A stretch of 64,000 bases of DNA from Puniceicoccales bacterium (GTDB lineage: Bacteria > Verrucomicrobiota > Verrucomicrobiia > Opitutales > LL51). Made by a program: the position numbers and the translations under genes. Within the stretch, counting starts at the first letter, position 1, and each line of letters begins with the position of its first letter. The DNA is taken from NCBI GenBank assembly GCA_031270475.1, contig JAISXO010000018.1:105-64104 (forward strand), read 5' to 3'. Positions 1 to 64,000 of this stretch are shown here, piece after piece. Under the pieces are notes generated by a model. The model was given only the letters and a program-made list of their open reading frames with translations, did not search any database and was not told the DNA's origin.

Positions 1-291
1 GTTAAAGGCTCCCCATTCGCGTCTCTTAAAAGATTCCCATTTCCATCCCTGGAAAGTTTCCAGTCAGATAAGCCTATGTTTCGCAATCCAAGAAGTACTT
101 GTTCTGCCGTTGGACACTTGGTAGGATTCAGCGCAAGACAATCCGCTGTTATCGCGGCTAGTCTTTTTAATACCGACTCCGGAGCCTTTCTTGGCCCGTT
201 GTAGCATTGTGTTGTTCAAGCGCGAATACTCTTCTAATATGTAGGCATGTATTTTCGCGTGATTATTTTCCAATGCAAATTTGACAAAATA

Positions 292-929
292 TTAACGATT
301 CGGCCATTGGCCGTGTAACAATAACTTGTAAAACCGCAATGTGTTCATTGCATTTATGCCAACTTTTTCAGAGAACATCCCTAGTCGTCCGAATAATAAA
401 GTAGCCATTATAGTACCAAGAGTATATATGTCAAAGGACGGGAAAGCAATATCGCTGCTAAATGGGTAAGCCTTATAAAATCCCCCAAAAGGAAAATTTC
501 AGGGGCGGCATTAGCAGATCCATTCACAGAACTCTTTCCTATAGGCCCAGCAGAGCCATAGTCAATAAGTCTACATTGGACGATGTATTGGCTTGCCTCA
601 ATTAGAGCATGTTGTCTATACTCATCTTGTTCATTTGGCATCAGATTTTCCCATAATTTGCGCCATAAAAGCTTATCTTGCTCCTTTTTTAAATCGAACA
701 CTTTTTCCATCATAATATTCTCTATTTTTAAATCATGATGAACGATTCTAAGCCTATGGAGCCCATGCAAACCAGACAAGCAATAAACCCATGTACTGTT
801 CGGAACAAATTTACTATTTTTCATGTTCTTCATAACATATTTGATTATCATGAAAAAATGTAAATTTTTTTGCAAAAATTCGATAATTATATTTTTACTC
901 TCGAATAAAATGCTATATTGCGAAATATC
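292..929 (-). pseudogene. Eukaryotic-like Ser/Thr protein kinase remnant (C-lobe only, frameshifted)
   Basis: The minus-strand ORF 408..875 contains RIVHHDLKIENIMM (HRDLKxxN-like catalytic loop), LIDYGSAG (DFG-like) and AAPE. Shifting frame within about 420-490 (C5/A4 homopolymer at 482-490) continues as FDIYTLGTIMATLLFGR (subdomain IX DxWSxG-like) to a TAA at 292-294. No Gly-rich loop or VAIK lobe can fit, because the frame closes at 930-932 and acpP starts at 987. Confidence 0.6.
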
Positions 930-986
930 TCAAAAAGTCGCTTGACTTCATGAAATAATATTCATAGGTATAAAGAGTCGTAAGTT

Positions 987-1241
987 ATGGCCGAAAAATC
1001 AATAGAACAAAGGGTTAAGGAGGTAATTGTCAATTCTCTCAATATCAGTGAGGAGAAAGTAACCGATGGAGCATCGTTTCTGGACGATTTAGGAGCGGAT
1101 TCTCTCGGAACTGTTGAGCTAATGATGGCGTTTGAAGATGAGTTCGAAAATGAAATCGAGGGCGGTATCCCCGAAGCGGATGCCGAAAAATTACTCACCG
1201 TCAAAGACGTCGTCGAATATATCAAAAGCCGCATCGCATAG
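987..1241 (+). CDS. acpP: Acyl carrier protein
   Basis: 84 aa. [19 protein letters not shown] carries the DSL phosphopantetheine-attachment motif. Lies immediately upstream of fabF. Confidence 0.95.
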
Positions 1242-1254
1242 TCTCTATGGATAT

Positions 1255-2502
1255 ATGTCTGAATTGCATCGTGTTGTCATTACGGGCCTAGGAAGTATAA
1301 CTTCGCTCGGATATACTGCTTCCGTTCTCTGGGATAATCTCGTCGCCGGGAAAAGTGGGATCACTCGGATTGCGGCCTTTGATCCGACAACTTATCCCTG
1401 TCAAGTCGGTTCAGAAGTAAAAAATTTCAATCCAGGAGATTATATGGATGTAAAAGATGCCAAACGGAGTGATCGCTTTGCCCATTTCGCTGTCGCCGCT
1501 ACTCAAAATGCAATCCAGGATGCCGCCTTTGACCTAAAACAATTTGATCCCTTTCGCGTGGGAGCCATCATTGGTTCGGGGATCGGTGGCGTCGATACCA
1601 TCCAGAAACAAACCGCACGCTTTCATGGAATGGGTGCGCTCCGGGTATCACCATTCATGATTCCGTCCCTTATCTGCAATATGGCATCGGGAGTTGTTGC
1701 CATTCAATACGGCTTCAAAGGGCCCAATTTTTCCGCTGTAACGGCGTGTTCCTCTTCGGCGCACACGATTGGCGAAGCTTACCATATGCTCCAACTCGGA
1801 AAAGCCGATGCGATCTTTGCGGGAGGAAGTGAGGCGGCACTGATTGGGCTTAGTTTCGCGGGATTTTGTATGATGAAGGCAATGTCGACCCACTTTAATG
1901 GAGAACCGGAGCGGGCTAGTCGGCCTTTCGATGCCCAACGCGACGGATTCGTCATGGGAGAAGGAGCAGGAATTGTGTTATTGGAAACGCTCGAAAGTGC
2001 TCTAGCGCGGCAGGCGAAAATTTACTGCGAAGTCATTGGTTATGCGGCCAATTGCGATGCCTATCATATTACGAGTCCGGATCCCATGGGCAATGGTTTA
2101 GCGAATTGTTTAGAAAGTTTATTACATGAATCGGGAGTAGAGCCGAGCGATGTGGACTACATCAATGCCCATGGAACGTCGACGGAAATGAATGATAAAT
2201 TTGAAACACTTGCCATCAAGCGTGTTTTTAAAGAAAATGCAAAAAAAATAAAAATTAGCTCGACAAAGAGTATGACTGGGCATTTATTGGGAGCGGCAGG
2301 TGGGGTCGAAGCAATTATCTGTGCCAAAGCGATCGAAACCGGCCTCATACCGCCGACGATAAACTACGAAAACCCCGATCCGGATTGCGATTTAGAGTAT
2401 GTTCCCAATACAACAATTCGACAAAATGTAAACGTTGCGATCAGTGAAAACCTCGGATTCGGCGGACACAATGCCGCGTTGATGTTTAGAAAATATTCAT
2501 GA
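1255..2502 (+). CDS. fabF: 3-oxoacyl-ACP synthase II
   Basis: The track ORF starts at 1132 but overlaps acpP. The in-frame ATG at 1255 gives MSELHRVVITGLGSITSLG. Motifs present: TACSSSAH (active-site Cys), NAHGTSTEMND and KSMTGHLLGAAGG. Confidence 0.93.
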   Translation: MSELHRVVITGLGSITSLGYTASVLWDNLVAGKSGITRIAAFDPTTYPCQVGSEVKNFNPGDYMDVKDAKRSDRFAHFAVAATQNAIQDAAFDLKQFDPFRVGAIIGSGIGGVDTIQKQTARFHGMGALRVSPFMIPSLICNMASGVVAIQYGFKGPNFSAVTACSSSAHTIGEAYHMLQLGKADAIFAGGSEAALIGLSFAGFCMMKAMSTHFNGEPERASRPFDAQRDGFVMGEGAGIVLLETLESALARQAKIYCEVIGYAANCDAYHITSPDPMGNGLANCLESLLHESGVEPSDVDYINAHGTSTEMNDKFETLAIKRVFKENAKKIKISSTKSMTGHLLGAAGGVEAIICAKAIETGLIPPTINYENPDPDCDLEYVPNTTIRQNVNVAISENLGFGGHNAALMFRKYS

Positions 2503-4388
2503 TTTTCCGCCTATTTATTTGTGTCGTCGGCTATGTTATTGCCAGACTACCGGTTGTTTGTGTCGCGTTACTTTGCCAATTTTGGGGACAATTTTTCTTT
2601 TTATTTTTTCGGCGACGGCGACGGAGTATACTTTCAAATATTGGTCATGCTTTCCCTGAAAAAACGGAAATGGAATGTAAGGCATTAGCAAAAAAAAGTT
2701 GCACACGCATGATCGAATTGGGACTTTTAGCCATCGCTTTACCCTATTTCCCAAAAAATCGGATTCGGCGATCGTTTCAATTAGACGGCTCTATCGGAGA
2801 ATTTTTTCGCGAAAAAGCGCGCAACAATGGGCCGCGAATCATTTTACTGCCTCATTTTTCGCAGATGGAGGCAATGACAATCATACCATTCCTGGAGGAA
2901 GCGGCGAGGCAAAATGAAATCGGCGTGATTTACCGTCCCTTTAAAAACAAGGCGCTGGAACAATTCATTCGTAAAACGCGTGAAAAATTCGGGTTAAAAC
3001 TTCTCGCGCGCGGATCGGGATTTTTGAGCGCTAAAGAAATTTTAAAACGCAATGGAATCGTCGTCATTTTATTCGATCAAAACGCAAACGAATGGGGGAT
3101 TTTAGCGACATTTTTCGGGCGAATTGCCTCCACAACACCGCTCCCCGACCTCTTATACAAGCATTTTTACTGTCCCATTTACGGACTAATGCCGCAGCGA
3201 TTGGGAACTTTTCAGGCAAAATGTTACGTAGAACACCTTGATTGTAAAAATAAAAAAAACACCACCAACGATTACTGCGTCACACACGCAATGAATGCAT
3301 GGTTGGAACAAAAATTATCATCCGATGATGCCATTTGTTGCGATTGGCTATGGGCGCATAACCGTTGGCACACACACGATCAGGAACACAATTGGCTGAA
3401 TTTATCGCAAAAACGTTGCGCCATCGATTGGTCTAAAACAGATAAAAAAGTAAAAATTTTTATCCGAATGCCCAATTGGTTAGGCGACATTATCATGGCC
3501 GCCCCCCTTGTAAAAGCTGTCCATCAGGCGCGCCCCGACGCCAAAGTAATCCTGCTAGTGCGATCGCATTTTGTCCAGTTCTTAGAAAATTTACATCTTG
3601 CAGATCAAATTTTACCACTTGCTAAAAAAAGTAGAAAATATTATCAGCAGCTTTTTGAATACCGCCAATTGAAACCCGACTTTCTAATACGGCTCGTCAA
3701 TTCAACAACGGCTGATATTGAAACCTTTATTCTCAATGCAACGCACGCGTTTGCGCAACAGTTTCCCAATAAAAAGCGTCCCTGGGGTTCGACACGTATT
3801 TTTATAAATTTTGACAACCTGCAACCCGTTCATCAGGAAAAAACAACACAATTTTTCGCAAAAAAAATGGGCTACCAAAGCGATTGGGATCTCAATCCAT
3901 TCGATCTAAAAATTGCACAATCCAATGCAATCGGTTTGATTTGTGGCAGTGAAAATAGTCCGATAAAACGCTGGCCAATTCCTCATTGGATCGACCTCGT
4001 CACCATACTTTTAAGGCAGACGACCACTGATATTATTCTCTTCGGTACCGCAACGGATGCGGCCATTACACAAGAAATTAAAGGGCATTTTCGCAGTGAA
4101 AATCGTGTCATCGACCGCGCCGGTAAAACAAATCTCTCCGAATTCGCCAATGAAATTGCAACCTGTAAACTCGTAATCGGCAATGATACGGGCGGCGTCC
4201 ACCTCGCCAATTTCCTGGGTATTCCGACGGCTGTCCTCTTCGGCCCAACTAATCCCAACAAAACACGTCCCATTTTCGAGGCACCGGTCCATATTATAAA
4301 ATCGCCAGATAAGAATAATTTCACCGCACTGACATCCAATTTGGTCGCTGAAACACTCACAAATCTCAATTTATTTTCTCTATTATAA
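2499..4388 (+). CDS. Fusion protein: lipid A late acyltransferase (LpxL/HtrB-like) N-half plus family-9 glycosyltransferase (heptosyltransferase-like) C-half
   Basis: 629 aa, with an ATGA overlap onto the fabF stop. The N-half has ILLPHFSQMEAM (HX4E dyad as in LpxL), IYRPFKNKALEQFIRKTREKFG and VILFDQNANEWGILATFFG. The C-half has IRMPNWLGDIIMAAPLVKAVHQARPDAKVILLV and VIGNDTGGVHLANFLGIPTAVLFGPTNP, typical of GT9. Confidence 0.7.
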   Translation: MIFRLFICVVGYVIARLPVVCVALLCQFWGQFFFLFFRRRRRSILSNIGHAFPEKTEMECKALAKKSCTRMIELGLLAIALPYFPKNRIRRSFQLDGSIGEFFREKARNNGPRIILLPHFSQMEAMTIIPFLEEAARQNEIGVIYRPFKNKALEQFIRKTREKFGLKLLARGSGFLSAKEILKRNGIVVILFDQNANEWGILATFFGRIASTTPLPDLLYKHFYCPIYGLMPQRLGTFQAKCYVEHLDCKNKKNTTNDYCVTHAMNAWLEQKLSSDDAICCDWLWAHNRWHTHDQEHNWLNLSQKRCAIDWSKTDKKVKIFIRMPNWLGDIIMAAPLVKAVHQARPDAKVILLVRSHFVQFLENLHLADQILPLAKKSRKYYQQLFEYRQLKPDFLIRLVNSTTADIETFILNATHAFAQQFPNKKRPWGSTRIFINFDNLQPVHQEKTTQFFAKKMGYQSDWDLNPFDLKIAQSNAIGLICGSENSPIKRWPIPHWIDLVTILLRQTTTDIILFGTATDAAITQEIKGHFRSENRVIDRAGKTNLSEFANEIATCKLVIGNDTGGVHLANFLGIPTAVLFGPTNPNKTRPIFEAPVHIIKSPDKNNFTALTSNLVAETLTNLNLFSLL

Positions 4389-4620
4389 TTTTCTTAGAAA
4401 TTTGTTAACATTTCATCGTAATTTTATAGCTTTCCAATGGAGGATTGAGGTATGTCAAGAGATTTAAGAATAATTTCGCCGCACTGACATCCAATTTGGT
4501 CGCTGAAACACTCACAAATCTCAATTTATTTTCTCTATTATAATTTTCTTAGAAATTTATTGACATTTCATCGTAATTTTATAGCCTCCCAATGAAGGAT
4601 TGAGGTATGTCGAGAGATTT
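4311..4620 (+). repeat. Tandem direct duplication, 2 x 155 bp (4311-4465 and 4466-4620)
   Basis: The two units align end to end with a handful of substitutions. Each unit holds the last ~26 codons plus stop of the GT9 fusion gene, the intergenic region, and the RBS plus first 5 codons (MSRDL) of the downstream chaperone gene. Confidence 0.9.
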
Positions 4621-5107
4621 AATGGTACAGGTAATCAATGATTTTGGCCAAGAGATTGGTGCACAATTGGAAGTCGATGACGAAGCCTATTGCTGTTTAG
4701 CAGTGGGAGATGAATTTCAAGTTCATTTAAAATTTAATGAACATTTTAACGGAATAATTTTTTATACTGAACTCGGGGAAGTTCCCAATGTCGGGAAAAA
4801 AGAAGTTCTTCGCCATTACGTCATGCAGAATGGAACTATCGAATCCAATAATTTGACATTTTCCTACGATGAAGAAAGTAAACAATTGGGAATGGCATGC
4901 CTATTGCCCGTAACATTTACGAATTTGGATAACCTAAAAAAAATCCTCGAAAAGTTTATTGAACGCTATCAAAAAGAACACGAAGACATGGGACGATTTC
5001 TACAAGGTGAACTTCCCAAGGATGATATACAATTTGTAGATGATAGCGGTAGTACCAATGAAGCAATTCCCACAAGCGGCATAGATCCACAATTTATGCG
5101 TCTGTGA
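4607..5107 (+). CDS. Type III secretion class I chaperone (CesT/SycE-like)
   Basis: 166 aa, acidic. The layout FGQEIGAQLEVDDEAYCCLAVGDEFQVHLKFNEHFNGIIFYTELGEVP...LTFSYDEESKQLGMACLLP...LEKFIERY matches the class I chaperone template. It is a paralogue-like match to the ORF at 36594..37088. Confidence 0.65.
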   Translation: MSRDLMVQVINDFGQEIGAQLEVDDEAYCCLAVGDEFQVHLKFNEHFNGIIFYTELGEVPNVGKKEVLRHYVMQNGTIESNNLTFSYDEESKQLGMACLLPVTFTNLDNLKKILEKFIERYQKEHEDMGRFLQGELPKDDIQFVDDSGSTNEAIPTSGIDPQFMRL

Positions 5108-5365
5108 AGACCTGACACTAAAATAAAAAATGTAACGCCATATTTAGCCATGGGTAAATTGAAATGTACATATCTTTTGTCGTTAAAGGCAATGTTTTTT
5201 GAACAAAACGCTTATGAAATTGCCATTGAACAAAGTGATCTCAACCTAGAGGATGATACGGCAATCCGAGATTTATTAAAAAAATATAATATTTAGTTCG
5301 ATAGTACGGGCAGCAATCGTTATAACAACAGACTCAGAGCACGATTTTTGAGACCTATACCATAG

Positions 5366-6085
5366 CAGGACCAGGTAAACATAGAGAGAACAAAGCCATT
5401 TGACTGTATATTTAGCCTATCCCAGATTCATTTTGCCCAATGGCTCACATCAAAACACTACCCTGTCCATTTTAATGAAACTTCATTTCAAGGCAAAGTG
5501 TCTCCATTGCATTATGAAAAATGGAAGGATGGCGAAATCTGATTAAAACACCAGAAGATTGCCTATAAAACTGTATTCGGAAAACAAATACTCGAGCATG
5601 GACATATCTTTCATCCTCGGCAAAGTATGTTTTTCATCGATGATGGTATTTTTAAGGAATGTATGGAGCAGGTGAAGCGCCTAAAAGAAAATTCTAATAA
5701 TCTCGAAGCTCATACAGCATTTATAAAGGCAATCTCTTGTCCGTTTCAGGGGGCGGACTAGAGATGCTCGTAGACGGTATGGCAAAATATGCCGGCTATA
5801 GGCTCAAACGACCGGAAATTCTCCAAAAAAGCAAGAATAGCATTGGCTCAATTAGGCGAAAGATTTCCTGATAACGATCCTCGAAAACCAGGGAGCCAAA
5901 CGGATATAGGCTATACTATCCGGACTATGGGCTTTGACTTTGAACGAAAAAAGATGAAGAACGCCTCCGGAATTTCTATTGCTATCCCGATGTCTTTGCA
6001 ATGCCCACGACCAGTTTTAAAAAGTTTAATAAGCGATACCAATGTAAATTTGTTCCAATCGAAAGGTAATACTCACCGCAAGTAA
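5366..6085 (+). pseudogene. Decayed gene downstream of the T3S chaperone (one reading frame, internal stops)
   Basis: A single frame (positions congruent to 2 mod 3) stays readable from 5366 to the TAA at 6083-6085. It is interrupted by in-frame stops at 5540-5542, 5759-5761 and 5771-5773. Track ORF 5789..6085 is only its last piece. No recognisable domain. Confidence 0.5.
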
Positions 6086-6156
6086 TTTAAGGAAATATTT
6101 TTTGAACAAATATACTTGATTTTTGCTTGCCGAATAATGTCTTTGCGTCATCATAG

Positions 6157-8643
<2,487 letters not shown>

Positions 8644-8670
8644 AAGTGAAGTGTAGAAGCGGGATTTTTT

Positions 8671-8737
8671 ACGCGATGCTCGCCCATCCCTCACATCCCT
8701 AGCCTTGCCGTATTTTTCATCATTGTCAAGCATTCCT
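8671..8737 (+). repeat. C-rich extragenic element, copy A (about 30 nt after the gyrB stop)
   Basis: GCGATGCTCGCCCATCCCTCACATCCCTAGCCTTGCCGTATTTTTCATCATTGTCAAGCATTCC aligns with copies at 10679, 26115 and 52585. Confidence 0.55.
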
Positions 8738-8894
8738 TTACATCAGAATAGCACTTCGATACTAATTATTATTTGTTGAAAATTGGCATTTATTGGTATT
8801 TGTTTACGAAATAGGCCAACTAAAAAATTCGAAGCCATATTTTATTTTATTTTTATTGTTTTTTGGAAATCCGTAGCTATAATGCGGGAAGTCT

Positions 8895-10628
8895 ATGTCT
8901 ACAAATTTATTGGCAATCGTCGCAGTACTTCCCATTTTAGTGGCCCTCGTATTAATGGTCGGATTGCGGTGGGGAGCCGCAAAAGCAATGACCATCGCCT
9001 GGTTAACCTGCGCGCTCGCTGCCGTATTCGTTTGGAACCTCCCATTACTCTACGTCTCAGCCCTCAGTTTGCAGGGAGTGATTAACGCGGCAAGTGTCCT
9101 CATTATCGTCTTTGGAGCCCTGCTTCTCCTCCATACACTACAATATTCCGGCGCAATGGAAACCATCCAGTACGGCATGCGAAATATCAGTAAAGACATG
9201 CGCGTCCAAGCCATTATCATCGGCTACATGTTTAGCGCTTTCGTCGAAGGAGCAGCCGGCTTTGGAACTCCAGCGGCATTGGCAGCTCCATTACTCCTGG
9301 CCCTTGGATTTCCTCCATTGGCGGCAGCTATCCTCTGCCTAACCTTGAACTCCTTTCCCGTCACCTTCGGTGCCGTCGGTACCCCTATTATTACGGGTTT
9401 CGGTGCCTCCTTACAAGCTCTCATTGAACGGGCGGTCGCCCAAGGAATTTTCCAATCCAATGGCCACTTTTTTGAAGTTATCGGACAGGTCGTCACCTTC
9501 ATGCATGTTCCAATGATTTTTATTCTTCCCATCTTTACCTTGGGATTTATTACCCGCTTTTTTGGTCCTAACCGCTCCTGGAAAGACGGTTTCGCCGCCT
9601 GGAAATTTTGTATCTTCGCCGCCGTGGCTTTTTCTATCCCATACCTATTCGTCGCATGGTTCATAGGCCCCGAAATTCCTTCCATTGCCGGAGGATTAAT
9701 CGGATTATTGATTATCATGGTTGGCGCTCGATATGGATTTTGTATCCCTAAAGAAGTGTGGACCTTTGGAGAACCTTCTAAATGGGAAAAAAATTGGTCC
9801 GGAAATATAACTTTCAATGCCAATAATGAGCTTAAACCGCAAATGAGTCAGTTCATGGCCTGGCTGCCCTATATACTAATCGGTATCATTCTCGTATTCA
9901 CCCGCATTGATATTTTGCCCCTAAAAGAACTGTTCAATCGGCATGGAGTTATTCTCTTCAAGGATATCTTAGGCTACAAAGATGTAAACGAAGGAAGCCT
10001 TAAATTGCTCTATCTGCCAGGAACAATTCCCTTTATGCTCATTTCTATTTTAACGATTTTCATACACCGAATCCCCCCCGGAAAAGCCGTCAAAGCATGG
10101 ATCGAAACCTTTTCAAAAATGAAAACGGCAACAATTTCCCTCTGCGCATCGGTGGCTTTAGTCAAGATTTTTCAGGGCTCTGGAAATTTTACTAATCCGG
10201 ATTTAATCGCCCAGCTGGCAGCGGATGGCGTCGATACCCAGATTTTATCCATGCCGCGGGCTATGGCCGAAGCAATCGCTGGTATCATGGGCCCAATCTG
10301 GCCACTGTTTGCACCCTATGTGGGCGGCCTTGGAGCCGTTATTACTGGCTCTAATACCGTCTCCAATATCCTTTTCGCTCAATTTCAATGGGATGTAGCA
10401 GAATTACAAAAACTTTCTCGAATCGTTATCCTCGCCGCTCAGGGTGCAGGCGGAGCCATGGGACATATGATTTGTGTCCACAATATCGTAGCCGTATGTG
10501 CCGTTCTAGGCCTATCAAACCTGGAAGGAGATATTATCAAAAAAACTTTCTGGCCATTCCTGCTCTACGGCCTCTCTGTCGGTATCGTGGCTTATATCCT
10601 CATCACCATCGGCTACTCTACGTTTTAA
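8895..10628 (+). CDS. L-lactate/glycolate permease (LctP family)
   Basis: 577 aa polytopic membrane protein. [59 protein letters not shown] matches the conserved LldP/GlcA core. Confidence 0.85.
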
Positions 10629-10678
10629 AAAAAGTAAATAAACTACTTTTTTTACATTCGGCAGAAAATTTCAAATAC

Positions 10679-10743
10679 ACTTCCGTGCCTTCCCCTACAC
10701 CTCCTGGCTTTGTCGCCTTTCTTTTCACTGTCAAGCATTTTTT
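10679..10743 (+). repeat. C-rich extragenic element, copy B (about 50 nt after the permease stop)
   Basis: ACTTCCGTGCCTTCCCCTACACCTCCTGGCTTTGTCGCCTTTCTTTTCACTGTCAAGCATTTTTT has the same architecture as the other copies and the same TGTCAAGCATTTTTT end. Confidence 0.5.
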
Positions 10744-10857
10744 GTCATATCAATGATCATCAATCGAAAAAATCTCCACATAGCATATAAAATAAATGAT
10801 CAATTGTGATATTGACGTTGAAAGCGACGCTGGAATTATCTTAATATCTTCCATAGC

Positions 10858-13296
10858 ATGCAAGATACTCAAGAAAAAGTTATTCCAACTAATATTACTG
10901 ATGTGATGCAGCGATCCTATATCGATTACTCCATGTCAGTGATCGTCAGCCGTGCCCTACCGGATGTGCGTGATGGCCTCAAACCGGTCCAACGCCGCGT
11001 CCTTTACGCTATGTTACGCGAAGGATTGCTCAGCTCTCGCCCTTTCGATAAATGCGCCGGCATCGTGGGAGAAGTTCTGAAAAATTATCACCCCCATGGC
11101 GACTCTTCCGTCTACGAAACACTCGTCCGCCTCGGTCAGCACTGGGTCATGCGCTATCCACTGATCACTCCACAGGGAAATTTTGGCTCTATCGATGGCG
11201 ATCTTCCCGCAGCTTACCGCTACACGGAATGTAAATTGGAAAAAATTTCAGAAGAAATCCTTCGCGATATCGATGAAGCAACGGTCGATTTTCAACCCAA
11301 TTATAAGGAAAGCACCGTCGAACCCACCGTGTTACCTGCCGCACTCCCTAATCTATTGATGAATGGCTCCACGGGAATCGCCGTTGGCATGACGACCAAT
11401 ATTCCGCCCCACAATCTCGGCGAACTCATTGACGCCCTTTGCCGCATGATCGATGATCCCTGCACAACGGTCGATGATCTGTGTGGCATCATTAAGGGAC
11501 CCGATTTTCCGACAGGCGGCTCTGTCATTGGCATTGAAAATATTCAAAAATATCTCCGCACAGGTCGTGGAATTGTCCGCAATCGCGGCGTTATCGAAGT
11601 CGAAACTCTCTCAAATGGTCGCGAACAATTAATCATTACGACGGTCCCTTATAATACCAATCGAGCGACCATTGTGACAAAAATCGCGGAACTAATCAAC
11701 GAAAAAATTATCGACGAAGCAAGCGATCTGCGGGACGAATCCGATGAAAATACGCGCATCGTTATCGAACTCAAACGCAACGAATCGCCCCGAGTCGTTA
11801 TCAATAAATTGTTTAAATTAACACCAATGGAATCGTCCTTCGGCGTCATTCTATTGGCACTGGATAAGCGGCGGCCCAAGCAGATGAATATTAAGGAGAT
11901 GCTCGATTGCTACCTGGATCATCGTCGAGAAGTTATTTTTCGCCGTACCCAATTTCGCCTCCAAAAAGCTGAAACTCGCGCCCATATTTTGGAGGGCTAC
12001 AAAATTGCACTTGCCAATCTTGATGATTTTGTGAAAATTATTCGTCAATCTCCGAACCGCGACGCCGCAAAGATCGCGTTGTTGGCGAAATATCCCATCT
12101 CCGACCGTCAGGCAGATGCGATCCTCGAACTGCGACTCTACCAATTAACCGGATTGGAACAAAATAAAATCGATCAAGAATACATTGAGTTGATAAAAAT
12201 TATTGAAGAATATCGCCATATTTTAAATAACGAGCAGCTCCTTTTAGGCGTGGTTCGCCAGGAACTCGTCACCGTTAGGGAACTTTATACGACGCCGCGC
12301 TTAACTAAAATTTTACCTGCCGAAGACGAATTTCGAGTAGAAGATGTCATCGCCAATGAGGGCTGTATCATTACGATTACGGAAAATGGCTTCATCAAAC
12401 GCACCGAAAATGCCGCCTACCGCTCCCAAAAACGCGGAGGAAAGGGCGTAATTGGAGCTGGGCAGCGGGACGACGATACCATTACCCATCTTTTATCGGC
12501 GAGTACCCACGATTACATCATGTTCGTCATGACAAATGGGCGAATTTACATCGAAAAGGTATATGAAATTCCAGAAGGCTCACGAACTTCTAAGGGGCGT
12601 TCTCTCGTCAACATCATTGAAATGCAGGTCGAAGAAAAAATGGCGGCGATGATCTGTTTTCCAGAATTTACGGCGGAACGCTATTTAGTGATGTGTACAA
12701 AAAACGGTATTACAAAAAAAACGAATCTCAATGATTATGTCAATTATCGTCGGGGAGGGATTATTGGCATCGACGTGGACGATGGCGACCGCGTCATTGA
12801 AGCGCGCCTTTCCAATGGCCAGGATGAACTCGTTCTGATTACCCACAATGGCATGTCGATTCGTTTTAGTGAGCAGGAGTTACGCGATCAAGGTCGTGCA
12901 ACGCGTGGCGTTCGCGGCATTACTTTACATTCGGCGGACTATGTCGTTGCGATGACTATCGTCGACAATGGGGCAACATTTTTGATAGCCGCTGAAAATG
13001 GTCAAGGTAAGCGTTCTTCTTTCGAGAGTTATCGCCTACAAAAGCGCGCGGGACTGGGAGTCATTGCGATCAAGATGGCAAAAAACGTAGGTGTTGCGGC
13101 GGCATTAACAGTCAATGACAGCGACGAAGTGATGATGGTAACGGAGCGGGGACAAGCCATTCGCTCGCCGGTAAAGGACATTCGCGTCATCGGCCGCACG
13201 ACCCAGGGAGTTCGTCTGATTAATCTTGAAAAAGACGACCATCTCATCGGTGTGAGTCGCATTGTTGAAATTGATGATTCCGAGGAAAAATCATAA
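10858..13296 (+). CDS. gyrA: DNA gyrase subunit A
   Basis: 812 aa. Motifs present: DGLKPVQRRVLYAM, HPHGDSSVYETLVRL (QRDR) and AAYRYTECKL (active-site Tyr context). C-terminal beta-pinwheel repeats are present. Confidence 0.97.
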   Translation: MQDTQEKVIPTNITDVMQRSYIDYSMSVIVSRALPDVRDGLKPVQRRVLYAMLREGLLSSRPFDKCAGIVGEVLKNYHPHGDSSVYETLVRLGQHWVMRYPLITPQGNFGSIDGDLPAAYRYTECKLEKISEEILRDIDEATVDFQPNYKESTVEPTVLPAALPNLLMNGSTGIAVGMTTNIPPHNLGELIDALCRMIDDPCTTVDDLCGIIKGPDFPTGGSVIGIENIQKYLRTGRGIVRNRGVIEVETLSNGREQLIITTVPYNTNRATIVTKIAELINEKIIDEASDLRDESDENTRIVIELKRNESPRVVINKLFKLTPMESSFGVILLALDKRRPKQMNIKEMLDCYLDHRREVIFRRTQFRLQKAETRAHILEGYKIALANLDDFVKIIRQSPNRDAAKIALLAKYPISDRQADAILELRLYQLTGLEQNKIDQEYIELIKIIEEYRHILNNEQLLLGVVRQELVTVRELYTTPRLTKILPAEDEFRVEDVIANEGCIITITENGFIKRTENAAYRSQKRGGKGVIGAGQRDDDTITHLLSASTHDYIMFVMTNGRIYIEKVYEIPEGSRTSKGRSLVNIIEMQVEEKMAAMICFPEFTAERYLVMCTKNGITKKTNLNDYVNYRRGGIIGIDVDDGDRVIEARLSNGQDELVLITHNGMSIRFSEQELRDQGRATRGVRGITLHSADYVVAMTIVDNGATFLIAAENGQGKRSSFESYRLQKRAGLGVIAIKMAKNVGVAAALTVNDSDEVMMVTERGQAIRSPVKDIRVIGRTTQGVRLINLEKDDHLIGVSRIVEIDDSEEKS

Positions 13297-14131
13297 TTCA
13301 AAAATTCAATACGAATTTCATAACAACATACGAAATATTGCTGAAAATTTCATATATTCAGAAGTGTGATTTTCCTTTTGAATATGTAAATAATTTGTTA
13401 TATTAAAATGGTCAATACTTTCCCCAGGCTTCAGCGCTGTCAATCTAGATTTAAGCCTACGATCATTGGATTTGAACTCCATCTTTGAATATATTTTTAC
13501 AATATCTCAATCTCTATTTCTTGCAGCCGCTTTCAAAGTTAAAATAAGGATCTTCCTCCCTTGTTTTGCCGGAATTATTCTCACCTAATTACATTGGCAC
13601 ACGCGATTCTTAACTTTCAGGAAAGGCTTTGAAATTTTTTCCAGCCTATCAAGATAATATTTTTTTCCTTTCCTCCGCAGGAATTTCTTTTGCCTGAGCC
13701 CAGGCTGTATCCCCTATCGTCTTTAGCGTCAATATTGGGTTTTCTTCTAATATTATATCTAACACATCCGAAGATAGAGAGTGTTTCGATTTGAGTATTT
13801 GAAAAAAAGCAACAAACGCTCTATTGAAAGCAAGATTTGTACTCAGAAAAAAATCTCTATATCGAAAATCATTCTTTTCAATCCCTAAAATAGAACATTG
13901 ACACACATTTTTATCATTTTTCATTCAAGATACAAATGGGATCACAGCCATACATGGCAAAAATTAACAGTAAACAAACTGAAACACAATTTATACAATT
14001 AAATATTTTTTACCATAGGCGGCATACTTTTCCTGAAAAATATTTTATCACAATTTTATATTATCACGTAAATAATCCACAAATTTATTTATTTTTATTT
14101 ATCACACCAGAACAACTTTCGCATAATTTAT

Positions 14132-15286
14132 TTACGCTTCCGCTACAGCGATATTGATTGCTTTCGCTGCTGCTACAGCCGAAGCCCAGGCCCAATGCAG
14201 ATTATAGCCGCCGAGCTCACCTGTAACGTCGACCACTTCGCCAATGAAATACACATCCGGGACGTGTTTTGCTGCCATCGTTTTTGAGGAAAGAAAACGC
14301 GTCGAAACACCACCGCGCGTTACCTCAGCCTTGCGATAGCCAACGACATTCTTCGGAATAAATGTAAATCGTGTCAACTGTCCAATCAGCACATCGATTG
14401 TAGATTTGTCCATATTGGCTAGCGGCATATCGCAATTTTGAGAAAAAATTTTCGCCAAACGTTTTGGCAATAAATCAGCTAAAATGCTTTTTACTTTCCG
14501 ATTTCGATCATTTATAATAACTTTTTTAAAATCAACCCCTGGCAACCAATTGATTTGTAAAGATGTATCCGCCTCCCACCATAGGGACACTGTTAATATC
14601 GCCGGACCGCTAAGACCGTAATGTGTAAATAAAACCTCATCTGTAATGGTACGATTTCCAACGGTTACCGCTGCCGGCAATGAAACTCCGGCTAATTTTG
14701 TAAATTCCTCGCAAATGTCCTTAGGGAAATCTAACCGTACCAATGCAGGCGACAACGGCTCAATCGCCATTCCTAGTTGCTCTGCAAAGCGATAGCCAAA
14801 ATCAGAAATACCAAGCTGCGGACAAGATAAACCTCCCGTCGCAATGACCAAATGTTTACAACAAAAATCAGTTCCGTAATTACTATGAACGATCCACAAT
14901 TCCCCCACACGTTCGATAAAATTAATCGATACGTTAAATATAATATTTACATTAAGCTGTAAATAATCGATCAATTCTTTCACATTTAATAGAAACAATT
15001 TCCCGCAATCGCTCTCCTGATACCCTATCCCAACACTAGCAAAAAGCCCTACCACATCCTTCCAAGAAAATTGCGCTAAAGCAGATTTACAAAAGTGCAC
15101 ATTTTGCGAATAATAATGTTCAAATGCAATGTTCCTATTCGTGCAATTACAATGGCCACCTCCGGAAACCGCTACCTTTCGCGCTGGCCTTTGAGTCATT
15201 TCGAGTACAACACACGTTCCTTTTAAAGATTTTGCACACAATAACCCAGCTGCTCCCGCGCCAACAATGACGGTATCAAAAATCAT
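14132..15286 (-). CDS. HI0933/BaiN-like FAD-dependent flavoprotein
   Basis: FDTVIVGAGAAGLLCA dinucleotide-binding motif, RKVAVSGGGHCNCTN and a C-terminal GEVVDVTGELGGYNLHWAWASA. The start was moved to the internal Met (MIFDTV) so it does not overlap the upstream gene. Confidence 0.75.
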   Translation of the reverse strand: MIFDTVIVGAGAAGLLCAKSLKGTCVVLEMTQRPARKVAVSGGGHCNCTNRNIAFEHYYSQNVHFCKSALAQFSWKDVVGLFASVGIGYQESDCGKLFLLNVKELIDYLQLNVNIIFNVSINFIERVGELWIVHSNYGTDFCCKHLVIATGGLSCPQLGISDFGYRFAEQLGMAIEPLSPALVRLDFPKDICEEFTKLAGVSLPAAVTVGNRTITDEVLFTHYGLSGPAILTVSLWWEADTSLQINWLPGVDFKKVIINDRNRKVKSILADLLPKRLAKIFSQNCDMPLANMDKSTIDVLIGQLTRFTFIPKNVVGYRKAEVTRGGVSTRFLSSKTMAAKHVPDVYFIGEVVDVTGELGGYNLHWAWASAVAAAKAINIAVAEA

Positions 15287-15300
15287 CGCGGCACAAAAGC

Positions 15301-16008
15301 CTAAAAGTTTAATAAAGAAGCAACAACGCACTGATTAGCAGATAGCCCTATCTCTCTCAGTCCATTCATAACAAATTGTACACCCAACGCGACCAAAAAC
15401 AACCCCGACAAACGAAAGCTTAATTTTAGAATCGTTGGCGTCAACCACTTTGCTCCCTTCGATGTCAATACTAAGATGACGTACACCAAGAAAATAGCCA
15501 GCGAAATAGCCAACAGGCAGGAAAGAAACTCTCCTGCACCTTCACTTGCTGCTCGATTGGCGATGATAATGGTCAAAGAACCTGGTCCGGCAATAATCGG
15601 TATAGCCAATGGCGCAATCGCTATGTCTTGACGCTTTTTCTTAGGTAAATTGCCAATTTCTTCGGCCTCATTTTTGGATATCACAATTTCAGGATCTTCC
15701 GCGCGCAACATACCGAACCCAACAAAAACTAACAATAGGCCACCGGCAATATTGAACGCCTCCATGGCAATACCGATTGCCGCAAGAATTTTCGGCCCTC
15801 CTAAAGCAGTCAACACCATGACACTCCAAGCAATTCCGCATGCCATTTTTGCCGTCGTTAAACGTTCCCTAACTGTACAATTCGTAGTCATACTCAGATA
15901 GAGCACAATCACAGCCAATGGACACATCGCCGCAAAAATTTGATAAAAACAATTTACGAAGAAACTATATCCTCCTCCTGTACATATTCCAACAAACAAA
16001 ATATTCAT
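15301..16008 (-). CDS. MarC family (UPF0056) integral membrane protein
   Basis: 235 aa with multiple TM segments. IAIAPLAIPIIAGPGSLTIIIA is typical of MarC-family proteins. Confidence 0.7.
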   Translation of the reverse strand: MNILFVGICTGGGYSFFVNCFYQIFAAMCPLAVIVLYLSMTTNCTVRERLTTAKMACGIAWSVMVLTALGGPKILAAIGIAMEAFNIAGGLLLVFVGFGMLRAEDPEIVISKNEAEEIGNLPKKKRQDIAIAPLAIPIIAGPGSLTIIIANRAASEGAGEFLSCLLAISLAIFLVYVILVLTSKGAKWLTPTILKLSFRLSGLFLVALGVQFVMNGLREIGLSANQCVVASLLNF

Positions 16009-16353
16009 ATTAATAGGTTACGTTTTTCATACACAAATAAGATTTTTAGGAAGTCAATAAAATTCATCATCGCAAAAATCTTTCATGGAATTTCGCCGAG
16101 ATTCTTACATTTTTTTTATTCGGACTCAACACCAACAATTACATATTGCCAACAATAAACCTACCCGATGACATTCAAACAGAACCACCGAGACAATAAA
16201 AACACACAAACATACATAATTCTCGAATCCTAACAAACATTCTTCCGGGAGAATCTCTCCTCCAAATTTCTTCTAAAAAGAGAAACTCCCTTTTATCTTC
16301 CATCTCGAACACTTTACTTTCGCTTCGTGTCCGCACAATAAAGCATTCGCAGA

Positions 16354-17700
16354 TTACTCCATCAGTTTCACCAAGTATATGCGAGGCCACCGAATCTCTA
16401 TTGGTTTACTCTCGACCGAATCTTTTCTTGGAGATCCAAATGGATTCTTACGCTTTGGACTCGGCTCCGGAGTTTTCGATGAGGTATCCGACGTACTTGC
16501 AAGCATGGCTGCTTCTGAACTTTTGGTCGTTTCCGATGGCTGCAACTCCGATAGCTGGGGCTCCGACGACCGGGGATCGATTAATTTCTCCAGTATTTTG
16601 TCATAGACCGCTTTTGCTAAAGCATATCCCGGTCCCTGCAAAGCTAAAACGCTAGGCAAACTATTACTTCCAAGCCTCTGGAACTCGCGAAGCGCCGCTT
16701 GCTTATCTCCTCCCGTTGCCCCTGTTACCCAAGCCAATGTACTTGCAAACTCCATAAATACTCTATTTTTTTCACTATCTGACTGATCACGCCCTATAGC
16801 CTCTAAAAAAATCTTCCCCTGTTCTGCTGGCTCTTCGCTCGCATACAGAGCATCTACTAGTCGATCTCTATCCGTATCCGTGATCTGAGTCTGCTGCTCT
16901 TTTGCACGCTCACGTACCATACGATCCATGACCCACATAACGGCCACAAGCTGGCTGTGTATTACCCCATTAGGATCGGGATTATCGGCACAAACATCGT
17001 CATCCTCCATCCAATCTTTTGCTTTCGGTAGTGGTAACTCATGAAGTTTTGTCAAGTTTTGATATACACAATCACCCTTGGCTTCTAAAATGTTTAAAAG
17101 GGCACTCCGATCATTATTATTGACAACCACTTGCCAATCATCTCGAAACGCCACTACAAATGGTATTAAGTCTTCCGTCAACTTTAATAAGTATAACTCC
17201 TCCTGCTCAGCTTCGGATATCTCCTCCTTCGCGAGTATTTTATCCTCAACTTGCTTAAGCATTCGCTTCATCGGTTGTTTTTTTATATCATCCGGAAGCT
17301 TCTTGCCTCCCGGATTCCAATCTACCCTCCCTGTAACAACTTGACAAAGCTGAACTATGCGGGAAAAATTCAAACTGGAATCGTTTTGTATATCCCATAA
17401 AACAGAAGCTATCTTTTCCACGTTGACTTTAGTGCCATCGGCAAACTCAAGAAATCCCCCTTGAACACCTTGGTGACTAAAATTCTGCACATCGTCAGCG
17501 TCCCATTGCACAAGCTGCACGAGTTGCCGTTGATCCGGATTTGCCGGAACTTCATTTTGTTGGGCTTGCTTTGACGAAGATATTCCATCTGGAACTGACG
17601 GCTGATCCTCATCAGTTGCTAATAACTCTGCGCTACAAGTACATAATAAAGCCAAAGCTAATAACACAATTCCATTTTGAGATTTATCACTCTTATCCAT
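16354..17700 (-). CDS. Hypothetical secreted protein, next gene downstream of sctU
   Basis: Starts at MDKSDKSQNGIVLLALALLCTCSAELLA (signal-peptide-like) and is preceded by GGAGAAGG. Has a Ser/Pro/Glu-rich C-terminal tail. No recognisable domain. Confidence 0.5.
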   Translation of the reverse strand: MDKSDKSQNGIVLLALALLCTCSAELLATDEDQPSVPDGISSSKQAQQNEVPANPDQRQLVQLVQWDADDVQNFSHQGVQGGFLEFADGTKVNVEKIASVLWDIQNDSSLNFSRIVQLCQVVTGRVDWNPGGKKLPDDIKKQPMKRMLKQVEDKILAKEEISEAEQEELYLLKLTEDLIPFVVAFRDDWQVVVNNNDRSALLNILEAKGDCVYQNLTKLHELPLPKAKDWMEDDDVCADNPDPNGVIHSQLVAVMWVMDRMVRERAKEQQTQITDTDRDRLVDALYASEEPAEQGKIFLEAIGRDQSDSEKNRVFMEFASTLAWVTGATGGDKQAALREFQRLGSNSLPSVLALQGPGYALAKAVYDKILEKLIDPRSSEPQLSELQPSETTKSSEAAMLASTSDTSSKTPEPSPKRKNPFGSPRKDSVESKPIEIRWPRIYLVKLME

Positions 17701-17846
17701 AGTGAAAACCTTCTCCAAAAAAAAACTACCTGTCAAGTTTTTTTTCGTTACTTTTTATAGTGAAAATTTTTTTATCTAATATTAAAACAATTCCCGATCA
17801 TTTTAATATGCTAAACCACATTTTTGAAAACTTCTTCAACACTTAA

Positions 17847-18926
17847 TCAGTTGAAAACCGCATTTTCTCGGGCTCGCTCGTCTTTGATATCCTTGACCCA
17901 ACGCAAAACTTCTGCAACCGGTGCCATTAAATCCCTCGGAATGTATTCCATGACGCCCGCCGTATCCAATAGCGCGTGTGCTAAAGGTACATTGCGCATA
18001 ATCGGTATCCCTTCCTTTTCCGCAACAGCTATCATTTGTTCCGCAATGATGCCAACTCCTTTCGCAATCACAATCGGTAGGGGAAAGACGGGGCGCTCAA
18101 AATCGTAGAGTAATGCAATTGCGACATGCTCCGGATTCGTGACTAAAGCCGAAGCCTGTTTTGTCTTTTGAGGGGGATCCTCTTCCATCATTTCTTTGTG
18201 AATTTGTTTGCGTTTACTCTTAACCTGCCCATCGCCCTCGGATTCCTTATACTCCCTTTTGACTTCATCTTTACTCATCTTAAGCCCCTCTTTCCACTTG
18301 TATTTCTGATAGGCATAGTCGAGAGCCGCCATTGCAATGTATGCAAAAATGACCATCTTTGCGAAATTAGTCATAATAGGGCCAAGAATACTCAATACAC
18401 CGGATAACTTGCAAAACGGTAATAAAATTAAATCGTCAAATACATCTTTTACAACACCGACCAACAGGAAGCCCAAAAAAATGATTTTTACCGTTGACTT
18501 CAGCAGTTCGACGAGACTTTTCATGGAAAACATCTGCTGCGCCTTTGACATGGGATTAATTTTACTGAGATCGGGCTGTATCGTTTTCGATGTAAATAGG
18601 ATCCCAACCTGTGCAAAATTTCCAATGAGTCCCATGAGTGCTACCACGAAAATCGCTGGGAAAACAATGCCTCCCGTCTTCATCAAAACACTCCAAAGCG
18701 CCTGACCAGTATACCCCCCCAGATCATTACATCGCCCAATAAATTGGGTAGGGATCAAAATCATCTCTGAAATATTCTCTAAATGTTGATTCCAGCCCAA
18801 TCCAACATAACAAAATGCACCGATTAAAGTAAGCGTCGAATTGACGTCCTGACTCTTCGCAATATTTCCTTTATTGCGCGCGTCACGTATACGTTTCGGT
18901 GTTGGATCTTCGGTTTTTTCGCTCAT
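17847..18926 (-). CDS. sctU: Type III secretion export-apparatus switch protein (SctU/FlhB family)
   Basis: 359 aa. Motifs present: N-terminal EKTEDPTPKRIRDARNKGNIAKSQD, four TM segments, MSKDEVKREYKESEGDGQVKSKRKQ, an autocleavage-site variant NPEH, and a C-terminal GIPIMRNVPLAHAL. Confidence 0.9.
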   Translation of the reverse strand: MSEKTEDPTPKRIRDARNKGNIAKSQDVNSTLTLIGAFCYVGLGWNQHLENISEMILIPTQFIGRCNDLGGYTGQALWSVLMKTGGIVFPAIFVVALMGLIGNFAQVGILFTSKTIQPDLSKINPMSKAQQMFSMKSLVELLKSTVKIIFLGFLLVGVVKDVFDDLILLPFCKLSGVLSILGPIMTNFAKMVIFAYIAMAALDYAYQKYKWKEGLKMSKDEVKREYKESEGDGQVKSKRKQIHKEMMEEDPPQKTKQASALVTNPEHVAIALLYDFERPVFPLPIVIAKGVGIIAEQMIAVAEKEGIPIMRNVPLAHALLDTAGVMEYIPRDLMAPVAEVLRWVKDIKDERARENAVFN

Positions 18927-18957
18927 TTATCCCATTCCTTTCACTTGCTATCGCTCC

Positions 18958-19746
18958 CTATTTTAAGAAATGATTAACAAAAAACGACATTTTACTTTGC
19001 GTGAAAAAATAGTAATGGAACAGTTTTCCCAGCAACGAATAATAAAATAGTAAAAAAAACATCGATAGCCAGCTTTTAACCGGCATTGCCATAAAAAACA
19101 CATTTAATTGTGGTGCAAAACGACTGATCATTCCCAAGCCAAACTCCGCAAGAAATAATACGATTAAAATCGGTGCTGAAAAGCAAAAAACGGACTCCAT
19201 AATCTCATCCGCAAACGACATCATAAATGCCGGGAAATTGACGTCAAATGTAGGGAAAAATGTAAATACAGGCCACATAATATAGGACTTATAAATCACG
19301 CCGAGGAAAAATAAAAATCCCCCCATCGAAAAAAACAGCGTTGCAATCATCTGAGTCAAAAAGCTTCCCAAAAGCGATGTCTGCGAACCAACAACGGGAT
19401 CAAATGTCATGGCCTGCGACGACCCTCTCTGAATATCAATAATGAATCCAACACTATCCGTAATATAAAAAATAAATCCCGATAAATAACCCAACATGGC
19501 CCCCAGGATAACCTCCTTGCAGATCGTTACGAAGATAATAAGCACCGGAATCTGTACCGTTGGTAACGTCGGATACACGGCATGGAAAAGGGGTAAGGCC
19601 ATGGCAAAAATGATGACATTGCGTCCCGTCCCCATGATGTATTGCTTGGCAAATACCGGCGTTAATGACAACGCTGCCGCCAAACGTATGATACACATCA
19701 TCATTAAAAATAAAACTGATGTTACTTCCTCTAGTCCCGCTCCCAT
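18958..19746 (-). CDS. sctT: Type III secretion export-gate protein (SctT/FliR family)
   Basis: 262 aa polytopic membrane protein between sctS and sctU. Its start overlaps the sctS stop (ATGA). FliR/YscT-like hydrophobic pattern. Confidence 0.85.
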   Translation of the reverse strand: MGAGLEEVTSVLFLMMMCIIRLAAALSLTPVFAKQYIMGTGRNVIIFAMALPLFHAVYPTLPTVQIPVLIIFVTICKEVILGAMLGYLSGFIFYITDSVGFIIDIQRGSSQAMTFDPVVGSQTSLLGSFLTQMIATLFFSMGGFLFFLGVIYKSYIMWPVFTFFPTFDVNFPAFMMSFADEIMESVFCFSAPILIVLFLAEFGLGMISRFAPQLNVFFMAMPVKSWLSMFFLLFYYSLLGKLFHYYFFTQSKMSFFVNHFLK

Positions 19747-20015
19747 TAATGAATAATCGTTGGAAAATTGGTAAACAGGCTATTGGCAAACGCGAGTAAC
19801 TCATCGCCGATCCAATAGGCCGATAGCATCAAAACCGTAACAGTAAAGAATAGTTTGATGGCAAATCCCAATGTTTGTTCTTGAATCTGGGTAAGGGCTT
19901 GTAACAAGCTCGTTATCAATCCCACACACGTCGCCACTAAAATGGGCGGCATCGATAACATGAGAATGAGTATCATTGCCTGCTCCGTGATACTAATGAT
20001 AAAATTCTGATCCAT
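19746..20015 (-). CDS. sctS: Type III secretion export-gate protein (SctS/FliQ family)
   Basis: LLQALTQIQEQTLGFAIKLFF is the SctS/FliQ signature. The internal Met (MDQNFIIS) gives the usual ~89 aa length; the track ORF extends to 20042. Confidence 0.85.
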   Translation of the reverse strand: MDQNFIISITEQAMILILMLSMPPILVATCVGLITSLLQALTQIQEQTLGFAIKLFFTVTVLMLSAYWIGDELLAFANSLFTNFPTIIH

Positions 20016-20070
20016 ACGCCTAGCCATTGTTTTTTTAGTCAAATTTTCGCAAATAGCAAGCCCTTAAACT

Positions 20071-20955
20071 TCAACGACTGGCAATAAAAAAACGGTCAAA
20101 TCGATTCAAGTCTTTCAAAACTTCCGTTTGCTTAAAATATTTTCCGTATACTTTTTGGAGTTGTTGGGCATGAGAAATACCCGTTTCAATAGCAATAATG
20201 CCATTTTTTTTGAGAAACTTTTGGGCTCCATCGAGAATAATTCTAATATCCTGGAGACCCTCTTCTTCGGCAATTAACGCCGAAATAGGCTCGTAGCGAC
20301 GTATTTCATCCTGGATCCCATCAAATTCCTGGCGTGTCAAGTAGGGTGGATTGGAGACAATGAGGTCAAATTGCTCCCGCCATTTATCACCTTCGAAAGC
20401 ACTGTACCAATCCGATTGGAAGAATTGCAAGTTATTCACACCATTTCGCCGCATATTTTCGCGGACGACCTCCAACGCCAATGGTGATCGATCGACAGCA
20501 AATACGCAACTCTTCGGGAAATGTTTTGCCAAAGCAATCGCAATAGCACCGCTCCCCGTTCCCAGGTCCAAAATATTCAAGGATGAAAAATTCCCCCCAA
20601 TAGAAAAGGCATTCCCAATGCGTTTACTAGTATTATTTATAAGCCATTCGACAAGTATTTCCGTTTCTCCGCGCGGAATAAAGACGCGGGAATCAACCAT
20701 CAAGTTTACATCATAAAAATCAACTTCGCCCAAAATATATTGCAATGGTTCTCGCTGGGCACGCCGCACCAATAACTCCAAAAATTGTATTTCCGATTCT
20801 TTACTGACCGTTGTTTGGCCCTGTAATGTTAACTCAAGCCGTGAACATCCCAAAACATGGGCCAATAACCATTCCGCATCGTTCTTTGAGCCCTCGACAT
20901 TGTCAGAGCATAAAAAACTTGTCCCTTCTGCGAGCAATTCAATAATCGACGCCAT
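20071..20955 (-). CDS. prmC: Release-factor glutamine N5-methyltransferase (PrmC/HemK)
   Basis: Motifs present: EPLQYILGEVDFY, ILDLGTGSGAIAIALA (SAM site) and LIVSNPPYL (NPPY). Confidence 0.9.
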   Translation of the reverse strand: MASIIELLAEGTSFLCSDNVEGSKNDAEWLLAHVLGCSRLELTLQGQTTVSKESEIQFLELLVRRAQREPLQYILGEVDFYDVNLMVDSRVFIPRGETEILVEWLINNTSKRIGNAFSIGGNFSSLNILDLGTGSGAIAIALAKHFPKSCVFAVDRSPLALEVVRENMRRNGVNNLQFFQSDWYSAFEGDKWREQFDLIVSNPPYLTRQEFDGIQDEIRRYEPISALIAEEEGLQDIRIILDGAQKFLKKNGIIAIETGISHAQQLQKVYGKYFKQTEVLKDLNRFDRFFIASR

Positions 20956-20963
20956 AGACCGCG

Positions 20964-21338
20964 TTACCGAAGATAGGGCGTTTCCCGCATTGCAACATCA
21001 TTTTCACTGGTTCGTTGATTGTTTTTCCAACGAACTAAATTCTCATTTTGGAACTTATCCTTATTGTCCCTATGGGACGGCCGCAATGCCCCGAGCGATG
21101 TGATAGAATTGGGAGAAATACCCACGAGAAATTTTTGTCCATTGCACTGGATAATGGCAACGTAATGGCGTCCGCCAACGGATAGACGCTCGGTTACGCA
21201 CAGATGGTCGGGATGGGAGCGATCGCCATTGGGCACCTGCGGAAAAAACCAACCCTTCCTGCGAAAAAGTACGAAAAAATATCCGCCCAACGCAAGAAGA
21301 ACAATAAAAACTACCGACTTAACAACCTCTTCAAGCAT
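20964..21338 (-). CDS. FliO-like small membrane protein
   Basis: 124 aa with a single N-terminal TM (VVFIVLLALGGYFFVLF). This is followed by LCVTERLSVGGRHYVAIIQCNGQKFLVGISPNSITSLGAL, which parallels E. coli FliO LKISASASLGARERVVVVDVEDARLVLGVTAGQINLL. By-eye similarity only. Confidence 0.45.
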   Translation of the reverse strand: MLEEVVKSVVFIVLLALGGYFFVLFRRKGWFFPQVPNGDRSHPDHLCVTERLSVGGRHYVAIIQCNGQKFLVGISPNSITSLGALRPSHRDNKDKFQNENLVRWKNNQRTSENDVAMRETPYLR

Positions 21339-21346
21339 AGGACAAA

Positions 21347-21697
21347 TTAGCGTTTCCTTTCCTTGACTTTCATCGCCTCTTTTCCAATTCGCTTCCGAAT
21401 ATAGTAGAGTTTGGCACGCATGGGAATGCTCACACGCTCGACTTCGATCTGCGCAATGCTGGGTGAATGCAGGGGAAAGACGCGCTCCACGCCCTCACCG
21501 GCAATCACACGCCGAACGATAAATGAAGCAGCGATTCCGGAATGCTTTCTCGCAATAACGATACCGGAAAAAATCTGAATTCGCTCTTTGTCGCCCTCGC
21601 GGACTTTGACATGAACTTTCACGCCATCACCAACTTTAAAATTGTCGCGATGAGGAATAAGTTGCTTCGAAGTAATATTTTGAATAATTGGATTCAT
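21347..21697 (-). CDS. rplS: 50S ribosomal protein L19
   Basis: 116 aa. FKVGDGVKVHVKVREGDKERIQIFSGIVIARK...ERVFPLHSPSIAQIEV is the classic L19 sequence. Confidence 0.95.
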   Translation of the reverse strand: MNPIIQNITSKQLIPHRDNFKVGDGVKVHVKVREGDKERIQIFSGIVIARKHSGIAASFIVRRVIAGEGVERVFPLHSPSIAQIEVERVSIPMRAKLYYIRKRIGKEAMKVKERKR

Positions 21698-21758
21698 ACT
21701 TTTCTATCTATTAGAATTGGAAAACTAAAAACATTAGTCAAACATTTTTTAAATAGCG

Positions 21759-22430
21759 TCACCCATTGAGTAAATCGGGCCTTCTCTGGCGCGTACGTTC
21801 GAGGCGTTGCCGTTGGCGCCATCGATCAATGGCAGCATGGTCACCGCTCAGTAATACCTCAGGCACTTCCATGCCTTCAAAGACTCTCGGCTGAGTGTAC
21901 TGTGGAGGGGAAAGTAATCCGTCACTGAAAGAATCTTGTTCTAGAGAAACTGCATTACCTAAAACACCGGGAATATGGCGGCAAATCGCATCAATAACAA
22001 CCGCAGCTGCTAAAGTACCATTCGTTAAAACGTAATCCCCGATAGAAATTTCCCAGTCGATGTATTTATCGCGGATGCGTTGATCAATGCCCTCGTAGTG
22101 GCCGGAGACAAAGATAAGGTGCGATTTCTGAGCCAGTTGCTGGGCAATGGCGGTCGTAAAAGGGGTACCATCGGGACAGAGATAAATGACAAAGGCCTGC
22201 TCCGTTTTCAGATCGCGAATGGCTTGCGCGAGAGGTTCTGGCTGGATCACCATCCCGGCACCGCCGCCGAAAGGACGGTCATCGACTCTCCGATGTTTAC
22301 GAGTAGACCAGTGACGAAGGTTATGGGGGCGACAATGGAGCAGTTGATTTTTTTGAGCACGGGCGACGATCGATGTGCGTAAGACTCCATCGAGCATTTC
22401 TGGAAATAGCGAGAGGAGATCGATAATCAT
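21759..22430 (-). CDS. trmD: tRNA (guanine37-N1)-methyltransferase
   Basis: MIIDLLSLFPEM..., VDDRPFGGGAGMV and ISIGDYVLTNGTLAA motifs. Canonical trmD-rplS adjacency. Confidence 0.93.
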   Translation of the reverse strand: MIIDLLSLFPEMLDGVLRTSIVARAQKNQLLHCRPHNLRHWSTRKHRRVDDRPFGGGAGMVIQPEPLAQAIRDLKTEQAFVIYLCPDGTPFTTAIAQQLAQKSHLIFVSGHYEGIDQRIRDKYIDWEISIGDYVLTNGTLAAAVVIDAICRHIPGVLGNAVSLEQDSFSDGLLSPPQYTQPRVFEGMEVPEVLLSGDHAAIDRWRQRQRLERTRQRRPDLLNG

Positions 22431-22583
22431 TCACGGACGGGAATCGGTTGAAGCGGCTCATTTTTTTGGCTAATTATTTTAGTCCACATGTGGGAGAAAA
22501 ATTGCGCGATGTCATTGGGAGTCAAGTTTATTCGAAGTGCTATGGAGTTGTTTCATTGCAATTATACATAGAAGTGGGCAATG

Positions 22584-22617
22584 AAAAGGGGCCTTTGACA
22601 ATTCAAAAGCCCTTTTT
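22584..22617. terminator. Putative bidirectional intrinsic terminator hairpin
   Basis: AAAAGGGGC...GCCCTTTTT stem flanked by an A-run and a T-run, just downstream of the minus-strand gene that ends at 22634. Confidence 0.45.
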
Positions 22618-22633
22618 AGATTGCTTTGATATC

Positions 22634-24352
22634 TTACATCCTATTCACCCGCCTGAAACCCGTTCCGGGAGGAGGCTTACTAGGAGAACCATCAGCATTC
22701 CGCACTGCCCTTTGTTCAAGGGGTGGTGGCGTTTTAAGGACGCGAGTCGGGTGTTCTTCTGACTGGGACGCTGTTCCTCCCACAGGAAGACGATAAGCAG
22801 ACGATAAATTTCTATCAAGGAGCCACTGACGAGAAACCGACCCTTTGCGGCTCAGAGAATCCGACGCATCATCCGACTGGGACGTAGAATCATCCACATC
22901 CGACGAGGACGTAGAATCACCCAGAAAGGTCACCCGCCCCGACTTCCGTGGCGTCTTCACATGTCCTAGTTTGGTACTACAATCTGCCACAACTGTTGTT
23001 ACTTTATTATTACGCTCCAGGAAATGCTGTAATAACGATAGCAAGCCAAGCTTTCCTGTTGTTGCTGGCTTTACTGTTGTTGCTGGCTTTACTGCTTCAG
23101 GTGGAAAGGGTTTGCCGACGAGAAATTCTCTTTCCTCGGGAGTAACCTCTCCACTCTTTGCTAACAAAGACAATTTACCCCATAGACTTACTACGTCACC
23201 ATAGGAACGCGTATCAATACCCTTGAAATTAGGGAAATCCCTTGCTGTTCCTCCCTTAAAACCCAACGTTCCGAAGATATCGTCAGAGAATAATGTATCC
23301 TCGAATAGCGCTGTTAAGTTTTGACTTAGGAAAACATGGTATGTTCTCAATGTATACATATTTGTTAATGGAGGACTATCATAAACTTCAATCTCGGTCT
23401 CGATCAAATAATTCCCATCTGCCTTATCCTTGAATTCTATCGCAGGAAGACTATAATCGGCACTGAAACTTGTTCCATTTGGCTGTTTTACCCAGCCTTG
23501 GCTAGCCAAAACCGATAGGGCTTTTCCTTTCTGTTCATTCCCCTCTCCCTTCACAGTCATGGGATAGAAGTCCTTGATTTTATTAGAATAGTCCCTGTTC
23601 TGAGTAAAGATGTCATTGGCAACGCCTAAACCAGAAAACTTGATCGTTTCTTCAGCCTCCATCGGAAAATCCACCCTATCGCAACAAAATTTAACCTGAG
23701 CTTTGACGCTACTATCATCTTTCAATACTCCGGAGGGAATCATTGTGGGAGAAATGAGTAAAAAACGTCTCCTATTGGGATTGTGGCGATAAATCACTAT
23801 ACTAAAACCCGTTTTGAGATCATGAGAAATGCTAGGACAACTGATGGCAGCCAATATATTTCCGTAGAGATTTAAAACCTCACTGCCATTCTTAGCCTTT
23901 ACATCCTCCACCGTTGCAACCGACTTATCAGCAGGTTTTTTCCCGGGATACCAATAAAATTCTTTATCCGCAGAATGTGCCGGCACGAATATCGGCATTA
24001 CTGGCATCCAATATCTTTCCTCGCTTTTTTTCGAATTCGCATCATAACTCTTTCCGTCGGCAGCGAGCTTATAAAACCACAACGGTTGAACTCCTCTCTT
24101 TCCCCTAACAGTAGGATCAGCCGAAGCAGAGGTAAAAATAGTCGCTTCTCCCTTCTTCTTAGGAAGCTCCGCTTTCTGGAAATTAAGCGAAGCATCCACC
24201 TGAAAAACCAGAGATCTCTTGTTTTTGACGGTGTTCTTTCCTATTTTTGTTCCATCGGGCACCTCAAAGCTCACACTATCCCAGGCATTTGATAAAAGGG
24301 GTGTCATTAGAAACATCCCACTCAATAACTTATTTATAATTTTATAATCCAT
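22634..24352 (-). CDS. Hypothetical secreted protein
   Basis: 572 aa. N-terminus MDYKIINKLLSGMFLMTPLLSNAWDS is signal-like. The C-terminal third is low-complexity (Ser/Asp/Pro rich) and includes KPATTVKPATTG, encoded by an 18-bp x2 repeat at 23058-23093. No recognisable domain. Confidence 0.5.
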   Translation of the reverse strand: MDYKIINKLLSGMFLMTPLLSNAWDSVSFEVPDGTKIGKNTVKNKRSLVFQVDASLNFQKAELPKKKGEATIFTSASADPTVRGKRGVQPLWFYKLAADGKSYDANSKKSEERYWMPVMPIFVPAHSADKEFYWYPGKKPADKSVATVEDVKAKNGSEVLNLYGNILAAISCPSISHDLKTGFSIVIYRHNPNRRRFLLISPTMIPSGVLKDDSSVKAQVKFCCDRVDFPMEAEETIKFSGLGVANDIFTQNRDYSNKIKDFYPMTVKGEGNEQKGKALSVLASQGWVKQPNGTSFSADYSLPAIEFKDKADGNYLIETEIEVYDSPPLTNMYTLRTYHVFLSQNLTALFEDTLFSDDIFGTLGFKGGTARDFPNFKGIDTRSYGDVVSLWGKLSLLAKSGEVTPEEREFLVGKPFPPEAVKPATTVKPATTGKLGLLSLLQHFLERNNKVTTVVADCSTKLGHVKTPRKSGRVTFLGDSTSSSDVDDSTSQSDDASDSLSRKGSVSRQWLLDRNLSSAYRLPVGGTASQSEEHPTRVLKTPPPLEQRAVRNADGSPSKPPPGTGFRRVNRM

Positions 24353-24532
24353 ATCCTTTCCTTTGTTAAATTTTTAATTGAATTAATAACTAACGGCCTT
24401 AATTATAAATTCTTTTTCGCATTTGCAAGTATTTTTTTATTTTTTATAAAAATGTTTCGCGAAACTATAAAAAACTTCCTTACATAAAGATTAAGCTTGT
24501 GATTTCAATGATCATACTTAGCCTGAAACACC

Positions 24533-26068
24533 ATGATTAGCAAACTTCTCGAGCAAATTCGTCGAGATATTTTTTCAACGGAACTTGCGATGACTAAAAA
24601 AAATGTCGGCACTATCCTCTCCATTGCTGATGGCGTCGCCCTTCTCAATGGCCTCTCCGAAGTCATGTATAATGAAATGATCGACTTCGGTAATGATACC
24701 TTTGGTGTCGCCCTAAACCTCGAAGAAGATTTCGTCGGCGTCGTCATCCTCGGCGATTGTTCCCATCTAAAAACCGGTGACCAAGCGACCGCTACCGGGA
24801 AATTACTGTCCGTCCCCGTCGGAAAAAATCTCCTCGGCCGCGTCGTCAACGCTCTCGGCCAACCCATCGACGGTAAAAGCGCTATCACCGCCGAAGAATT
24901 CTATTCCATCGAAAAAATCGCCCCCGGAATTATGCCGCGCCAATCCGTTAACCAGCCGCTCCAAACGGGTATCCTCGCCATCGATGCCATGATTCCCATC
25001 GGCCGTGGCCAACGGGAACTCATCATCGGCGACCGCGCCACAGGAAAATCCACCATCGCCATCGATACCATTATTAATCAGGCCAAAATTAATCGGGAAG
25101 GCCTCGCTTCCGGCAATCCGGACTTTCGTCCCGTATACTCCATCTACGTCGCCATCGGACAGAAAAATTCTACCATCGCACGGACCATTAAAACACTCAC
25201 AGACCATGGAGCTATGGATTTTACGATCGTCGTCAATTCTTCCGCCGCCGATAATCCCGCGAACCAATACATCGCCCCCTACGCTGGCTGCGCCATGGGA
25301 GAATGGTTCATGCATAACGGTATGGATGCCCTCATCGTCTATGATGACCTCTCGAAACATGCGGTAGCGTATCGGCAAATTTGTCTCATTCTCAAACGCC
25401 CCTCCGGCCGAGAAGCCTATCCGGGCGATGTCTTTTACTTGCATTCCAAACTGCTCGAACGGGCCGCCCGACTCAATGCGGAAAATGGCAACGGCTCTCT
25501 TACTGCATTACCTATTATCGAAACCCAGGCCGGTGATGTGTCAGCATATATCCCGACAAATGTTATTTCAATCACCGATGGACAAATTTTTCTCGATACG
25601 GATCTTTTTAATAGAGGTGTACGACCAGCGATCTCGATTGGGATTTCCGTCTCCCGAGTGGGCTCCACCGCTCAAATGAAGGCGCTTAAACAGGTGGCAG
25701 GAAAATTGAAACTCGAATTAGGCCAGTACTACGAACTGAGCTCTTTTGCGCAATTTGGCTCCGATCTGGACGCCAAAACACAGCAACAACTCGACCGCGG
25801 CGCCCGCATTGTGGCCCTATTTCGACAGCCAGCTAATGCCCCACGAAGCCTTTTAGACCAGATTCTTGTGCTTTGGGCAATTAAAACAGGCATTTTCGAT
25901 ACCATAGCCCTCGACCATATCAATACCGCAGCGGAATCTTTACTCACCTATTTTGCAACCGCCGGTATGCAAGTTTTAATGCAAATTACCCAAAAAGGCC
26001 AATTGACAGAAGAAATCGAAGGACATCTTATGGAAATTGTTACCGATTGGCAAAAAACACAGGCGTAA
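24533..26068 (+). CDS. atpA: F1-type ATP synthase alpha subunit (stand-alone)
   Basis: 511 aa, colinear by eye with E. coli AtpA. Motifs present: [63 protein letters not shown] and [29 protein letters not shown]. No other atp gene flanks it. Confidence 0.9.
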
Positions 26069-26114
26069 ACAATATTAATAAAGCGTAAAAATTCGTCGAT
26101 GCTCAAAATTTTGA

Positions 26115-26182
26115 CGTGCCGCTTGCTCCCACCCTCTACCCTTCAGCCTTGCCACCCTTTCCACGGCTGTCAAGTATTTTTT
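26115..26182 (+). repeat. C-rich extragenic element, copy C (about 45 nt after the atpA stop)
   Basis: GTGCCGCTTGCTCCCACCCTCTACCCTTCAGCCTTGCCACCCTTTCCACGGCTGTCAAGTATTTTTT. This copy is closest to copy D. Confidence 0.6.
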
Positions 26183-26267
26183 GAAAAATGTAAATTCAAT
26201 CCTCATCTGTGCTCGTTAAAAAATATTTGTTGCTTGAAATTTTCCTTTCCTTAGAAAGCTTTTTTTT

Positions 26268-26699
26268 GTGCGATATTTGAAGACTAGTTTTATAATTTTT
26301 GGAGTAGCCACCGTTCTCTTTTTTTCGGGATGTTCCGGTATTTTTTCTGAAAACTCATCGGCGCTCAATAAGCAAGCCAAGTTTGCTAAATCTTTCGATC
26401 GAGAGATTCCGCAAGCCAAGGTTCGCCCTTGTGCCTATAGTGGAATATTAAAGCATTGCGATTCATTCTGGCTATTGCCTTTTTGGAAACCTAATTACGA
26501 CTATTGCATCGCCGACATTAAAGGAAATACAATTACATTTCTCGATATTTCCGATCTTGCAATGGGCATTTCATTGGCAAACTTCATCGATAAAATGGTT
26601 ACCGTTCACGGCCAGACTTTTCCCCATAAACACCGCGGCATTATTGTTGTAAAAGCGAAACATCTTGTCCCCCACGAAACGAAAAAGTTGACTCCATGA
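26268..26699 (+). CDS. Hypothetical lipoprotein
   Basis: GTG start. MRYLKTSFIIFGVATVLFFSGCSG contains a lipobox (FFSGC). Its stop overlaps the start of the next gene (ATGA). Confidence 0.5.
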   Translation: MRYLKTSFIIFGVATVLFFSGCSGIFSENSSALNKQAKFAKSFDREIPQAKVRPCAYSGILKHCDSFWLLPFWKPNYDYCIADIKGNTITFLDISDLAMGISLANFIDKMVTVHGQTFPHKHRGIIVVKAKHLVPHETKKLTP

Positions 26700-27751
26700 A
26701 TGCTTTTTTTTCCCACGTTGTCATCGAATCAATTGCCCATGTTTTGCCACCGGTTGTGATGACGTCGGATGAAATTGAGCAGCGGTTGAGTACGCTTTAC
26801 GAGCGGCTTCATTTACCATTCGGGCGTCTGGAATTGATGACCGGGATTCAAGAGCGGCGTCTTTGGGATGAAGCTATTCTCCCTTCCCAAGCCAGTACAC
26901 AGGCCGCCGAGAGTATTTTGCAAAAAACTTCGATTCAGAGAGATAGTATCGATTTACTGATCCACGCCTCCGTTTGTCGCGATCGACTTGAGCCTGCGAC
27001 GGCAGCCTATGTTCATCGCAATTTACAACTTTCCAAACATACCCTATTTTTTGATTTATCGAATGCCTGTCTTGGATTCCTGAATGCGATGGCGATGGTA
27101 GCCGCAATGATTGAAGCCCAACAAATCCGCTCGGCGCTCATTGTTTCTGGAGAAAATGGTAAGCCGCTCCTCGATCATACGCTCGCGCTTCTCCAAAATA
27201 ATACCACCATTACTCGTCGAGAGATCAAGTCTTATTTCGCCAATTTGACCATTGGATCTGGAGCAGTTGCAGCGGTACTTTGCCACGAATCTTTTGGGAA
27301 AAGTAATAAAAATTTACTAAAACTGAAAGCAATTTCAGCGCTTTCCGACTCAAGTGGTTGTACTTTATGCCAGGGGGATGCGACAGCTGATAGCGGTCTC
27401 ACGATGCAGACGGATTCGGAACCTTTACTGAAGCTTGGTATTCAACTTGCTCGAAACAATTGGCAACATTTTTTGCATTACACTCGCCTTCAAAGTACGG
27501 ATATAGCTCATACGATTTGTCATCAAGTTGGCCATCGCCACCGATCCCTGCTCTATCAAGCGCTGGAACTCGACCTGGAGAAAGATTTTTCGACATTTCC
27601 CTTCCTTGGAAATACGGGATCCGTCGCCCTTCCTTTGTCCCTATCGCTAGCGGTTGAGAAAAATATTATCCAGGGGAAAACCGCGCTGTTGGGGATTGGC
27701 AGCGGCATTAGTTCTTTGATGATGCTTCTCGAAAACGTCGCAGCGATATAA
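26696..27751 (+). CDS. KAS III (FabH) family condensing enzyme/acyltransferase
   Basis: 351 aa. The Cys-His-Asn triad contexts are retained: FDLSNACLGF, ICHQVGHRH and FLGNTGSVALP. The N-terminus is atypical for housekeeping FabH. Confidence 0.75.
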   Translation: MNAFFSHVVIESIAHVLPPVVMTSDEIEQRLSTLYERLHLPFGRLELMTGIQERRLWDEAILPSQASTQAAESILQKTSIQRDSIDLLIHASVCRDRLEPATAAYVHRNLQLSKHTLFFDLSNACLGFLNAMAMVAAMIEAQQIRSALIVSGENGKPLLDHTLALLQNNTTITRREIKSYFANLTIGSGAVAAVLCHESFGKSNKNLLKLKAISALSDSSGCTLCQGDATADSGLTMQTDSEPLLKLGIQLARNNWQHFLHYTRLQSTDIAHTICHQVGHRHRSLLYQALELDLEKDFSTFPFLGNTGSVALPLSLSLAVEKNIIQGKTALLGIGSGISSLMMLLENVAAI

Positions 27752-27814
27752 ATTTTTATTTTTTTACAGTATACAATTGATATTCCTCGTAAAAACGTAC
27801 AACGAAAGCGTAAT

Positions 27815-29194
27815 ATGCAGATTTATTTTTTAGGCATTGGTGGAACAGCAATGGGAAATTTAGCGATCCTGCTCCAAACGCAGGGCCATGAAGTATATGG
27901 AAGCGATCAAAAAATTTACTCGCCGATGTTCGACCTCCTCGCGGAACATAAAATTGTCACCCATATTGGTTATTCTGCTCAACGGCTCGAAAAATTGAAT
28001 CCCGATCTTGTCGTCATCGGCAATGCTATTGCGCGTGGTAACGAGGAAGTGGAATGGTTACTCGATCGCAAAAAAATTCCCTACTGCTCTCTCCCCGAAC
28101 TCATTCATCAGCAAATAATTGGTAAGCGGGATACGATCGTTGTTTCTGGAACCCACGGAAAAACGACTACGACCGCGCTTATCGCCTATTTGCTATCGAT
28201 GAATCGTTGCGACCCCGGTTATTTTATCGGTGGTGTTCCGCTTAATTTCCCGTCTGGCGGGAATTACGGAAAGGAGGACGGTCCATTTATTATTGAGGGC
28301 GATGAGTATGATTCGGCATTTTTTGACAAACGCAGCAAATTTATTCACTATTCTCCAAAGATTCTTGTTATTAATAATATCGAATTGGATCACCTCGATA
28401 TTTTTCGCGATCTACAGGATATTCAACGGACATTTTCCCATGTGATCAAGCTTGTTCCTTCCTGCGGCTATATCGTAGCCAATGGAGATTCGGCGGCAAT
28501 CCACGAGTTATTGCCGGTTCCCTGGACGCGGACTATTTTTGTTGGGAAAGATGGGGGTAACGATTTTATCATCGAGGATGCGAGGTTAACTCAACAGGAT
28601 ACGACTTTTTCACTGGTCAGTAACACAACTAAAATCTCCATTCGGAGTCCTCTTTTTGGCGAACACAATGTGCGCAATGTGGCGATGGCTATTGTTGCGG
28701 CACAGGAGTATCTTGGAACGAATTTAAATAGTGATCTGAGTCATTTTGCGGGCATTAGAAAGCGCCAGGAAATTATTTTTCGAGATGAGAACACGGTAAT
28801 TATCGAGGATTTTGCACATCATCCGACGGCGATTTCGGAAACGATTTGCGCCATTAAACAGGCATTCCCAAGCCATCGACTCATTACTGCCTTTGAGCCG
28901 CGCAGCAATACTGCCTGCTCCAACTGTTTCCAAAAGGATTTTATTGGTGCTTTTGAGGGCAGCGACGAAGTTTACATCGCGGAAGTTTACAAAAATAGAG
29001 CCCAGAGTTTGGATATCCACAAGCTCGCCCGAGATATCCGCTATTGTCCCGCACAGCCCGTCGACATTTCCAGCATTAAAGCCACTTTCCCGGGAAAAAT
29101 TAATCGCGAAAAGCAAGTTTTTCTCTTCCTATCCAACGGTGATTTTTCTAACCTTGCGCAATATTTAAAGGATAGTGTCAATTCGAAATTCTGA
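27815..29194 (+). CDS. mpl: UDP-N-acetylmuramate:L-alanyl-gamma-D-glutamyl-meso-diaminopimelate ligase (Mpl-like Mur ligase)
   Basis: MQIYFLGIGGTAMGNLAILL, VSGTHGKTTTTALIAYLL (P-loop), IIEGDEYDSAFFDKRSKF and NNIELDHLDIF together give an Mpl-type rather than MurC-type pattern. Confidence 0.85.
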   Translation: MQIYFLGIGGTAMGNLAILLQTQGHEVYGSDQKIYSPMFDLLAEHKIVTHIGYSAQRLEKLNPDLVVIGNAIARGNEEVEWLLDRKKIPYCSLPELIHQQIIGKRDTIVVSGTHGKTTTTALIAYLLSMNRCDPGYFIGGVPLNFPSGGNYGKEDGPFIIEGDEYDSAFFDKRSKFIHYSPKILVINNIELDHLDIFRDLQDIQRTFSHVIKLVPSCGYIVANGDSAAIHELLPVPWTRTIFVGKDGGNDFIIEDARLTQQDTTFSLVSNTTKISIRSPLFGEHNVRNVAMAIVAAQEYLGTNLNSDLSHFAGIRKRQEIIFRDENTVIIEDFAHHPTAISETICAIKQAFPSHRLITAFEPRSNTACSNCFQKDFIGAFEGSDEVYIAEVYKNRAQSLDIHKLARDIRYCPAQPVDISSIKATFPGKINREKQVFLFLSNGDFSNLAQYLKDSVNSKF

Positions 29195-29690
29195 ACCGTA
29201 TCGCTTTGTGTGACACAGCCCGTCGATATTTCCAGTATTAAAGCCACTTTATCGGAGAAAATTAATCGCGAAAAGCAAGTTTTTCTCTTCCTATCCAACG
29301 GTGATTTTTCTAACCTTGCACAATATTTAAAGGATAGTGTCAATTCGAATTTCTGAACCGTATCGCTTTGTGTGACACAGCCCGTCGATATTTCCAGCAT
29401 TAAAGCCATTTTATCGGGAAAAATTAATCGCGAAAAACAAGTTTTTCTCTTCCTATCTAACGGTGATTTTTCTAACCTTGCGCAATATTTGAAGGATAGT
29501 GTCAATTCGAAATTCTGAACCGTATCACTTTGTGTGACACAACCCGCCTATATTTCCAGCATTAAAGCCACTTTCCCGGGAAAAATTAATCGCGAAAAAC
29601 AAGTTTTTTTCTTCCTATCCAACGGTGATTTTTTCTAACCTTGCACAATATTTGAAGGATAGTGCAATTTTGGAATTGCATCGCAAAAAG
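29052..29690 (+). repeat. 162-bp tandem repeat array, about 4 copies, derived from the mpl 3' end
   Basis: Units lie at 29052-29213 (native mpl tail plus stop), 29214-29375, 29376-29537 and 29538 to about 29690 (degenerate, with indels). The period is 162 bp (54 codons). TGA stops recur in phase at 29192, 29354 and 29516. Confidence 0.92.
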
Positions 29691-29712
29691 ATCGGATTAG
29701 CATTCGGTTGAT

Positions 29713-30762
29713 ATGAATAAGCGTATTCAAGATTTCATTGCACATGATAAGGATAAATTGGTTGAGCATAAATGCCGAACCATTTCAAAAGAGACATTGC
29801 ATCTCCCGGGATCGGATTTTATCGATCGCGTCTTTGTCCATACCGATCGCTCCCAACGCGTTCTCAATCACCTGGCGTGGATAGCACGTACAGGACGGCT
29901 CGCAGGGACGGGATATACATCAATTTTGCCCGTAGATCAGGGTATCGAACACTCAGCGGCAGCGAGCTTCGCACCGAATCCTATCTATTTCGATCCAGAA
30001 AATATCGTTAAACTCGCTCTCGAAGGAGGTTGTAGTGCGGTCGCATCGACGCTCGGCGTTTTAGGGAGTTTAAGTCGGAAGTATTCCCACAGAATTCCAT
30101 TTGTCGTCAAACTGAATCACAACGAGCTTCTGACCTATCCCAACAAATTCGATCAAGTTTATTTTGGCCAGGTGGAACAAGCCTACGAAATGGGTGCAGC
30201 AGCGATTGGAGCGACGATTTATTTTGGGTCCGAGGAATCCACTCGCCAAATTCAGGAAACAAGTACGGCATTTCAGTTAGCACATGAGCTAGGATTAGTA
30301 ACGATTCTGTGGTGTTACCTGCGCAATCCCGCATTCAAAGCGGATAAGGATTATCATACGGCAGCGGATTTGACTGGCCAGGCGAATCATATTGGCGTGA
30401 CCATCGAGGCAGATATCATTAAACAAAAACTACCCACGAATAACGGAGGGTTTAAAGCGGTTAATTTCAGTAAAACCCACGAAAAAGTTTACAGCGAACT
30501 GACAACAAATCATCCGATTGATTTGACGCGCTATCAAGTTGCGAATTGCTACATGGGACGTATGGGACTAATTAATTCCGGTGGAGCTGCAGGGGAGGAC
30601 GACTTTAACGAGGCGATTCAAACAGCAATTATCAATAAGCGAGCTGGAGGTTCAGGATTAATTTGTGGTCGCAAGGCATTTCAACGCCCCATGAAAGACG
30701 GCATCGAATTGCTCAACACAATCCAGGATGTTTACCTCGAACAATCGATTACGATTGCTTAA
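29713..30762 (+). CDS. fbaB: Class I fructose-bisphosphate aldolase (FbaB/DhnA type)
   Basis: 349 aa. [20 protein letters not shown]...[11 protein letters not shown]...[11 protein letters not shown]...IIKQKLP is colinear with DhnA-type aldolases. Confidence 0.85.
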
Positions 30763-30832
30763 TTAAGCTCTTTTTAGACCATAAAAGTTTATTTCTCTGG
30801 GAAAGTTTTTATATGTTAATTTTGCGGAATGG

Positions 30833-31681
30833 ATGGAAAGCATTAAAAATATTAACAAGCGAAGCATTAATCGTGGAATAAGCATAGAATTGCTCATATT
30901 TTTGGGATTTTCATGCATAAGTTTTGGAAGCAGTTTCGAAGACCAATGGGAACGCGAAGAAATGGCGTTAATGCTGTTTCAGCAGCATTCTAACAGGCAA
31001 AAAGAGCTATTCAACAATAATCCAGCACTCGACGATCCCAATATGCGCCTATTAGAAATTCAAACAAACATAACGTTTCTAAAGGGATTGCAAAATTTAT
31101 CTCAAAAAGCAAGAGAATACAAATTAAAAAGTCTACATAAGGAACTATGTCAGAAACATGAGCTGCGAAAGCAAGTGGCAGCCGATCCAGCAATGAAAAA
31201 AAAGGTGGATAAACAACGCCAACAACACGCAAATTGGTTAAAAACCTGTTTCCAATATTCCGATGAAGCATTGGCAGTTGAAAGGAATAAAATGCAAGCG
31301 CAATTACGTACAGAACAGAACAGCAAGAATCCGAATCTGAATCTTATCTCTTTGCTAAATTTTCGATTGTGTGAATTAGACGCATTGAGAAAAGTTAAAT
31401 CAAACATGAAGATGGAAGAATTAGAGAATTTATGTCAATGGCACCAAATAATCGAAGAATTACCGCTAGAGAAATCAAATGGAGAGTTCCAACAAAACTT
31501 GGATGCCATACAAAATATGTTAGACAGAAATCAAGAAAATCCAGAAACATTCTCACAATGGCTCGGCGGTCCCATAATGAATCTAGAAACCATACGCAAT
31601 CATCTACAAATAATGAGCCAACCTACAATAGACTTCGAAGAAAAACCTCTCTTCGCCTTTAGCCCCTTTGGCTTTGATTAG
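30833..31681 (+). CDS. Hypothetical coiled-coil protein with N-terminal hydrophobic leader
   Basis: 282 aa. The leader INKRSINRGISIELLIFLGFSCISFGSS resembles those of the genes at 31806 and 34105. The rest is Gln/Lys/Glu-rich and helical-looking. Confidence 0.45.
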   Translation: MESIKNINKRSINRGISIELLIFLGFSCISFGSSFEDQWEREEMALMLFQQHSNRQKELFNNNPALDDPNMRLLEIQTNITFLKGLQNLSQKAREYKLKSLHKELCQKHELRKQVAADPAMKKKVDKQRQQHANWLKTCFQYSDEALAVERNKMQAQLRTEQNSKNPNLNLISLLNFRLCELDALRKVKSNMKMEELENLCQWHQIIEELPLEKSNGEFQQNLDAIQNMLDRNQENPETFSQWLGGPIMNLETIRNHLQIMSQPTIDFEEKPLFAFSPFGFD

Positions 31682-31805
31682 TGGCCCTAAATCTCCAATG
31701 AGGAAAAAGTATATTGGGGATTATAGGAAATTAATTTTCTATTTTTTAAAATTTTTCTATTTCTTCCTGACACAGTTTTTATTCTTAGTAAAAAATAACG
31801 TCGTT

Positions 31806-32395
31806 ATGGAAAATACCAACATAAACATCCCTAAAATATGCGTGGGAATAGTTTCTTTTCTTGCGATTTCTGGATAGGTTTTGGCGTCGTTCCTGTGCCC
31901 CAAAGGACCGTTCATGTCCCTCAAAATCCGGAATGGACACACAAAGAATATGGAAAAATAATCAGAGCCTAATTCGCCAATCCCAATAAAACCACCGCTA
32001 GCATCATCGATAAGCTAATGAAAAAGAAGGCATTTTCGGGACGAACTTTCGAAGCAACTCGAAATGCTTTTACAAATACTCCAAAGGTTCGTGTTAAGAA
32101 TGGGGAATTATCTCGACATTTTAATAAAAGGTTAGCATATGAAAACAGATTGGTAAATAATCTCAAATGTCTGCGTCGGGAAGTAAAAAAATCTAGCAAT
32201 CCACCAAGTTTAGAACTCACGCTGGAAAACTATGGCAGTCCAATGACGATACATATTTATTGCAAACGGTATTTCCCTATAGCCAACAGGCCAATGGATC
32301 AGAGTTTTTCGCTTTTTAGACTGATTCATTACTGTCCACCCAAAACCTTTGGGAAGAAATGTTTCAGAATTGCAAACGCGTCTGAAGCGTCTTAA
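31806..32395 (+). pseudogene. Disrupted paralogue of the gene at 34105..35022
   Basis: MENTNINIPKICVGIVSFLAISG parallels MKNIHTNIHKISVGIISFFVVSGIGFG. There is a 1-nt loss in the G-run at 31872-31873 (ctgg-atagg versus ctgggatagg), then an in-frame TAA at 31970-31972. The same corrected frame continues into track ORF 32018..32395. The upstream promoter-like sequence is also similar. Confidence 0.55.
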
Positions 32396-32676
32396 TCAAG
32401 CTTCAATACGTGTTTTCGGAAGAGATTGCTGTCAAATTATTTTGTAACCACCCAAGCCCTTCAGCCAGCTATGGAAGCGTTCCTAAACATCCCTCCCGAT
32501 TCGAAAGAATTTATTAGGGCAAAGAGAGCGGAGGTCCTGAAAACTTTTATCGCAAATGAACAACAAGCGTCACGCCTTCAACTTCTTCGTGAAGCAATGA
32601 CAGTGATATGGCAGGGAAATAAGGGATCTTGATAATATTGACTTCCATTTTTTGGAAAAGTTGTTCTATAGGTCGC

Positions 32677-33465
32677 ATGGGCCTATTTGATTTCGCAGGG
32701 AAAACGTTTTTAGTTATGGGCGTTGCTAATAAAAAAAGTATCGCCTGGGGTATCGCGCAATCTCTCGAAAAATCAGGAGCCCATGTGATTTATAGCGTGC
32801 GTTCTGAAAAGCGCTTCGAATCACTGAAAGAACTATTAAAAGATCGCGAAATATATGTTTGTGATGTCGAAAATTCAGAAGAAATTCAACAACTCGCAGC
32901 ATCGATCTCGGAAAAACATTCTCAGATTAATGGATTTGTCCATTCAATCGCATTCGGCAATTATTCAGAAGGCTTCAGGCCCTTCCACGAAACCAAACGT
33001 ACTGATTTTTTACAAGCAACGACAATTTCTTGCTTTTCGCTGATAGAAATTGCGAACGCACTCAAACATCTATTGGCACGGGATGCATCCGTCGTAACTA
33101 TTGGCATTTCTTCGCAGGTTGCAGCTCCGGCTTACGGCTACATGTCTCCGATTAAAGCGGCTTTGGAGAGCGCCGTGCGGTTTTTAGCCAAATCGTTTAG
33201 CAAAGGCCGTGAAGTGCGCTTCAACTGTGTCAAAGCGGGGCCGCTAAAAACGAGTGCTTCAGCAGGAATTCCAGGGTACATTGCCAATTATCTATACGCC
33301 GAAAAAATGACACTCCGCAAACGTGCAATCACAACACAGGAAGTTGCCAATGCAGCATTATTCTTGCTCAGCGACCTATCGAGCGGGATTAATGGCCAGG
33401 GAATAGTCGTCAATGCCGGCATGGATTTTAATTACTTCGACGAAGAACTGGTAAACCTTAACTAG
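32677..33465 (+). CDS. fabI: Enoyl-ACP reductase (NADH), FabI
   Basis: Starts at MGLFDFAGKTFLVMGVANKKSIAWGIAQSL. Also has YGYMSPIKAALESAVRFLA (Tyr/Lys catalytic context) and SGINGQGIVVNAGMDF. Confidence 0.88.
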   Translation: MGLFDFAGKTFLVMGVANKKSIAWGIAQSLEKSGAHVIYSVRSEKRFESLKELLKDREIYVCDVENSEEIQQLAASISEKHSQINGFVHSIAFGNYSEGFRPFHETKRTDFLQATTISCFSLIEIANALKHLLARDASVVTIGISSQVAAPAYGYMSPIKAALESAVRFLAKSFSKGREVRFNCVKAGPLKTSASAGIPGYIANYLYAEKMTLRKRAITTQEVANAALFLLSDLSSGINGQGIVVNAGMDFNYFDEELVNLN

Positions 33466-34104
33466 TTCTTGGAAAAAATTTTACTCTCCTGCTTGATACG
33501 CTTCTCTTTTTCTGGGATAAAGAGCACATTATGAAAAATACATCTGTTGTTCTTTCAATCGGTCTATTTTCTGTTTTACCGAAAACGTCATTGAATGAGG
33601 AAGATCACTGCCATCGCAGCTGCCCTTATTCCATCCGACAAGTATACCTTCTTTTAAAACGATAAATCAATATGATTTGCCCTTAGACCCCTTAAATGAA
33701 TGGTCCCTCAAAAGTGTACAGCAATGGGAAAAAATCGCCAAACAAAATCTGGCAATATGGCGGAGAACTTCTCCGCGTCCATACCTTTAGTAATCTCAAA
33801 AACCAAGCGGAACTTATCCAAGCTGCGATTTGTTACGGCCAAATCCCCGAAAATGATCAAACAATATTCATAAACATATTTTCAACTAGCGACGATTTTA
33901 AAGATCTATCCGATGAGCCATTGAAAACACTTTTGACAGTAACCCAACATGCTGAAAACTGGCAGTGAAAAGCTTTCAATTTTTAATAATACTATATTTG
34001 CGATATTTTTAATCTTCATTACTCAAATTCGAGCAGAATTGCTAAGAAATTTTTTGTTTTTTGTTTGACATAGTTTTCTTCTTTTTGAAAGAAACAACAC
34101 CGTT

Positions 34105-35022
34105 ATGAAAAATATCCATACAAATATCCATAAAATAAGTGTGGGAATAATTTCTTTTTTCGTAGTTTCTGGGATAGGTTTTGGCTCCGCTCCAGGCTTT
34201 CCCCCTTTTCTCGCGTTTTCTGAGATAGGGCTACCCTCTGTTTCAGAGCCGTTCTTTGCAACATCCCAAAATACCTATGGACATGAAAATTCATGGACGC
34301 GTGAAGAACTTAAAGCATTACTCAGATCCATATTTGACCCCAATGCAGCAAAAATGACTAAAGCCAAAATTGCTAACCAGCTGATACAGAACGGCCTTGT
34401 AAATCACACTCAACGGTCAACTGAAACTTGCATCACTTCTATAAAAGGGATTCTTAAGAAGGGTCCTATGTTACTAAATCGTCTCATTTATTTATTTGCA
34501 CAGCCTTTTCTAAATCGTCAAGGAAGAGCTGAACGGGAAGGCATTCTTGCGGACTTAGAGAAAATAATAAATAGTAAAGAACGTGGTTATTCCGAAAAAA
34601 CTCTAGATAACCTTCCCTCCTACAATAGAGCAATATGGCCTGATAAAGAGATTATAAGGATGTTACAAATAGCGGATGCGAATCAACTGTCATTGCAGAC
34701 AGAAGAAAATTCGATTGTTCTTTGGCCCCAGACAAAGGTAGCGGTTTTTGCAGTATTAAGGGAAAAAAACATCACTGCAGTGAAAATCTTCTATTCAGCC
34801 TTTAATCAAGCCTGTAAAGCTCGTTATGGGGTGAATCTTTTTGATTATACCAATAGCCAAATAAAAGAAAAAGGATACGAAAATCTTCCGCGGAATCAAG
34901 CCGTGAAACTTGTTTGGAAGCCGCTTATCAAATCTATTCGAGCAGAAATGAGGTGGCAGCGCAAGGGAAGTTATGAAAAGAGAAAGCAAAAACCAAGTAG
35001 CACAGCACAAGTGGCGGATTAA
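34105..35022 (+). CDS. Hypothetical protein with conserved N-terminal hydrophobic leader (intact family member)
   Basis: 305 aa. Leader is MKNIHTNIHKISVGIISFFVVSGIGFGSAPG. No recognisable domain. Confidence 0.5.
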   Translation: MKNIHTNIHKISVGIISFFVVSGIGFGSAPGFPPFLAFSEIGLPSVSEPFFATSQNTYGHENSWTREELKALLRSIFDPNAAKMTKAKIANQLIQNGLVNHTQRSTETCITSIKGILKKGPMLLNRLIYLFAQPFLNRQGRAEREGILADLEKIINSKERGYSEKTLDNLPSYNRAIWPDKEIIRMLQIADANQLSLQTEENSIVLWPQTKVAVFAVLREKNITAVKIFYSAFNQACKARYGVNLFDYTNSQIKEKGYENLPRNQAVKLVWKPLIKSIRAEMRWQRKGSYEKRKQKPSSTAQVAD

Positions 35023-35151
35023 TGCCTAGGTTGTCGCAAGACTGGTAGGAAACGATTTTTTCAATCGATAAACGATTTTTAGATAAAAATTGATAAATAA
35101 AAGGCCCATCACTCCGAAATCTTGAGGGAATTAATGGCCCGTAAATCCCTA

Positions 35152-35982
35152 TCATTCCTGGGAAGCTAAATATTCTCGACGTAAAAGACGATAGAATTTC
35201 ATGTTTTCGTATTTGCCTTCTTTTTTACAGAAATCATCTTTTTCACATTCCAATTTGAATCCGCACTTCTCAATAACACGTTGTGACCCAATATTGACAT
35301 TTAAATGATTGATATCCAAACGATTGAGGCCTAAATCCCGGAAAATATAGTCGACAACACGCCTGGCTACCTCCGTCATATACCCCTTGTTCCAATATTT
35401 TTTCGCTAACCAAAAGTGCATTTCAGCCCGATCGTGGGCGTGCTCTAACGTAAGGCCAATGCCTCCAATGAATCGATCTTCCCCTGGCAATGTAATCGCC
35501 CAATATAAAGAATGCCCCATCTCCATGGCGTAATTCAAATTCATCATATATATTTTTACACGATCGCGATCAAATGGCCAAGGCATAAAAGCAAGCATAT
35601 ATACCGTCTCGTAATCCGAAAAGACTTCCGTCAAATCATCCCAATCCTTCGAATGTATAGCACGTAAAACTAGGCGCTCCGTTCCCAAAACAGGAGCTAT
35701 TCCTAACCCCTTGAAATTTGGATCGCTTTCGAGGACAGGATGCTTCGCCTTTTCCTCTAGTACTCGCAAAACCTCCGACCCGGGATTGAGAACATATTTT
35801 TCAGGACCAAAACTTTTCTCCGCAGAAATCGCCCTATCACTTCGCGGAACACAATGGATCGGGAAAAACTTGTTCCCTACCGTTCTCTTCCCAATGGCAA
35901 AGCCAGCCAAAGCAATCAAAAAAGCAGTAACACCAATCCAATAATAACGTCTTGATTTTTTATTCATATTATTTTTCTCCAA
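35152..35982 (-). CDS. GNAT family N-acetyltransferase (RimJ/RimL-like) with N-terminal membrane anchor
   Basis: 276 aa. TM segment YYWIGVTAFLIALAGFAIG, then an Acetyltransf_3-like core (RLVLRAIHSKDWDDL...YWAITL...FIGGIGL...EMHFWLAKKYWNKGYMTE...NIGSQRVIEKCGFKLE). It is a paralogue of 36015..36581. Confidence 0.75.
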   Translation of the reverse strand: MEKNNMNKKSRRYYWIGVTAFLIALAGFAIGKRTVGNKFFPIHCVPRSDRAISAEKSFGPEKYVLNPGSEVLRVLEEKAKHPVLESDPNFKGLGIAPVLGTERLVLRAIHSKDWDDLTEVFSDYETVYMLAFMPWPFDRDRVKIYMMNLNYAMEMGHSLYWAITLPGEDRFIGGIGLTLEHAHDRAEMHFWLAKKYWNKGYMTEVARRVVDYIFRDLGLNRLDINHLNVNIGSQRVIEKCGFKLECEKDDFCKKEGKYENMKFYRLLRREYLASQE

Positions 35983-36014
35983 TTATGGTAATCATAAACA
36001 ACAAAAAATTCAAT

Positions 36015-36581
36015 TCATGCCTTAAATTCTCCGCGTAACTGACTGTAAAATTTCACATCTTCAAATTGTCCAAAACGTTTCACGTAGGCGCGTAACATAC
36101 CTTCAAACTTAAAGCCACACTTTTCAATGACACGCTGCGAACGGATATTGCGTATCATATGATTTACTTCAAGACGATTTAATTTCAAATCTTCAAAGGC
36201 GTATCTCACGATGCGACGGGCAGTTTCTGTTCCGTAACCTTGCCCCCAATACTCTTTTCCAAACCAATAATGCAACTCCGCCTTTTCATGTTCCGGAAAA
36301 ATCGATAACCCTACCGTCCCGATAAATACATTCTTCCTATCGTGGATTCCCCAAAAACAACCCACACCTGCCGCACACATATTATTGATGTGGTTGGCCC
36401 AATTGGCAGCGGCTTGAACCGTATAAGGCCAGGGCGCATAGGTTAACATCCAAACGGTTTCATAATCAGAGAGCAGATTAATGATAGCACCTAAGTCTTC
36501 TTCCCGTATTGGTTGTAACGTCAGGCGCTCCGAGGATACAACAGGACAATTCGCTAAGCCACTCGTATTAACAATGGACAT
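36015..36581 (-). CDS. GNAT family N-acetyltransferase (RimJ/RimL-like)
   Basis: 188 aa. ERLTLQPIREEDLGAI...FWGIHDRKNVFIGTVGLSIFPEHEKAELHYWFGKEYWGQGYGTE...NIRSQRVIEKCGFKFEG. Confidence 0.8.
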   Translation of the reverse strand: MSIVNTSGLANCPVVSSERLTLQPIREEDLGAIINLLSDYETVWMLTYAPWPYTVQAAANWANHINNMCAAGVGCFWGIHDRKNVFIGTVGLSIFPEHEKAELHYWFGKEYWGQGYGTETARRIVRYAFEDLKLNRLEVNHMIRNIRSQRVIEKCGFKFEGMLRAYVKRFGQFEDVKFYSQLRGEFKA

Positions 36582-36593
36582 TTCCTCTTTTCA

Positions 36594-37088
36594 TTAGGCT
36601 CCAAACATCATCATTCCCGGCATACCAATACCGCCATCAGCCGCAATGGCACTTCCTTCGGCTTCGCTATCGGTCATCGCCATCCATTCTTCGAAGCGTT
36701 TCGTATCCCAATGTTCCATTGCACTGACAAATTTCTCTAAAATATTGTAAAAAATATCATTATCAAGCATATTCATATCGCAATATTGTGTCAGTAAAAG
36801 TGTACCATCGGATGGATCGAGCGAAACATTTGCACCGGCCGTATCGCGCCAAAAATGACAACTTTCAAGAATTCCACGGTAAAAAACTGCCTCATCTGCT
36901 GGTAATGCACCGATATAAGCCAAAAAACAAAGTTGTTCTTTTTCAATATCAATGGAACATTTAACAAAATATTTTCCATCAAAAGCAAGATAACAGTCGT
37001 TACTTTCATCCAAGTCCAGTCCTTCGATTTTCAATTTGTCACCAAGTATTTGAACATACGTCCTAAAAGTATCCAAACAATTTTCCAT
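36594..37088 (-). CDS. Type III secretion class I chaperone (CesT-like)
   Basis: Starts at MENCLDTFRTYVQILGDKLKIEGLDLDESNDCYLAFDGKYFVKCSIDIEKEQLCFLAYIGALPAD...VSLDPSDGTLLLTQY...LEKFVSAMEHW. Acidic and about 164 aa. Its stop lies 13 nt upstream of the GNAT start. Confidence 0.65.
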   Translation of the reverse strand: MENCLDTFRTYVQILGDKLKIEGLDLDESNDCYLAFDGKYFVKCSIDIEKEQLCFLAYIGALPADEAVFYRGILESCHFWRDTAGANVSLDPSDGTLLLTQYCDMNMLDNDIFYNILEKFVSAMEHWDTKRFEEWMAMTDSEAEGSAIAADGGIGMPGMMMFGA

Positions 37089-37214
37089 ATTATGTCCCAA
37101 GAATATATTTTTTTCGCAAAAAAACAATCCAAAATTTAACAATGATATTTATTCTTTAAAAATATATCCATCGATTTAAAATAAATTTAATTTAAAATTT
37201 TCACCATCAAGGAA

Positions 37215-37976
37215 ATGATCGCCTTGTCTTCAATTTATTTGTTTGAAAATATTCTTCAAGGATTTTACTCAGCTTCCATGCGTGTTTGTGTCAACTGGCT
37301 ATCACCCACTAAAAAATTACTCGTAAAATTACTCGCTATCCCACTGAAAATATGGTCGAAAACCCTTCGCATCGAAATCGATGAAAAAAGCTTACAACTA
37401 CTTAAAACCTATTGCCATACGCCGAAAGTGTGCGCTCTGTGGCATAATCGGCTTTTTATCGCCTCCTACCTTTTTCAAAAATATTTCCAAGGAACCAAAA
37501 TGTATGGGTTGATTAGTCCGAGTCGAGACGGCGCATGGCTATCAGAAATCTATCGCAACATTGGGATCCATGCAATTCGCGGATCGACGCAGCGTGGCGG
37601 TCGCAATGCTCTTCTCGAGATGGCCGATGTCATTAGGGGAGGCCATACGGTCACAATTACCCCCGATGGCCCCCGTGGTCCGCGATATTTAGTCAAGCCT
37701 GGGATCGCCATGCTCGCCATGGAAACACATGTCCCCATCCTACTTGCAGGCATACACATGCACCACGCTTGGCGGTTTAGTTCGTGGGATCGGTTTTATT
37801 TACCCAAACCGTTTTCACGCATTTCGATTACGTTTCGCGTGATTTTGCCGGAGCAATATGCCACGCGTAACGTCGAACAACTGCAAAAGTCTATCCAAAA
37901 TGTTCTCTGCAAAATAAATGCCAAGTCGCTCCCAAAGTATATTTCTACAGCCCCCATTCCAACCGCCGTTTGTTAA
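37215..37976 (+). CDS. DUF374-type lysophospholipid-acyltransferase-like protein
   Basis: ISPSRDGAWLSEIYRNIGIHAIRGSTQRGGRNALLEMADVIRGGHTVTITPDGPRGPRY is the DUF374 core as I recall it. Confidence 0.6.
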   Translation: MIALSSIYLFENILQGFYSASMRVCVNWLSPTKKLLVKLLAIPLKIWSKTLRIEIDEKSLQLLKTYCHTPKVCALWHNRLFIASYLFQKYFQGTKMYGLISPSRDGAWLSEIYRNIGIHAIRGSTQRGGRNALLEMADVIRGGHTVTITPDGPRGPRYLVKPGIAMLAMETHVPILLAGIHMHHAWRFSSWDRFYLPKPFSRISITFRVILPEQYATRNVEQLQKSIQNVLCKINAKSLPKYISTAPIPTAVC

Positions 37977-38032
37977 ACTTTTCGGAAAAAAACTTTTTTT
38001 TCGAGAAATTGGATTTTTTTCAAAAAAAGTAC

Positions 38033-38061
38033 TTGACAAGGCCAAGTGACGCTGCTATTTC
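38033..38061 (+). promoter_or_regulatory. Putative sigma70-type promoter of rpsT
   Basis: TTGACA (38033-38038), a 17-nt spacer, then TATTTC (38056-38061). An AAGGAG RBS sits at 38081-38086 before the ATG at 38094. Confidence 0.4.
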
Positions 38062-38093
38062 TTTTCCCATAATTTAATTTAAGGAGAAATAGG

Positions 38094-38345
38094 ATGGCTA
38101 ACAATAAAGCGTCGTTGAAGAGTATTAAGCAAACGGGTAGGCGTACGGAAAGGAATCGTATGATTATCAGTCGGCTGCGGACACAGTTTAAGAAGGTGAT
38201 GGCACTCGCTAAAAGCGGTGATAGTGCCGTTCGAGAAGCAGCAATTGAGTATGTTTCATACTTGGATAAGGCAGCGAAGGTTTGCGTCATCCATCATAAT
38301 AAGGCTTCGCGTCATAAGAGCATGATGGCTAAGTTTATATTTTAA
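38094..38345 (+). CDS. rpsT: 30S ribosomal protein S20
   Basis: 83 aa. MANNKASLKSIKQTGRRTERNRMIISRLRT...AKVCVIHHNKASRHKS. Confidence 0.92.
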   Translation: MANNKASLKSIKQTGRRTERNRMIISRLRTQFKKVMALAKSGDSAVREAAIEYVSYLDKAAKVCVIHHNKASRHKSMMAKFIF

Positions 38346-38371
38346 AGAATTTCCCATCCATATCCCATCCA

Positions 38372-38399
38372 GCCCTCGGTTGAAAGACCGAGGGCCTTT
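38372..38399 (+). terminator. Intrinsic terminator after rpsT
   Basis: A 9-bp stem GCCCTCGGT / ACCGAGGGC with a 6-nt loop, followed by CTTT. Confidence 0.6.
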
Positions 38400-38546
38400 G
38401 GTGGAAGAAGTTCCTCCGGAGTTGTTTTTCCCCTTTTCTCAATGTTGTCGTTGAATATTTATACCATGAAAAATTACTTTCTAAATCTTTGTAATTATTT
38501 TCTTGCTTTTCATTCTATTTCTTTAAGTTGAGCCCTATTCAAGGAA

Positions 38547-39356
38547 TTGATGATGGATAATTGGAAAGATTTATTCGTTGTATCCACGCTTTATAGTGGA
38601 TTGTCGTTACACGCATTAGAACCCGTAGTTGTAGAAGAAGCACTTTTCGCATCTTTGCCAGAAGCACCCGCCAAGAATGTCTTATCTACTACTGTTGGGC
38701 AAAATACCCAGCATGATCGTCATTGGCAAGCTTACGGTCAATTTATTTTTTACAACACAGGACTTACCAGCTTCGGTCTAACTGCTCAGGAATTTGAGCA
38801 GATTATCGCCGGCATGAAATCCGCACTTAATGGCGAAAACCCTATTCTAAGCACGAAGGAGGAAATAAACAAGATGCAGCAATTTTTGGAAGACAAAGAA
38901 AAAGAACAAGTTGCAAATAATAAAAAACTCGGCGACGTGTTCTTGAAGGCAAAGTTAGCTGAACAAGGGTTCCAAAAAACACCTTCCGGAGTGGTTTACA
39001 AAATTATCCAACCAGGCAATGCGAAGCGTGCCAATGATGATTCTAACATCAGCATTGATTATATAGGAAAGTCAACCAATGGGAAAGTTTTCGAAAGCAC
39101 ATACGAGCGCAACGAAAAAGCCGTTGTCTATGTGGGCTCGCTCGTTCCCGGCTTTAGCGAAATAGTTAAACTAATCGGTGAAGGTGGCGAAGTGCAAGCT
39201 TTTATTCCGCCAGATTTAGCCTATGGAGATGAAACCGTTGGACCAATTCCCGGTGGATCGGTTTTAGATTTTTCCATTAAAGTTCATGAAATCATTCAAC
39301 CAATGTTGAAAATTGAAGAGCCAAAAGGAATTGACTTGAAAACTCTTTTAAAATAA
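38547..39356 (+). CDS. FKBP-type peptidyl-prolyl isomerase (Mip-like)
   Basis: The C-terminal FKBP domain is VVYKIIQPGNAKRANDDSNISIDYIGKSTNGKVFESTY...VPGFSEIVKLIGEGGEVQAFIPPDLAYGD. It is preceded by a long-helix region as in Mip proteins. Confidence 0.85.
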   Translation: MMMDNWKDLFVVSTLYSGLSLHALEPVVVEEALFASLPEAPAKNVLSTTVGQNTQHDRHWQAYGQFIFYNTGLTSFGLTAQEFEQIIAGMKSALNGENPILSTKEEINKMQQFLEDKEKEQVANNKKLGDVFLKAKLAEQGFQKTPSGVVYKIIQPGNAKRANDDSNISIDYIGKSTNGKVFESTYERNEKAVVYVGSLVPGFSEIVKLIGEGGEVQAFIPPDLAYGDETVGPIPGGSVLDFSIKVHEIIQPMLKIEEPKGIDLKTLLK

Positions 39357-39378
39357 AATTTACTAGTCTATGTGTGAC

Positions 39379-39410
39379 GGGCCTGCTCTGAAGAGCAGGC
39401 CCTTTGGGTT
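39379..39410. terminator. Intrinsic terminator hairpin between convergent genes
   Basis: A 10-bp stem GGGCCTGCTC / GAGCAGGCCC with loop TGAA, followed by TTTGGGTT. Confidence 0.65.
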
Positions 39411-39465
39411 ATGATGGATGGTTTTTTTGTTTTACGGGAAATCCTTCCCGGAAAAGTTTTTACAA

Positions 39466-41616
39466 TTAATGGGGCAACTCTAAGAATAATGACATGTTCG
39501 ATTCACTTCGACACTTTGGAAGTTGCACAGGTTTTGCAGCTCCTGCTGCCTCTCTCATTTTTAAAATAGTACGCGGTGACCGATGGATCGTAGCTTCGTC
39601 ATCGGAATGTCCCATATAGACTTCCGGCAAAGGTCCTCTCGTACTCATTTCCGAATATAATATCGGATACTGATTGGTCCTCACGATTTCGCCATTCATT
39701 AGCGCAAGATTTAAATTCCGAGATGGTAAAAATTTATCAAACAATTTCGCCTGAAAACCATTAGCTCCCGAACCAAAATGTAAATATACAATCAACGAAA
39801 TGCCTCCCAATCGAATCATCCCCATACCATCAGTATCAACATTTCTGGATTCTAGCATTCTCTGAAATTCCGGATCAAAATCAAAGGTGGATTCAATGGG
39901 GGAAGAGCAACAACAACAACAACAGCATAAATAACGTTTTAGACATTCCCAGCATCCACCAGGATTGCTTCCGCCGTTTCCAGCATTTAGCAAGTCAAAC
40001 GCCGTATCAACAAGGGAAATGATGTTAAAACGTCCCTGCGATGAGAACATAACCGTATTGCCATAAATATTATCGACAACTAGATCGAGTATGGCACAAG
40101 TTTCCTCATTGAGCTGAATTTCATGGGGAAATAGGTCACCACGACAAATTCTTTGAATGTCTTCCCAATCATAATCCAATAAAAAGGGAAGGTCCGTAAA
40201 ATGTGATTCCACGTCAATGCTATGCCTTTGACGATATAGATCGAGTGCCTTGTTGCATAAATCGACAACTCCCTCCGGATTAATCCGCTCATAGGTAAAA
40301 TGTTGATGTGCCAACAGATGTTTAATCTCATCCCAACAAATGATCAATTCCGGATTTTCAGGCAAAATCCAATGTTGATCATCATCCATATCAAAGGCAC
40401 TAGGATTAATGCATGCCTTAAGAAAATTAAATAAAAACATGCGATGATTATAGGCAATTTCCGAACAAATACCGCGATGCAATACATCTCTCGCCGAATC
40501 ACATGCCAAATATCCCAACGTTCTGTAGCCGTGTAAACAAGCCATCGTGACGACATCACGAAAAGCAAAATGATTAATCATATTTTCGTGACCAACAAAC
40601 GCATTGTAATTATCTACCGTTGTTTGATCGGCGGCAATACGTGGAGCTGATAGGAAATATCCAAAAAATCGTGGTGTTCTAATGTTATCGATAAACTCAG
40701 GAATCGCATCTTTAAATTGATTAATAATGAGTGGCAAAGCAATCTGCGCTAATCCGCCCCCCTGACTATGGCCCGTCACAACAAAACGAATATTACTCCG
40801 TTCATCTTCCGGGATTTGGTCTATGGCATTTTGAATACTTGTAAAAAGCGGATAAATAAAATCTAGATCCTCCCGCGATTGCAAAGGATTACTAATCTTG
40901 CCTTCGTCAACCATCGCTTCCAATACATCTCGAGACAAATTACAGGAGTTTATTTTAGCCAGGTAGCCCGCATGCACTGCTCCTTCAAATCCATACAACT
41001 CCGGATCGACTTCCATTGGGCTTGCATCATAATTTGTCGCCCAACTCGCACTAAATGCTCCCGATCCCGGCTGAAAATCTTCCCCTTGGCTCCCGCGAAA
41101 TACAGTAACGATGACGGGATATTGCCCATTCTTTAGAATAGCAACGTACCCTGCCAAATCGATTTCCGGAGAAAATCTCCCTAGCGTAAACATTTCCAAA
41201 GAGACATTTAACGCATTTCCGAGATGTGAACCTTCTCTAAGATTTCCATGTATACCGGTAAAATTTCGATCACAATTATACTCGTGATCGGTCTCCGAAA
41301 CATTAAATTCTTGATCGCCCGACAATAACAAACATTCATTGCGAAATTTGCCATTACCTTCCGAGTCTTTTTCCCGTTTCGTAATGGTATAACTACGCTT
41401 AATCAAATGTAGCAAATCGGGCTGCATTGCTCTAAACCACGATGCAACGTGAAATCCATCCCTATCTCTACGAACCAAGGAATGGGGAACTTCCATTTGC
41501 AACGACGACGCAGCATACGGCAATCTATCGCCAAATTCAAAATCGCTATCATTCGATGATCCACATCCCCACGCTCCCAGGCATGCCATCAATCCTATAC
41601 TAATCATTTCCTTCAT
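39466..41616 (-). CDS. Lipase class 3-like alpha/beta hydrolase lipoprotein with poly-Cys tract
   Basis: Starts near MKEMISIGLMACLGAWGCGSS (lipobox). The nucleophile elbow is FVVTGHSQGGGLAQIA. The C-terminal region has LCCCCCCCSS. Confidence 0.65.
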   Translation of the reverse strand: MKEMISIGLMACLGAWGCGSSNDSDFEFGDRLPYAASSLQMEVPHSLVRRDRDGFHVASWFRAMQPDLLHLIKRSYTITKREKDSEGNGKFRNECLLLSGDQEFNVSETDHEYNCDRNFTGIHGNLREGSHLGNALNVSLEMFTLGRFSPEIDLAGYVAILKNGQYPVIVTVFRGSQGEDFQPGSGAFSASWATNYDASPMEVDPELYGFEGAVHAGYLAKINSCNLSRDVLEAMVDEGKISNPLQSREDLDFIYPLFTSIQNAIDQIPEDERSNIRFVVTGHSQGGGLAQIALPLIINQFKDAIPEFIDNIRTPRFFGYFLSAPRIAADQTTVDNYNAFVGHENMINHFAFRDVVTMACLHGYRTLGYLACDSARDVLHRGICSEIAYNHRMFLFNFLKACINPSAFDMDDDQHWILPENPELIICWDEIKHLLAHQHFTYERINPEGVVDLCNKALDLYRQRHSIDVESHFTDLPFLLDYDWEDIQRICRGDLFPHEIQLNEETCAILDLVVDNIYGNTVMFSSQGRFNIISLVDTAFDLLNAGNGGSNPGGCWECLKRYLCCCCCCCSSPIESTFDFDPEFQRMLESRNVDTDGMGMIRLGGISLIVYLHFGSGANGFQAKLFDKFLPSRNLNLALMNGEIVRTNQYPILYSEMSTRGPLPEVYMGHSDDEATIHRSPRTILKMREAAGAAKPVQLPKCRSESNMSLFLELPH
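39907..39927 (-). repeat. Trinucleotide repeat encoding seven consecutive Cys
   Basis: The minus strand reads TGC TGT TGT TGT TGT TGT TGC, in frame with the lipase-like gene. Confidence 0.95.
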
Positions 41617-41960
41617 ATACATCCTTCTAATTGAATGACCTAAGCATAGCATGTGAATTTATTTTTACAACATATTTATGCAAAAAAATAAATATAAGAA
41701 AAACTTATTAAAATTATTAAAATATCCCCCATCTGAGTCATTGAGATACTTTTAATACAAATGCGATTGGCAAAAATTCGCCATTTATAAAATCATAAAA
41801 AACACGGAGTAATAGATATATTCAAACCGGTAAGCTCGAAAACATCTTCGAAACTTACCGGCCCAACAAGATAGAAAAGTATATATAAAACAAAAATACC
41901 GACACTATATGCCGTACCTTTCTGGATTACGGAAAACTTATCGAAATGCAAGAAAAAAAA

Positions 41961-42251
41961 TTATAATTTTGCAGTGATACAAGATCGGTGGATTTCTAGG
42001 ATAGTATGTTCGCTAACTTTTACTTCAAAACGGTCGGTTTTCACACTACGGATCTCGCCAAAAATGCCCGCTGCGGTTAGAACTTTGTCACCTGATTTCA
42101 GCATATTGATCATCTCCTCATGTTTTTTCTGTTTTTTCCGCTGAGGAGCAATGAGAATAAACCACATACCGAGGAACAAAAATAGCATGATAAACATTTC
42201 CATCCCCGGAGAACGCCCCGATACTTGTTCCACTGCTGTCGCTAAAAACAT
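41961..42251 (-). CDS. yajC: Preprotein translocase subunit YajC
   Basis: FLGMWFILIAPQRKKQKKHEEMINMLKSGDKVLTAAGIFGEIRSV is a YajC signature. The start is uncertain (the track ORF extends to 42311). Confidence 0.75.
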   Translation of the reverse strand: MFLATAVEQVSGRSPGMEMFIMLFLFLGMWFILIAPQRKKQKKHEEMINMLKSGDKVLTAAGIFGEIRSVKTDRFEVKVSEHTILEIHRSCITAKL

Positions 42252-42384
42252 GACCTCTATGAAATTACCTGCGTCCAAATTGCAAGTTTTCTTTTCCTTT
42301 TTCCGTTCCAACGATACAATGTAAAGATTTTAAATACCATAAAGTGTAATGAATAGATATTCGGTACCCAATGGGTAATTTTTA

Positions 42385-43023
42385 TCAATTTTTGAAAAAA
42401 TGGGCCTCGAGGGCCTGGCAAATGGCGTGGTAAACCGGCAAATGCAATTCTTGGATTTTAAATGTTTCTTCTTCAGGAACACAAATACACGCCGTACATA
42501 GGTCGCGCATCATACCACCGCTACGCCCAGTCAAACCAATTACTCGCAGGGTTTTCGCCCGAGCAATCTCTATCGCATGGATAATATTTCTTGAATTTCC
42601 CGAAGTCGATAGCGCCCATAGGACATCGTTTTCATTGCCCAAAGCGAGGACGAGCTGCGCAAAATTATATTCCCCATTGCGATCGTTTGCGTAGGCCGTG
42701 TGAAAAGAAACAAAATCCGGTAACGGAATCGCCGGCAACGCTCCCTCCAAATTTGGAACTATTTCCCGAGCGATTTTTGTGGCAATATTCCGAGGGATAA
42801 GCCTTTTTTTACAGAAACTTTTCAATAGCTCTCCCGAAATATGTCCCGCATCGGCCGCACTGCCCCCATTACCGGCAAGCAACAATTTTCCACCATTTTC
42901 AAAGGAAGCGACCAAAATATCGTACGCTCGCATAATCGTGTCGCGGCAAATACTCAATTGCGGATAGCGTTCCCATAAGAGTTCCAAGGCATTCATAGGT
43001 TCACTAGATTGTAAAATTTTCAA
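42385..43023 (-). CDS. gmhA: SIS-domain phosphoheptose isomerase (GmhA-like)
   Basis: GGKLLLAGNGGSAADAGHISGEL and LWALSTSGNSRNIIHAIEIARAKTLRVIGLTG. Confidence 0.8.
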   Translation of the reverse strand: MKILQSSEPMNALELLWERYPQLSICRDTIMRAYDILVASFENGGKLLLAGNGGSAADAGHISGELLKSFCKKRLIPRNIATKIAREIVPNLEGALPAIPLPDFVSFHTAYANDRNGEYNFAQLVLALGNENDVLWALSTSGNSRNIIHAIEIARAKTLRVIGLTGRSGGMMRDLCTACICVPEEETFKIQELHLPVYHAICQALEAHFFKN

Positions 43024-43090
43024 AACATACGAGAAAATAATATTGTTACCTTGAAAAATATCACCGAATGCTTAGGTAGATTACACTTCT

Positions 43091-44194
43091 ATGGTTTTCT
43101 TTGACAAAGCATTTGGACAGATACTCCACAATCTCACGGAATTAGTAGAAGTATTGAAACGGATGTGTTTGGCTTTTTCCGTATCATTTTTAGTGGCAGC
43201 CCTCTCCGCTCCAGTAGTGATCAAATATCTCAAAAAATTAAAATTGGAACAAGTTTTACGCGATCCCAAAGAAGTCCGCGATCTCGCCAAACTCCATAGC
43301 CCCAAAGAACACACGCCGACCATGGGAGGGATGATAATCGTCGCGGCAACGCTGGTCGGAACCGCCATCGCCGTGCACTGGAATAGGCAAGTTATCATTG
43401 CACTTTGCAGCTATCTTCTCTGTGCCACCATGGGTTTTATCGATGACTTCGCTAAAATTCGCGCTAAAAATACCAAGGGAATTCCTGGACGCATCAAATT
43501 ATTGATCCAGCTCCTTATTTCCGTCGGAATCATTGGAGCGCTATACCACGTGCCGAATCTTTGGGAACCATACACAACCATGCCCATTCCCTTTACCGGT
43601 AGGAATTTCACCATTTCATCCCCTGTTTTACTCGCTATTTTTCTTTTTTTCGTCCTTGCTGGTACCAGTAATTCCGTCAATTTGACGGACGGGCTCGATG
43701 GACTTGCAACGGGTTGCGCCATTCCGGTTTTATTGTTTTTGGCCACGGTAGCTATTCTTTCGAGCAATGCGTATACGGCGCCATTCATATCTCGCGTAGC
43801 CATTTCTGGGAATGGCGAGTTGGCGGTCATTTGTGCTGCGACCATGGGGGCTCTGGTTGTATTCTTGTGGTATAATTCCTATCCAGCAGCAATTTTCATG
43901 GGCGATATGGGCTCACTTTCCCTTGGGGCTCTGATCGGAATTATTGCATTTTTGACGAATCATTCGCTCCATCTCGTTGTTGCGGGCGGTATTTTTGTAA
44001 TCGAAGCTCTATCGGATATTTTGCAAGTTTTTTCCTACAAATTTTGCAATAAGCGGCGCATTTTTAGGATGGCGCCCATCCACCATCATTTTGAACTATC
44101 GGGATATCACGAGACGAAAATCACAATGCGTTTCTGGCTCATCAGCGGTTTTTTCTCATTAGCCGGATGTATGGGATTACATGCGTTTTTTTAA
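43091..44194 (+). CDS. mraY: Phospho-N-acetylmuramoyl-pentapeptide transferase
   Basis: Motifs present: HTPTMGGMI, NSVNLTDGLDGLATG, FMGDMGSLSLGALIG and APIHHHFEL. The start may instead be the internal Met at 43163. Confidence 0.9.
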   Translation: MVFFDKAFGQILHNLTELVEVLKRMCLAFSVSFLVAALSAPVVIKYLKKLKLEQVLRDPKEVRDLAKLHSPKEHTPTMGGMIIVAATLVGTAIAVHWNRQVIIALCSYLLCATMGFIDDFAKIRAKNTKGIPGRIKLLIQLLISVGIIGALYHVPNLWEPYTTMPIPFTGRNFTISSPVLLAIFLFFVLAGTSNSVNLTDGLDGLATGCAIPVLLFLATVAILSSNAYTAPFISRVAISGNGELAVICAATMGALVVFLWYNSYPAAIFMGDMGSLSLGALIGIIAFLTNHSLHLVVAGGIFVIEALSDILQVFSYKFCNKRRIFRMAPIHHHFELSGYHETKITMRFWLISGFFSLAGCMGLHAFF

Positions 44195-44418
44195 TGAATA
44201 AGTAACTTTTTAATAGAAAAATTAACCGTTGACACAAGCAAGAATCATAACAGAGATCTATGTTTGTTATGCGTCTAATCTTTGACTGGCGGTTTCTCTC
44301 CGATTTTACGGTCGATCAATTGAGAAACAAATGCTTATTTTCCCATTGCAAAAAGGTCGAGTTCCCAGCAAATGGCGGGTAGTATTGTTGTTGTTTTAAA
44401 AAAAATTAGAGAAATATT

Positions 44419-46257
44419 ATGTGCGGAATTATCGGATATATCGGTCAAAAGAAAGCCAATAGTATTCTAATTGACGGTTTGAAGCGCATGGAATACCGGG
44501 GATACGATTCTGCAGGAATTGCTGTTTTGGATAAAGGAGCGATTTGTACACTCAAACGCGTTGGAAAAGTTGCAGAACTTGCTAAGGCTCAAACTAAATT
44601 TTCCCATCGCAGCCATATCGGCATCGGCCATACCCGCTGGGCAACCCACGGCAATGTTTCCGAACGCAACGCCCATCCCCATCTCAGTGATGGCAGTAGC
44701 TTCGCGGTTGTTCACAATGGTATCATCGAGAATTACCTACAAATCAAGACCTTCCTTAGCGAAAAAAAATACTGCTTCACCTCCGATACGGATACGGAAG
44801 TTCTCGCCAATCTTATCGACTACCACTACCAAAAGGCACCCTATTTACATTTTGCAGAAATCGTTCGCAAAACGCTATTGCACATCGAAGGTACCTACGG
44901 AATTGCTGTAATTAGTAAAATTTTCACCGATGAAGTTGTAATTGCACGTAAAAGTTCGCCACTATTAATCGGCCTCGGTAACGGCGAAAACATTATTGCC
45001 AGCGACGCCGCCGCCGTTGCTCGTTATACCAAGCGTGTTGTTTATTTGAATGACGGTGAAGTTGCTTCCGTACGTTCTGACAATTTTTCAATCACGACAC
45101 TCCACGAAAATGCGGTCGATGTGGTTTGCCACGAACTCGATTGGGAAGTTCGCGACATGGACCTCGAAGGGTACCCACACTATATGTTGAAGGAAATTTT
45201 TGAACAGCCTTACGTCATCGAAAATGCTATGCGCGGACGTTTCACGGCAGATAGTTGCTCGGCAAAATTCGGAGGTATTTCGCTAACACCTCAGGACCTA
45301 CGCATGGTTGATCGCCTTCTTTTTTGTGCCTGTGGCAGCGCTTATCACGCATGTTTGGTGGGAAAATATCTCATTGAAAAATATGCACGCATTCCCGTAG
45401 ATGTCGAGTATGCCTCGGAGTTCCGCTATCGCAATACCCCTTTACAGCGCAATACGCTCGTTTTCGTCGTAAGCCAATCCGGAGAAACCATCGATACATT
45501 GGCCGCACTCCATGAAGCCAAACGCCGGGGACACATGGTTTTAGGAATTACCAATGTCGTCGGATCGACGATCGCACGCGCGACGGATGCCGGAATTTAT
45601 CAGCACGCAGGACTCGAAATGGGCGTCGCTTCAACGAAGGCCTTTACCTCCCAAATTACCATTTTATCAATGCTAGCATTGTTACTGGCCCGGATACATG
45701 ACATGGACGCAATTTCCGGCTTACAATATGTACAGGCGCTAAAGTCATTGCCAACCATTACGGGCGAGATATTAAAATTATCCGATCCGATCCGATCGAT
45801 TGCAGAAAAATATTATGAATACGAGCGATTTTTATTTCTAGGTCGTCAGACAATGTATCCGATTGCCCTAGAAGGAGCATTAAAATTGAAAGAAATCGCC
45901 TATGTTCACGCGGAAGCATTTCCAACGGCGGAAATGAAACATGGTCCCATTGCACTCATCTCCGAGGAAACCGTTTGCATATTTATCGCGACGCAAAACG
46001 ATCTATTAGATAAAACAATGAATAATATACAGGAAGTGAAAGCGCGCGGTGGAAAAGTAATCGCAATTGTTAATAATGATTGTATCGCCTGGGAAGTATT
46101 TTGCGACAAAGTCATCACCATTCCTGAAGTACATCCGGGGATTAATCCCATTGTTGCAGTTATTCCTTTACAATTTCTCGCCTATTACGTCGGAATATTG
46201 CGGGGTTGTGACGTCGATCGCCCCCGTAATTTAGCTAAATCCGTCACCGTAGAATAA
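44419..46257 (+). CDS. glmS: Glutamine--fructose-6-phosphate aminotransferase
   Basis: 612 aa. N-terminal MCGIIGYIG nucleophile, two SIS domains, and a C-terminal LAKSVTVE. Confidence 0.96.
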   Translation: MCGIIGYIGQKKANSILIDGLKRMEYRGYDSAGIAVLDKGAICTLKRVGKVAELAKAQTKFSHRSHIGIGHTRWATHGNVSERNAHPHLSDGSSFAVVHNGIIENYLQIKTFLSEKKYCFTSDTDTEVLANLIDYHYQKAPYLHFAEIVRKTLLHIEGTYGIAVISKIFTDEVVIARKSSPLLIGLGNGENIIASDAAAVARYTKRVVYLNDGEVASVRSDNFSITTLHENAVDVVCHELDWEVRDMDLEGYPHYMLKEIFEQPYVIENAMRGRFTADSCSAKFGGISLTPQDLRMVDRLLFCACGSAYHACLVGKYLIEKYARIPVDVEYASEFRYRNTPLQRNTLVFVVSQSGETIDTLAALHEAKRRGHMVLGITNVVGSTIARATDAGIYQHAGLEMGVASTKAFTSQITILSMLALLLARIHDMDAISGLQYVQALKSLPTITGEILKLSDPIRSIAEKYYEYERFLFLGRQTMYPIALEGALKLKEIAYVHAEAFPTAEMKHGPIALISEETVCIFIATQNDLLDKTMNNIQEVKARGGKVIAIVNNDCIAWEVFCDKVITIPEVHPGINPIVAVIPLQFLAYYVGILRGCDVDRPRNLAKSVTVE

Positions 46258-46418
46258 ATTGAGCCTCCAATAAATTTAAAAAATTCATAACTCTTCCAGA
46301 GATATTAATTTAATTTTTTTGTTTTGTGAAAATTTTATATTTTTATCATTGCAATGGGAGAAAATTTTTATAGACATTTTCCGCTTGCTAGAAAATTTAA
46401 TTTCGACAGAATAGGAAT

Positions 46419-46874
46419 ATGGTTTATGTTGATTTGGTTGGGATTTCTATTTCTGATATTGTTTTCTCTAGCGGAGCTTCTTCCCTAATTGTGCAAAATA
46501 ATGCTAATGGAAAAAAGTTCTTGATTCATGTTTCAAGCGAAACCGGCGCTCTTCTCCGCAATCTATTGAAAAAACAAACTTCTAAACGCCCCCATACGTT
46601 TACGTTGCTTTCGAATTGTATCACGTCACTCGGTGCTACTATTCAAACCATTGTCATCGACGATACCTTTGAAGGTGTCTTTTTTGCGAAAATTATCCTG
46701 AATAACAAAGGCACAAGCTTGTGTCTCGATGCCCGTCCAAGTGACGCTATCGCACTCGCAATCGTCAATAGCCTCCCCATCCTCGCTACCTCAACACTGA
46801 TCGAAAAACTCTCCTGGATTGACGCTATCCCATCCGATATCCAAACGCCCAATACTTCTTTCCTTTGCCGCTAA
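46419..46874 (+). CDS. Bifunctional-nuclease (DUF151/BFN) domain protein
   Basis: GVFFAKIILNNKGTSLCLDARPSDAIALAIVNSLPILAT matches the DUF151 core motif DARPSDAIALA. Confidence 0.7.
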   Translation: MVYVDLVGISISDIVFSSGASSLIVQNNANGKKFLIHVSSETGALLRNLLKKQTSKRPHTFTLLSNCITSLGATIQTIVIDDTFEGVFFAKIILNNKGTSLCLDARPSDAIALAIVNSLPILATSTLIEKLSWIDAIPSDIQTPNTSFLCR

Positions 46875-46933
46875 AATACAGCTAATTTTAAAACAAATGA
46901 CCGTTTTTCATTCGAAACGTAAGGACGGTTGTA

Positions 46934-47006
46934 TGTGCACCCATAGGAGATGAAATCTCCTTAACCTTCTTCGAAGGTTTTGCGGTTTACCGCAAATGGG
47001 TGCACA
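46934..47006 (+). ncRNA. Candidate structured RNA/DNA element: 73-nt four-way junction (not a tRNA)
   Basis: A perfect 11-bp closing stem (46934-46944 with 46996-47006) encloses three hairpins: GGAGA-TGAAA-TCTCC (46946-46960), CCTTC-TTC-GAAGG (46965-46977) and GCGG-TTTA-CCGC (46982-46993). Confidence 0.3.
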
Positions 47007-47053
47007 AAATGCTATTTACAACCCCGGGATTATTCCCATAGGATATTACTCCG

Positions 47054-48346
47054 ATGACGGAATTTTTTGAGACCTGTCGGATGGGATCGGGGCCACTGGC
47101 GGTACGAATGCGGCCGCGCAATCTCGATGAAATCATTGGACAAGACGTACTTTTACAATCACCTTTTATCGATCTCGTACGCAATCAATCGCTAGGGAGT
47201 TTAATTTTATACGGTCCACCGGGCAGTGGAAAAACATCCATTGCAGAAGCGATAGCCAATGAAGAAAATCTCCGATTTATCAAAATCAACGCCGTTTTGT
47301 CGAATGTAACCGAATTGCGGGATGTTTTAAAATCAGCCCAATACGATCCTTCGTTGCGCACCATTTTATTTATCGACGAGATTCATCGCTTCAACAAATC
47401 GCAGCAGGACCTTTTACTCCCCGACGTAGAAGCGGGAACGATTCAGTTGATTGGTGCGACTACGCACAATCCGGGATTTTACATTATCAATCCTCTACTC
47501 AGTCGCTGTCGATTGATCGAGTTAGAGCCATTATCGAACGAGGCGATCATCATGATTTTAAAGAACGCCCTTGAAGATAAGGAACGCGGGTTAGGGACTA
47601 TGAATTGTGCATTGGAGGAGGAGGCTTTGCATCTGATTGCGGAACAATGCAATGGAGATTCACGGAAGGCGCTCAATGTTTTGGAATCGATTGTACTCAA
47701 TACGCCAACGGGGACATTCGTTACGGTTGAGCGGGCTGGAAAATTTCTATTTAAGCAACAGCTCGTATACGATGCCGACGAAGACGGGCATTACGACACG
47801 ATTTCCGCATACATAAAAAGTATTCGTGGGTGCGATCCGGATGCAGCGATATACTGGTTAGCGGTGATGTTAGAGGGCGGAGAAGACCCTCGATTCATTG
47901 CACGTCGGTTGTTGATTATTGCATCGGAAGACATTGGATTAGCGGATTCACGGGCAATACTGATTGCCGATGCATGTTTTGATGCCTGTGAGCGGTTGGG
48001 ATTGCCGGAATGTCGCTTGAGTTTAGCACACGCGACGGTATTTTGTGCATTAGCGCCAAAGAGCAATTCGACGTATCTAGCGCTTGGGGCCGCGACGGCT
48101 TACATTAAAAAGCATGGGAAAGAGGCCGTACCGATTTGGCTACGCGATGGACATGGCGCAGCTGCCAAAAAACTCCAACACGGGAAATACTACCAATATA
48201 GCCACGATTTCGATCAAAACATTTCCGGCCAAACGTATATGTTGACGCCCAAAAAATTCTACGAGCCGAAGGCAATTGGCGCCGAAAAAGTCTTAGCGGA
48301 ACACTATCGCGAATTGCAGGGTCTCAGAAAAAACCGAGAAAAATAG
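47054..48346 (+). CDS. rarA: Replication-associated recombination protein A (AAA+ ATPase)
   Basis: LAVRMRPRNLDEIIGQD, LILYGPPGSGKTSIAEAIA, ILFIDEIHRFNKSQQD and a MgsA C-terminal domain (DPDAAIYWLAVMLEGGEDPRFIARRL). Confidence 0.9.
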   Translation: MTEFFETCRMGSGPLAVRMRPRNLDEIIGQDVLLQSPFIDLVRNQSLGSLILYGPPGSGKTSIAEAIANEENLRFIKINAVLSNVTELRDVLKSAQYDPSLRTILFIDEIHRFNKSQQDLLLPDVEAGTIQLIGATTHNPGFYIINPLLSRCRLIELEPLSNEAIIMILKNALEDKERGLGTMNCALEEEALHLIAEQCNGDSRKALNVLESIVLNTPTGTFVTVERAGKFLFKQQLVYDADEDGHYDTISAYIKSIRGCDPDAAIYWLAVMLEGGEDPRFIARRLLIIASEDIGLADSRAILIADACFDACERLGLPECRLSLAHATVFCALAPKSNSTYLALGAATAYIKKHGKEAVPIWLRDGHGAAAKKLQHGKYYQYSHDFDQNISGQTYMLTPKKFYEPKAIGAEKVLAEHYRELQGLRKNREK

Positions 48347-48570
48347 TGCGATTCGTGATCATCATTTAATCCCAAAATATCCATTGCGTAAACGTTCTTT
48401 GGCCATTCAATTCAATTGATTAAAATAAGTTTAAAAAACATTCAACATGTAACAATAATTTAATAGCCTAAGTACATCTTTAGATAAAAAAATGTGTAGC
48501 GTGAATATATCAAAAAATAAACAGATGCTAAAGTATATCGCATATGTTAGCTCCTTTTTCGGAAGCTGTT

Positions 48571-49323
48571 AAGCCTTAAGACAATTTGAGCCATCCCTAA
48601 AAGCAATACAGATATTGCTCGCTTCCACTAATATTCACGTTAATCTGCCAGATAAGCAGGGAGAAACGCTATTGGTTGTTTTCGAACGGGCGGGAACGTC
48701 TCGAAAAAATAAAGAGTATGTTACTTGATGCTGGTGCACAGGAAACCGCCGATATACCGGAAGCCGAAGCCCCAATAGAAGAAGACACTGATGTATTGGA
48801 AGAAAAAGACGATGAAATGTCATCACTTCATGATCTATGTGATAGGAACCCATCCGATTTCGATTTCTCCAAAATAATACCGTTAATCAGAAACGGCACG
48901 CTGTTCGAGCAAGTAGATGAAGAAAAACAAATGAAATTGCAACAAATGCTTAATCAAGCGCGCGATCAATATGGGAATTCGCTTTTACATCGAGTTATAA
49001 TAATGGAATCGGTTCCCCTATTAAAAACATTGGTTGATTTTGGTCTCGACGTTAATATGAAAGGAAGGCAATCCCGTACACCTTTACACGGAATTTTAAT
49101 GCATCGTAATCCATCGCTAGAAATAATATCGACATTGCTTAGCGTTCCTGATATCGCGGTTAACTTGCCAGATGAAAATAACGAAACTCCATTAGCTCTC
49201 TATAGGAGAATGCAAAGTCTTTATAGGCAAACGCAAGATTCCCCTAATCAGAAAGAAATAGACGATCAGAAAAATAGAGTTCCTATTGCTTGATGCTGGC
49301 GCACAGGACTACTAAGGAGTGGT
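48571..49323 (+). pseudogene. Ankyrin-repeat gene, apparently disrupted (track ORF 48676..49293 is its largest piece)
   Basis: ANK motifs appear in three frames. Upstream there is ILLASTNIHVNLPDKQGETLLVVFERAG, then a stop. The main ORF begins mid-repeat (KIKSMLLDAGAQE) and contains GNSLLHRVI...GLDVNMKGRQSRTPLHG...VNLPDENNETPLAL. Just past its stop, another frame reads LLDAGAQDY. Confidence 0.5.
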
Positions 49324-49341
49324 CCAAAAAACATTACCGAA

Positions 49342-49371
49342 AAAAGCATTTCGTCCATAGAATGCTTTTTA
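49342..49371 (+). terminator. Intrinsic terminator hairpin
   Basis: AAAAGCATT / AATGCTTTT stem with a 10-nt loop and a T-run. Confidence 0.5.
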
Positions 49372-49561
49372 TCTACACTTTTCATTACGACTTTAATCGC
49401 AATACTTTCGGTCCAGAATATATGTCAGACTAAAAGAAATTTACATTGTAATTGTAAAACTTTTAATAAAAATGGGCCATGCCAACAGAATCGTTCCCAT
49501 GCAACGCCCCTGACCTAGATGGGCCTCCGAAAGCTAACACTAGGAAGAGATGTGGATTTAT

Positions 49562-49660
49562 CGATTGTCGTTAGCCAACCATGCCCAGGAATCGCGTCTC
49601 ATCGGGCAGCGCATATAACTTTTCTCAGATACTCTTTTATTGGTATTCCGTTGGAAAATA
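49562..49660 (-). repeat. Degenerate duplicate of the 3' part of the MBL-fold gene, placed just after its stop
   Basis: 49562-49636 matches 49706-49785 (offset 144 bp), which encodes ...REKLYALSDETQVIPGHGWLTTI. The two differ by a 4-nt indel and a few substitutions. Weaker similarity continues to about 49660. Confidence 0.8.
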
Positions 49661-49661
49661 G

Positions 49662-50354
49662 CTACTTCCTCGGTCGAACATAAGGATTTTCGTTCTTTTC
49701 CTTACCGATTGTCGTTAGCCAACCATGCCCAGGAATCACCTGCGTCTCATCGGACAGCGCATATAACTTTTCCCGGATATTCTTAAACAAAGCATGCTTA
49801 TTGCCACCCGGAAAATCCGAGCGCCCAACTGTTCCACTGAAAAGCGTGTCCCCAACGAAACAAATACCAATATCCTTGAAATAATATGCCGCTCCACCCT
49901 CCGTATGGCCCGAAATCCATAGTGTCTGAACCGATAATTCACACACTTCGAAACGTGCCCCATCGTTCAAAACATGGTCAACTTTACAGGATTCAATTGG
50001 AAAATCTGCGGACAATAATGGTTCTGCACGTTCCACATGTTCGATAAAAGGGACATCGAGCGCATAGGCATACACTTCAAGCCCCCTTTCGCGAAAAATC
50101 GACGCATTGCCAATATGATCCCAATGATAATGCGTAATGAGTAGCGCTTTCAATTGAATTTTCCTTTCCATTGCGATAGAAAAAATTGCTTCCGAAGATT
50201 CGGGTGGTGCATCGATCACGATTCCTTCCCCCTGCCGCACGACGAGACCAACATTCGTCCGCAAAGGCCCTAAATGGTATACATCTACCGTAATGTCCAA
50301 TTGGTTGTAAATATTCACCCCACTAGAAGATATTAATCGTGGATTTTCGTTCAA
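49662..50354 (-). CDS. MBL-fold metallo-hydrolase (glyoxalase II/YcbL-like)
   Basis: LLITHYHWDHIGN (HxHxDH), WISGHTEGG, GRSDFPGGN and VIPGHGWLTTIGKEKNENPY. Confidence 0.8.
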   Translation of the reverse strand: MNENPRLISSSGVNIYNQLDITVDVYHLGPLRTNVGLVVRQGEGIVIDAPPESSEAIFSIAMERKIQLKALLITHYHWDHIGNASIFRERGLEVYAYALDVPFIEHVERAEPLLSADFPIESCKVDHVLNDGARFEVCELSVQTLWISGHTEGGAAYYFKDIGICFVGDTLFSGTVGRSDFPGGNKHALFKNIREKLYALSDETQVIPGHGWLTTIGKEKNENPYVRPRK

Positions 50355-50489
50355 GTTTGTTTTCGAAATATAATTTTAAAATTTCTGCGAATATTTTACC
50401 AGCAATACATTGACAACTTAATAATAACCGTTAGTATACTATGGATATTTTGGCATATTACATGTCAAATGTAAACAAAAGGAAATATT

Positions 50490-51332
50490 ATGAGTAAAAA
50501 TTATTATATTAAAAATAGATTACTAAAAAATATCGCACTCGGAATCTTTTTTCCGGGCATTTTTGTGGGAAGTACCGATGCCAGTTTCAGCCAAGCTCAG
50601 AAGCATCGTACTGCCGCAAAACCGCCAGATATGGAACTATCACTCGAGGAACGATCACTCAACGAGGAGCTATTTCAGGCCCTAAAAGAGTCAGAGCCGG
50701 ATCTTGGCAAAATAGAACAATTGCTCGCCCAAGGTGCCAATCCTGACGCACGAAATCAATACAACGATACCCCATTGTTTCATGCAAAAAATGCAGAAAT
50801 AACTGCCCTACTACTCAATGCGGGAGCTAACGCTGACGCACGAAATGACTGCAACAATACCCCATTGTTTCATGCAGAGAATGCAGCAATAACTGCCCTA
50901 CTACTCAATGCGGGAGCCGACGTAGACGCACGAAATCAATACAACGATACCCCATTGTTTCATGCAAAGAATGCAGAAATAACTGACCTACTACTTAATG
51001 CGGGAGCTGACGTAAACGCACAAAGTAACTTGGGCGATACTCCATTACATGTTGCTTTATATCATTTTCAAAAAGACCCAAAACAGATAGAAAAATTATT
51101 GCAAAGAGGCGCAAAAATAGACGTAGCAAGCCGATCTGTAGACCATCCAAAAGGCAATACGCCATTGTTTATAGTACAATGGGCCGCCCAAAAAGGCCTT
51201 CGAAGGCTTCGCACCAGTCTCTTCCCTCATACTCCTTACAAACTGACCGATGACACTCGCATAGCATACGCTAAACTTCTACCGCTATTTTTTCTCCCTC
51301 CTAATCTCTGGCAGAACTTGAATAGCAATTAA
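50490..51332 (+). CDS. Ankyrin-repeat protein with N-terminal signal-like segment
   Basis: 280 aa. IALGIFFPGIFVGSTDASFS leader, followed by repeated DARNQYNDTPLFHAKNAEITALLLNAGA units. Confidence 0.8.
   Translation: MSKNYYIKNRLLKNIALGIFFPGIFVGSTDASFSQAQKHRTAAKPPDMELSLEERSLNEELFQALKESEPDLGKIEQLLAQGANPDARNQYNDTPLFHAKNAEITALLLNAGANADARNDCNNTPLFHAENAAITALLLNAGADVDARNQYNDTPLFHAKNAEITDLLLNAGADVNAQSNLGDTPLHVALYHFQKDPKQIEKLLQRGAKIDVASRSVDHPKGNTPLFIVQWAAQKGLRRLRTSLFPHTPYKLTDDTRIAYAKLLPLFFLPPNLWQNLNSN
50745..51014 (+). repeat. Intragenic 90-bp (30-codon) tandem repeats, 3 units
   Basis: GACGCACGAAAT recurs at 50745, 50835 and 50925. Units 1 and 3 are nearly identical at the DNA level. Confidence 0.9.
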
Positions 51333-51347
51333 AACATTCTTTCATAG

Positions 51348-51370
51348 GCACTTCCTCGGAAGTGCTTTTT
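51348..51370 (+). terminator. Intrinsic terminator after the ankyrin gene
   Basis: A perfect 8-bp stem GCACTTCC / GGAAGTGC with a 2-nt loop, followed by TTTTT. Confidence 0.7.
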
Positions 51371-51458
51371 ATGGATTGAATAAATCGATGCTTAAATAAC
51401 ATTTCTTGCGCAAAATTCTGGACTTTTTTTAGTTTTTATCCACACTAATTTTCACTTT

Positions 51459-52529
51459 ATGGCAATAATTCCAGAATTCTTAAGAGATCTCATGATCGCA
51501 CGTTCACCCTCCGGTCATGAATTCGAAGCGCAAAAAGTAATCGATCGCTACATGGCAAATGCCGTCGACGAATATCGAAAAGATACGATCGGTAACCGTT
51601 TCGCAACCCTTAAAACCAATGATCAAAACCCGATGCTTATGCTCTCCGGTCATATGGATGAACTCGGCTTTTCCATCACCTACATCGATGAAAAGGGGTT
51701 CCTTTCATTCGATACGATCGGCGGCCATGATCGGAGTATTATTCCTGGACGTCGTGTCAGAATTTTATCCCAAAAGGGCGACGTATTCGGCATCACCGGT
51801 AAACGCGCGATCCATCTCCTCGATGACGATGAAGAAAATAAGGTCCCAAAAATTCACGAACTATGGATCGATATCGGTGTAAAATCTGAAGAAGAAGCGA
51901 AAAAACTCGTACGCATCGGCGATCCAGTTATTTATGAAACTCCTGAAACAGTTGCTCTTAACGATACGAGTAACATTACGGGACGAGCATTCGATGATAA
52001 AGCGGGAGCTTACGTCGTTATGGAGGTCATGCGTCGGCTTATCAGCGAGCGGCATTCTTTGAATTGCAATGTAACTTCAGTTGCCTCGGTCCAGGAAGAA
52101 GTCGGTTTGCGCGGCGCAATTAACGCATCCTATTCCTGTATGCCTACCGTTGGAATCGCAGTTGACGTCGGCCATGCAACCGATTTTCCGGACTGCAGTA
52201 ATAAACGATTTTCAAAGGTCGAGCTCGGCGGAGGCCCCATGATTACGCGAGGTGTCAATATTAATCCAATTATTTTTGATCGCATCATTGAGTGCGCCGA
52301 AAAAGAAAATATTCCCTATCAAATCGATGCAGATACGCGGCCAACGGGAACCGATGCGCGCCCCATGCAAGTTACACGCGGAGGAGTGCCAACGGGCCTC
52401 ATTTCGATCCCCTTGCGCTATATGCATACTCCCGTTGAAATGGCTAATCTCGACGATATTGAAAATGTTATTCGCCTGATCTGTGCCTTTGCGCACACGC
52501 TAAAACCGGAAGACCACTTCGAGTTCTAG
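51459..52529 (+). CDS. M42 family aminopeptidase (FrvX/CelM-like)
   Basis: ARSPSGHEFEAQKVI, MLSGHMDELGF, ITGRAFDDKAGAYVVMEV and SVQEEVGLRGA. Confidence 0.8.
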   Translation: MAIIPEFLRDLMIARSPSGHEFEAQKVIDRYMANAVDEYRKDTIGNRFATLKTNDQNPMLMLSGHMDELGFSITYIDEKGFLSFDTIGGHDRSIIPGRRVRILSQKGDVFGITGKRAIHLLDDDEENKVPKIHELWIDIGVKSEEEAKKLVRIGDPVIYETPETVALNDTSNITGRAFDDKAGAYVVMEVMRRLISERHSLNCNVTSVASVQEEVGLRGAINASYSCMPTVGIAVDVGHATDFPDCSNKRFSKVELGGGPMITRGVNINPIIFDRIIECAEKENIPYQIDADTRPTGTDARPMQVTRGGVPTGLISIPLRYMHTPVEMANLDDIENVIRLICAFAHTLKPEDHFEF

Positions 52530-52584
52530 AAAAACTTCGGCAAAATGCCAAAAAAATATTAAAAATAGCGCGCCGGAGTTCAAA

Positions 52585-52654
52585 TGCGCCGCTTGCTCCC
52601 TCCCCTATGCCATCCAGCCTTGTCATCTTTCAAAAACTTGTCAAGCTGTTTTTA
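52585..52654 (+). repeat. C-rich extragenic element, copy D (about 55 nt after the peptidase stop)
   Basis: GCGCCGCTTGCTCCCTCCCCTATGCCATCCAGCCTTGTCATCTTTCAAAAACTTGTCAAGCTGTTTTT. Confidence 0.6.
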
Positions 52655-52677
52655 AAATTATCGAACAAATCATCACC

Positions 52678-53856
52678 CTATATTTTATCAAATTCATTGA
52701 TCGTTGTAATACCGTCGCGAACATTTTCAGCAGCGACTTTTTTCAACGATACGAGACCATTTTTAACGGCAAGTGCGTGCAATGCATCCAACGGTAAACG
52801 TTTGCGAATGCTATCGCGAATATTAAGTGCCAACGGCAACCATTCGTAAATGCCAAAACGCCCCTTATATCCCTTCCCATCACACTGGGCACAACCACGA
52901 CCATGATAGACTTTTGTAATGCCATAAGGTTCAAGTTTCTCTATGTCCTCATTCGTCATGGGCATTTCTCCTTTACAATTTGAACAAATACGCCGTAAAA
53001 GACGCTGCGCTATAATTCCCTTTACCGTATCCGCAATCAGGTAGGGATCAATTTCCATGTCGACAAGCCGCGTCACTGCACTAGGCGCATCGTTGGTGTG
53101 TAGCGTTCCCAACACGAGATGTCCCGTCAATGCCGCTTGAATTGCAATTTTTGCCGTAATTGTATCGCGCAACTCACCGACGAGAATTTTATCGGGATCG
53201 TGACGTAAAAAAGCACGCAAAGCACTTTCAAATGTTAGGCCAACGTCGTCCCGAACATTAACTTGCACCATACCCTCGGTTTCGTATTCAACGGGATCCT
53301 CAACGGTCACGATTTTCGTTTCCTCATCATTAATTTCATTGAGCGCACTGTAGAGCGTCGTCGTTTTACCGCTCCCCGTTGGACCCGTCGTCAAAATAAT
53401 CCCCGAACCAGAGTTCAATGCTTGGCGAAATTCCACCAAAATTTCTGGCGAAATACCGATCTCATCCAAATTAAAATGCCACGAACCCTGATCTAAAACG
53501 CGTAATACAATGCTTTCACCGTACTGCGTGGGCAAAGTGGAAACACGGAAATCGACGGAACGTCCCAAACAAGTACGTTCGATGTGACCATCTTGTGGAA
53601 GGCGTTTTTCGGCGAGGTCGAGGGCAGCAAGTGTTTTGACGCGGGAGATAATTGCATCGCCAAGGCTACGTTCTGGAGCTGGCAATTCCACGAGTACACC
53701 ATCGATGCGTAAGCGAATGAGAACACTATTGGCAAACGTTTCGAAGTGAACATCAGACGCTCCTTTTTTGACGGCATATTCGAGCACATGGTCTACAAAA
53801 CGTATGATAGGAAACTCCGTATCTTCCGGCATAATCTTTCGCATTGAATCTAACAA
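52678..53856 (-). CDS. GspE/PilB-family secretion ATPase (short form, no N1 domain)
   Basis: 392 aa. Walker A is TTGPTGSGKTTT. Also has VEDPVEYE, ILVGELRD, LVLGTLHTNDAP and the tetra-Cys motif CSNCKG...CAQCDGKGYKGR. Confidence 0.85.
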   Translation of the reverse strand: MLDSMRKIMPEDTEFPIIRFVDHVLEYAVKKGASDVHFETFANSVLIRLRIDGVLVELPAPERSLGDAIISRVKTLAALDLAEKRLPQDGHIERTCLGRSVDFRVSTLPTQYGESIVLRVLDQGSWHFNLDEIGISPEILVEFRQALNSGSGIILTTGPTGSGKTTTLYSALNEINDEETKIVTVEDPVEYETEGMVQVNVRDDVGLTFESALRAFLRHDPDKILVGELRDTITAKIAIQAALTGHLVLGTLHTNDAPSAVTRLVDMEIDPYLIADTVKGIIAQRLLRRICSNCKGEMPMTNEDIEKLEPYGITKVYHGRGCAQCDGKGYKGRFGIYEWLPLALNIRDSIRKRLPLDALHALAVKNGLVSLKKVAAENVRDGITTINEFDKI

Positions 53857-54008
53857 AAGACAAATTTTTCACAAGAGGAAAGCGCATCATTCGAGTATTT
53901 TTTCATTGATTTAAAAAAAACTTATCAAACGCAGCAAGAAATTTCATTTTAAGCCCAATTTTATATACAAAAAAATGGCAGCCGAATTTTTCAAGCCACC
54001 ATTTTTAT

Positions 54009-56033
54009 TCAATTCCATTCAGTACTTGATTCTTGCGGATCTCCTTCAGTACTGGAATTTTTTATATCTTCGCGAATGAGACTTGTTTTCAGCATTATGT
54101 CTTCCAGTCTAACCTCATTATCATTAGGTTTTATGCTTTTGATGATATCTTCCGCTAAAAGTTTACTATCTAATATATTATTCTGTAATATCTTTACTTG
54201 TTTTTCCAATTCTTCCGTTTCTTTGTGCAGTTGCTCATAAGCTATTTGCTTCTCGGCGACGTCTTCGCTACTGTTTATTTTTGCTTCTGCAAGAGCCACT
54301 CTGGCTTCCGCCTTTTGTTTTTGCAATTCATGCAATTGGAGACGCTTTTCCTTTAATTCCGCCACTCCACTTCTCACCACTTCTTGGAGTTTAGGCAAAA
54401 CTCTTTCAAATTTGTTGCCACTGATCTCTTGTCCTTTTTTTAGTAGCTCCGGCGATACTTCCGTCACAAATTTACGAGCTGCAGAACGATTTTCTACCAT
54501 TCGATCGAATATATCTGAGGTCAATCTTACCTTTCCTGCTTCTTCCGGAAGAACAATACTATTAATGGCATCATCACTATATTCCCCTCCATGATCTCTC
54601 CGTTGTACGTCTGGAAGTTTAGTCAATTCCGCTTTCGCTTTAGTTAATTCCTCTTCAAGTTCTTTCTGTTTCTCCTTTTTAGCTACCTCCGCTGCTTTGG
54701 TCTCCGCTGTTATCGCTTTCATTTCGGGACTTGCGTCATCTTCCTCACTCCATCCACTTTGCATTTTTAATGCGTCATCTAATTCATCGCTTGCCCCCTC
54801 TTTTGGAACAAATAGTAACGGTCCTTCTCTGGCTGCTTCTGGAGTTGTATTTTCCGTTTGCGAGGTTGGTTTTTGGTCAACTTTCTTCAATTTAATTACA
54901 TGGATCGCATCGACAGTTACACCTTCACCTCCTGTTGGTGCCTCTCTACGTGGTGGTGACGGCGATTTCGGTATACTGGCCGCAGTGTCGTCAGACGTCG
55001 GCATTTTGGAAATCTTTCCCGGAGGAGGAGGCGGTGGTGGCGGTGGCGGTGGCGGTGCACCTGCTTTTACTTCTTCGGCTAGATCAGGCTGCGCAACTGG
55101 CTTCCCTAACCCCACAGATCCCGCTACAGTATCAGACGTCGATAATTTAGGCGGGGTTCCTGGCAGTGAAACTGGATTTGATGCCGTTGCTTCCGATTGT
55201 GGTTTTTCAAAGAATTTGCCCAAAAATGCAAATTCATTTTCTTGATGGTTATTTTTAATGATGTCTATCGCTGATCTATCGCTGCCAACTGACGTACTTA
55301 AAATCGCCTTTAATGCTTCCTCATCATCTTTAAAAGCATCGGCTACGCTTTTCAAAATATCAGCATTTCCCCTGGTAGCAGCTAAAGCAATCGGTGTCAA
55401 CCCTACACTCCCACGATGTAATAAGGCGTCCCTTAAAGCTTCTTTATCATCTTTAAGATTTTTTACAATAGTCTCAAAAATAGCAATGTTTTCATGGGTA
55501 GCAGCACAGACCAGCGGTGTATCGCCTGTGCTATCTTCTCCAGTTAGAACTGTTTTCAATGTTTCTTTATTACCTTGACAGCCATCAACCGCAGCATTGA
55601 AAATAGCCGTTTGGTCATTGGATGCAGACCATGTCAATAGTGTCTGACCGCCACCGAGACCTCCTATATGTTGCCCTAGAATTTCTGCTACGCCTTCCGG
55701 ATGGACATTCTTTAAGGTATTCCTTGTCATCTCGGGAGTTACGTTCCAATTCTGAACCGCTTTGGCTAACTGTTGGCTTTTCGCCTGAACCATTTCAGGA
55801 GACGCATTGCGTTCGCCACTTCCCCGGACCTGAGATCCTTCTCCCATCTGTCCTTTAATTTTTACGTGTTTCGTCCTCAAAGTATTACTAGACCCTCCGA
55901 ACAAAAACAGCCCAACTGCGCACATCCCTTGTTTAAAACCCAAACTACCAACTTCATCTTTACCTTGACGAGCTATGTCGCGACATAGATCCCATCGGCT
56001 TAAGTTAGTACAATCATTTTGTATTCCACTCAT
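54009..56033 (-). CDS. Candidate secreted effector: ankyrin-like repeats, 12-Pro tract, WH2-like motif, acidic Trp patch, coiled coil
   Basis: 674 aa with no signal peptide. ANK-like units cover residues ~130-260 (GDTPLVCAATHENIAIFETIV, GLTPIALAATRGNADILKSV). Other elements are P327-P338, VDAIHVIKLKKVDQ (375-387) and SDELDDALKMQSGWSEEDD (415-433). The C-terminal ~230 aa is Glu/Lys-rich and heptad-like. Confidence 0.6.
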   Translation of the reverse strand: MSGIQNDCTNLSRWDLCRDIARQGKDEVGSLGFKQGMCAVGLFLFGGSSNTLRTKHVKIKGQMGEGSQVRGSGERNASPEMVQAKSQQLAKAVQNWNVTPEMTRNTLKNVHPEGVAEILGQHIGGLGGGQTLLTWSASNDQTAIFNAAVDGCQGNKETLKTVLTGEDSTGDTPLVCAATHENIAIFETIVKNLKDDKEALRDALLHRGSVGLTPIALAATRGNADILKSVADAFKDDEEALKAILSTSVGSDRSAIDIIKNNHQENEFAFLGKFFEKPQSEATASNPVSLPGTPPKLSTSDTVAGSVGLGKPVAQPDLAEEVKAGAPPPPPPPPPPPPGKISKMPTSDDTAASIPKSPSPPRREAPTGGEGVTVDAIHVIKLKKVDQKPTSQTENTTPEAAREGPLLFVPKEGASDELDDALKMQSGWSEEDDASPEMKAITAETKAAEVAKKEKQKELEEELTKAKAELTKLPDVQRRDHGGEYSDDAINSIVLPEEAGKVRLTSDIFDRMVENRSAARKFVTEVSPELLKKGQEISGNKFERVLPKLQEVVRSGVAELKEKRLQLHELQKQKAEARVALAEAKINSSEDVAEKQIAYEQLHKETEELEKQVKILQNNILDSKLLAEDIIKSIKPNDNEVRLEDIMLKTSLIREDIKNSSTEGDPQESSTEWN
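55020..55055 (-). repeat. Twelve consecutive proline codons (CCN)12
   Basis: The plus strand reads GGAGGAGGAGGCGGTGGTGGCGGTGGCGGTGGCGG, in frame with the gene at 54009..56033. Confidence 0.95.
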
Positions 56034-56080
56034 ATTTCATCCTTTCTAAAAAAATTCTCAACAACGATGGGAAATATTTC

Positions 56081-56476
56081 TCAGTTTTCCGGCAATTCCA
56101 TATGACGTTTAAGAGACTGCTCTGGGACACAGGCACCGTTACCCATTGAACCTTTCGTCGCACCAGAAGGCTTACCCGCTCCAATTTTCAATCCACCAAA
56201 TAGACCACTTTTAGGTACCGGATTGGCCACCAATACATCTTCCGCTGGTGCTGTTTCCTGCAGCTCATCTGTTTTTTGATGCTCGGGAAGCGAACGCCCT
56301 TGAACGGCACTTTCTCCACCTAATGCCGATGCCGATTTTTTTAAATCGGAAGTTGCTTGAACAATTTTGCCTTTGAATGCTGTCGTATGAATTCCATCGG
56401 TATCAACTGAAAGCTCAGTATTATCAACTTTTGGATTGTATATCGGAGCAGGATTCGAATCTAAGTTTATCCCCAT
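56081..56476 (-). CDS. Hypothetical protein upstream of the ANK/poly-Pro gene
   Basis: 131-aa ORF on the same strand, 47 nt upstream of the next start. No recognisable motif. Confidence 0.35.
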   Translation of the reverse strand: MGINLDSNPAPIYNPKVDNTELSVDTDGIHTTAFKGKIVQATSDLKKSASALGGESAVQGRSLPEHQKTDELQETAPAEDVLVANPVPKSGLFGGLKIGAGKPSGATKGSMGNGACVPEQSLKRHMELPEN

Positions 56477-56553
56477 CTAAGGCAGATAGTTTATGGAGAA
56501 ACATAAAAAAGTCAAGGGAAATAAAATTTTATTTATCCAGTGATTGAATCGCT

Positions 56554-57345
56554 TTGTTTTTTTATTGTGCTGTGTTCGTTTTATTTTATTTATTTTGTTT
56601 TGTGGGGTTCCTCCTTCGAAAGTTCCACTTTGCAGATTACCAAGCCTCGGCACTACGAACGGACATATTTTCTGCAAAATATCCATGGCATCAGGATTTC
56701 AATAGTCTTGCCGAAAATGAAAATGATGCATTTTTGAACGCTCCTCACGAAAACGATTCGAATTCTATCTCAGGAAATATACCTCCGGAAGATCCTCTCA
56801 TCACGGAGATTAAAAATGGTTCTCAGGTAGCGCTGGCACAATTTATTGATAGCCACAAGCAACGTATTTTTTCAGTTGTTTACAATATTGTTCACAATCC
56901 CGACGATGCTTCGGATATCACGCAGGACGTCTTCATCAAAGCCTACCATGCAATCCATACTTTTAGGTCAAATTCTGCGATCTTTACCTGGCTTTATCGC
57001 ATCGCCGTTAATTTATCGCTCTCTTTCCTGCGCAAACACAAAAATCATAGTTTCGTCAGCATTGATCAATTGGATGAATCCGGTATTTCGCTGGAGCAAC
57101 TGCGCTTCATCCCTACCATTGAAGGTGGCGATCAAACAACTAAATTGAAAGAACTACAAAAAAAATTGAACGAAGCACTACAAATGTTGTCTAATAAACA
57201 TAGGATTGTGTTTGTTTTGTTTGAAATTGAAGGCCTTCCCCAGGAACAGATCGCTCAGATTGTAGGGTGTTCCGTTGGGACGGTGCGTTCTCGTCTGCAT
57301 TATGCAAAACAGCAGTTACAAATATATTTAAAGGAGTTTTTATAG
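56554..57345 (+). CDS. ECF-type RNA polymerase sigma-70 factor
   Basis: Region 2 is IFSVVYNIVHNPDDASDITQDVFIKAYHAIHTFRSNSAIFTWLYRIAVNLS. Region 4 is LSNKHRIVFVLFEIEGLPQEQIAQIVGCSVGTVRSRLHYAKQQL. The true start is probably downstream of 56554 (in-frame GTGs at 56572 and near 56605, no in-frame ATG), so the 5' end is uncertain. Confidence 0.8.
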   Translation: MFFYCAVFVLFYLFCFVGFLLRKFHFADYQASALRTDIFSAKYPWHQDFNSLAENENDAFLNAPHENDSNSISGNIPPEDPLITEIKNGSQVALAQFIDSHKQRIFSVVYNIVHNPDDASDITQDVFIKAYHAIHTFRSNSAIFTWLYRIAVNLSLSFLRKHKNHSFVSIDQLDESGISLEQLRFIPTIEGGDQTTKLKELQKKLNEALQMLSNKHRIVFVLFEIEGLPQEQIAQIVGCSVGTVRSRLHYAKQQLQIYLKEFL

Positions 57346-57346
57346 G

Positions 57347-57787
57347 ATGTTATCCGAAGACAAAAACAAAAAGTTATCGCAATTGTTTCAAGTGAAGAAA
57401 AGCTTGGAGCGACCCAATCAAGCATTTTGGGAGCGTTTTGATGGACAACTGCGACAAAAATTTTTAGAACAGGGAGTGAAAGTTTCGCTATGGACGAAAT
57501 GCCGCACCATGATGCAAAAATGGGATAGGTGGATTCGGTCTTTTGCCTATACAACGGCCACGTGCTGTCTCTTAGTTTTTGGCGTCATGCAATTTAGTTC
57601 ATCAAAAATAGAAGTCCGGCAGATACCTCGCGTTTCATCACCCATTGCCGATATTATCCCTTTTCCAAAAACTTGGACAGATGTTACCTTAGCCTTTGAT
57701 AGTTCTACGCAGCAGCATATCCAATATATCTGCGACAATATACACATATCGCAATTGAATTCTACAATGAAAGAACTAGTTTTCTAG
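57347..57787 (+). CDS. Putative single-pass anti-sigma factor
   Basis: Starts 1 nt after the sigma-factor stop. 146 aa with one TM (FAYTTATCCLLVFGVMQF) after a ~65-aa cytoplasmic part. Called from position and topology only. Confidence 0.4.
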   Translation: MLSEDKNKKLSQLFQVKKSLERPNQAFWERFDGQLRQKFLEQGVKVSLWTKCRTMMQKWDRWIRSFAYTTATCCLLVFGVMQFSSSKIEVRQIPRVSSPIADIIPFPKTWTDVTLAFDSSTQQHIQYICDNIHISQLNSTMKELVF

Positions 57788-57790
57788 ACT

Positions 57791-58837
57791 ATGCGAAGTA
57801 TTGGGCTTTTGGTTAGTTGCGTTTGGTTTGGTTTTTCAGTTCGTGCTATGGATATCTCCAAGTTGAATGGTACCGTCTCAACGGATGTCAGTGGTGCTTT
57901 GTCGAGCCAGAAAGCGGATCGTCCGACATCGGTACTTTGTGCACTTTCTGCGGATATTCAACATCTATGGAACCAGCAAAAAGACGCCGTTGTAAAGGTT
58001 ATGGGAACTCAAAAGGGGAATTCGGAAAACTTATTATTTGGGACAGGATTCTTTGCGGATAAGGAGGGCAACATTTTGACGACTGCGACGATTGTAACAG
58101 AAGCTGAAAACCTATGGGTCGAGTATCAAGGGCTATCCTATGCGGCGACCGTCGTTGGAAAGGATTCCGTAACGAATATAGCTGTCATTAATCTTTTGAA
58201 GAAGCCGGAACATTTTACGCCGCTTTCACTATCTAAAAACCCATGTTTTACTGTAATTTCCGAAGGTAATATTGTGATTGCAATTGGCTGCGTACGAGGC
58301 ATGGAGCCGGCACCATTGCTAGGTCTTATCGCGGGAAAAAATATTGTTTTTGGCAACCGTGTTTTTATGACGACCTATCTTCGCGCAGATATCAGCATGT
58401 GCGGAGGCGAAAGCGGCGCTCCGGTATTTGACGGTGAGGGCAATTTGAGTGGTATTTTGATTGCATCGGTCTCCGAATTGCATTCGAGTTTCATTATTCC
58501 GAAGCATGCTTTGGCGCGCGTTTTTAACGACATTGTTCAGCACAAAAGTGTCGTCTATTGTTCGGCGGGATTCAGTGCACGTGGGCAACTATCGGAAGCG
58601 GGCGGCAAAGAAGTGATTATTTCTGCAATCGACGCGCAAAAAATTAAGTACAGCGCGGGAGAACCCTTGCAATTAGGTGATATTATTGTAAAAATCGACA
58701 CACAAAACATTATCAACGAAAGCGACATTGCCGATATTTTATTCTTTAAAAGGCCCAATGATACTCTCACTATCCATGTTATTCGCAATGGGAAAGCATT
58801 GCAAGTGGCCATTTTTCTCAGTGAAAAAGTTCTTTAG
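57791..58837 (+). CDS. HtrA/DegS-like trypsin-fold protein with PDZ domain; catalytic His and Asp apparently substituted
   Basis: Has a signal/anchor at the N-terminus. GTGFFADKEGNILTTATIV aligns to GSGVI..GYIITNKHVI (His to Thr). DSVTNIAVINL aligns to DSLTDLAVLKI (Asp to Asn). GGESGAPVF retains the Ser (GNSGGAL). The C-terminal PDZ-like region contains LQLGDIIVKIDTQNI. Confidence 0.7.
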   Translation: MRSIGLLVSCVWFGFSVRAMDISKLNGTVSTDVSGALSSQKADRPTSVLCALSADIQHLWNQQKDAVVKVMGTQKGNSENLLFGTGFFADKEGNILTTATIVTEAENLWVEYQGLSYAATVVGKDSVTNIAVINLLKKPEHFTPLSLSKNPCFTVISEGNIVIAIGCVRGMEPAPLLGLIAGKNIVFGNRVFMTTYLRADISMCGGESGAPVFDGEGNLSGILIASVSELHSSFIIPKHALARVFNDIVQHKSVVYCSAGFSARGQLSEAGGKEVIISAIDAQKIKYSAGEPLQLGDIIVKIDTQNIINESDIADILFFKRPNDTLTIHVIRNGKALQVAIFLSEKVL

Positions 58838-58890
58838 AAACCACTTGACAAAGGAAAGGGGCTATTTACCCTTTAGACCATTCAAATCAT

Positions 58891-59088
58891 ATGGAAAAGA
58901 AATTATTAATAAGTGTTATTTTTGCGTTAACAACCAGTAATATTATTTTGGCAGCAAATGATGCTCCAAAGGAAGAACCTATATTGCTTCCCCAAGAACA
59001 ACAGCAGTTCCCAGTGGAATACTCACCAGAATACCCGGAATACATAGATGAGTCAACCGAGTATTTCGATGAGTCTTTTTCCCAATAA
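58891..59088 (+). CDS. Small acidic secreted protein (hypothetical)
   Basis: 65 aa. MEKKLLISVIFALTTSNIILAAND is a signal peptide, followed by a Glu/Pro/Tyr-rich tail. Confidence 0.35.
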   Translation: MEKKLLISVIFALTTSNIILAANDAPKEEPILLPQEQQQFPVEYSPEYPEYIDESTEYFDESFSQ

Positions 59089-59561
59089 GTAAAAGTAATC
59101 GGAGTAGTATGGGACCCATGTTCCATTCTTGCGAAGGTTAAGAATGGAAGTGGTGTATTTTTAGGGAAGGAATATGTTCTTTGAAGGGGTTTACATATAT
59201 TCCTACTTTAATTGGAAGGTCCTTTTCCCTTACCTAAATCGGCTCTCATTGCTTCACTCCAATACTGTTCTTCTATATTAAGTGATCTCTCCCATTTTTC
59301 CGCTATATCTTGGCCCCAGCACAATATTGCCTGGCAACTTTTTTGCACGATATATATACCACATAGACCTATCAAGATAGTCCATACTCTAACTGTTTTT
59401 ATTGACTTTTCCATAATTTTGAAATTTCTACTAAGCTCATTTAGAAAAAACATTTGTCAAGCTTTTTTTGATATTTTTTCAAGTTTTTTCATAATTCAAT
59501 TTAACCGGCATGAGAAAACCTCTTACCTTATCGAATATAATGACAAAAATAAAGTACTGGG

Positions 59562-59633
<72 letters not shown>

Positions 59634-59864
59634 CTGCCCCCATGCCAAGAAATTTTCCTCAATTTTCAAGTGTTTATTCAATTTTCATCCACTTTCCCAA
59701 TCATCTTACTTTCGCCAAATCATCATAAAAAAACGGCAATAAGGCCTGCTGTGAAATTTTCGCTACGAACAGGGCCTATTACCATCGAATTTCTTTCCAC
59801 CACAACGAACAATCGGAAATAAATTATCAATTTTCCGCTAAACTATTGTGATTTACTCGCCAAA

Positions 59865-60953
59865 TTAGAAAATATCGGCAAATAACGTTTCCTCATTTAT
59901 CATTTCATCGGACCAGAGTGATCCATCCGTGGCCATCCGCGATAGATAACTTATAAAAATTACAAATATAAAGTTTTCCTCTCGTTTTCCATGTAGATTC
60001 GGCCATAATCGCAATACTTGTCTCAACTCATCTGGAGAAAGAATTTCCCGAACGCGGCCAAATATCTGATGGCATTCATCGATCATCTTCTTCTCGCCAT
60101 CACCGGCCTCGTGGTTTCTTCCAGAAATGAATGCTCCAATTGTTGCAATAAAACCTGATAGCTTTTTGTCTATAAGTTTTGCTACGTCTTTCGCAACAGC
60201 TGGAACTACCAGCCCCGGAGCGAAGCCTTCAGCTTGTCCTGTGGACATTTGAGCAATTATCTGCGATCGAAATTGAGATATATTCTCATTGGGCAATTGG
60301 GCAACTATTCGTTCAACTTTTGTTCGCAGCGCATCATTTATTCCGGATGCCTCATACCGTTGGTATGAATCCTCGGAATCTTCGGAATCCTCGGAATCCT
60401 CAACCTCTCGTCGTGAACTGCCAACCCTACGCCGTTGGTATAGGGCATTGGGATCCTCAATCTCTCGCTGTAAATCCGTAATTTGTTGCCGCAAAGCCTG
60501 ATTTTCTTTTTTAAGATCATCATTCTGTAAGCGGAAGTTCATGGCCGCATCCTGACCTTCTCCCCATTTGAGTGCCGTTTGGGCCTCTTGCTCTTTAAGT
60601 CGCCTCTGTAATCGTTGATTTTCATTTTCCAGCTCTGAGATTCGCTTTTGCAATGCCGCACAACTATCTCTGTATTTTCCAAATACGGGCTCCAAACTTT
60701 TCTTTAAAGCATCATAGAAAGCGAATGGCTTCGCTATTACTTTACGCCCATCGATTACTTTATCTTCTGTGTCGAGAATATCTCGGATGTTTTTTCGGAT
60801 AACATCTAAAACTTCTCTCTCCAGGAAAGAATCCTCCAAGCGAACACAACTGGATTGGGCATTTTCCTGACTAGATCCCCAAACAGAGCTATTCACATAT
60901 AAAAAACCTGTACATATAAGCACACATCTCAACGTATCGTTATTTTTTTTCAT
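59865..60953 (-). CDS. Hypothetical secreted coiled-coil protein
   Basis: 362 aa. Signal-like MKKNNDTLRCVLICTGFLYVNSSVWG, long heptad-like Gln/Glu/Arg-rich segments, and EDSEDSEDSEDS from a 9-bp repeat near 60370-60400. Confidence 0.5.
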   Translation of the reverse strand: MKKNNDTLRCVLICTGFLYVNSSVWGSSQENAQSSCVRLEDSFLEREVLDVIRKNIRDILDTEDKVIDGRKVIAKPFAFYDALKKSLEPVFGKYRDSCAALQKRISELENENQRLQRRLKEQEAQTALKWGEGQDAAMNFRLQNDDLKKENQALRQQITDLQREIEDPNALYQRRRVGSSRREVEDSEDSEDSEDSYQRYEASGINDALRTKVERIVAQLPNENISQFRSQIIAQMSTGQAEGFAPGLVVPAVAKDVAKLIDKKLSGFIATIGAFISGRNHEAGDGEKKMIDECHQIFGRVREILSPDELRQVLRLWPNLHGKREENFIFVIFISYLSRMATDGSLWSDEMINEETLFADIF

Positions 60954-61940
60954 ATAATTTTATCCTTTCAATTTGTTTCAGTAGAACTTTTCTCCTAAAA
61001 CATGACCAATGCCATTGAGGTAAAAAATCATAACTGTCAAGTCTTTTTTCAGAAAAAAATCAAATATATTTTTCGGAAAAATTTTCAAATCCCTGTGGAT
61101 ATTTTCCTCCATAACGACTCCTAGCGCTTTATTAAATAACTCGCAAAATCCAGTACAGCCCACATAAATATCCTTTGCTCGGATGTATCCCGATAAAAAA
61201 AGAGAATAATACAGACAGACAACCCTCCGACTACCTGCTCCATCCCTATGGGGTTCCTCTCCAAAGCCTAGATCTTAGCTTTTACTATCTCTAACCCTCT
61301 ATGACTTTTTTCGCAAAATTACCCCTGAGATGCTTTTATCGTCCCTGCATGAAAAGGTTTTCTCCAATTGTAACAGCAGACATATAATTAGGACATATGG
61401 CAACCATTTTGATATCAGATAAAACTTCGACCTTCAGTATGCGCAAAACAAATATCTCAATTGATACTCCTTCTATTCCATGAATTAATTTTACATATCC
61501 TGCATTAAGAAGGGTTTCTTCGGAGAGCTTCGTAAAACCTCTACCGCTTGCCGAAAATACGATCAATCGCCATCCAACTTCTTTCTTGCCCGAATCCGTA
61601 TCTAGAATTAACTCCCGCTGATAACTCATGGTATAGCCTCTTGAAAATCAAATTTCCCATCCATCACTGAGCTTGTCATTGAGCATACCTACATATGGCG
61701 AAACGACATAATCTCTCAAACTAATTTTTGCACTACCTTTTACGCCAAAAGCAGCCAGTAACCCTACTGCTATCAAGGTACAACCAATTTTTTCTTTAGA
61801 TTTTTTGTATCCATGGTTCGATACAACATCGGCAAAGTTTTAGCCCACCAAGTGTTTTTTGATTTTTTTAATGCCCGTAGATATTTCGAAATCCCCCAAC
61901 GATTCGCATTGTTTTTACCGGAGAAATCAATAGCTTCTCG

Positions 61941-64000
61941 TCATGGCTAATATCCAAAAGGGTGGTTTTGCATTGATGATCGTCATTTCCATACTGGGTA
62001 TCGTTTCTAGTTTGATCGTCGGATTTGCCTTGCTCTCTAACCTGGAAAATAAAAAAATCGCGAATACTCTGCACTCCCCAAGCCGTATTGCGAAACAAAA
62101 TGCTCTCCGCGCCCTCAACGAAGCCCTCGCTAAATTGCAGGCGGCTTCCGGTCAAGATACGGTCGCGACCGCTAAAGCCGATATCCTTGGAGCAACGGAA
62201 AATAAACATTGGGTGGGCGTCTGGAAAGTCGATAAATGTAACGAAACAATCGTAACCGATCAGGACAAAAAAAATTTCATCGCCTGGCTCGTCTCCGGTA
62301 ATTACTACGCCGAAAACGATTGCGCTACAGTGATCGATTCCGATAAATGTATCGCTATTATTGATCCAAAATATACCAATATTGATCCCGTTTACATCCA
62401 GCTCGTCGATATAACTAATGGCAATACCCATGGACAATATGCCTACTGGGTCGATGACCAGAGCCTCAAAATTCAAGGAAATGTCTACGATTTCGGCAAC
62501 TCTTTCAAGGAACTCTCTACCAAACTAGCGCGTTCCTCTAGCGCCATTGCGTATAAATTCATAAAAAAACAGTGCCAAACGAAATACGGTCTATCGGTAA
62601 TAGATGACTACGCCAACTGTCCATTTACGCAGACGTTTTTAAGCAACCATAAAAACATTCAAGGGGAAATTAGCTACACGAATCTTTTGGATTCCTCGGT
62701 TATCTCCGATGGGCAAAAGCAGTATTTGCAGCGACGCTTCCACGATTTGACCAATCTATCGTTGGGGCTACTGACGGATACGCGCAATGGAGGATTTCGG
62801 AAAAACCTGCGCTATAAGAGTAGCGATTATCTGAGTGAGATACCAAACGGGGCATTTATATTTGAGCCACCGACGACCCTTCCGGCACCACCGACGACCT
62901 GGAATTACCTAAAGAGTTTCGTCAATATCAGCAGTCCCGCAATACGGGCGACGATTCCGCTATACCGGCCGCAAGCGGGGGTAAATTACAGCGATTGCGT
63001 ATTAAATACGGCAACCGATAACGGTTACACGACGGGAACAATTACTGGGACGAATAGCGGCGACCTCGGGATCGCGACCACCTGCGGCATCTACCCCATT
63101 TGGACGGAATTTAAAAGCTATGCCAGTTTGTACTATTTGGATCGCCATAGGCCGGATAATCAGGGAGATCAAGATGCCGGTTATTACCAGTCTTTAAGAT
63201 TCCAAATTGGATTTTACTTTGAAAATCCCTACGTCTATACTCTTCCCAACGCCACAATGAAAATCGGACAATGGTCACCCTTCGTAAAAAATACCTACCT
63301 AGATAGTGGCAGTCCCGCGAGTCGCTACCAAAAACAACCTACCTTTCGCTGTAAAATTTTCTACAATGACGGAACTGCTACTGATTTCCTCTTCCAAGAC
63401 TATCCCGATAACCCAGGCAATAAAGTATTCCCCTTTTTAAGCTCTGAGCCCGAGAAATACATGCGTCCCGTTTGGGAAGGAGAGATTACAACAAAGTATT
63501 CTCATACTTTAGCCAAATACATTAAATTGAATTCAACAACATCTTACATTTACGCTGGAAGGCTCAAAAGTTTAACAATTGACGAGGGAAATAATCCGAA
63601 AAACTACGGTATCAATGATATCCGTTTCTATCAACCAAATCCACACGAAAAGGTAACGGCTACCCAATGCTGGATGGAAAGTTATCCCTCCGCAAATTCT
63701 AGTGACTGGAATGGCACTTGGCAAAATGACACAGATCCATGGACCGCATTGTGCCTGAGAAGTACGGATAGTAGTGGTAATATTGTACAACAAATTTGCG
63801 ATGTCGCCATGAATCACAACGCGCTCAATGCCGATCGCAATTTTATATGTAATAATACTTCTTCATGGTATAGTAAACAGATTCCGCTCTATCTCACCTG
63901 CGTCAGCCTCCGCCAAGATGCCTCGACCTCTTCCAATTATGGCCACCAATACACTACCAATGGAGTCGGTGTACGACCCCTAATTGAAGCGAATCCCCGT
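61941..64000 (+). CDS. Large pseudopilin-like protein (GspK/minor-pilin-like N-terminus), 3'-truncated by the window edge
   Basis: Not in the ORF track because it has no stop in the window. The frame is open from the ATG at 61941 to 64000 (about 686 codons). The N-terminus MANIQKGGFALMIVISILGIVSSLIVGFALL resembles a prepilin leader (G|F) but has no Glu at +5, as in GspK-type minor pseudopilins. Confidence 0.55.

Follow-up and report, generated by a model that had tools for sequence, protein, structure and literature searches.

The bacterial effectors SspH2, SseI and GobX and the phospholipase LpdA reach host membranes through S-palmitoylation by the host (PMC5780409). LpdA, from Legionella pneumophila, is a phospholipase D that reaches its host by Dot/Icm delivery. 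Each of these four proteins has only a few acylated cysteines, located close to a terminus. In eukaryotes, acylation of cysteine clusters is described for ABHD17, the SNAP25 linker, cysteine-string protein, CYSTM and the Sprouty CRD (PMC12562545, PMC5362264, PMC10840359, PMC7657471). The modules are dense Cys clusters with hydrophobic and basic flanks that are tolerant in number and spacing, and ABHD17 is itself an alpha/beta hydrolase anchored by its cluster.

Enzymes of the class-3 lipase family, including the Rhizomucor miehei and Thermomyces lanuginosus lipases and plant DAD1-like phospholipase A1 (CaPLA1, PDB 7x0d), have an alpha/beta-hydrolase fold with an FRGS oxyanion strand, a GHSxG elbow, an Asp in RD-V/I-V and a His near the C-terminus. 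Cysteine-rich exported proteins are also known from Chlamydiae, which belong to the same superphylum as the phylum studied here and whose envelope is cross-linked through such proteins; OmcA and OmcB are examples and the model behind a disulfide alternative considered below.

Here we describe a lipase-like gene from a termite-gut Opitutales/Puniceicoccales metagenome-assembled genome, located in a 64-kb stretch of DNA that was analysed as a whole and is hereafter called the window. Its product shares the alpha/beta-hydrolase fold and each of the four motifs with class-3 lipases but, unlike the enzymes named above, starts with a bacterial signal peptide and includes a Cys-string module. We propose, at a probability of roughly 40%, that this string is an S-acylated membrane anchor of a secreted phospholipase-like enzyme. 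The logic it would share with LpdA, SspH2, SseI and GobX is a membrane address written by host S-acylation; LpdA differs in its unrelated fold and Dot/Icm delivery, whereas the window lipase is Sec-exported with acylation only predicted, and, unlike those effectors, it bears an internal string of 4-9 Cys. The dense cluster, its flanks and its tolerance of number and spacing resemble the eukaryotic modules, which belong to cytosolic proteins, and the likeness is one of composition, with homology not claimed. OmcA and OmcB are likewise Sec-exported, Cys-rich proteins from a related phylum of host-associated bacteria, but they are not homologous to the lipase and their cysteines are spread along the sequence rather than gathered in one string on an enzyme.

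Gene boundaries

The gene lies on the minus strand at 39466-41616 and encodes 716 amino acids plus a stop codon. The full open reading frame (39466..41652, minus strand) is 728 amino acids with an in-frame ATG at 41652, and the start at 41616 is its Met13. This start is identical to the JGI gene call (P0040, 716 amino acids), while the NCBI call begins at Met16 and gives 713 amino acids. We place the coding sequence at 39466..41616 on the basis of the open reading frame listing, the JGI call and the homologues, which align from Met13; a Shine-Dalgarno-like GAAGGA, read from the sequence, stands 5 nt 5' of this ATG (41622..41627, minus strand). Residue numbers throughout follow the 728-residue frame, as used in our alignment (A1) and structure model, and are 12 higher than those of the 716-residue protein. 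The C-terminal tail (residues 672-728; 39469..39639, minus strand) is variable in the alignment and predicted to be disordered (pLDDT <50). Beyond it the lipase gene converges with an FKBP gene, and a GC-rich hairpin in the gap, GGGCCTGCTC-TGAA-GAGCAGGCCC (39379..39402), is likely a two-way terminator. No paralogue of the lipase was found within the 64-kb window.

A class-3 lipase fold with an unusual insertion

The sequence-only reading had described a class-3-lipase-like protein and named HMM support for the fold as a check, and this support was obtained: Pfam Lipase_3 (PF01764) matched residues 202-315 (40708..41049, minus strand) at 24.6 bits against a gathering cutoff of 22 (E 2.6e-5), and precomputed PF01764 matches are present in many homologues. 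The AlphaFold2 (AF2) model of the protein (pTM 0.82) was compared by Foldseek with the PDB, where the best match was plant PLA1 7x0d (E 1.5e-7), followed by the Rhizomucor and Thermomyces lipases and EDS1; the top 45 PDB matches were all class-3 lipases, plant PLA1, feruloyl esterase A or EDS1-family proteins. Similarity of sequence to class-3 lipases is, by contrast, marginal, since beyond the Pfam score a PDB profile search gave only marginal matches at the nucleophile motif (E ~0.3), and a single-protein query against NCBIfam and against PDB sequences gave no match.

The residues expected of such an enzyme are conserved across the 35 aligned sequences. The predicted nucleophile elbow, GHSQGG, was found where the earlier reading had noted it, at residues 294-299 (40756..40773, minus strand; Ser296 codon 40765-40767), with G294, H295, S296, Q297 and G298 invariant, and it aligns with GHSLGG of Thermomyces lipase in the profile search. 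FRGSQ (residues 185-189; 41086..41100, minus strand), the class-3-lipase oxyanion-hole strand, aligns in the same search with SFRGSRS of that lipase; R186, G187 and Q189 are invariant and S188 nearly so. The predicted catalytic acid, Asp366 (40555..40557, minus strand), lies in FRDVV, which corresponds to the RDIVP motif of fungal class-3 lipases, and the predicted base, His625 (39778..39780, minus strand), lies in YLHFGS, which resembles their H-x-x-Y-F-G; both are invariant. By its fold and its invariant Ser, Asp and His, the protein is, as far as sequence can tell, a catalytically competent class-3 (Lipase_3) serine hydrolase. It is probably a phospholipase A1-like lipase.

The arrangement of these residues sets the protein apart from its relatives. 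An insertion of ~250 residues separates Asp from His, versus ~54 in the fungal class-3 enzymes, and ~200 residues of this region (387-585; 39898..40494, minus strand) are mostly helical by the secondary structure and pLDDT of the model; this helical insertion is predicted to act as a cap domain. The EDS1/PAD4/SAG101 family also combines a class-3 lipase-like domain with a large helical region (Foldseek E 3e-5 to 1e-3); there, however, the helical domain is C-terminal rather than between Asp and His, long alignments have an rmsd >20 Å, and the triad residues that are intact in the window lipase mark a further difference. The full-length architecture turned up in only ~7 representatives across 1.84 billion proteins, and only the N-terminal ~350 profile positions are common to distant relatives. 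The lipase family is a small uncharacterised class-3 branch with an unusual insertion between catalytic residues.

The N-terminus is of Sec type

The protein begins with a predicted Sec-type signal peptide, MKEMISIGLMACLGAWGCGSS (41554..41616, minus strand), consisting of a basic start, ~18 uncharged residues and a polar Gly/Ser end. Most full-length homologues repeat this three-part shape, their uncharged core being 11-18 residues long, and the model shows a low-confidence helix at residues 5-26 followed by a disordered linker (25-53). A lipoprotein signal had been suspected at LGAWGC, through whose N-terminal Cys the protein would be anchored as a bacterial lipoprotein. A Cys does follow the hydrophobic core in this one sequence, but AWGC has Trp at -2, contrary to the lipobox [LVI][ASTVI][GAS]C, and a Cys occupies that column in 0/34 aligned homologues, which have W, S, Q, K, R or F instead. 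We rejected the lipoprotein reading on these two grounds, give it almost no credence and regard the N-terminus as an ordinary Sec-type signal.

A Sec signal peptide delivers a protein only to the periplasm. No outer-membrane export route was found, the sole candidate being a lone GspE/PilB-like ATPase that scored below cutoff. Substrates of injectisomes normally have no Sec-type signal peptide, and delivery of the lipase by an injectisome was judged unlikely because its N-terminus is hydrophobic and of Sec type.

A single cysteine repeat in the window

The peptide GGCWECLKRYLCCCCCCCSS was confirmed in the lipase, its seven Cys being residues 576-582. The (TGY)7 repeat from which the earlier reading derived it is indeed there: the plus strand at 39907-39927 is GCAACAACAACAACAACAGCA, and the coding (minus) strand reads TGC(TGT)5TGC. 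Tandem Repeats Finder scores positions 39908-39924 as 5.7 perfect copies of a 3-nt unit, and no other trinucleotide repeat in the 64 kb reaches 5 units. We also screened the 176 stop-to-stop frames that are 80 or more amino acids long, in which Cys has a background frequency of 2.1%: nowhere but in this run do 10 residues include 4 or more Cys, and no comparable Cys string was found in other proteins of the window or of ~340 kb of related loci. Chance is not an explanation of the seven-Cys run.

That the repeat may expand or contract in frame, as had been suggested, gains plausibility from its codons, which are (TGT)5 here and a mixture of TGC and TGT among the relatives. Phase variation of the kind seen at simple-sequence contingency loci was rejected: a 3-nt unit changes length in frame, so the repeat is unable to switch the gene off. 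No strain closer than 66% identity was found. A metagenome scan with a degenerate pattern spanning the Cys module gave no match, though the pattern matches the window and two loci, and a metagenome scan for the lipase family gave only two relatives, both distant.

A cysteine-rich insertion in one clade of homologues

In the alignment, the run falls within a clade-specific module at residues 565-590, GGCWECLKRYLCCCCCCCSSPIESTF (39883..39960, minus strand), in which a predicted amphipathic basic helix precedes the Cys string. The module is a ~27-residue insertion at the end of the helical insertion, present in 22 clade-B sequences (36-69% identity) and absent from clades A and C. Its Lys/Arg-bearing helix has a hydrophobic moment of ~0.5, and after this helix the model is of lower confidence (pLDDT ~58-65). 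Cys makes up 19.9% of the module versus 2.0% of the rest of the protein over the 22 sequences, 19 of which have at least 4 Cys in it. Their number and spacing vary (CLCCCCSL, FCCSCCC, FCCTCC, CCCSCCC), such that the run, when followed into orthologues, proved conserved as a Cys-rich patch and variable in length; its absence from orthologues, which the earlier reading had named as counting against the idea, was not what we saw. Judging by this alignment, the seven-Cys run is not an isolated accident and is part of a clade-B Cys-rich insertion.

Where the module is poor in Cys (P0020/P0021, P0016), a second patch around helix 143-155 contains 5-8 Cys, and the same is true of a sister clade that has no insertion (P0035/P0038, L022). 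The clade A enzymes, the clade-B member P0018 and a homologue in an Entamoeba marina assembly have no Cys patch, which is a counter-point to an acylated anchor.

The run might instead have no specific function and be a low-complexity product of codon slippage in a tolerant surface loop. Its (TGT)5 core is a perfect repeat, the segment is one of lower model confidence, and run length varies among orthologues, with none of these Cys in P0018 or the Entamoeba-assembly homologue. Nevertheless, Cys stays tenfold enriched across 22 orthologues with identities as low as 36%, even as the flanks change, Cys is rare elsewhere (~2%), and Cys counts are complementary between the two patches. Cys codons also differ synonymously among orthologues (TGC TGT TGC TGT vs TGC TGT TGT TGT), with Cys retained through the TGT/TGC changes, which argues that selection, and not repeat dynamics alone, keeps the cysteines. 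We consider neutral slippage improbable.

A second alternative confines the lipase to the bacterial envelope (periplasm or outer membrane), where it would remodel lipids of the bacterium itself, its Cys patch forming intermolecular disulfides (as a tether or oligomer) or binding metal. The Sec-type signal peptide and the missing outer-membrane route are in keeping with this, as is the use of Cys-rich proteins for envelope cross-linking by Chlamydiae of the same superphylum, and in the nearest relatives a CxxC (CWEC) at the start of a helix precedes the string. Many clade-B members have lost the CxxC, however, spacing varies and one member has no Cys, a pattern that fits no defined metal-binding motif and speaks against any fixed set of disulfides. 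Furthermore, a patch elsewhere in the protein can apparently take its place, conditions in the habitat are anoxic, and the window yielded no Dsb gene. An envelope role of this kind seems unlikely to us, though well short of improbable, and were it right, the string would amount to an unremarkable embellishment, specific to this lineage, of a housekeeping enzyme.

Under the S-acylated anchor that we favour, the lipase would be Sec-exported, leave the bacterium and reach the host cytoplasm, where the amphipathic Lys/Arg helix of the module would make the first membrane contact. The Cys of the string would then be S-acylated, most likely by host DHHC acyltransferases, and the acylated string would fix the active site against the host membrane; slippage at TGT codons in this genome may have extended the string to seven. 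What we infer here is the substrate, passage out of the periplasm, the encounter with a host acyltransferase and acylation itself. Acylation could also dispense with a host enzyme if the acyl-serine intermediate of the lipase were passed to the neighbouring Cys string. An intact catalytic set beside a thiol-rich segment at the end of the predicted cap domain would permit such self-acylation, but we know of no precedent among class-3 lipases and hold it to be highly improbable.

Neighbouring genes and lineage

Present in one copy, the gene has the same neighbours in all clade-B loci, namely yajC, gmhA, a glycosyltransferase-4 gene and a Mip-like FKBP, which are envelope/secretion genes. This conserved order speaks for the envelope role, and because the synteny is with envelope genes, a housekeeping function there would be equally suited. 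The lipase is vertically inherited in a small-genome Opitutales/Puniceicoccales lineage of lower-termite hindguts. Small-genome Opitutales of lower termites have been described as putative protist endosymbionts (PMC11257099), and one paper considers the related family UBA9783 possibly free-living (PMC12306168). Elsewhere in the window are the injectisome genes SctU/T/S, with SctU and SctT above NCBIfam equivalog cutoffs for a non-flagellar system, as well as genes for a CesT chaperone and for three ankyrin proteins, of which one contains a run of 12 prolines. Together with the origin of these small-genome assemblies in lower termites, these genes make contact with eukaryotic cells plausible.

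A more specific version of the S-acylated anchor, which we regard as somewhat unlikely, is a host-lipidation anchor that shifts position between two surface sites, with the number of acyl groups tuned by slippage, on a Sec-exported phospholipase of a protist symbiont. If true, a protist endosymbiont would for the first time be seen to exploit host S-acylation, and the lipase would be the first host-S-acylated substrate delivered without type III or type IV secretion. Host acylation of the lipase in any form would mean that a targeting trick known from a handful of animal pathogens (Salmonella, Shigella, Legionella) also serves uncultured verrucomicrobial symbionts of termite protists, and would offer a testable handle on how symbionts act at host membranes, be it in entry, escape from the digestive vacuole or lipid scavenging. 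Nine of the 10 termite sample codes among the genome loci are Kalotermitidae hindgut samples, and homologues of the lipase are located on contigs of 757 kb and 878 kb.

A divergent class-3 lipase carries the cysteine run

The seven-cysteine run lies at 39907-39927, where the codons TGC(TGT)5TGC specify residues 576-582 of a lipase whose longest ORF (39466..41652; 728 aa) is on the minus strand; the feature and coordinates of the sequence-only reading therefore hold, with the strand now set as minus. The start codon at 41616 (minus strand), five bases downstream of GAAGGA, is Met13 of this ORF, where homologues likewise begin in the alignment, and yields the 716-aa JGI gene call (P0040). Residue numbers follow the 728-aa ORF, as in the alignment (A1) and the structure model; subtracting 12 gives those of the 716-aa protein. 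The codons form a perfect 3-nt repeat (Tandem Repeats Finder), the sole trinucleotide repeat of at least five units in the window, and among its 176 long reading frames, where cysteine averages 2.1% of residues, this run alone reaches at least four cysteines per 10 residues.

As the sequence-only reading had proposed, the gene encodes a hydrolase with a class-3 lipase fold. Pfam Lipase_3 matched narrowly (24.6 bits; gathering threshold 22), NCBIfam gave no match, and neither did a PDB sequence search using the single window protein as query. An AlphaFold2 model built with 35 homologues (mean pLDDT 78, pTM 0.82) found exclusively class-3 lipase folds as its best structural matches in the PDB: plant phospholipase A1 CaPLA1 (7x0d, E 1.5e-7), Rhizomucor and Thermomyces lipases, feruloyl esterase A and the EDS1 family. 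The alignment shows no variation at R186, G187 and Q189 of the RGSQ oxyanion motif, at GHSQG (Ser296), at Asp366 (FRDVV) or at His625 (YLHFGS), and a profile search of PDB sequences aligned RGSQ and GHSQG with their Thermomyces lipase counterparts. Given the fold matches and invariant motifs, the enzyme looks catalytically competent, with a predicted Ser/Asp/His set. By the class-3 membership tests applied it is a class-3 lipase of a divergent branch, differing from other members in its Cys-string module and in an unusual insertion between Asp366 and His625, which stand ~260 residues apart. This mostly helical insertion (residues ~387-585) is a putative cap domain.

The cysteine patch is maintained in composition, not in spacing

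We found 39 homologues among 5.8 billion clustered proteins, those named by source all coming from Puniceicoccales or Opitutales MAGs, two of their contigs measuring 757 and 878 kb. Searched with a profile, 1.84 billion representatives yielded no more than 214 matches at E ≤ 0.001, about seven of which had the full-length architecture. The lipase occurs once per MAG, with no paralogue within the window. A neighbor-joining tree, computed after removal of the Cys regions, resolved three groups (clades A, B and C). Clade B comprises 22 aligned sequences that share 36-69% identity with the window protein. Their ~27-residue insertion, missing from clades A and C, reads G-G-x-x-E-x-L-[KR]-R and then runs into the Cys string. 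Cysteine makes up 19.9% of this insertion versus 2.0% of the remainder of the same proteins, and 19 of the 22 sequences have at least four cysteines there, in variable number and spacing (CLCCCCSL, FCCSCCC, FCCTCC, CCCSCCC, ICPCIW); one member (P0018) has none. The patch is thus conserved in composition while varying in number, which answers the homologue comparison that the sequence-only reading had called for. A second patch of 5-8 cysteines around helix 143-155 occurs in clade-B members whose insertion is poor in Cys (P0020/P0021, P0016) and in sister clade C (P0035, P0038, L022). Comparable Cys strings were confined to the lipase family across the window and ~340 kb of related loci.

That the run is neutral low complexity produced by slippage is unlikely, since the tenfold cysteine enrichment persists and orthologues differ synonymously at retained cysteines (TGC TGT TGC TGT versus TGC TGT TGT TGT). 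These codon differences argue that selection maintains the residue and that repeat dynamics are not the sole cause. The uniform (TGT)5 of the window suggests that slippage recently lengthened an ancestral string of four cysteines.

Export signal and gene neighborhood

In most full-length homologues the N-terminus opens with a segment containing Lys, continues through 11-18 uncharged core residues and closes on a polar Gly/Ser stretch, the layout of a Sec signal peptide. The lipobox suggested by the sequence-only reading is unsupported, because AWGC carries Trp at position -2 and Cys occupies that column in 0 of 34 aligned homologues; that the enzyme is a lipoprotein is extremely improbable.

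The gene order is glycosyltransferase-4, gmhA, yajC, lipase, a Mip-like FKBP peptidyl-prolyl isomerase (38547-39356, plus strand, convergent with the lipase), rpsT, DUF374, CesT, GNAT and GNAT. It is kept, fully or in part, at every clade-B locus; no neighbor gene is common to clade-B loci and other clades. Among the closest genomes, divergence is quicker in the lipase (64-66% identity) and above all in the FKBP (38-46%) than in the neighboring genes (72-90%). Across loci the FKBP is the fastest-diverging gene of the neighborhood (37-52% identity). The CesT-family type III chaperone gene and the two GNAT acetyltransferase genes after it (35152-37142, minus strand) recur, as a whole or partial trio, in nearly all sufficiently long clade-B loci (L001-L006, L010-L013). 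The signal peptide and the surrounding envelope genes would suit an enzyme that stays in the envelope and uses its Cys patch for disulfide formation or metal binding, but the cysteine spacing is not conserved, and we regard this explanation as rather doubtful.

Host-interaction genes and habitat

Non-flagellar type III export-apparatus genes lie at 17847-20042 (minus strand): SctU (TIGR01404, 368 bits; cutoff 358) and SctT (TIGR01401, 206 bits; cutoff 163), both above NCBIfam equivalog cutoffs, and a 98-aa SctS-like ORF. Injectisome genes are thus seen in a small-genome Opitutales/Puniceicoccales termite-gut MAG. Nearby minus-strand ORFs of 460 and 572 aa (16354-17736, 22634-24352), with no Pfam or NCBIfam match and tails rich in Ser, Pro and charge, are possible effectors. 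Three ankyrin-repeat proteins are encoded at 48676-49293 (plus), 50490-51332 (plus) and 54009-56033 (minus). In the second, a 90-nt tandem repeat (50745-51021) codes for ankyrin units; the third, with a 12-proline run at aa 327-338, no signal peptide and no domain detected in its long C-terminal region, looks from its sequence like a eukaryote-directed effector.

Homologue MAG names carry ten termite sample codes. Kalotermitidae are lower termites. Nine of the codes (Ct408, Cc175, Cd354, Gx481, Gsp477, Im510, Ncb351, Pcl387 and Roe453, not Po218) denote Kalotermitidae hindgut samples or host species (supplement of PMC11257099). Opitutales with small genomes that inhabit lower termites (families LL51 and UBA9783) are described as putative protist endosymbionts (PMC11257099); UBA9783 from farm animals is viewed as possibly free-living (PMC12306168). 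The window bacterium is probably host-associated, and computation makes a good case that its Cys-rich module is under selection.

A possible S-acylated membrane anchor

We tentatively favor the reading, at a probability of about 40%, that the Cys module (residues 565-590) is an S-acylated membrane anchor. The helix preceding the string (CWECLKRYL) is amphipathic (hydrophobic moment ~0.5), in a segment of reduced model confidence (about 58-65). This basic helix would make initial membrane contact; S-acylation of the Cys string, most plausibly by host DHHC enzymes, would follow after the enzyme leaves the bacterium, positioning a PLA1-like active site on a host membrane. Conserved composition without conserved spacing favors an anchor, as do the apparent interchangeability of the two patches, a gene context pointing to eukaryotic-cell interaction and the module's resemblance to eukaryotic acylation clusters (ABHD17, SNAP25, cysteine-string protein, CYSTM). 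So does the precedent of host-palmitoylated bacterial effectors, among them the phospholipase LpdA (PMC5780409), which may work similarly although its fold and secretion route are unrelated.

Against the anchor, Sec export ends at the periplasm, and no outer-membrane route was identified; the sole candidate is a solitary 392-aa GspE/PilB-like secretion ATPase (52678-53856, minus strand) that lacks the N-terminal part of the profile, scores under equivalog cutoffs and has no adjoining type II secretion or pilus genes. A further weak point is that host association is only probable. Self-acylation through an acyl-enzyme intermediate, another conceivable source of the modification, is very unlikely.

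Additional observations

An Entamoeba marina assembly holds, on a 480-kb contig, a nearly full-length homologue (P0048/P0193; KAL7716341.1, KAL7716340.1) with 36% identity to the window lipase (pairwise E 8e-117), annotated as an amoeba protein, with the insertion present and its cysteines absent; the gene may have been transferred to E. marina; alternatively, the contig may belong to a symbiont or a contaminant and have been annotated as eukaryotic. A distant lipase-core match (30% identity over residues 158-361) lies at 8001-8495 of locus L025, from a MAG (JBKCUK010000005.1) of the Holosporales, an order known for protist endosymbionts. Two long tandem repeats, both with 93-95% matches, occur in the window at 4310-4622 (155 nt x 2.0 copies) and 29052-29669 (162 nt x 3.8 copies), the latter overlapping the 3' end of a Mur-ligase ORF and the spacer after it.

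Follow-up and report, generated by a model that had tools for sequence, protein, structure and literature searches.

We describe a family of candidate effectors from Puniceicoccales in which the VCA module (polyPro-WH2-C-A) of a flagellate SCAR/WAVE gene appears to have been captured and fused to a bacterial N-terminus, and which, on balance, probably work through the Arp2/3 complex. Judged from sequence, these would be new bacterial WAVE-derived effectors that target Arp2/3, and the activity of the copy analyzed here is uncertain. This copy lies in the window, by which we mean the whole stretch of 64,000 nucleotides under analysis, from a Puniceicoccales (Verrucomicrobiota) bacterium that is kin to metagenome-assembled genomes (MAGs) of lower-termite guts; the related MAGs come from lower termites (PMC11707648). 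The Puniceicoccales that carry the family live with flagellates of these guts, and since the relatives of the window protein evidently copied their VCA from the SCAR/WAVE of gut protists, the bacteria probably manipulate host actin through Arp2/3. The features of the window are the following.

17847..20042, minus strand: injectisome export-apparatus genes SctU, SctT and probable SctS (TIGR01404, TIGR01401, sequence likeness)
36594..37142, minus strand: CesT-family type III chaperone (Pfam CesT, 60.8 bits)
54009..56033, minus strand: candidate effector ORF, 674 aa plus stop codon (ORF list)
54012..54113, minus strand: C-terminal C-A, residues 641-674, VRLEDIMLKTSLIREDIKNSSTEGDPQESSTEWN, with penultimate Trp (family VCA and protist WAVE profiles)
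54138..54728, minus strand: helical region, residues 436-632, with helix-loop-helix 539-586 / 592-632 (AF2 and alignment)
54735..54824, minus strand: internal C-A relic, residues 404-433 (position equivalent to the internal C-A of P0008 and P0003)
54735-54791, minus strand: acidic Trp patch SDELDDALKMQSGWSEEDD, residues 415-433, with W428 (recomputed motif position)
54873..54920, minus strand: degenerate WH2, residues 372-387, VTVDAIHVIKLKKVDQ (alignment to L001 and P0003)
55020..55055, minus strand: poly-proline run P327-P338, PPPPPPPPPPPP (recomputed motif position)
55224..55649, minus strand: ankyrin repeats, about residues 129-270 (Pfam Ank_2 and phmmer matches)
55824..56033, minus strand: family-specific N-terminal region, residues 1-70, MSGIQN..LSRWDLCR..GLFLFGG (similarity to L001)
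56081..56476, minus strand: small ORF, 131 aa, found together with the effector gene (synteny)

The first-pass annotation had proposed that the 674-aa protein carries a WASP-like module between ankyrin-like repeats and a long coiled coil, lacks a Sec signal and lies in a region with parts of a type III secretion system (T3SS) and chaperones. The start codon of the ORF is upheld by N-terminal conservation with the orthologue at locus L001 from residue 1 (50% identity over 72 aa), and the same region is present in P0002, P0030 and P0063, the last two of which are annotated Puniceicoccales proteins. Residues 1-70 had no match in Pfam; direct reading of the sequence agrees with the annotation that a hydrophobic Sec-type N-terminus is absent, and we infer this region to be a candidate secretion or chaperone-binding region. 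The ankyrin-like repeats also held up: Pfam Ank_2 scored 26.6 bits on residues 129-192, marginally below the cut-off of 27.3, and residues 129-270 were matched in phmmer by about 90 proteins (best E = 3e-24), among which the three sampled (P0004, P0005 and P0010) are ankyrin-repeat proteins by Pfam. This ankyrin insertion is missing from the orthologues in L001 and P0002.

The AF2 model of the window protein was built from a single sequence and is of low confidence (pLDDT 46.9), and for that reason served solely to read secondary structure and the lack of a confident fold. It has short paired helices over the ankyrin region, and the downstream coiled coil of the annotation corresponds to long helices at residues 436-470, 539-586 and 592-632, with a pLDDT of 84-92 over residues 560-620. 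This helical core is the most conserved block of the family (ELKEKRxQLHxLQ..AKVALAEAK; 9 sequences). Residues 262-417 and the C-terminal tail lie outside any confident folded domain of the same low-confidence model, which speaks against the concern raised with the annotation that the motifs might be buried in a fold.

The secretion context was likewise borne out. SctU and SctT (17847-19746) score above the cut-offs of their NCBIfam equivalog models (TIGR01404, 368.1 bits against 358; TIGR01401, 206 bits against 163), the adjoining ORF at 19746-20042 is SctS-like by sequence, and the product of the CesT-family chaperone ORF at 36594-37142 has a weak match to SicP. SctD-, needle- and HrpB1-type genes adjoin the gene of the homologue P0008. 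The injectisome is the presumed delivery route of the window effector.

No relatives came from word-index homology searches, whether the query was the whole protein or residues 362-674; for the whole protein, this was probably because words from the proline run and the coiled coil saturated the candidates. An exact look-up and a contig scan with the protein were empty as well, and a metagenome scan with the coiled-coil alignment of the family gave no match. Apart from ankyrin proteins, an exhaustive search of 1.84 billion representatives yielded no more than about 10 relatives, each from a termite-type metagenome or a Puniceicoccales MAG, with the true homologues P0001, P0002 and P0003 matching at E = 1e-41 to 1e-46. 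The effector gene of the window lies in a conserved locus, upstream of a T2SSE ATPase gene that served to identify the bacterium, and the order ECF sigma factor, small ORF, effector, T2SSE ATPase is common to L001, L013 and L014. The window protein shares with the syntenic Puniceicoccales VCA effectors the N-terminal 70 aa, the helical core and the position at this locus. Assembly chimeras are an unlikely source of the syntenic genes, as the flanks agree in six independent assemblies. Across the L001, L013 and L014 loci, the effector is 38-41% identical, whereas the adjoining ATPase is 90-93% identical. The family at the effector locus is rapidly evolving. In L001, L013 and L010, a counterpart of the small ORF immediately precedes the effector; these counterparts have the common motif GG[LM][FL]GG[FL]KIG[AS]GK; the 131-aa product had no match in Pfam or NCBIfam.

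Canonical modules are carried by L001, L003, L004, P0001-P0003 and P0008 (in P0008, HLDLIKNGDFKLKKVD ... LTLQDALQQAASTREAVAVVSDSNESESGNDSPSSWD), and there are relatives with two WH2 domains. The states found at this one locus range from a complete W-W-C-A through a single WH2, loss of C, duplication of C-A and ankyrin insertion to decay by nonsense and frameshift mutations: the L010 copy has TGA at a conserved Trp codon as well as a frameshift, a stop interrupts the L003 copy, and L001 and P0001 are without the terminal acidic Trp. Pfam WH2 did not match the bacterial homologues in L001, L003 and L004; it came out top for P0106, a protist WAVE tail, at 15.3 bits and for P0088, an unrelated bacterial protein, at 17.8 bits, both below the threshold of 23.1.

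A profile was needed to connect these modules to the WASP family, as phmmer with a single canonical VCA against the PDB gave only noise. When eight bacterial V-C-A segments were combined in a profile and run against all PDB sequences, 8 of the 10 matches at E <= 10 were WASP-family chains (N-WASP, WAVE). Full N-WASP aligned in one stretch over V, C and A (24.1 bits, i-E 3.3e-4), the family-level WH2s matched the WH2s of N-WASP, and the Trp of WAVE1 fell on the Trp of the family. The N-WASP VCA still reached 19.7 bits (E = 0.008 at the size of the PDB) with a profile from which the window sequence and P0088 had both been left out. Human VCAs were picked up less well by a profile of closely similar VCAs than by the diverse one, probably through overfitting.

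P0105-P0112 were considered as bacterial family members and rejected: context and GC content point to protist SCAR/WAVE fragments, on direct evidence for P0106, P0107, P0110 and P0111 and by similarity for the others. P0106, P0111 and P0107 lie on eukaryote-like contigs; L015 carries a 502-aa WAVE-like protein with a WAVE-homology-like N-terminus, next to centrin-like and NSUN2-like genes, and L016 a protist WASP with WH1 and PBD, adjoined by an Arf gene. Class I nucleation-promoting factors have a proline-rich region followed by V-C-A, with the Trp of the A region typically the last or near-last residue, and parabasalids possess WASP together with numerous homologues of WAVE, among which there are copies, in T. 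vaginalis for example, that have two WH2 domains as well as coiled coils (PMC3298513).

Identity between the best bacterial copies and the VCA of the metagenomic protist SCAR/WAVE is 54-74%: the L004 tail is 74% identical to P0106 and 59% to L015, and the P0008 module is 54-62% identical to protist SCAR/WAVE, against only 33% identity between human N-WASP and L015. A profile made from protist WAVE tails alone, searched against the 1645 ORFs of the window and 12 loci, found the syntenic effectors (L004, 5e-32; the P0008 gene, 1e-31; L002, 2e-9; L001, 4.5e-5; L003, 0.002), and the window protein ranked after L003 at E = 0.033, the next match being noise at E = 3. As in the SCAR/WAVE proteins of termite-gut or parabasalid flagellates, the order of elements is polyPro, one or two WH2, C and a Ser/Asp/Glu-rich A ending in Trp, and the motifs HLDLIKxGxFKLKKVD and LTLQDILQKAAxIREAV recur near verbatim. 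Unlike the protist proteins, the bacterial ones are without the WAVE homology domain and have N-terminal regions of their own; the window lineage has, in addition, the hairpin and a second C-A, and the window copy ankyrin repeats and a degenerate internal module. Because the matches of the bacterial profile in the PDB are nearly all N-WASP or WAVE and the identity to protist VCA reaches 54-74%, capture of the module from flagellate SCAR/WAVE genes, not convergence, is the most likely origin. Pfam found no WH1, PBD or other WASP-family N-terminal regulatory domain in the window protein, which is thus a bearer of a WASP-family module and not a member of the eukaryotic family.

In the window protein itself, the twelve prolines P327-P338 were confirmed at 55020-55055. 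They are encoded by a mix of CCG, CCA and CCT codons with no simple slippage repeat, form a proline-rich region 35 residues N-terminal to the WH2-like stretch, as in class I factors of the WASP family, and have counterparts of 9-31 consecutive prolines at the equivalent position of homologues. The LKKV segment VDAIHVIKLKKVDQ is present at 54873-54914 and spans residues 374-387, starting one residue before the 375 first given. Within the wider stretch VTVDAIHVIKLKKVDQ, which aligns with THLDLIKEKAFQLKKI (L001) and DDAINAIKKGLKKV (P0003), LKKV is kept and the linker from the helix to LKKV is 2-4 residues shorter than in the relatives. With profiles of the family or of protist WAVE, the stretch reaches no more than 0.8-6.5 bits, and the WH2 HMM search proposed with the annotation came out negative, with no WH2 match to the window protein in Pfam or NCBIfam. 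The acidic segment was correctly placed: residues 415-433 (SDELDD..GWSEEDD; 54735-54791) have D or E at 8 of 19 positions and include W428. No C helix is recognizable in the internal C-A relic, over which AF2 has only a 6-residue helix at 418-423, and the internal module as a whole is 29% identical to protist SCAR/WAVE, which is not significant.

When residues 339-674 were shuffled 20,000 times, 0.54% of the shuffles had an LKKV-like motif with an acidic Trp 20-70 aa after it, a figure that is suggestive only, as the pattern had been seen before the test was chosen. The decisive evidence that the internal motifs exceed chance is their conservation among relatives, which the annotation had named as a check: L382, K383, K384 and W428 are invariant between the window protein and its syntenic orthologue in L001, and of the six family members with sequence over this region, all keep LKK and five the internal acidic Trp. 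From these alignments, the internal module is a degenerate relic with a shortened WH2 helix and a lost C helix, in which LKK and the acidic Trp persist. The WASP layout proposed in the annotation thus stands as to descent from a genuine polyPro-V-C-A and falls short as to the internal copy, which is degenerate and without a C helix.

The annotation missed a C-terminal C-A, LEDIMLKTSLIREDIKNSSTEGDPQESSTEWN, located after the helical hairpin. Within the window protein, no other stretch scores as high with the family VCA profile (7.2-14.7 bits) or with the protist-only SCAR/WAVE tail profile (8.4 bits for C plus A). Its C-type helix LEDIMLKTSLIREDI, predicted at 643-662 in the single-sequence AF2 model, aligns to the C of protist WAVE, and its R654 is invariant in 9 sequences. 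The protein ends in ...DPQESSTEWN, with W673 penultimate. Just 4 of the last 16 residues of this acidic region with its near-last Trp are acidic, and a terminal Trp is found in four of the nine family members. The tail in L002 matches the internal-VCA profile at 9.4e-7, which makes the terminal C-A paralogous to the internal one. Profiles of C-A only had no significant match in the PDB or to human WASP / WAVE C-A, so the C-A claim is built on motif features, full-length V-C-A alignments and the protist WAVE comparison. By these comparisons, the C-terminal C-A (641-674) is better preserved than the internal module.

Imitation of the WASP family by bacteria is known from a few animal pathogens and Rickettsiales (RickA, wBm0076, ActA and BimA), and the origin of these modules is, to our knowledge, obscure. 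ActA of Listeria and BimA of Burkholderia thailandensis are Arp2/3 activators that imitate the acidic, WH2 and C elements of the family and combine them with proline repeats; they are surface-anchored and serve comet-tail motility, and the element order of ActA differs from that of the window protein. We know of no evidence that either arose by capture of a host gene. RickA of Rickettsia and wBm0076 of Wolbachia appear as WAS(p)-like bacterial proteins in PMC6160203 (citing Gouin et al. 2004), where ActA is cited as well, and share with the window family an intracellular bacterial source, proline-rich regions, a C-terminal WH2-C-A and actual or proposed activation of host Arp2/3. The window protein comes from another phylum and, as far as is known, another protein family, and its family differs in its presumed T3SS route, the duplicated C-A split by a coiled coil and the traceable eukaryotic donor lineage. 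No homology outside the module between these two proteins and the window family is known to us. For the likeness to RickA and ActA that the annotation had seen, capture of a WAVE module from the host lineage is a better explanation than independent mimicry of their kind.

That the window copy is a decayed relic, whose ancestor was a WAVE-derived nucleation-promoting factor and which has lost this activity, now acting through the ankyrin repeats and coiled coil on another host target or turning into a pseudogene, is unlikely, if the most serious competitor. A short WH2 that profiles do not recognize, the lost internal C helix, an ankyrin insertion peculiar to this copy and the visibly broken or truncated state of other family copies all fit such decay; yet the ORF is intact over 674 codons, LKK, W428, R654 and the penultimate Trp are kept at the positions of the relatives, and the terminal C-A is the best match of the window to the protist WAVE profile.

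Quite improbable, in our view, is a protein that binds Arp2/3 without activating it, as a tether or competitive inhibitor in the manner of Arpin or of the acidic DDW motif of cortactin. The A-only motifs of Arpin and cortactin bind Arp2/3 without activation, and the comparison is relevant because the window copy keeps its A motifs better than V and C: two acidic-Trp motifs remain next to a degenerate WH2 and internal C. As in Arpin and the N-terminal acidic motif of cortactin, an acidic Trp stretch could bind Arp2/3 by itself, but those are eukaryotic regulators without a polyPro-WH2 context, and Arpin inhibits Arp2/3. Against this reading, the terminal module has a C-type helix with an invariant Arg, LKKV is retained, and close relatives have a complete V-C-A.

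A nucleator or monomer binder that is independent of Arp2/3, with WH2 and polyPro dimerized by the coiled coil, has very little chance of being correct. The models would be VopL/VopF of Vibrio and TARP of Chlamydia, which are delivered by T3SS and combine proline-rich stretches, WH2 motifs and an oligomerization element, and the window protein has polyPro, WH2 and a helical hairpin that could dimerize, with two WH2 domains in relatives. In contrast, VopL/VopF and TARP nucleate independently of Arp2/3 and are not known to carry a C-A that ends in an acidic Trp, whereas the window copy has a single degenerate WH2 instead of an array and possesses C-A modules; WH2-array nucleators have no need of the conserved C helix and the acidic terminal Trp, both hallmarks of binding to Arp2/3, and the module derives from SCAR/WAVE. 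Chance likeness of low-complexity Pro, Lys-rich and acidic stretches without WASP-family kinship is next to negligible, for although the motifs are short, Pfam WH2 is silent on the window protein and an LKKV-like motif turns up in 8% of shuffles and an acidic Trp of any kind in 36%, the ordered combination arises in only 0.5%, the motifs are positionally homologous to canonical modules in syntenic orthologues, and family and protist profiles tie the modules to N-WASP and WAVE.

Under the favored reading, that of a captured VCA acting through Arp2/3, the module of a flagellate SCAR/WAVE gene would have been joined to a bacterial N-terminal region, and the lineage of the window protein would then have gained the helical hairpin and a duplicated second C-A after the VCA. 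The family effectors, probably secreted by the type III system, would bind the Arp2/3 complex in the host cell through the acidic-Trp motifs and the C helix; WH2 would provide an actin monomer, the proline run would bring in profilin-actin, and branched actin assembly would be triggered at a site targeted by the N-terminal region and the ankyrin repeats. For the window copy, the retained motifs suggest that it most likely still engages Arp2/3 through its two acidic-Trp sites; delivery of actin monomers by it is doubtful. A bolder version, which we hold only tentatively and consider somewhat unlikely, is that the C-A duplicated across the hairpin makes this T3SS effector derived from host SCAR/WAVE a one-chain 'dimeric' activator that fills both C-A sites of one Arp2/3 and builds host actin structures for entry, positioning or, if the bacterium is an intranuclear symbiont of the Nucleococcus type, access to the nucleus.

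For this family, a donor is visible, with bacterial modules up to 74% identical to protist SCAR/WAVE tails in like metagenomes, and, if the reading is true, the family would clearly exemplify the capture of an actin-regulatory module by a bacterium from a eukaryote. In the literature searched, WH2 or VCA proteins were not found described from Verrucomicrobia or from symbionts of termites. More broadly, we know of no effector biology in Verrucomicrobiota or in the symbiosis with termite-gut flagellates, which would be a new setting for such proteins. The range of module states at one locus is a natural experiment that can tell which elements of a VCA may be lost, and the two C-A modules per chain lead to the testable idea of bivalent Arp2/3 engagement. 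The family may provide a molecular handle on the interaction of uncultured protist symbionts with their hosts.

The candidate effector gene and the segments of its product, at recomputed positions, are:

54009..56033, minus strand: effector ORF of 674 codons
55020-55055 (residues 327-338): 12 prolines in succession
54873-54914 (residues 374-387): segment VDAIHVIKLKKVDQ, ending in LKKV
54735-54791 (residues 415-433): acidic Trp patch SDELDDALKMQSGWSEEDD

These motifs lie within one residue of where the first-pass annotation had placed them. CCG, CCA and CCT codons are intermixed in the proline run. The ankyrin repeats proposed upstream are confirmed by a marginal Pfam match (26.6 bits) and by an exhaustive phmmer search, in which residues 129-270 matched about 90 proteins, all three sampled being ankyrin-repeat proteins; the long helices proposed downstream were likewise predicted by single-sequence AlphaFold2 (436-470, 539-586 and 592-632, with pLDDT 84-92 for the last two), which gave no confident structure for residues 262-417 and the tail. 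The ordered pair of an LKKV-like motif and, 20-70 residues later, an acidic Trp occurred in 0.54% of shuffle trials, a suggestive figure for a pattern picked after the fact, for which conservation is the real test.

The window protein itself was not present in the indexed sequence collections. Searching with the adjacent T2SSE-type ATPase (52678-53856) brought up nine Puniceicoccales (Verrucomicrobiota) MAG loci at 67-93% identity, and three compared loci (L001, L013 and L014) share the order HtrA-like protease, anti-sigma, ECF sigma, small conserved ORF, effector, T2SSE ATPase, M42 peptidase, with a homologue of the window protein in that neighbourhood. At the same position, L003 and L004 carry a gene with a different N-terminal part of about 600 aa and the same kind of C-terminal module. 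An exhaustive search of 1.84 billion representatives returned only about ten true relatives (P0001, P0002, P0003, P0008, P0009, P0015, P0030, P0055 and P0063 among them), each a singleton in a JGI, ENA or Logan metagenome or in a Puniceicoccales MAG. Effectors are just 38-41% identical between genomes and the neighbouring ATPases 90-93% between the same genomes; the family is fast-evolving and keeps a fixed locus. Directly upstream of the effector, a 131-aa ORF (56081-56476, minus strand), whose position is kept in L001, L013 and L010, shares the motif GG[LM][FL]GG[FL]KIG[AS]GK with its counterparts; it matched no family, and a role as type III secretion chaperone is not evident.

To judge from sequence, the relatives carry a genuine WASP-family VCA module (WH2, amphipathic C helix, acidic region with Trp):

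L001: ...PPPPPPPPPPP...KTHLDLIKEKAFQLKKIPP...EEDSFWG
P0003: AINAIKKGLKKV...VGGLLQKAFKERDQSSD...SGSDWDADF
P0008: two WH2 motifs, then LTLQDALQQAASTREAVAVVSDSNESESGNDSPSSWD
L004, end: ...LDLIKTAQSNLKKVD...LTLQDILQKAAAIREAVAVSDSDESDSEKSESTAW*

A VCA profile of eight segments of this kind, searched against all 177,635 distinct PDB sequences, gave ten matches at E<=10, eight of them WASP-family chains, including N-WASP constructs (1.4e-9 and 1.1e-6, summed over tandem WH2s), full-length N-WASP (9.5e-5, with one 24.1-bit stretch across V, C and A), N-WASP C-A chimeras, WAVE1 (0.038, the WAVE1 and family Trp residues being aligned) and the WAVE2 WH2. A profile without the window sequence or P0088, which is unrelated, still scored the N-WASP VCA at 19.7 bits (E=0.008 at PDB size). 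Pfam WH2 found no match in the bacterial homologues L001, L003 and L004 and stayed below its threshold on the protist tail P0106 and on P0088, and C-A-only profiles had no significant match to human sequences.

The MAG of L004 encodes a second protein (14422-16557, minus strand), which has a hydrophobic N-terminus, contains ankyrin repeats and some ten degenerate repeats (PMSLANEGYDDEGGAFPTIEQGAISR), and closes with the tail ...HESDSSTEW*; such a Trp-terminated Ser/acidic tail may be portable among these genomes. On a bacterial-looking contig of 38% GC (L012), P0104 (8001-9224; representative P0088) is a 403-407-aa protein unrelated to the family, neighboured by PhdYeFM/PIN, PGI, poly(A) polymerase and arginase. 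It combines polyPro, WH2 (its sole Pfam match, 17.8 bits), a C helix (ALKGVLAKRRNDIQDD) and DEGKDEDWLD, and may be an independent bacterial VCA bearer.

Aligned with its relatives, the window protein has the family N-terminus (residues 1-70), an ankyrin insertion absent from L001 and P0002, and one proline run. Of the WASP-like module first proposed for it, LKKV and the acidic Trp held up, W428 lying in a strongly acidic patch and being kept in five of six family members; the WH2 is a worn remnant (0.8-6.5 bits with family and protist profiles) in which helix and LKKV stand closer together than in P0003 (by 2 residues) or in L001 (by about 4), and no internal C helix was recognisable in the alignment. 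The W428 patch is followed by a conserved helical core and, at the extreme end, by VRLEDIMLKTSLIREDIKNSSTEGDPQESSTEWN, which we read from the alignment as a second C-A. Its counterparts in the alignment are the terminal C-A segments of P0002 (...LSLEDINKRKAEIRKQITDSGSSESGEIEESANNW*), P0009 (...ESTVW*) and L002 (...LGDIMAKAAAIREDVAASDSSEAEESDYNSDDQWQKQD*), nine sequences share its Arg (R654) without exception, and it is the top-scoring stretch of the window protein with every profile (7.2-15.2 bits). Since the internal-VCA profile matches the L002 tail at 9.4e-7, the terminal C-A is a duplicate of the captured one. Every full-length family member has at least one acidic Trp: internal only in L001, P0001, P0003 and P0008, terminal only in P0002, and both in the window protein.

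A module-profile search added eight short proteins, all Trp-terminated, and a metagenome scan yielded two loci, L015 and L016; these are eukaryotic, four of the short proteins (P0106, P0107, P0110 and P0111) by direct evidence of context and GC content and the other four by similarity. L015, a 76-kb contig of 35% GC, has a gene (4777-6285) for a 502-aa protein whose N-terminus aligns, in register, to human WAVE1 across its WAVE homology domain (second-best PDB match, just 12.7 bits); after it come three Pro runs, a pair of WH2 motifs, a C element and an A region that ends in SSYSW*, and centrin-like and NSUN2-like genes flank it. In L016 (66-1160), a WASP gene with WH1, PBD, polyPro and WH2 adjoins an Arf GTPase gene. 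Both genes, intron-free and from uncultured protists on metagenome contigs, are useful reference sequences for flagellate actin machinery. The P0111 gene adjoins an Exo84-like gene, and the ORF of P0106, on a 65%-GC contig, extends upstream into a WAVE-type basic region. The L004 tail is 74% identical (53/72) to P0106 and 59% to the L015 WAVE, the internal P0008 module 62% and 54%, respectively, and human N-WASP, for reference, 33% to the L015 WAVE. When a profile of protist tails only was run over the six-frame ORFs from the window plus twelve loci, 1645 in all, the set retrieved was precisely the syntenic effector genes (L004 5e-32, the P0008 gene ~1e-31, L002 2e-9, L001 4.5e-5, L003 0.002), followed by the window ORF at E=0.033 and noise at E=3. 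The sequences thus compared indicate that the bacterial module was most likely captured from a flagellate SCAR/WAVE. The transfer would have run from eukaryote to bacterium, because SCAR/WAVE bearing a WAVE homology domain is an ancestral eukaryotic protein, present in parabasalids in many copies, of which some contain two WH2 domains (PMC3298513). A chimeric assembly is an unlikely source, since the same bacterial flanks surround the gene in six independent assemblies.

The guts of Glyptotermes and Neotermes cubanus are filled with cellulolytic flagellates. Labels in the series of retrieved MAGs, Gsp477 and Ncb351, denote these lower termites (PMC11707648). Among Verrucomicrobia, members of the 'Nucleococcus cluster' are known as nuclear and cytoplasmic endosymbionts of termite flagellates (PMC8204192). 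As first noted, type III secretion parts and a chaperone lie in this region: SctU and SctT of a non-flagellar system both exceed NCBIfam equivalog cut-offs, and an SctS-like ORF and a CesT-family chaperone are also encoded. SctU, SctT and the probable SctS (17847-20042, minus strand) adjoin the housekeeping genes PrmC and TrmD, with no complete T3SS island, and apparatus genes appear scattered in the genome; SctD-, needle- and HrpB1-type genes lie 4-8 kb from the P0008 homologue. Four further host-directed candidates all lie within 15 kb of the VCA finding:

48676-49293: ankyrin-repeat protein
50490-51332: ankyrin-repeat protein
39466-41652: 728-aa protein with a class-3 lipase-like domain
59865-60953: 362-aa coiled-coil protein

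Such content (T3SS, chaperone, ankyrin, lipase-like and coiled-coil proteins) is typical of bacteria manipulating eukaryotic cells.

On balance, the window protein is probably an exported effector that engages host Arp2/3 via its WAVE-derived C-A and acidic-Trp elements. Its polyPro would recruit profilin-actin, the weakened WH2 may or may not supply an actin monomer, and the ankyrin repeats and N-terminus would set location. Two C-A sites flanking the helical hairpin suggest bivalent binding to both C-A sites of Arp2/3, as we infer from the established two-site model. The activity of this degenerate copy is uncertain, and a relic that no longer engages Arp2/3, though rather unlikely, stays alive because other family members show decay. 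In L010 (P0008 gene, 7283-8918, also on L011), the family N-terminal domain lies 5' of the called gene with a TGA at a conserved Trp codon (..DPNR*DLCC..) and a frameshift after it, ahead of the Pro runs; this looks like a pseudogene or internal restart, UGA recoding being disfavoured because the SecA gene of that contig has TGG and is free of internal stops. In L003 (6904-9741), a stop (9220-9222) splits the gene between its two WH2 motifs, first and second, and what lies downstream still closes with a C-A and terminal Trp (...ESSSTAW*), and L001 and P0001 have lost the terminal acidic Trp. Doubtful is a protein like Arpin or cortactin that binds or inhibits Arp2/3 through A motifs, and a WH2 nucleator independent of Arp2/3 is very improbable; chance resemblance is scarcely credible.

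As an Arp2/3-engaging effector, the window protein would resemble in function ActA and B. thailandensis BimA, both of them bacterial and both presenting Arp2/3 with WASP-type elements. The same would apply to RickA and wBm0076, which do likewise (PMC6160203), the likeness to RickA being one of function. The window protein falls outside the eukaryotic WASP/WAVE families, because it lacks WH1 and the WAVE homology domain (Pfam). We found no literature report of WASP/VCA-type proteins in Verrucomicrobia or termite symbionts. The family differs from these four bacterial cases in phylum, in host type (termite-gut protists), in its presumed route (T3SS), in its duplicated C-A and in having a recognisable eukaryotic donor lineage, and it is at the level of the family that the interest of the finding lies.

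Follow-up and report, generated by a model that had tools for sequence, protein, structure and literature searches.

A tightly packed three-gene module on the plus strand of the 64,000-nucleotide stretch of DNA analysed here (the window), from a verrucomicrobial symbiont, joins an ECF sigma factor and a presumed membrane anti-sigma factor to a DegS/HtrA-like protein with a degenerate catalytic triad. This degeneracy is the ancestral state of a large family, and not a recent loss. DegS-type site-1 cleavage is the textbook relay of envelope damage to an ECF sigma factor. On balance we favour the view that the HtrA-like protein is instead a non-proteolytic, DegS-derived periplasmic partner which binds the tail of the anti-sigma factor, in a variant of the sigmaE/RseA/DegS system.

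The substitution of two triad residues, which a sequence-only reading had proposed from an alignment by eye, was borne out by three independent alignments (one by phmmer against DegP-like and further HtrA proteins of solved structure, one by MAFFT against canonical HtrAs, and one by hmmalign), which gave the same result. It can be seen that the His column is occupied by Thr100 (ILTTATIV against ITNKHV) and the Asp column by Asn129 (VTNIAV against LTDLAV), and that the nucleophile Ser208 is kept (GGESGAP against GNSGGA). Alignment against DegS with hmmalign matched T97 to the invariant Thr of the 'TN.H' motif and T100 to the His. Among the clade members, the column of the Thr100 codon (58088..58090, + strand) holds Thr in 25, Met in one and Ala in one, that of the Asn129 codon (58175..58177, +) holds Asn in 26 and Ser in one, and that of the Ser208 codon (58412..58414, +) is Ser in 27/27. 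Where an S1C peptidase carries His-Asp-Ser, the protein thus has Thr100, Asn129 and Ser208; judged by these positions it is a structural (non-peptidase) homologue, not an enzyme member, of MEROPS S1C.

Comparison of orthologues, suggested earlier as a check on fixation, indicated that the substitutions are fixed, since a His/Asp triad was found in none of the 27 clade members (38-100% identity). Beyond the clade the pattern is broader still. His-Asp-Ser is kept in only 4 of the best 144 family representatives; the Asp column of the same set contains Asn in 78, Gly in 42 and Asp in 6, and the His column in the wider family is mostly Ser, Thr, Ala or Asn. The nucleophile Ser is present in only 22/144 of these representatives and in 4/57 of a diverse set (A7), most representatives having Gly, Ala, Ile or Val at this position, and homologues in the same operon context also lack the catalytic Ser. 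Inside each subfamily the residue at the nucleophile position is constant, whichever residue it is (GEGG, GEAG, GQIG). Because so few representatives keep the triad and the nucleophile is mostly replaced by Gly, Ala, Ile or Val, the family-wide function cannot need catalysis. Across the family the fold is conserved, as are the glycines of the oxyanion loop and the loop by which the PDZ domain binds peptides; G206 and G209, which flank the nucleophile, are nearly invariant (G206, position 193, in 55/57). The family is large, covers at least three verrucomicrobial lineages and has so far been named only from Verrucomicrobiota. When metagenomes were scanned with degenerate clade-profile patterns, the single hit among the matches listed was an ordinary HtrA. 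The earlier implication that this protease had locally lost its His and Asp was therefore wrong, because the degenerate triad is an old, phylum-wide trait of the family.

The HtrA-like protein (348 aa, 57791..58837, +) begins with a signal-peptide-like N-terminus, followed by a disordered linker, a domain of chymotrypsin fold and a single PDZ domain. Matches to Trypsin_2 (PF13365, 54.5 bits against a cut-off of 27.6) and PDZ_2 (PF13180, 34.9 bits against 27) gave it the fold and the PDZ domain of S1C proteins. It fell short of the DegS equivalogs TIGR02038 and NF008147 (76.7 against 422.95 and 65.6 against 408 bits) and of the Do/DegP/DegQ model TIGR02037 (88.5 bits against a cut-off of 416.2), having one PDZ and not two. 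An AF2 model had a mean pLDDT of 80, with cores above 90, and in Foldseek it matched Deg1, DegS, DegQ and DegP with E-values between 1e-19 and 1e-21. Its best structural matches include DegS and AlgW, and DegS bound to C-terminal YQF/YRF peptides and Mtb HtrA structures are also found among the structural neighbours. Residues 1-43 were modelled at low pLDDT. The signal-peptide-like segment MRSIGLLVSCVWFGFSVRA (57791..57847, +) is a hydrophobic N-terminus kept in homologues. The NCBI gene call begins at Met20, which would omit this segment, and the public annotation is S1C serine protease. Within the PDZ domain (58556..58825, +, from the PDZ_2 match) the carboxylate-binding loop A259-G260-F261 is intact and a family-specific DIADILFFK helix is present. 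The hydrophobic residues flanking the carboxylate-binding Gly and the FF pair of the groove helix are conserved; among 57 diverse family members, G260 and F318 were each found in 55, F319 in 40 and D297 in all 57.

The three ORFs lie at 56554-57345, 57347-57787 and 57791-58837 on the plus strand, with intergenic gaps of 1 and 3 nt. Both the packing and the domain identities (ECF sigma factor; HtrA-like protein with PDZ) proposed by the sequence-only reading were confirmed, the former by the ORF coordinates and the latter by Pfam/NCBIfam matches. The product of the first gene, a 247-aa protein counted from a conserved GTG (56602..57345, +), has an N-terminal motif VGFLLRKF, a variable linker of ~55 aa and then the sigma2 and sigma4 domains only (Sigma70_r2, 60.9 bits; Sigma70_r4_2, 53.1 bits). 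With 106.7 bits against a cut-off of 42.9 for TIGR02937 it belongs to the ECF (group 4) sigma factors. It scored 117.9 bits with the RpoE/sigmaE equivalog TIGR02939 (ECF02-type), under the cut-off of 236.15, and the downstream genes are without the RseA, RseB or RseC domains of an RpoE-type neighbourhood. As to a numbered ECF group, the main text of the ECF classification (Casas-Pastor et al. 2021) makes no mention of Verrucomicrobia, HtrA or PDZ.

The order sigma gene, small single-pass protein gene, HtrA-like gene was observed in 16/16 loci having upstream DNA, including a Terrimicrobiaceae-type outgroup whose HtrA-like protein reads G/G/G at the triad positions. The 14 clade loci have gaps of 1-5 nt between the sigma and middle genes (1 nt in most) and 2-4 nt between the middle and HtrA-like genes, and the same order was found again in four of five distant loci (L019, L021, L022, L023). 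One family member, P0289, has no sigma or anti-sigma gene beside it. The coupling of these three genes is tight and phylum-wide, even where the neighbourhoods differ, and the ORFs are intact in every locus examined. All three genes are under purifying selection. As part of the guard model set out below, and with the same slightly better than even confidence as that model, we regard the three genes as a single conserved operon that serves cell-envelope signalling in Verrucomicrobiota. A read-through of the stop codon fusing genes 2 and 3, which share a frame here, was also considered; it is not conserved, because other clade loci have 2 or 4 nt between these genes. The module is retained on an 878-kb record, which is probably a reduced genome.

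The middle protein (146 aa, 57347..57787, +) has a conserved, presumably cytoplasmic N-terminus (KLSQLFQ.KK..E.P...FW..F), a transmembrane segment at residues 63-81, IRSFAYTTATCCLLVFGVM (57533..57589, +), and a predicted periplasmic part of ~60 aa with an HYICD motif, ending ...KELVF. The best 19-residue Kyte-Doolittle window is 1.45, an equivalent hydrophobic segment is present in distant homologues, and basic residues before the segment suggest an N-in topology. No shared family was detected with Pfam among the 17 members scanned (E <= 10), nor a meaningful match in a profile search of the PDB, and no known anti-sigma domain (ZAS, RseA_N, RskA, FecR and similar) was found in the protein. Its position directly downstream of an ECF sigma gene and its single-pass, N-in topology are what lead us to presume that it is the anti-sigma factor. 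A homologue search returned only 7 close relatives, and dN/dS was 0.13-0.23. Alignment A6 has only 9 invariant columns, the C-terminal Phe among them. This Phe closes the tetrapeptide ELVF-COOH (57773..57784, +), which we propose as a PDZ ligand: it is present in 23/23 distinct middle proteins, against a crude ORF background of 8%, and elsewhere the periplasmic part can hardly be aligned; Leu stands at position -2 in 17/23 and Phe in 4/23. The PDZ domains of DegS and DegP bind hydrophobic x-Phe C-termini. When the middle and HtrA-like proteins were co-folded as one chain from single sequence, the mean pLDDT was 32.

The sequence-only reading had further suggested that a PDZ-bearing pseudoprotease in this position might act as a non-proteolytic sensor or competitor in regulated intramembrane proteolysis. 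A non-proteolytic, PDZ-bearing partner is supported by the 27/27 fixation, by the loss of Ser in homologues and by the invariant C-terminal Phe; how it would work is what we infer. In the guard model that we favour, the ECF sigma factor would be held by the cytoplasmic N-terminus of the gene 2 protein, whose ~60 periplasmic residues end in Leu-x-Phe-COOH. The gene 3 protein would be a secreted DegS/HtrA descendant without the catalytic His and Asp, in which the protease fold and the geometry of the oxyanion loop persist and the PDZ looks functional; it would bind and not cut. Its PDZ would grip the Phe tail of the anti-sigma factor, a tail similar to the end of an outer-membrane protein, and so guard or tether the anti-sigma factor on its periplasmic side. 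The tail would be freed by a signal that occupies or alters the PDZ or the cleft, such as C-termini left exposed on unassembled outer-membrane proteins, and the freed anti-sigma factor would be open to other proteases, with release of the sigma factor. The role of gene 2 as anti-sigma factor, the binding of its tail by the PDZ, and a binding that is protective and relieved by competition are thus all putative.

A bolder extension, which we put forward tentatively and think rather improbable in its full form, is that the site-1 cut has been replaced by ligand exchange. The PDZ of a dead DegS would hold an anti-sigma tail (x-Phe-COOH) made to look like an outer-membrane protein terminus. Under envelope stress, unassembled outer-membrane proteins would displace this tail with their own C-termini, and a site-2 (RseP-type) or tail-specific protease would then recognise the released hydrophobic C-terminus directly as its point of entry. 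Site 1 would need no protease in this scheme, which would be conserved across Verrucomicrobiota, even in symbiont genomes of ~0.9 Mb. In the guard model as in this extension the downstream proteolytic steps are hypothetical, because neither an RseP-type site-2 protease nor a second HtrA-like ORF was found in the 64-kb window among the HtrA-profile matches or the 20 large ORFs scanned; no other link to regulated intramembrane proteolysis was found within it.

Four other explanations of the module were weighed. In one, the dead HtrA would work as an adaptor like MamO, activating or recruiting a separate active protease for site-1 cleavage of the anti-sigma factor, for instance a canonical HtrA encoded elsewhere, possibly in mixed trimers. 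HtrA proteins are obligate trimers, and the conserved cleft and PDZ would suit an adaptor as well as a guard. There is also a precedent in bacteria: the HtrA-like pseudoprotease MamO stimulates proteolysis that depends on MamE, although it is not itself catalytic (PMC4794232). However, the window holds no second HtrA-like ORF and none adjoins the module at any locus examined, and the C-terminal Phe of the anti-sigma factor is left unexplained unless the tail is a recruitment handle; we therefore hold the adaptor to be unlikely. Somewhat less probable to us is that the HtrA-like protein is an output and not an input, namely a protease-free periplasmic chaperone or holdase which is the first member of the regulon and has no role in controlling the anti-sigma factor. 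Protease-dead DegP keeps its chaperone activity and HtrA genes are typical of envelope-stress regulons, degP being sigmaE-controlled in such a manner and htrA following sigE-rseA in mycobacteria; co-transcription and the conserved substrate-binding features of the protein would also agree with such a role. Yet this would not account for the invariant PDZ-ligand-like C-terminus on the neighbouring anti-sigma factor, nor for the tight coupling of exactly three genes throughout the phylum despite differing neighbourhoods, and the single PDZ is that of the sensor DegS, not the two of the chaperone-proteases DegP/DegQ.

That the protein is still a protease, Ser208 working with an unconventional base to make a DegS-like site-1 cut in the anti-sigma factor, is very improbable. 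The invariance of Ser208 and of the GG.SG oxyanion loop in 27/27 clade members speaks for it, and the strict conservation of Ser208 and the oxyanion glycines in the clade may leave a little room for residual or unconventional chemistry. However, the clade protease domain contains no invariant His or Lys besides lacking the catalytic His and Asp in every member, orthologous modules have Gly, Ala or Ile at the nucleophile position, and a residue that is constant by subfamily there points to a structural and not a catalytic constraint. The idea of a decaying relic or annotation artefact without function could draw on the accumulation of pseudogenes in host-associated reduced genomes and on a public annotation that simply names a serine protease, but it is effectively refuted by the fixation in the clade, the confident predicted fold and the dN/dS of the gene. 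The gene is not decaying, because its dN/dS is 0.18-0.25, its predicted fold is confidently HtrA-like and it is retained on the 878-kb record; the ORFs are also intact at every locus, and the family is conserved across at least three verrucomicrobial lineages.

Returning to the guard model, the module resembles E. coli sigmaE/RseA/DegS (AlgU/MucA/AlgW in Pseudomonas) in its ECF sigma factor, its single-pass membrane anti-sigma factor (presumed here), a periplasmic single-PDZ, DegS-like third player and an apparent PDZ ligand in the form of a C-terminal x-Phe peptide. In contrast to E. coli, the DegS-like protein lacks the catalytic His and Asp, the middle protein is no homologue of RseA or MucA, RseB and RseC are absent, and the Phe-ending tail is on the anti-sigma factor itself and not on outer-membrane proteins. 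All three genes are in one operon here, whereas E. coli degS is unlinked to rpoE. RseB/MucB are periplasmic guards which bind the periplasmic part of an anti-sigma factor and control access to it, the role proposed here for the HtrA-like protein; the putative analogy is functional only, the fold being unrelated and RseB not HtrA-like. The gene order (ECF sigma factor, anti-sigma factor, HtrA-like PDZ protein) is shared with the actinobacterial cluster, which in M. tuberculosis runs sigE, rseA, htrA(pepD). In mycobacteria, however, the HtrA proteins carry the complete triad and are active proteases, and RseA is a cytoplasmic zinc-binding anti-sigma factor; no C-terminal Phe signature is known in that cluster. 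MamO, which has a trypsin-2/HtrA fold with a degenerate triad, is retained under selection for non-catalytic roles including the control of another proteolytic event (PMC4794232), and the HtrA-like protein likewise carries a degenerate triad on an HtrA-like scaffold. The function of MamO lies in magnetosome biomineralisation; it has a surface di-His motif for metal, and a residue other than Gly occupies its oxyanion position (PMC4794232). None of these three features was found here: the oxyanion glycines are conserved (G206, position 193, as above), no His is invariant in the protease domain, and the context is a sigma/anti-sigma operon in Verrucomicrobiota.

A phylum-level family has thus kept the DegS scaffold and PDZ beside a sigma/anti-sigma pair and dropped catalysis, with a PDZ-ligand-like Phe tail placed on the anti-sigma factor itself. 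Should the binding model prove correct, this would be a natural pseudoenzyme that replaces a proteolytic switch by a competitive-binding switch, with a simple, testable peptide-PDZ pair. In the databases, hundreds of Verrucomicrobiota proteins that carry the name 'S1C family serine protease' or 'serine protease Do' are probably no proteases. Because the module is kept in strongly reduced genomes of protist symbionts, an importance for envelope homeostasis is suggested there.

In its maximal form the sigma ORF opens at TTG 56554. Before the sigma core, translation could start in frame only at TTG 56554, GTG 56572, GTG 56602 or TTG 56734, in agreement with the earlier remark that the ORF has no in-frame ATG. 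All clade loci share a GTG with V-[GAV]-[FL]-F-x-[RQ]-K behind it, which is the annotated start in L001 and L015, and the N-terminal extension is ungapped with dN/dS 0.16-0.25; GTG 56602 is the likely start of the gene. A frameshift origin of the start (out-of-frame ATGs at 56718-56729, with the T-run at 56731-56735 one base longer) was set aside because every clade locus keeps the GTG-initiated motif and the extension, at a dN/dS of about 0.2, shows no gaps. Scans for sigma-70 promoters and intrinsic terminators around the operon gave matches no commoner than in shuffled sequence, and no match to the sigma-70 consensus was found on the plus strand upstream of the sigma gene. Directly upstream of the start, a DNA alignment of the window with L004-L007, L017, L002 and L010 revealed a conserved non-coding block (56551..56601, +). 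It contains no Shine-Dalgarno sequence and reads CTTTTTT(A/G)TTGTnC, then an A/T-rich hexamer whose end lies 7-8 nt upstream of the GTG; the block is probably a promoter or a very short leader.

The module occupies the plus strand and consists of an ECF sigma ORF with Sigma70_r2 and Sigma70_r4_2 domains (56554-57345), a middle gene encoding a presumed anti-sigma factor of 146 aa (57347-57787) and a gene for a 348-aa HtrA-like protein (57791-58837). The gaps between them, which the sequence-only reading had given as 1 and 3 nt, agree with the ORF coordinates. The flanking genes (an ankyrin/poly-proline/coiled-coil protein, a small ORF, a coiled-coil protein and tRNA-Cys) run in the opposite orientation, and the module is therefore self-contained.

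It had been proposed by eye that the HtrA-like protein has lost the His and Asp of the catalytic triad and kept the Ser. The triad was therefore mapped in three ways: by phmmer against solved DegP-like and other HtrA proteins, by MAFFT with canonical HtrAs and E. coli DegS, and by hmmalign to the family HMM. The three alignments were concordant and bear the proposal out. The His position is occupied by Thr100 (ILTTATIV versus ITNKHV) and the Asp position by Asn129 (VTNIAV versus LTDLAV), while Ser208 is kept within GGESGAP. The protein matches Trypsin_2 (54.5 bits) and PDZ_2 (34.9 bits), and it scores far under the DegS, DegP and DegQ equivalog cut-offs. Across the clade of 27 members, the protease domain contains no invariant His or Lys, and thus no obvious substitute general base.

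When the 27 clade members (38-100% identity) were examined for fixation of the substitutions, neither His nor Asp was found at the catalytic positions: the His column contains T in 25, M in one and A in one, the Asp column N in 26 and S in one, and the Ser column S in 27/27. When 1.84 billion cluster representatives were searched with a profile, 386 clusters reached E <= 1e-30. Of the 144 top-ranking representatives from outside the clade, only four, all at the bottom of the list, have His-Asp-Ser; N (78) and G (42) predominate in the Asp column, the His column has S, T, A, N or others, and the nucleophile is Ser in only 22, the rest having G, I, A or V. It can be seen from a diverse subset of 57 that the oxyanion-loop glycines G206 (55/57) and G209 (57/57) are conserved, as is P211, with Ser as nucleophile in 4/57. 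Whichever residue stands at the nucleophile position, it is uniform inside each subfamily (GESG, GEGG, GEAG, GQIG), which we read as a probable structural constraint on the loop and not as catalysis. Judged from these alignments, the substitutions are fixed and far older than the lineage of the window.

The HtrA-like gene is a working gene. Its Nei-Gojobori dN/dS is 0.18-0.25, that of the middle gene 0.13-0.23 and that of the sigma gene 0.10-0.21, in ranges that take in the unsaturated pair of loci L004 and L006. With the clade alignment as input, AlphaFold2 gave a model of mean pLDDT 80; the protease and PDZ cores exceed 90, and disorder is confined to residues 1-43 (signal peptide and linker). 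Foldseek neighbours of the model were Deg1, DegS, DegQ, DegP, Mtb HtrA, MucD and AlgW (E about 1e-19 to 1e-21). The public calls of this MAG look N-terminally truncated. That of the HtrA-like gene (P0001, 329 aa) begins at Met20, which would drop a signal-peptide-like segment (57791-57847) that homologues conserve, and that of the middle gene (P0121, 127 aa) begins inside the conserved N-terminal motif (57347-57403).

The order ECF sigma, 132-155-aa protein, HtrA-like protein was found in 16/16 loci with upstream DNA, and the gaps across 14 clade loci were 1 nt (5 nt in locus L015) and 2-4 nt. The middle gene and the HtrA-like gene lie in the same frame in most clade loci (stop, 3 nt, ATG; 57785-57793). 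A read-through fusion of the two was considered and rejected; translational coupling is more likely, because loci L002 and L017 have gaps of 2 or 4 nt. The module was also retained around an outlying HtrA-like protein, P0028 (triad G/G/G), whose locus contains the three genes in entirely different surroundings and whose sigma factor clusters with a set including a Terrimicrobiaceae entry. Operon context was examined for five distant family members: three (L019, L021, L022) carry the full triplet, one (L023) has the middle gene at the contig edge, and one (P0289) has the HtrA-like gene alone. In the Terrimicrobiaceae-type module (L013, 5712-6818; L014, 4855-5961) the dead-HtrA gene shares its final bases with an Amidase_3 (cell-wall amidase) gene, which may extend the operon; this overlap hints at an envelope or peptidoglycan output.

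The sigma protein scores 106.7 bits against TIGR02937, the ECF superfamily model (cut-off 42.9), and fails every equivalog model, such as RpoE and SigW. As had been noted from the sequence, its ORF offers no in-frame ATG as a start; the candidates ahead of the sigma2 core are TTG 56554, GTG 56572, GTG 56602 and TTG 56734. A V-[GAV]-[FL]-F-x-[RQ]-K motif starts on GTG in all clade loci, and this GTG is the gene-caller start in L001 and L015. In the window it corresponds to 56602, which gives a protein of 247 aa. The stretch from GTG 56602 to the core is ungapped across the window, L004, L005 and L006 with a dN/dS of 0.16-0.25, and is therefore translated. The extension (56602-56790) consists of eight conserved residues, VGFLLRKF, and a linker whose length ranges from about 11 aa in L001 and L015 to about 55 aa in the window. 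Immediately upstream lies a strongly conserved non-coding block (56551-56601), CTTTTTT(A/G)TTGTnC followed by an A/T-rich hexamer 7-8 nt before the GTG, in which neither a Shine-Dalgarno sequence nor a sigma-70 consensus match was found. The block may reflect a leaderless or near-leaderless transcript, or may be the sigma factor's own (dedicated ECF) promoter.

The middle protein matches no Pfam or NCBIfam family; it has one hydrophobic segment (residues 63-81) preceded by basic residues, and its identity as an anti-sigma factor is presumed from position and topology. The middle proteins have four features in common. One is an N-terminal motif, KLSQLFQLK..E.P within the clade and LLRLK[KR].EQP in more distant members; the others are a single transmembrane segment, the motif [HR]Y[IV].D and a Phe at the C-terminus. 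The Phe is present in 23/23 distinct proteins (crude ORF background, 8%), with the ends ELVF, ELAF, ELIF, PLAF, ALAF, EFSF, SFSF, PTRF, PRSF and AFRF, and the rest of the periplasmic region is hardly alignable (18-30% identity). HtrA-family PDZ domains classically bind a hydrophobic x-Phe-COOH terminus, and DegS-YQF/YRF complexes were among the structural neighbours of the HtrA-like model. In the PDZ domain the Gly of the carboxylate-binding loop is conserved in 55/57 together with flanking hydrophobic residues, and D297 in 57/57; the groove helix also has a conserved F318-F319 pair that is specific to the family.

The HtrA-like protein is thus probably a non-catalytic regulatory partner of the sigma/anti-sigma pair, which would act in the periplasm; the proposal of a non-proteolytic PDZ partner is supported in part and is sharpened. 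The PDZ domain might recognize the C-terminal tail of the anti-sigma factor itself, a contact that we hold tentatively at somewhat under even chances. Much more speculative is a guard-and-competition model, in which the C-termini of unassembled outer-membrane proteins would displace the anti-sigma tail from the PDZ domain and leave it open to attack by a protease that is of the RseP type or tail-specific.

An adaptor for an active protease, for which MamO is a precedent (PMC4794232), is unlikely. The pseudoprotease principle is common to MamO and the module, but MamO's metal site, oxyanion-position substitution and context are all absent from the module. No second HtrA or site-2 protease was found in the window. 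A protease-free chaperone merely co-transcribed with the sigma and anti-sigma genes seems less likely again, and residual unconventional proteolysis is quite improbable. A relic gene is excluded for practical purposes by the fixed triad columns, the AlphaFold2 model and the dN/dS values.

SigmaE/RseA/DegS and AlgU/MucA/AlgW have the same cast of proteins, and the actinobacterial sigE-rseA-htrA cluster the same gene order. The module does not belong to these systems: its HtrA lacks the catalytic triad, its proteins fall short of the DegS and RpoE equivalog cut-offs, its middle protein does not resemble RseA, it has neither RseB nor RseC, and its Phe tail is on the anti-sigma factor instead of on porins. 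It is a variant of this known kind of system. It is widespread in Verrucomicrobiota, where its HtrA-like proteins are annotated generically as serine protease. Full-text literature outside subscription journals yielded no relevant account of a pseudoprotease or inactive HtrA with an anti-sigma factor, ECF or Verrucomicrobia; an earlier description is possible.

The HtrA-like protein is 100% identical to a Puniceicoccales (Verrucomicrobiota) MAG entry, and close homologues occur in eight species-representative genomes, each of them a Puniceicoccales MAG. Names recovered for the family were Puniceicoccales, Opitutales/Opitutae, Terrimicrobiaceae and 'Verrucomicrobiota bacterium'. A 12.5-kb contig of a 'Holosporaceae bacterium' MAG encodes P0003 and P0123, with 74% and 61% identity to the HtrA-like and middle proteins; the label is probably a binning error, since all other named relatives are verrucomicrobial. 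The most distant member of the immediate clade lies on CP095464.1, an 878-kb record and probably a reduced genome. Verrucomicrobia with genomes of about 1 Mb are described as protist endosymbionts ('Nucleococcus cluster', PMC8204192), and we infer that the window comes from a symbiont lineage of this sort.

The minus-strand gene at 54009-56033 encodes a 674-aa protein with ankyrin repeats, 12 unbroken prolines and a long C-terminal coiled coil, which looks like a candidate eukaryote-like effector; another ankyrin-repeat protein is encoded at 50490-51332 (plus strand). On the other side, a 362-aa protein (59865-60953, minus strand) combines a hydrophobic segment near its N-terminus with long coiled coils and an acidic (SED)n repeat; its only matches are weak ones to eukaryotic coiled-coil families. 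Between it and the operon lies tRNA-Cys (GCA) (59558-59634, minus strand), the sole tRNA of the 64-kb window. The window also contains a type III secretion export gene of the FlhB/YscU family (17847-18926, minus strand) and a T2SS/T4P ATPase gene (52678-53856, minus strand), the latter also upstream of the module in L001 and L015, so that its synteny is conserved, and a CesT-type chaperone is encoded near the module in L002 (11617-12117). The secretion genes and the chaperone fit a host-associated lifestyle.
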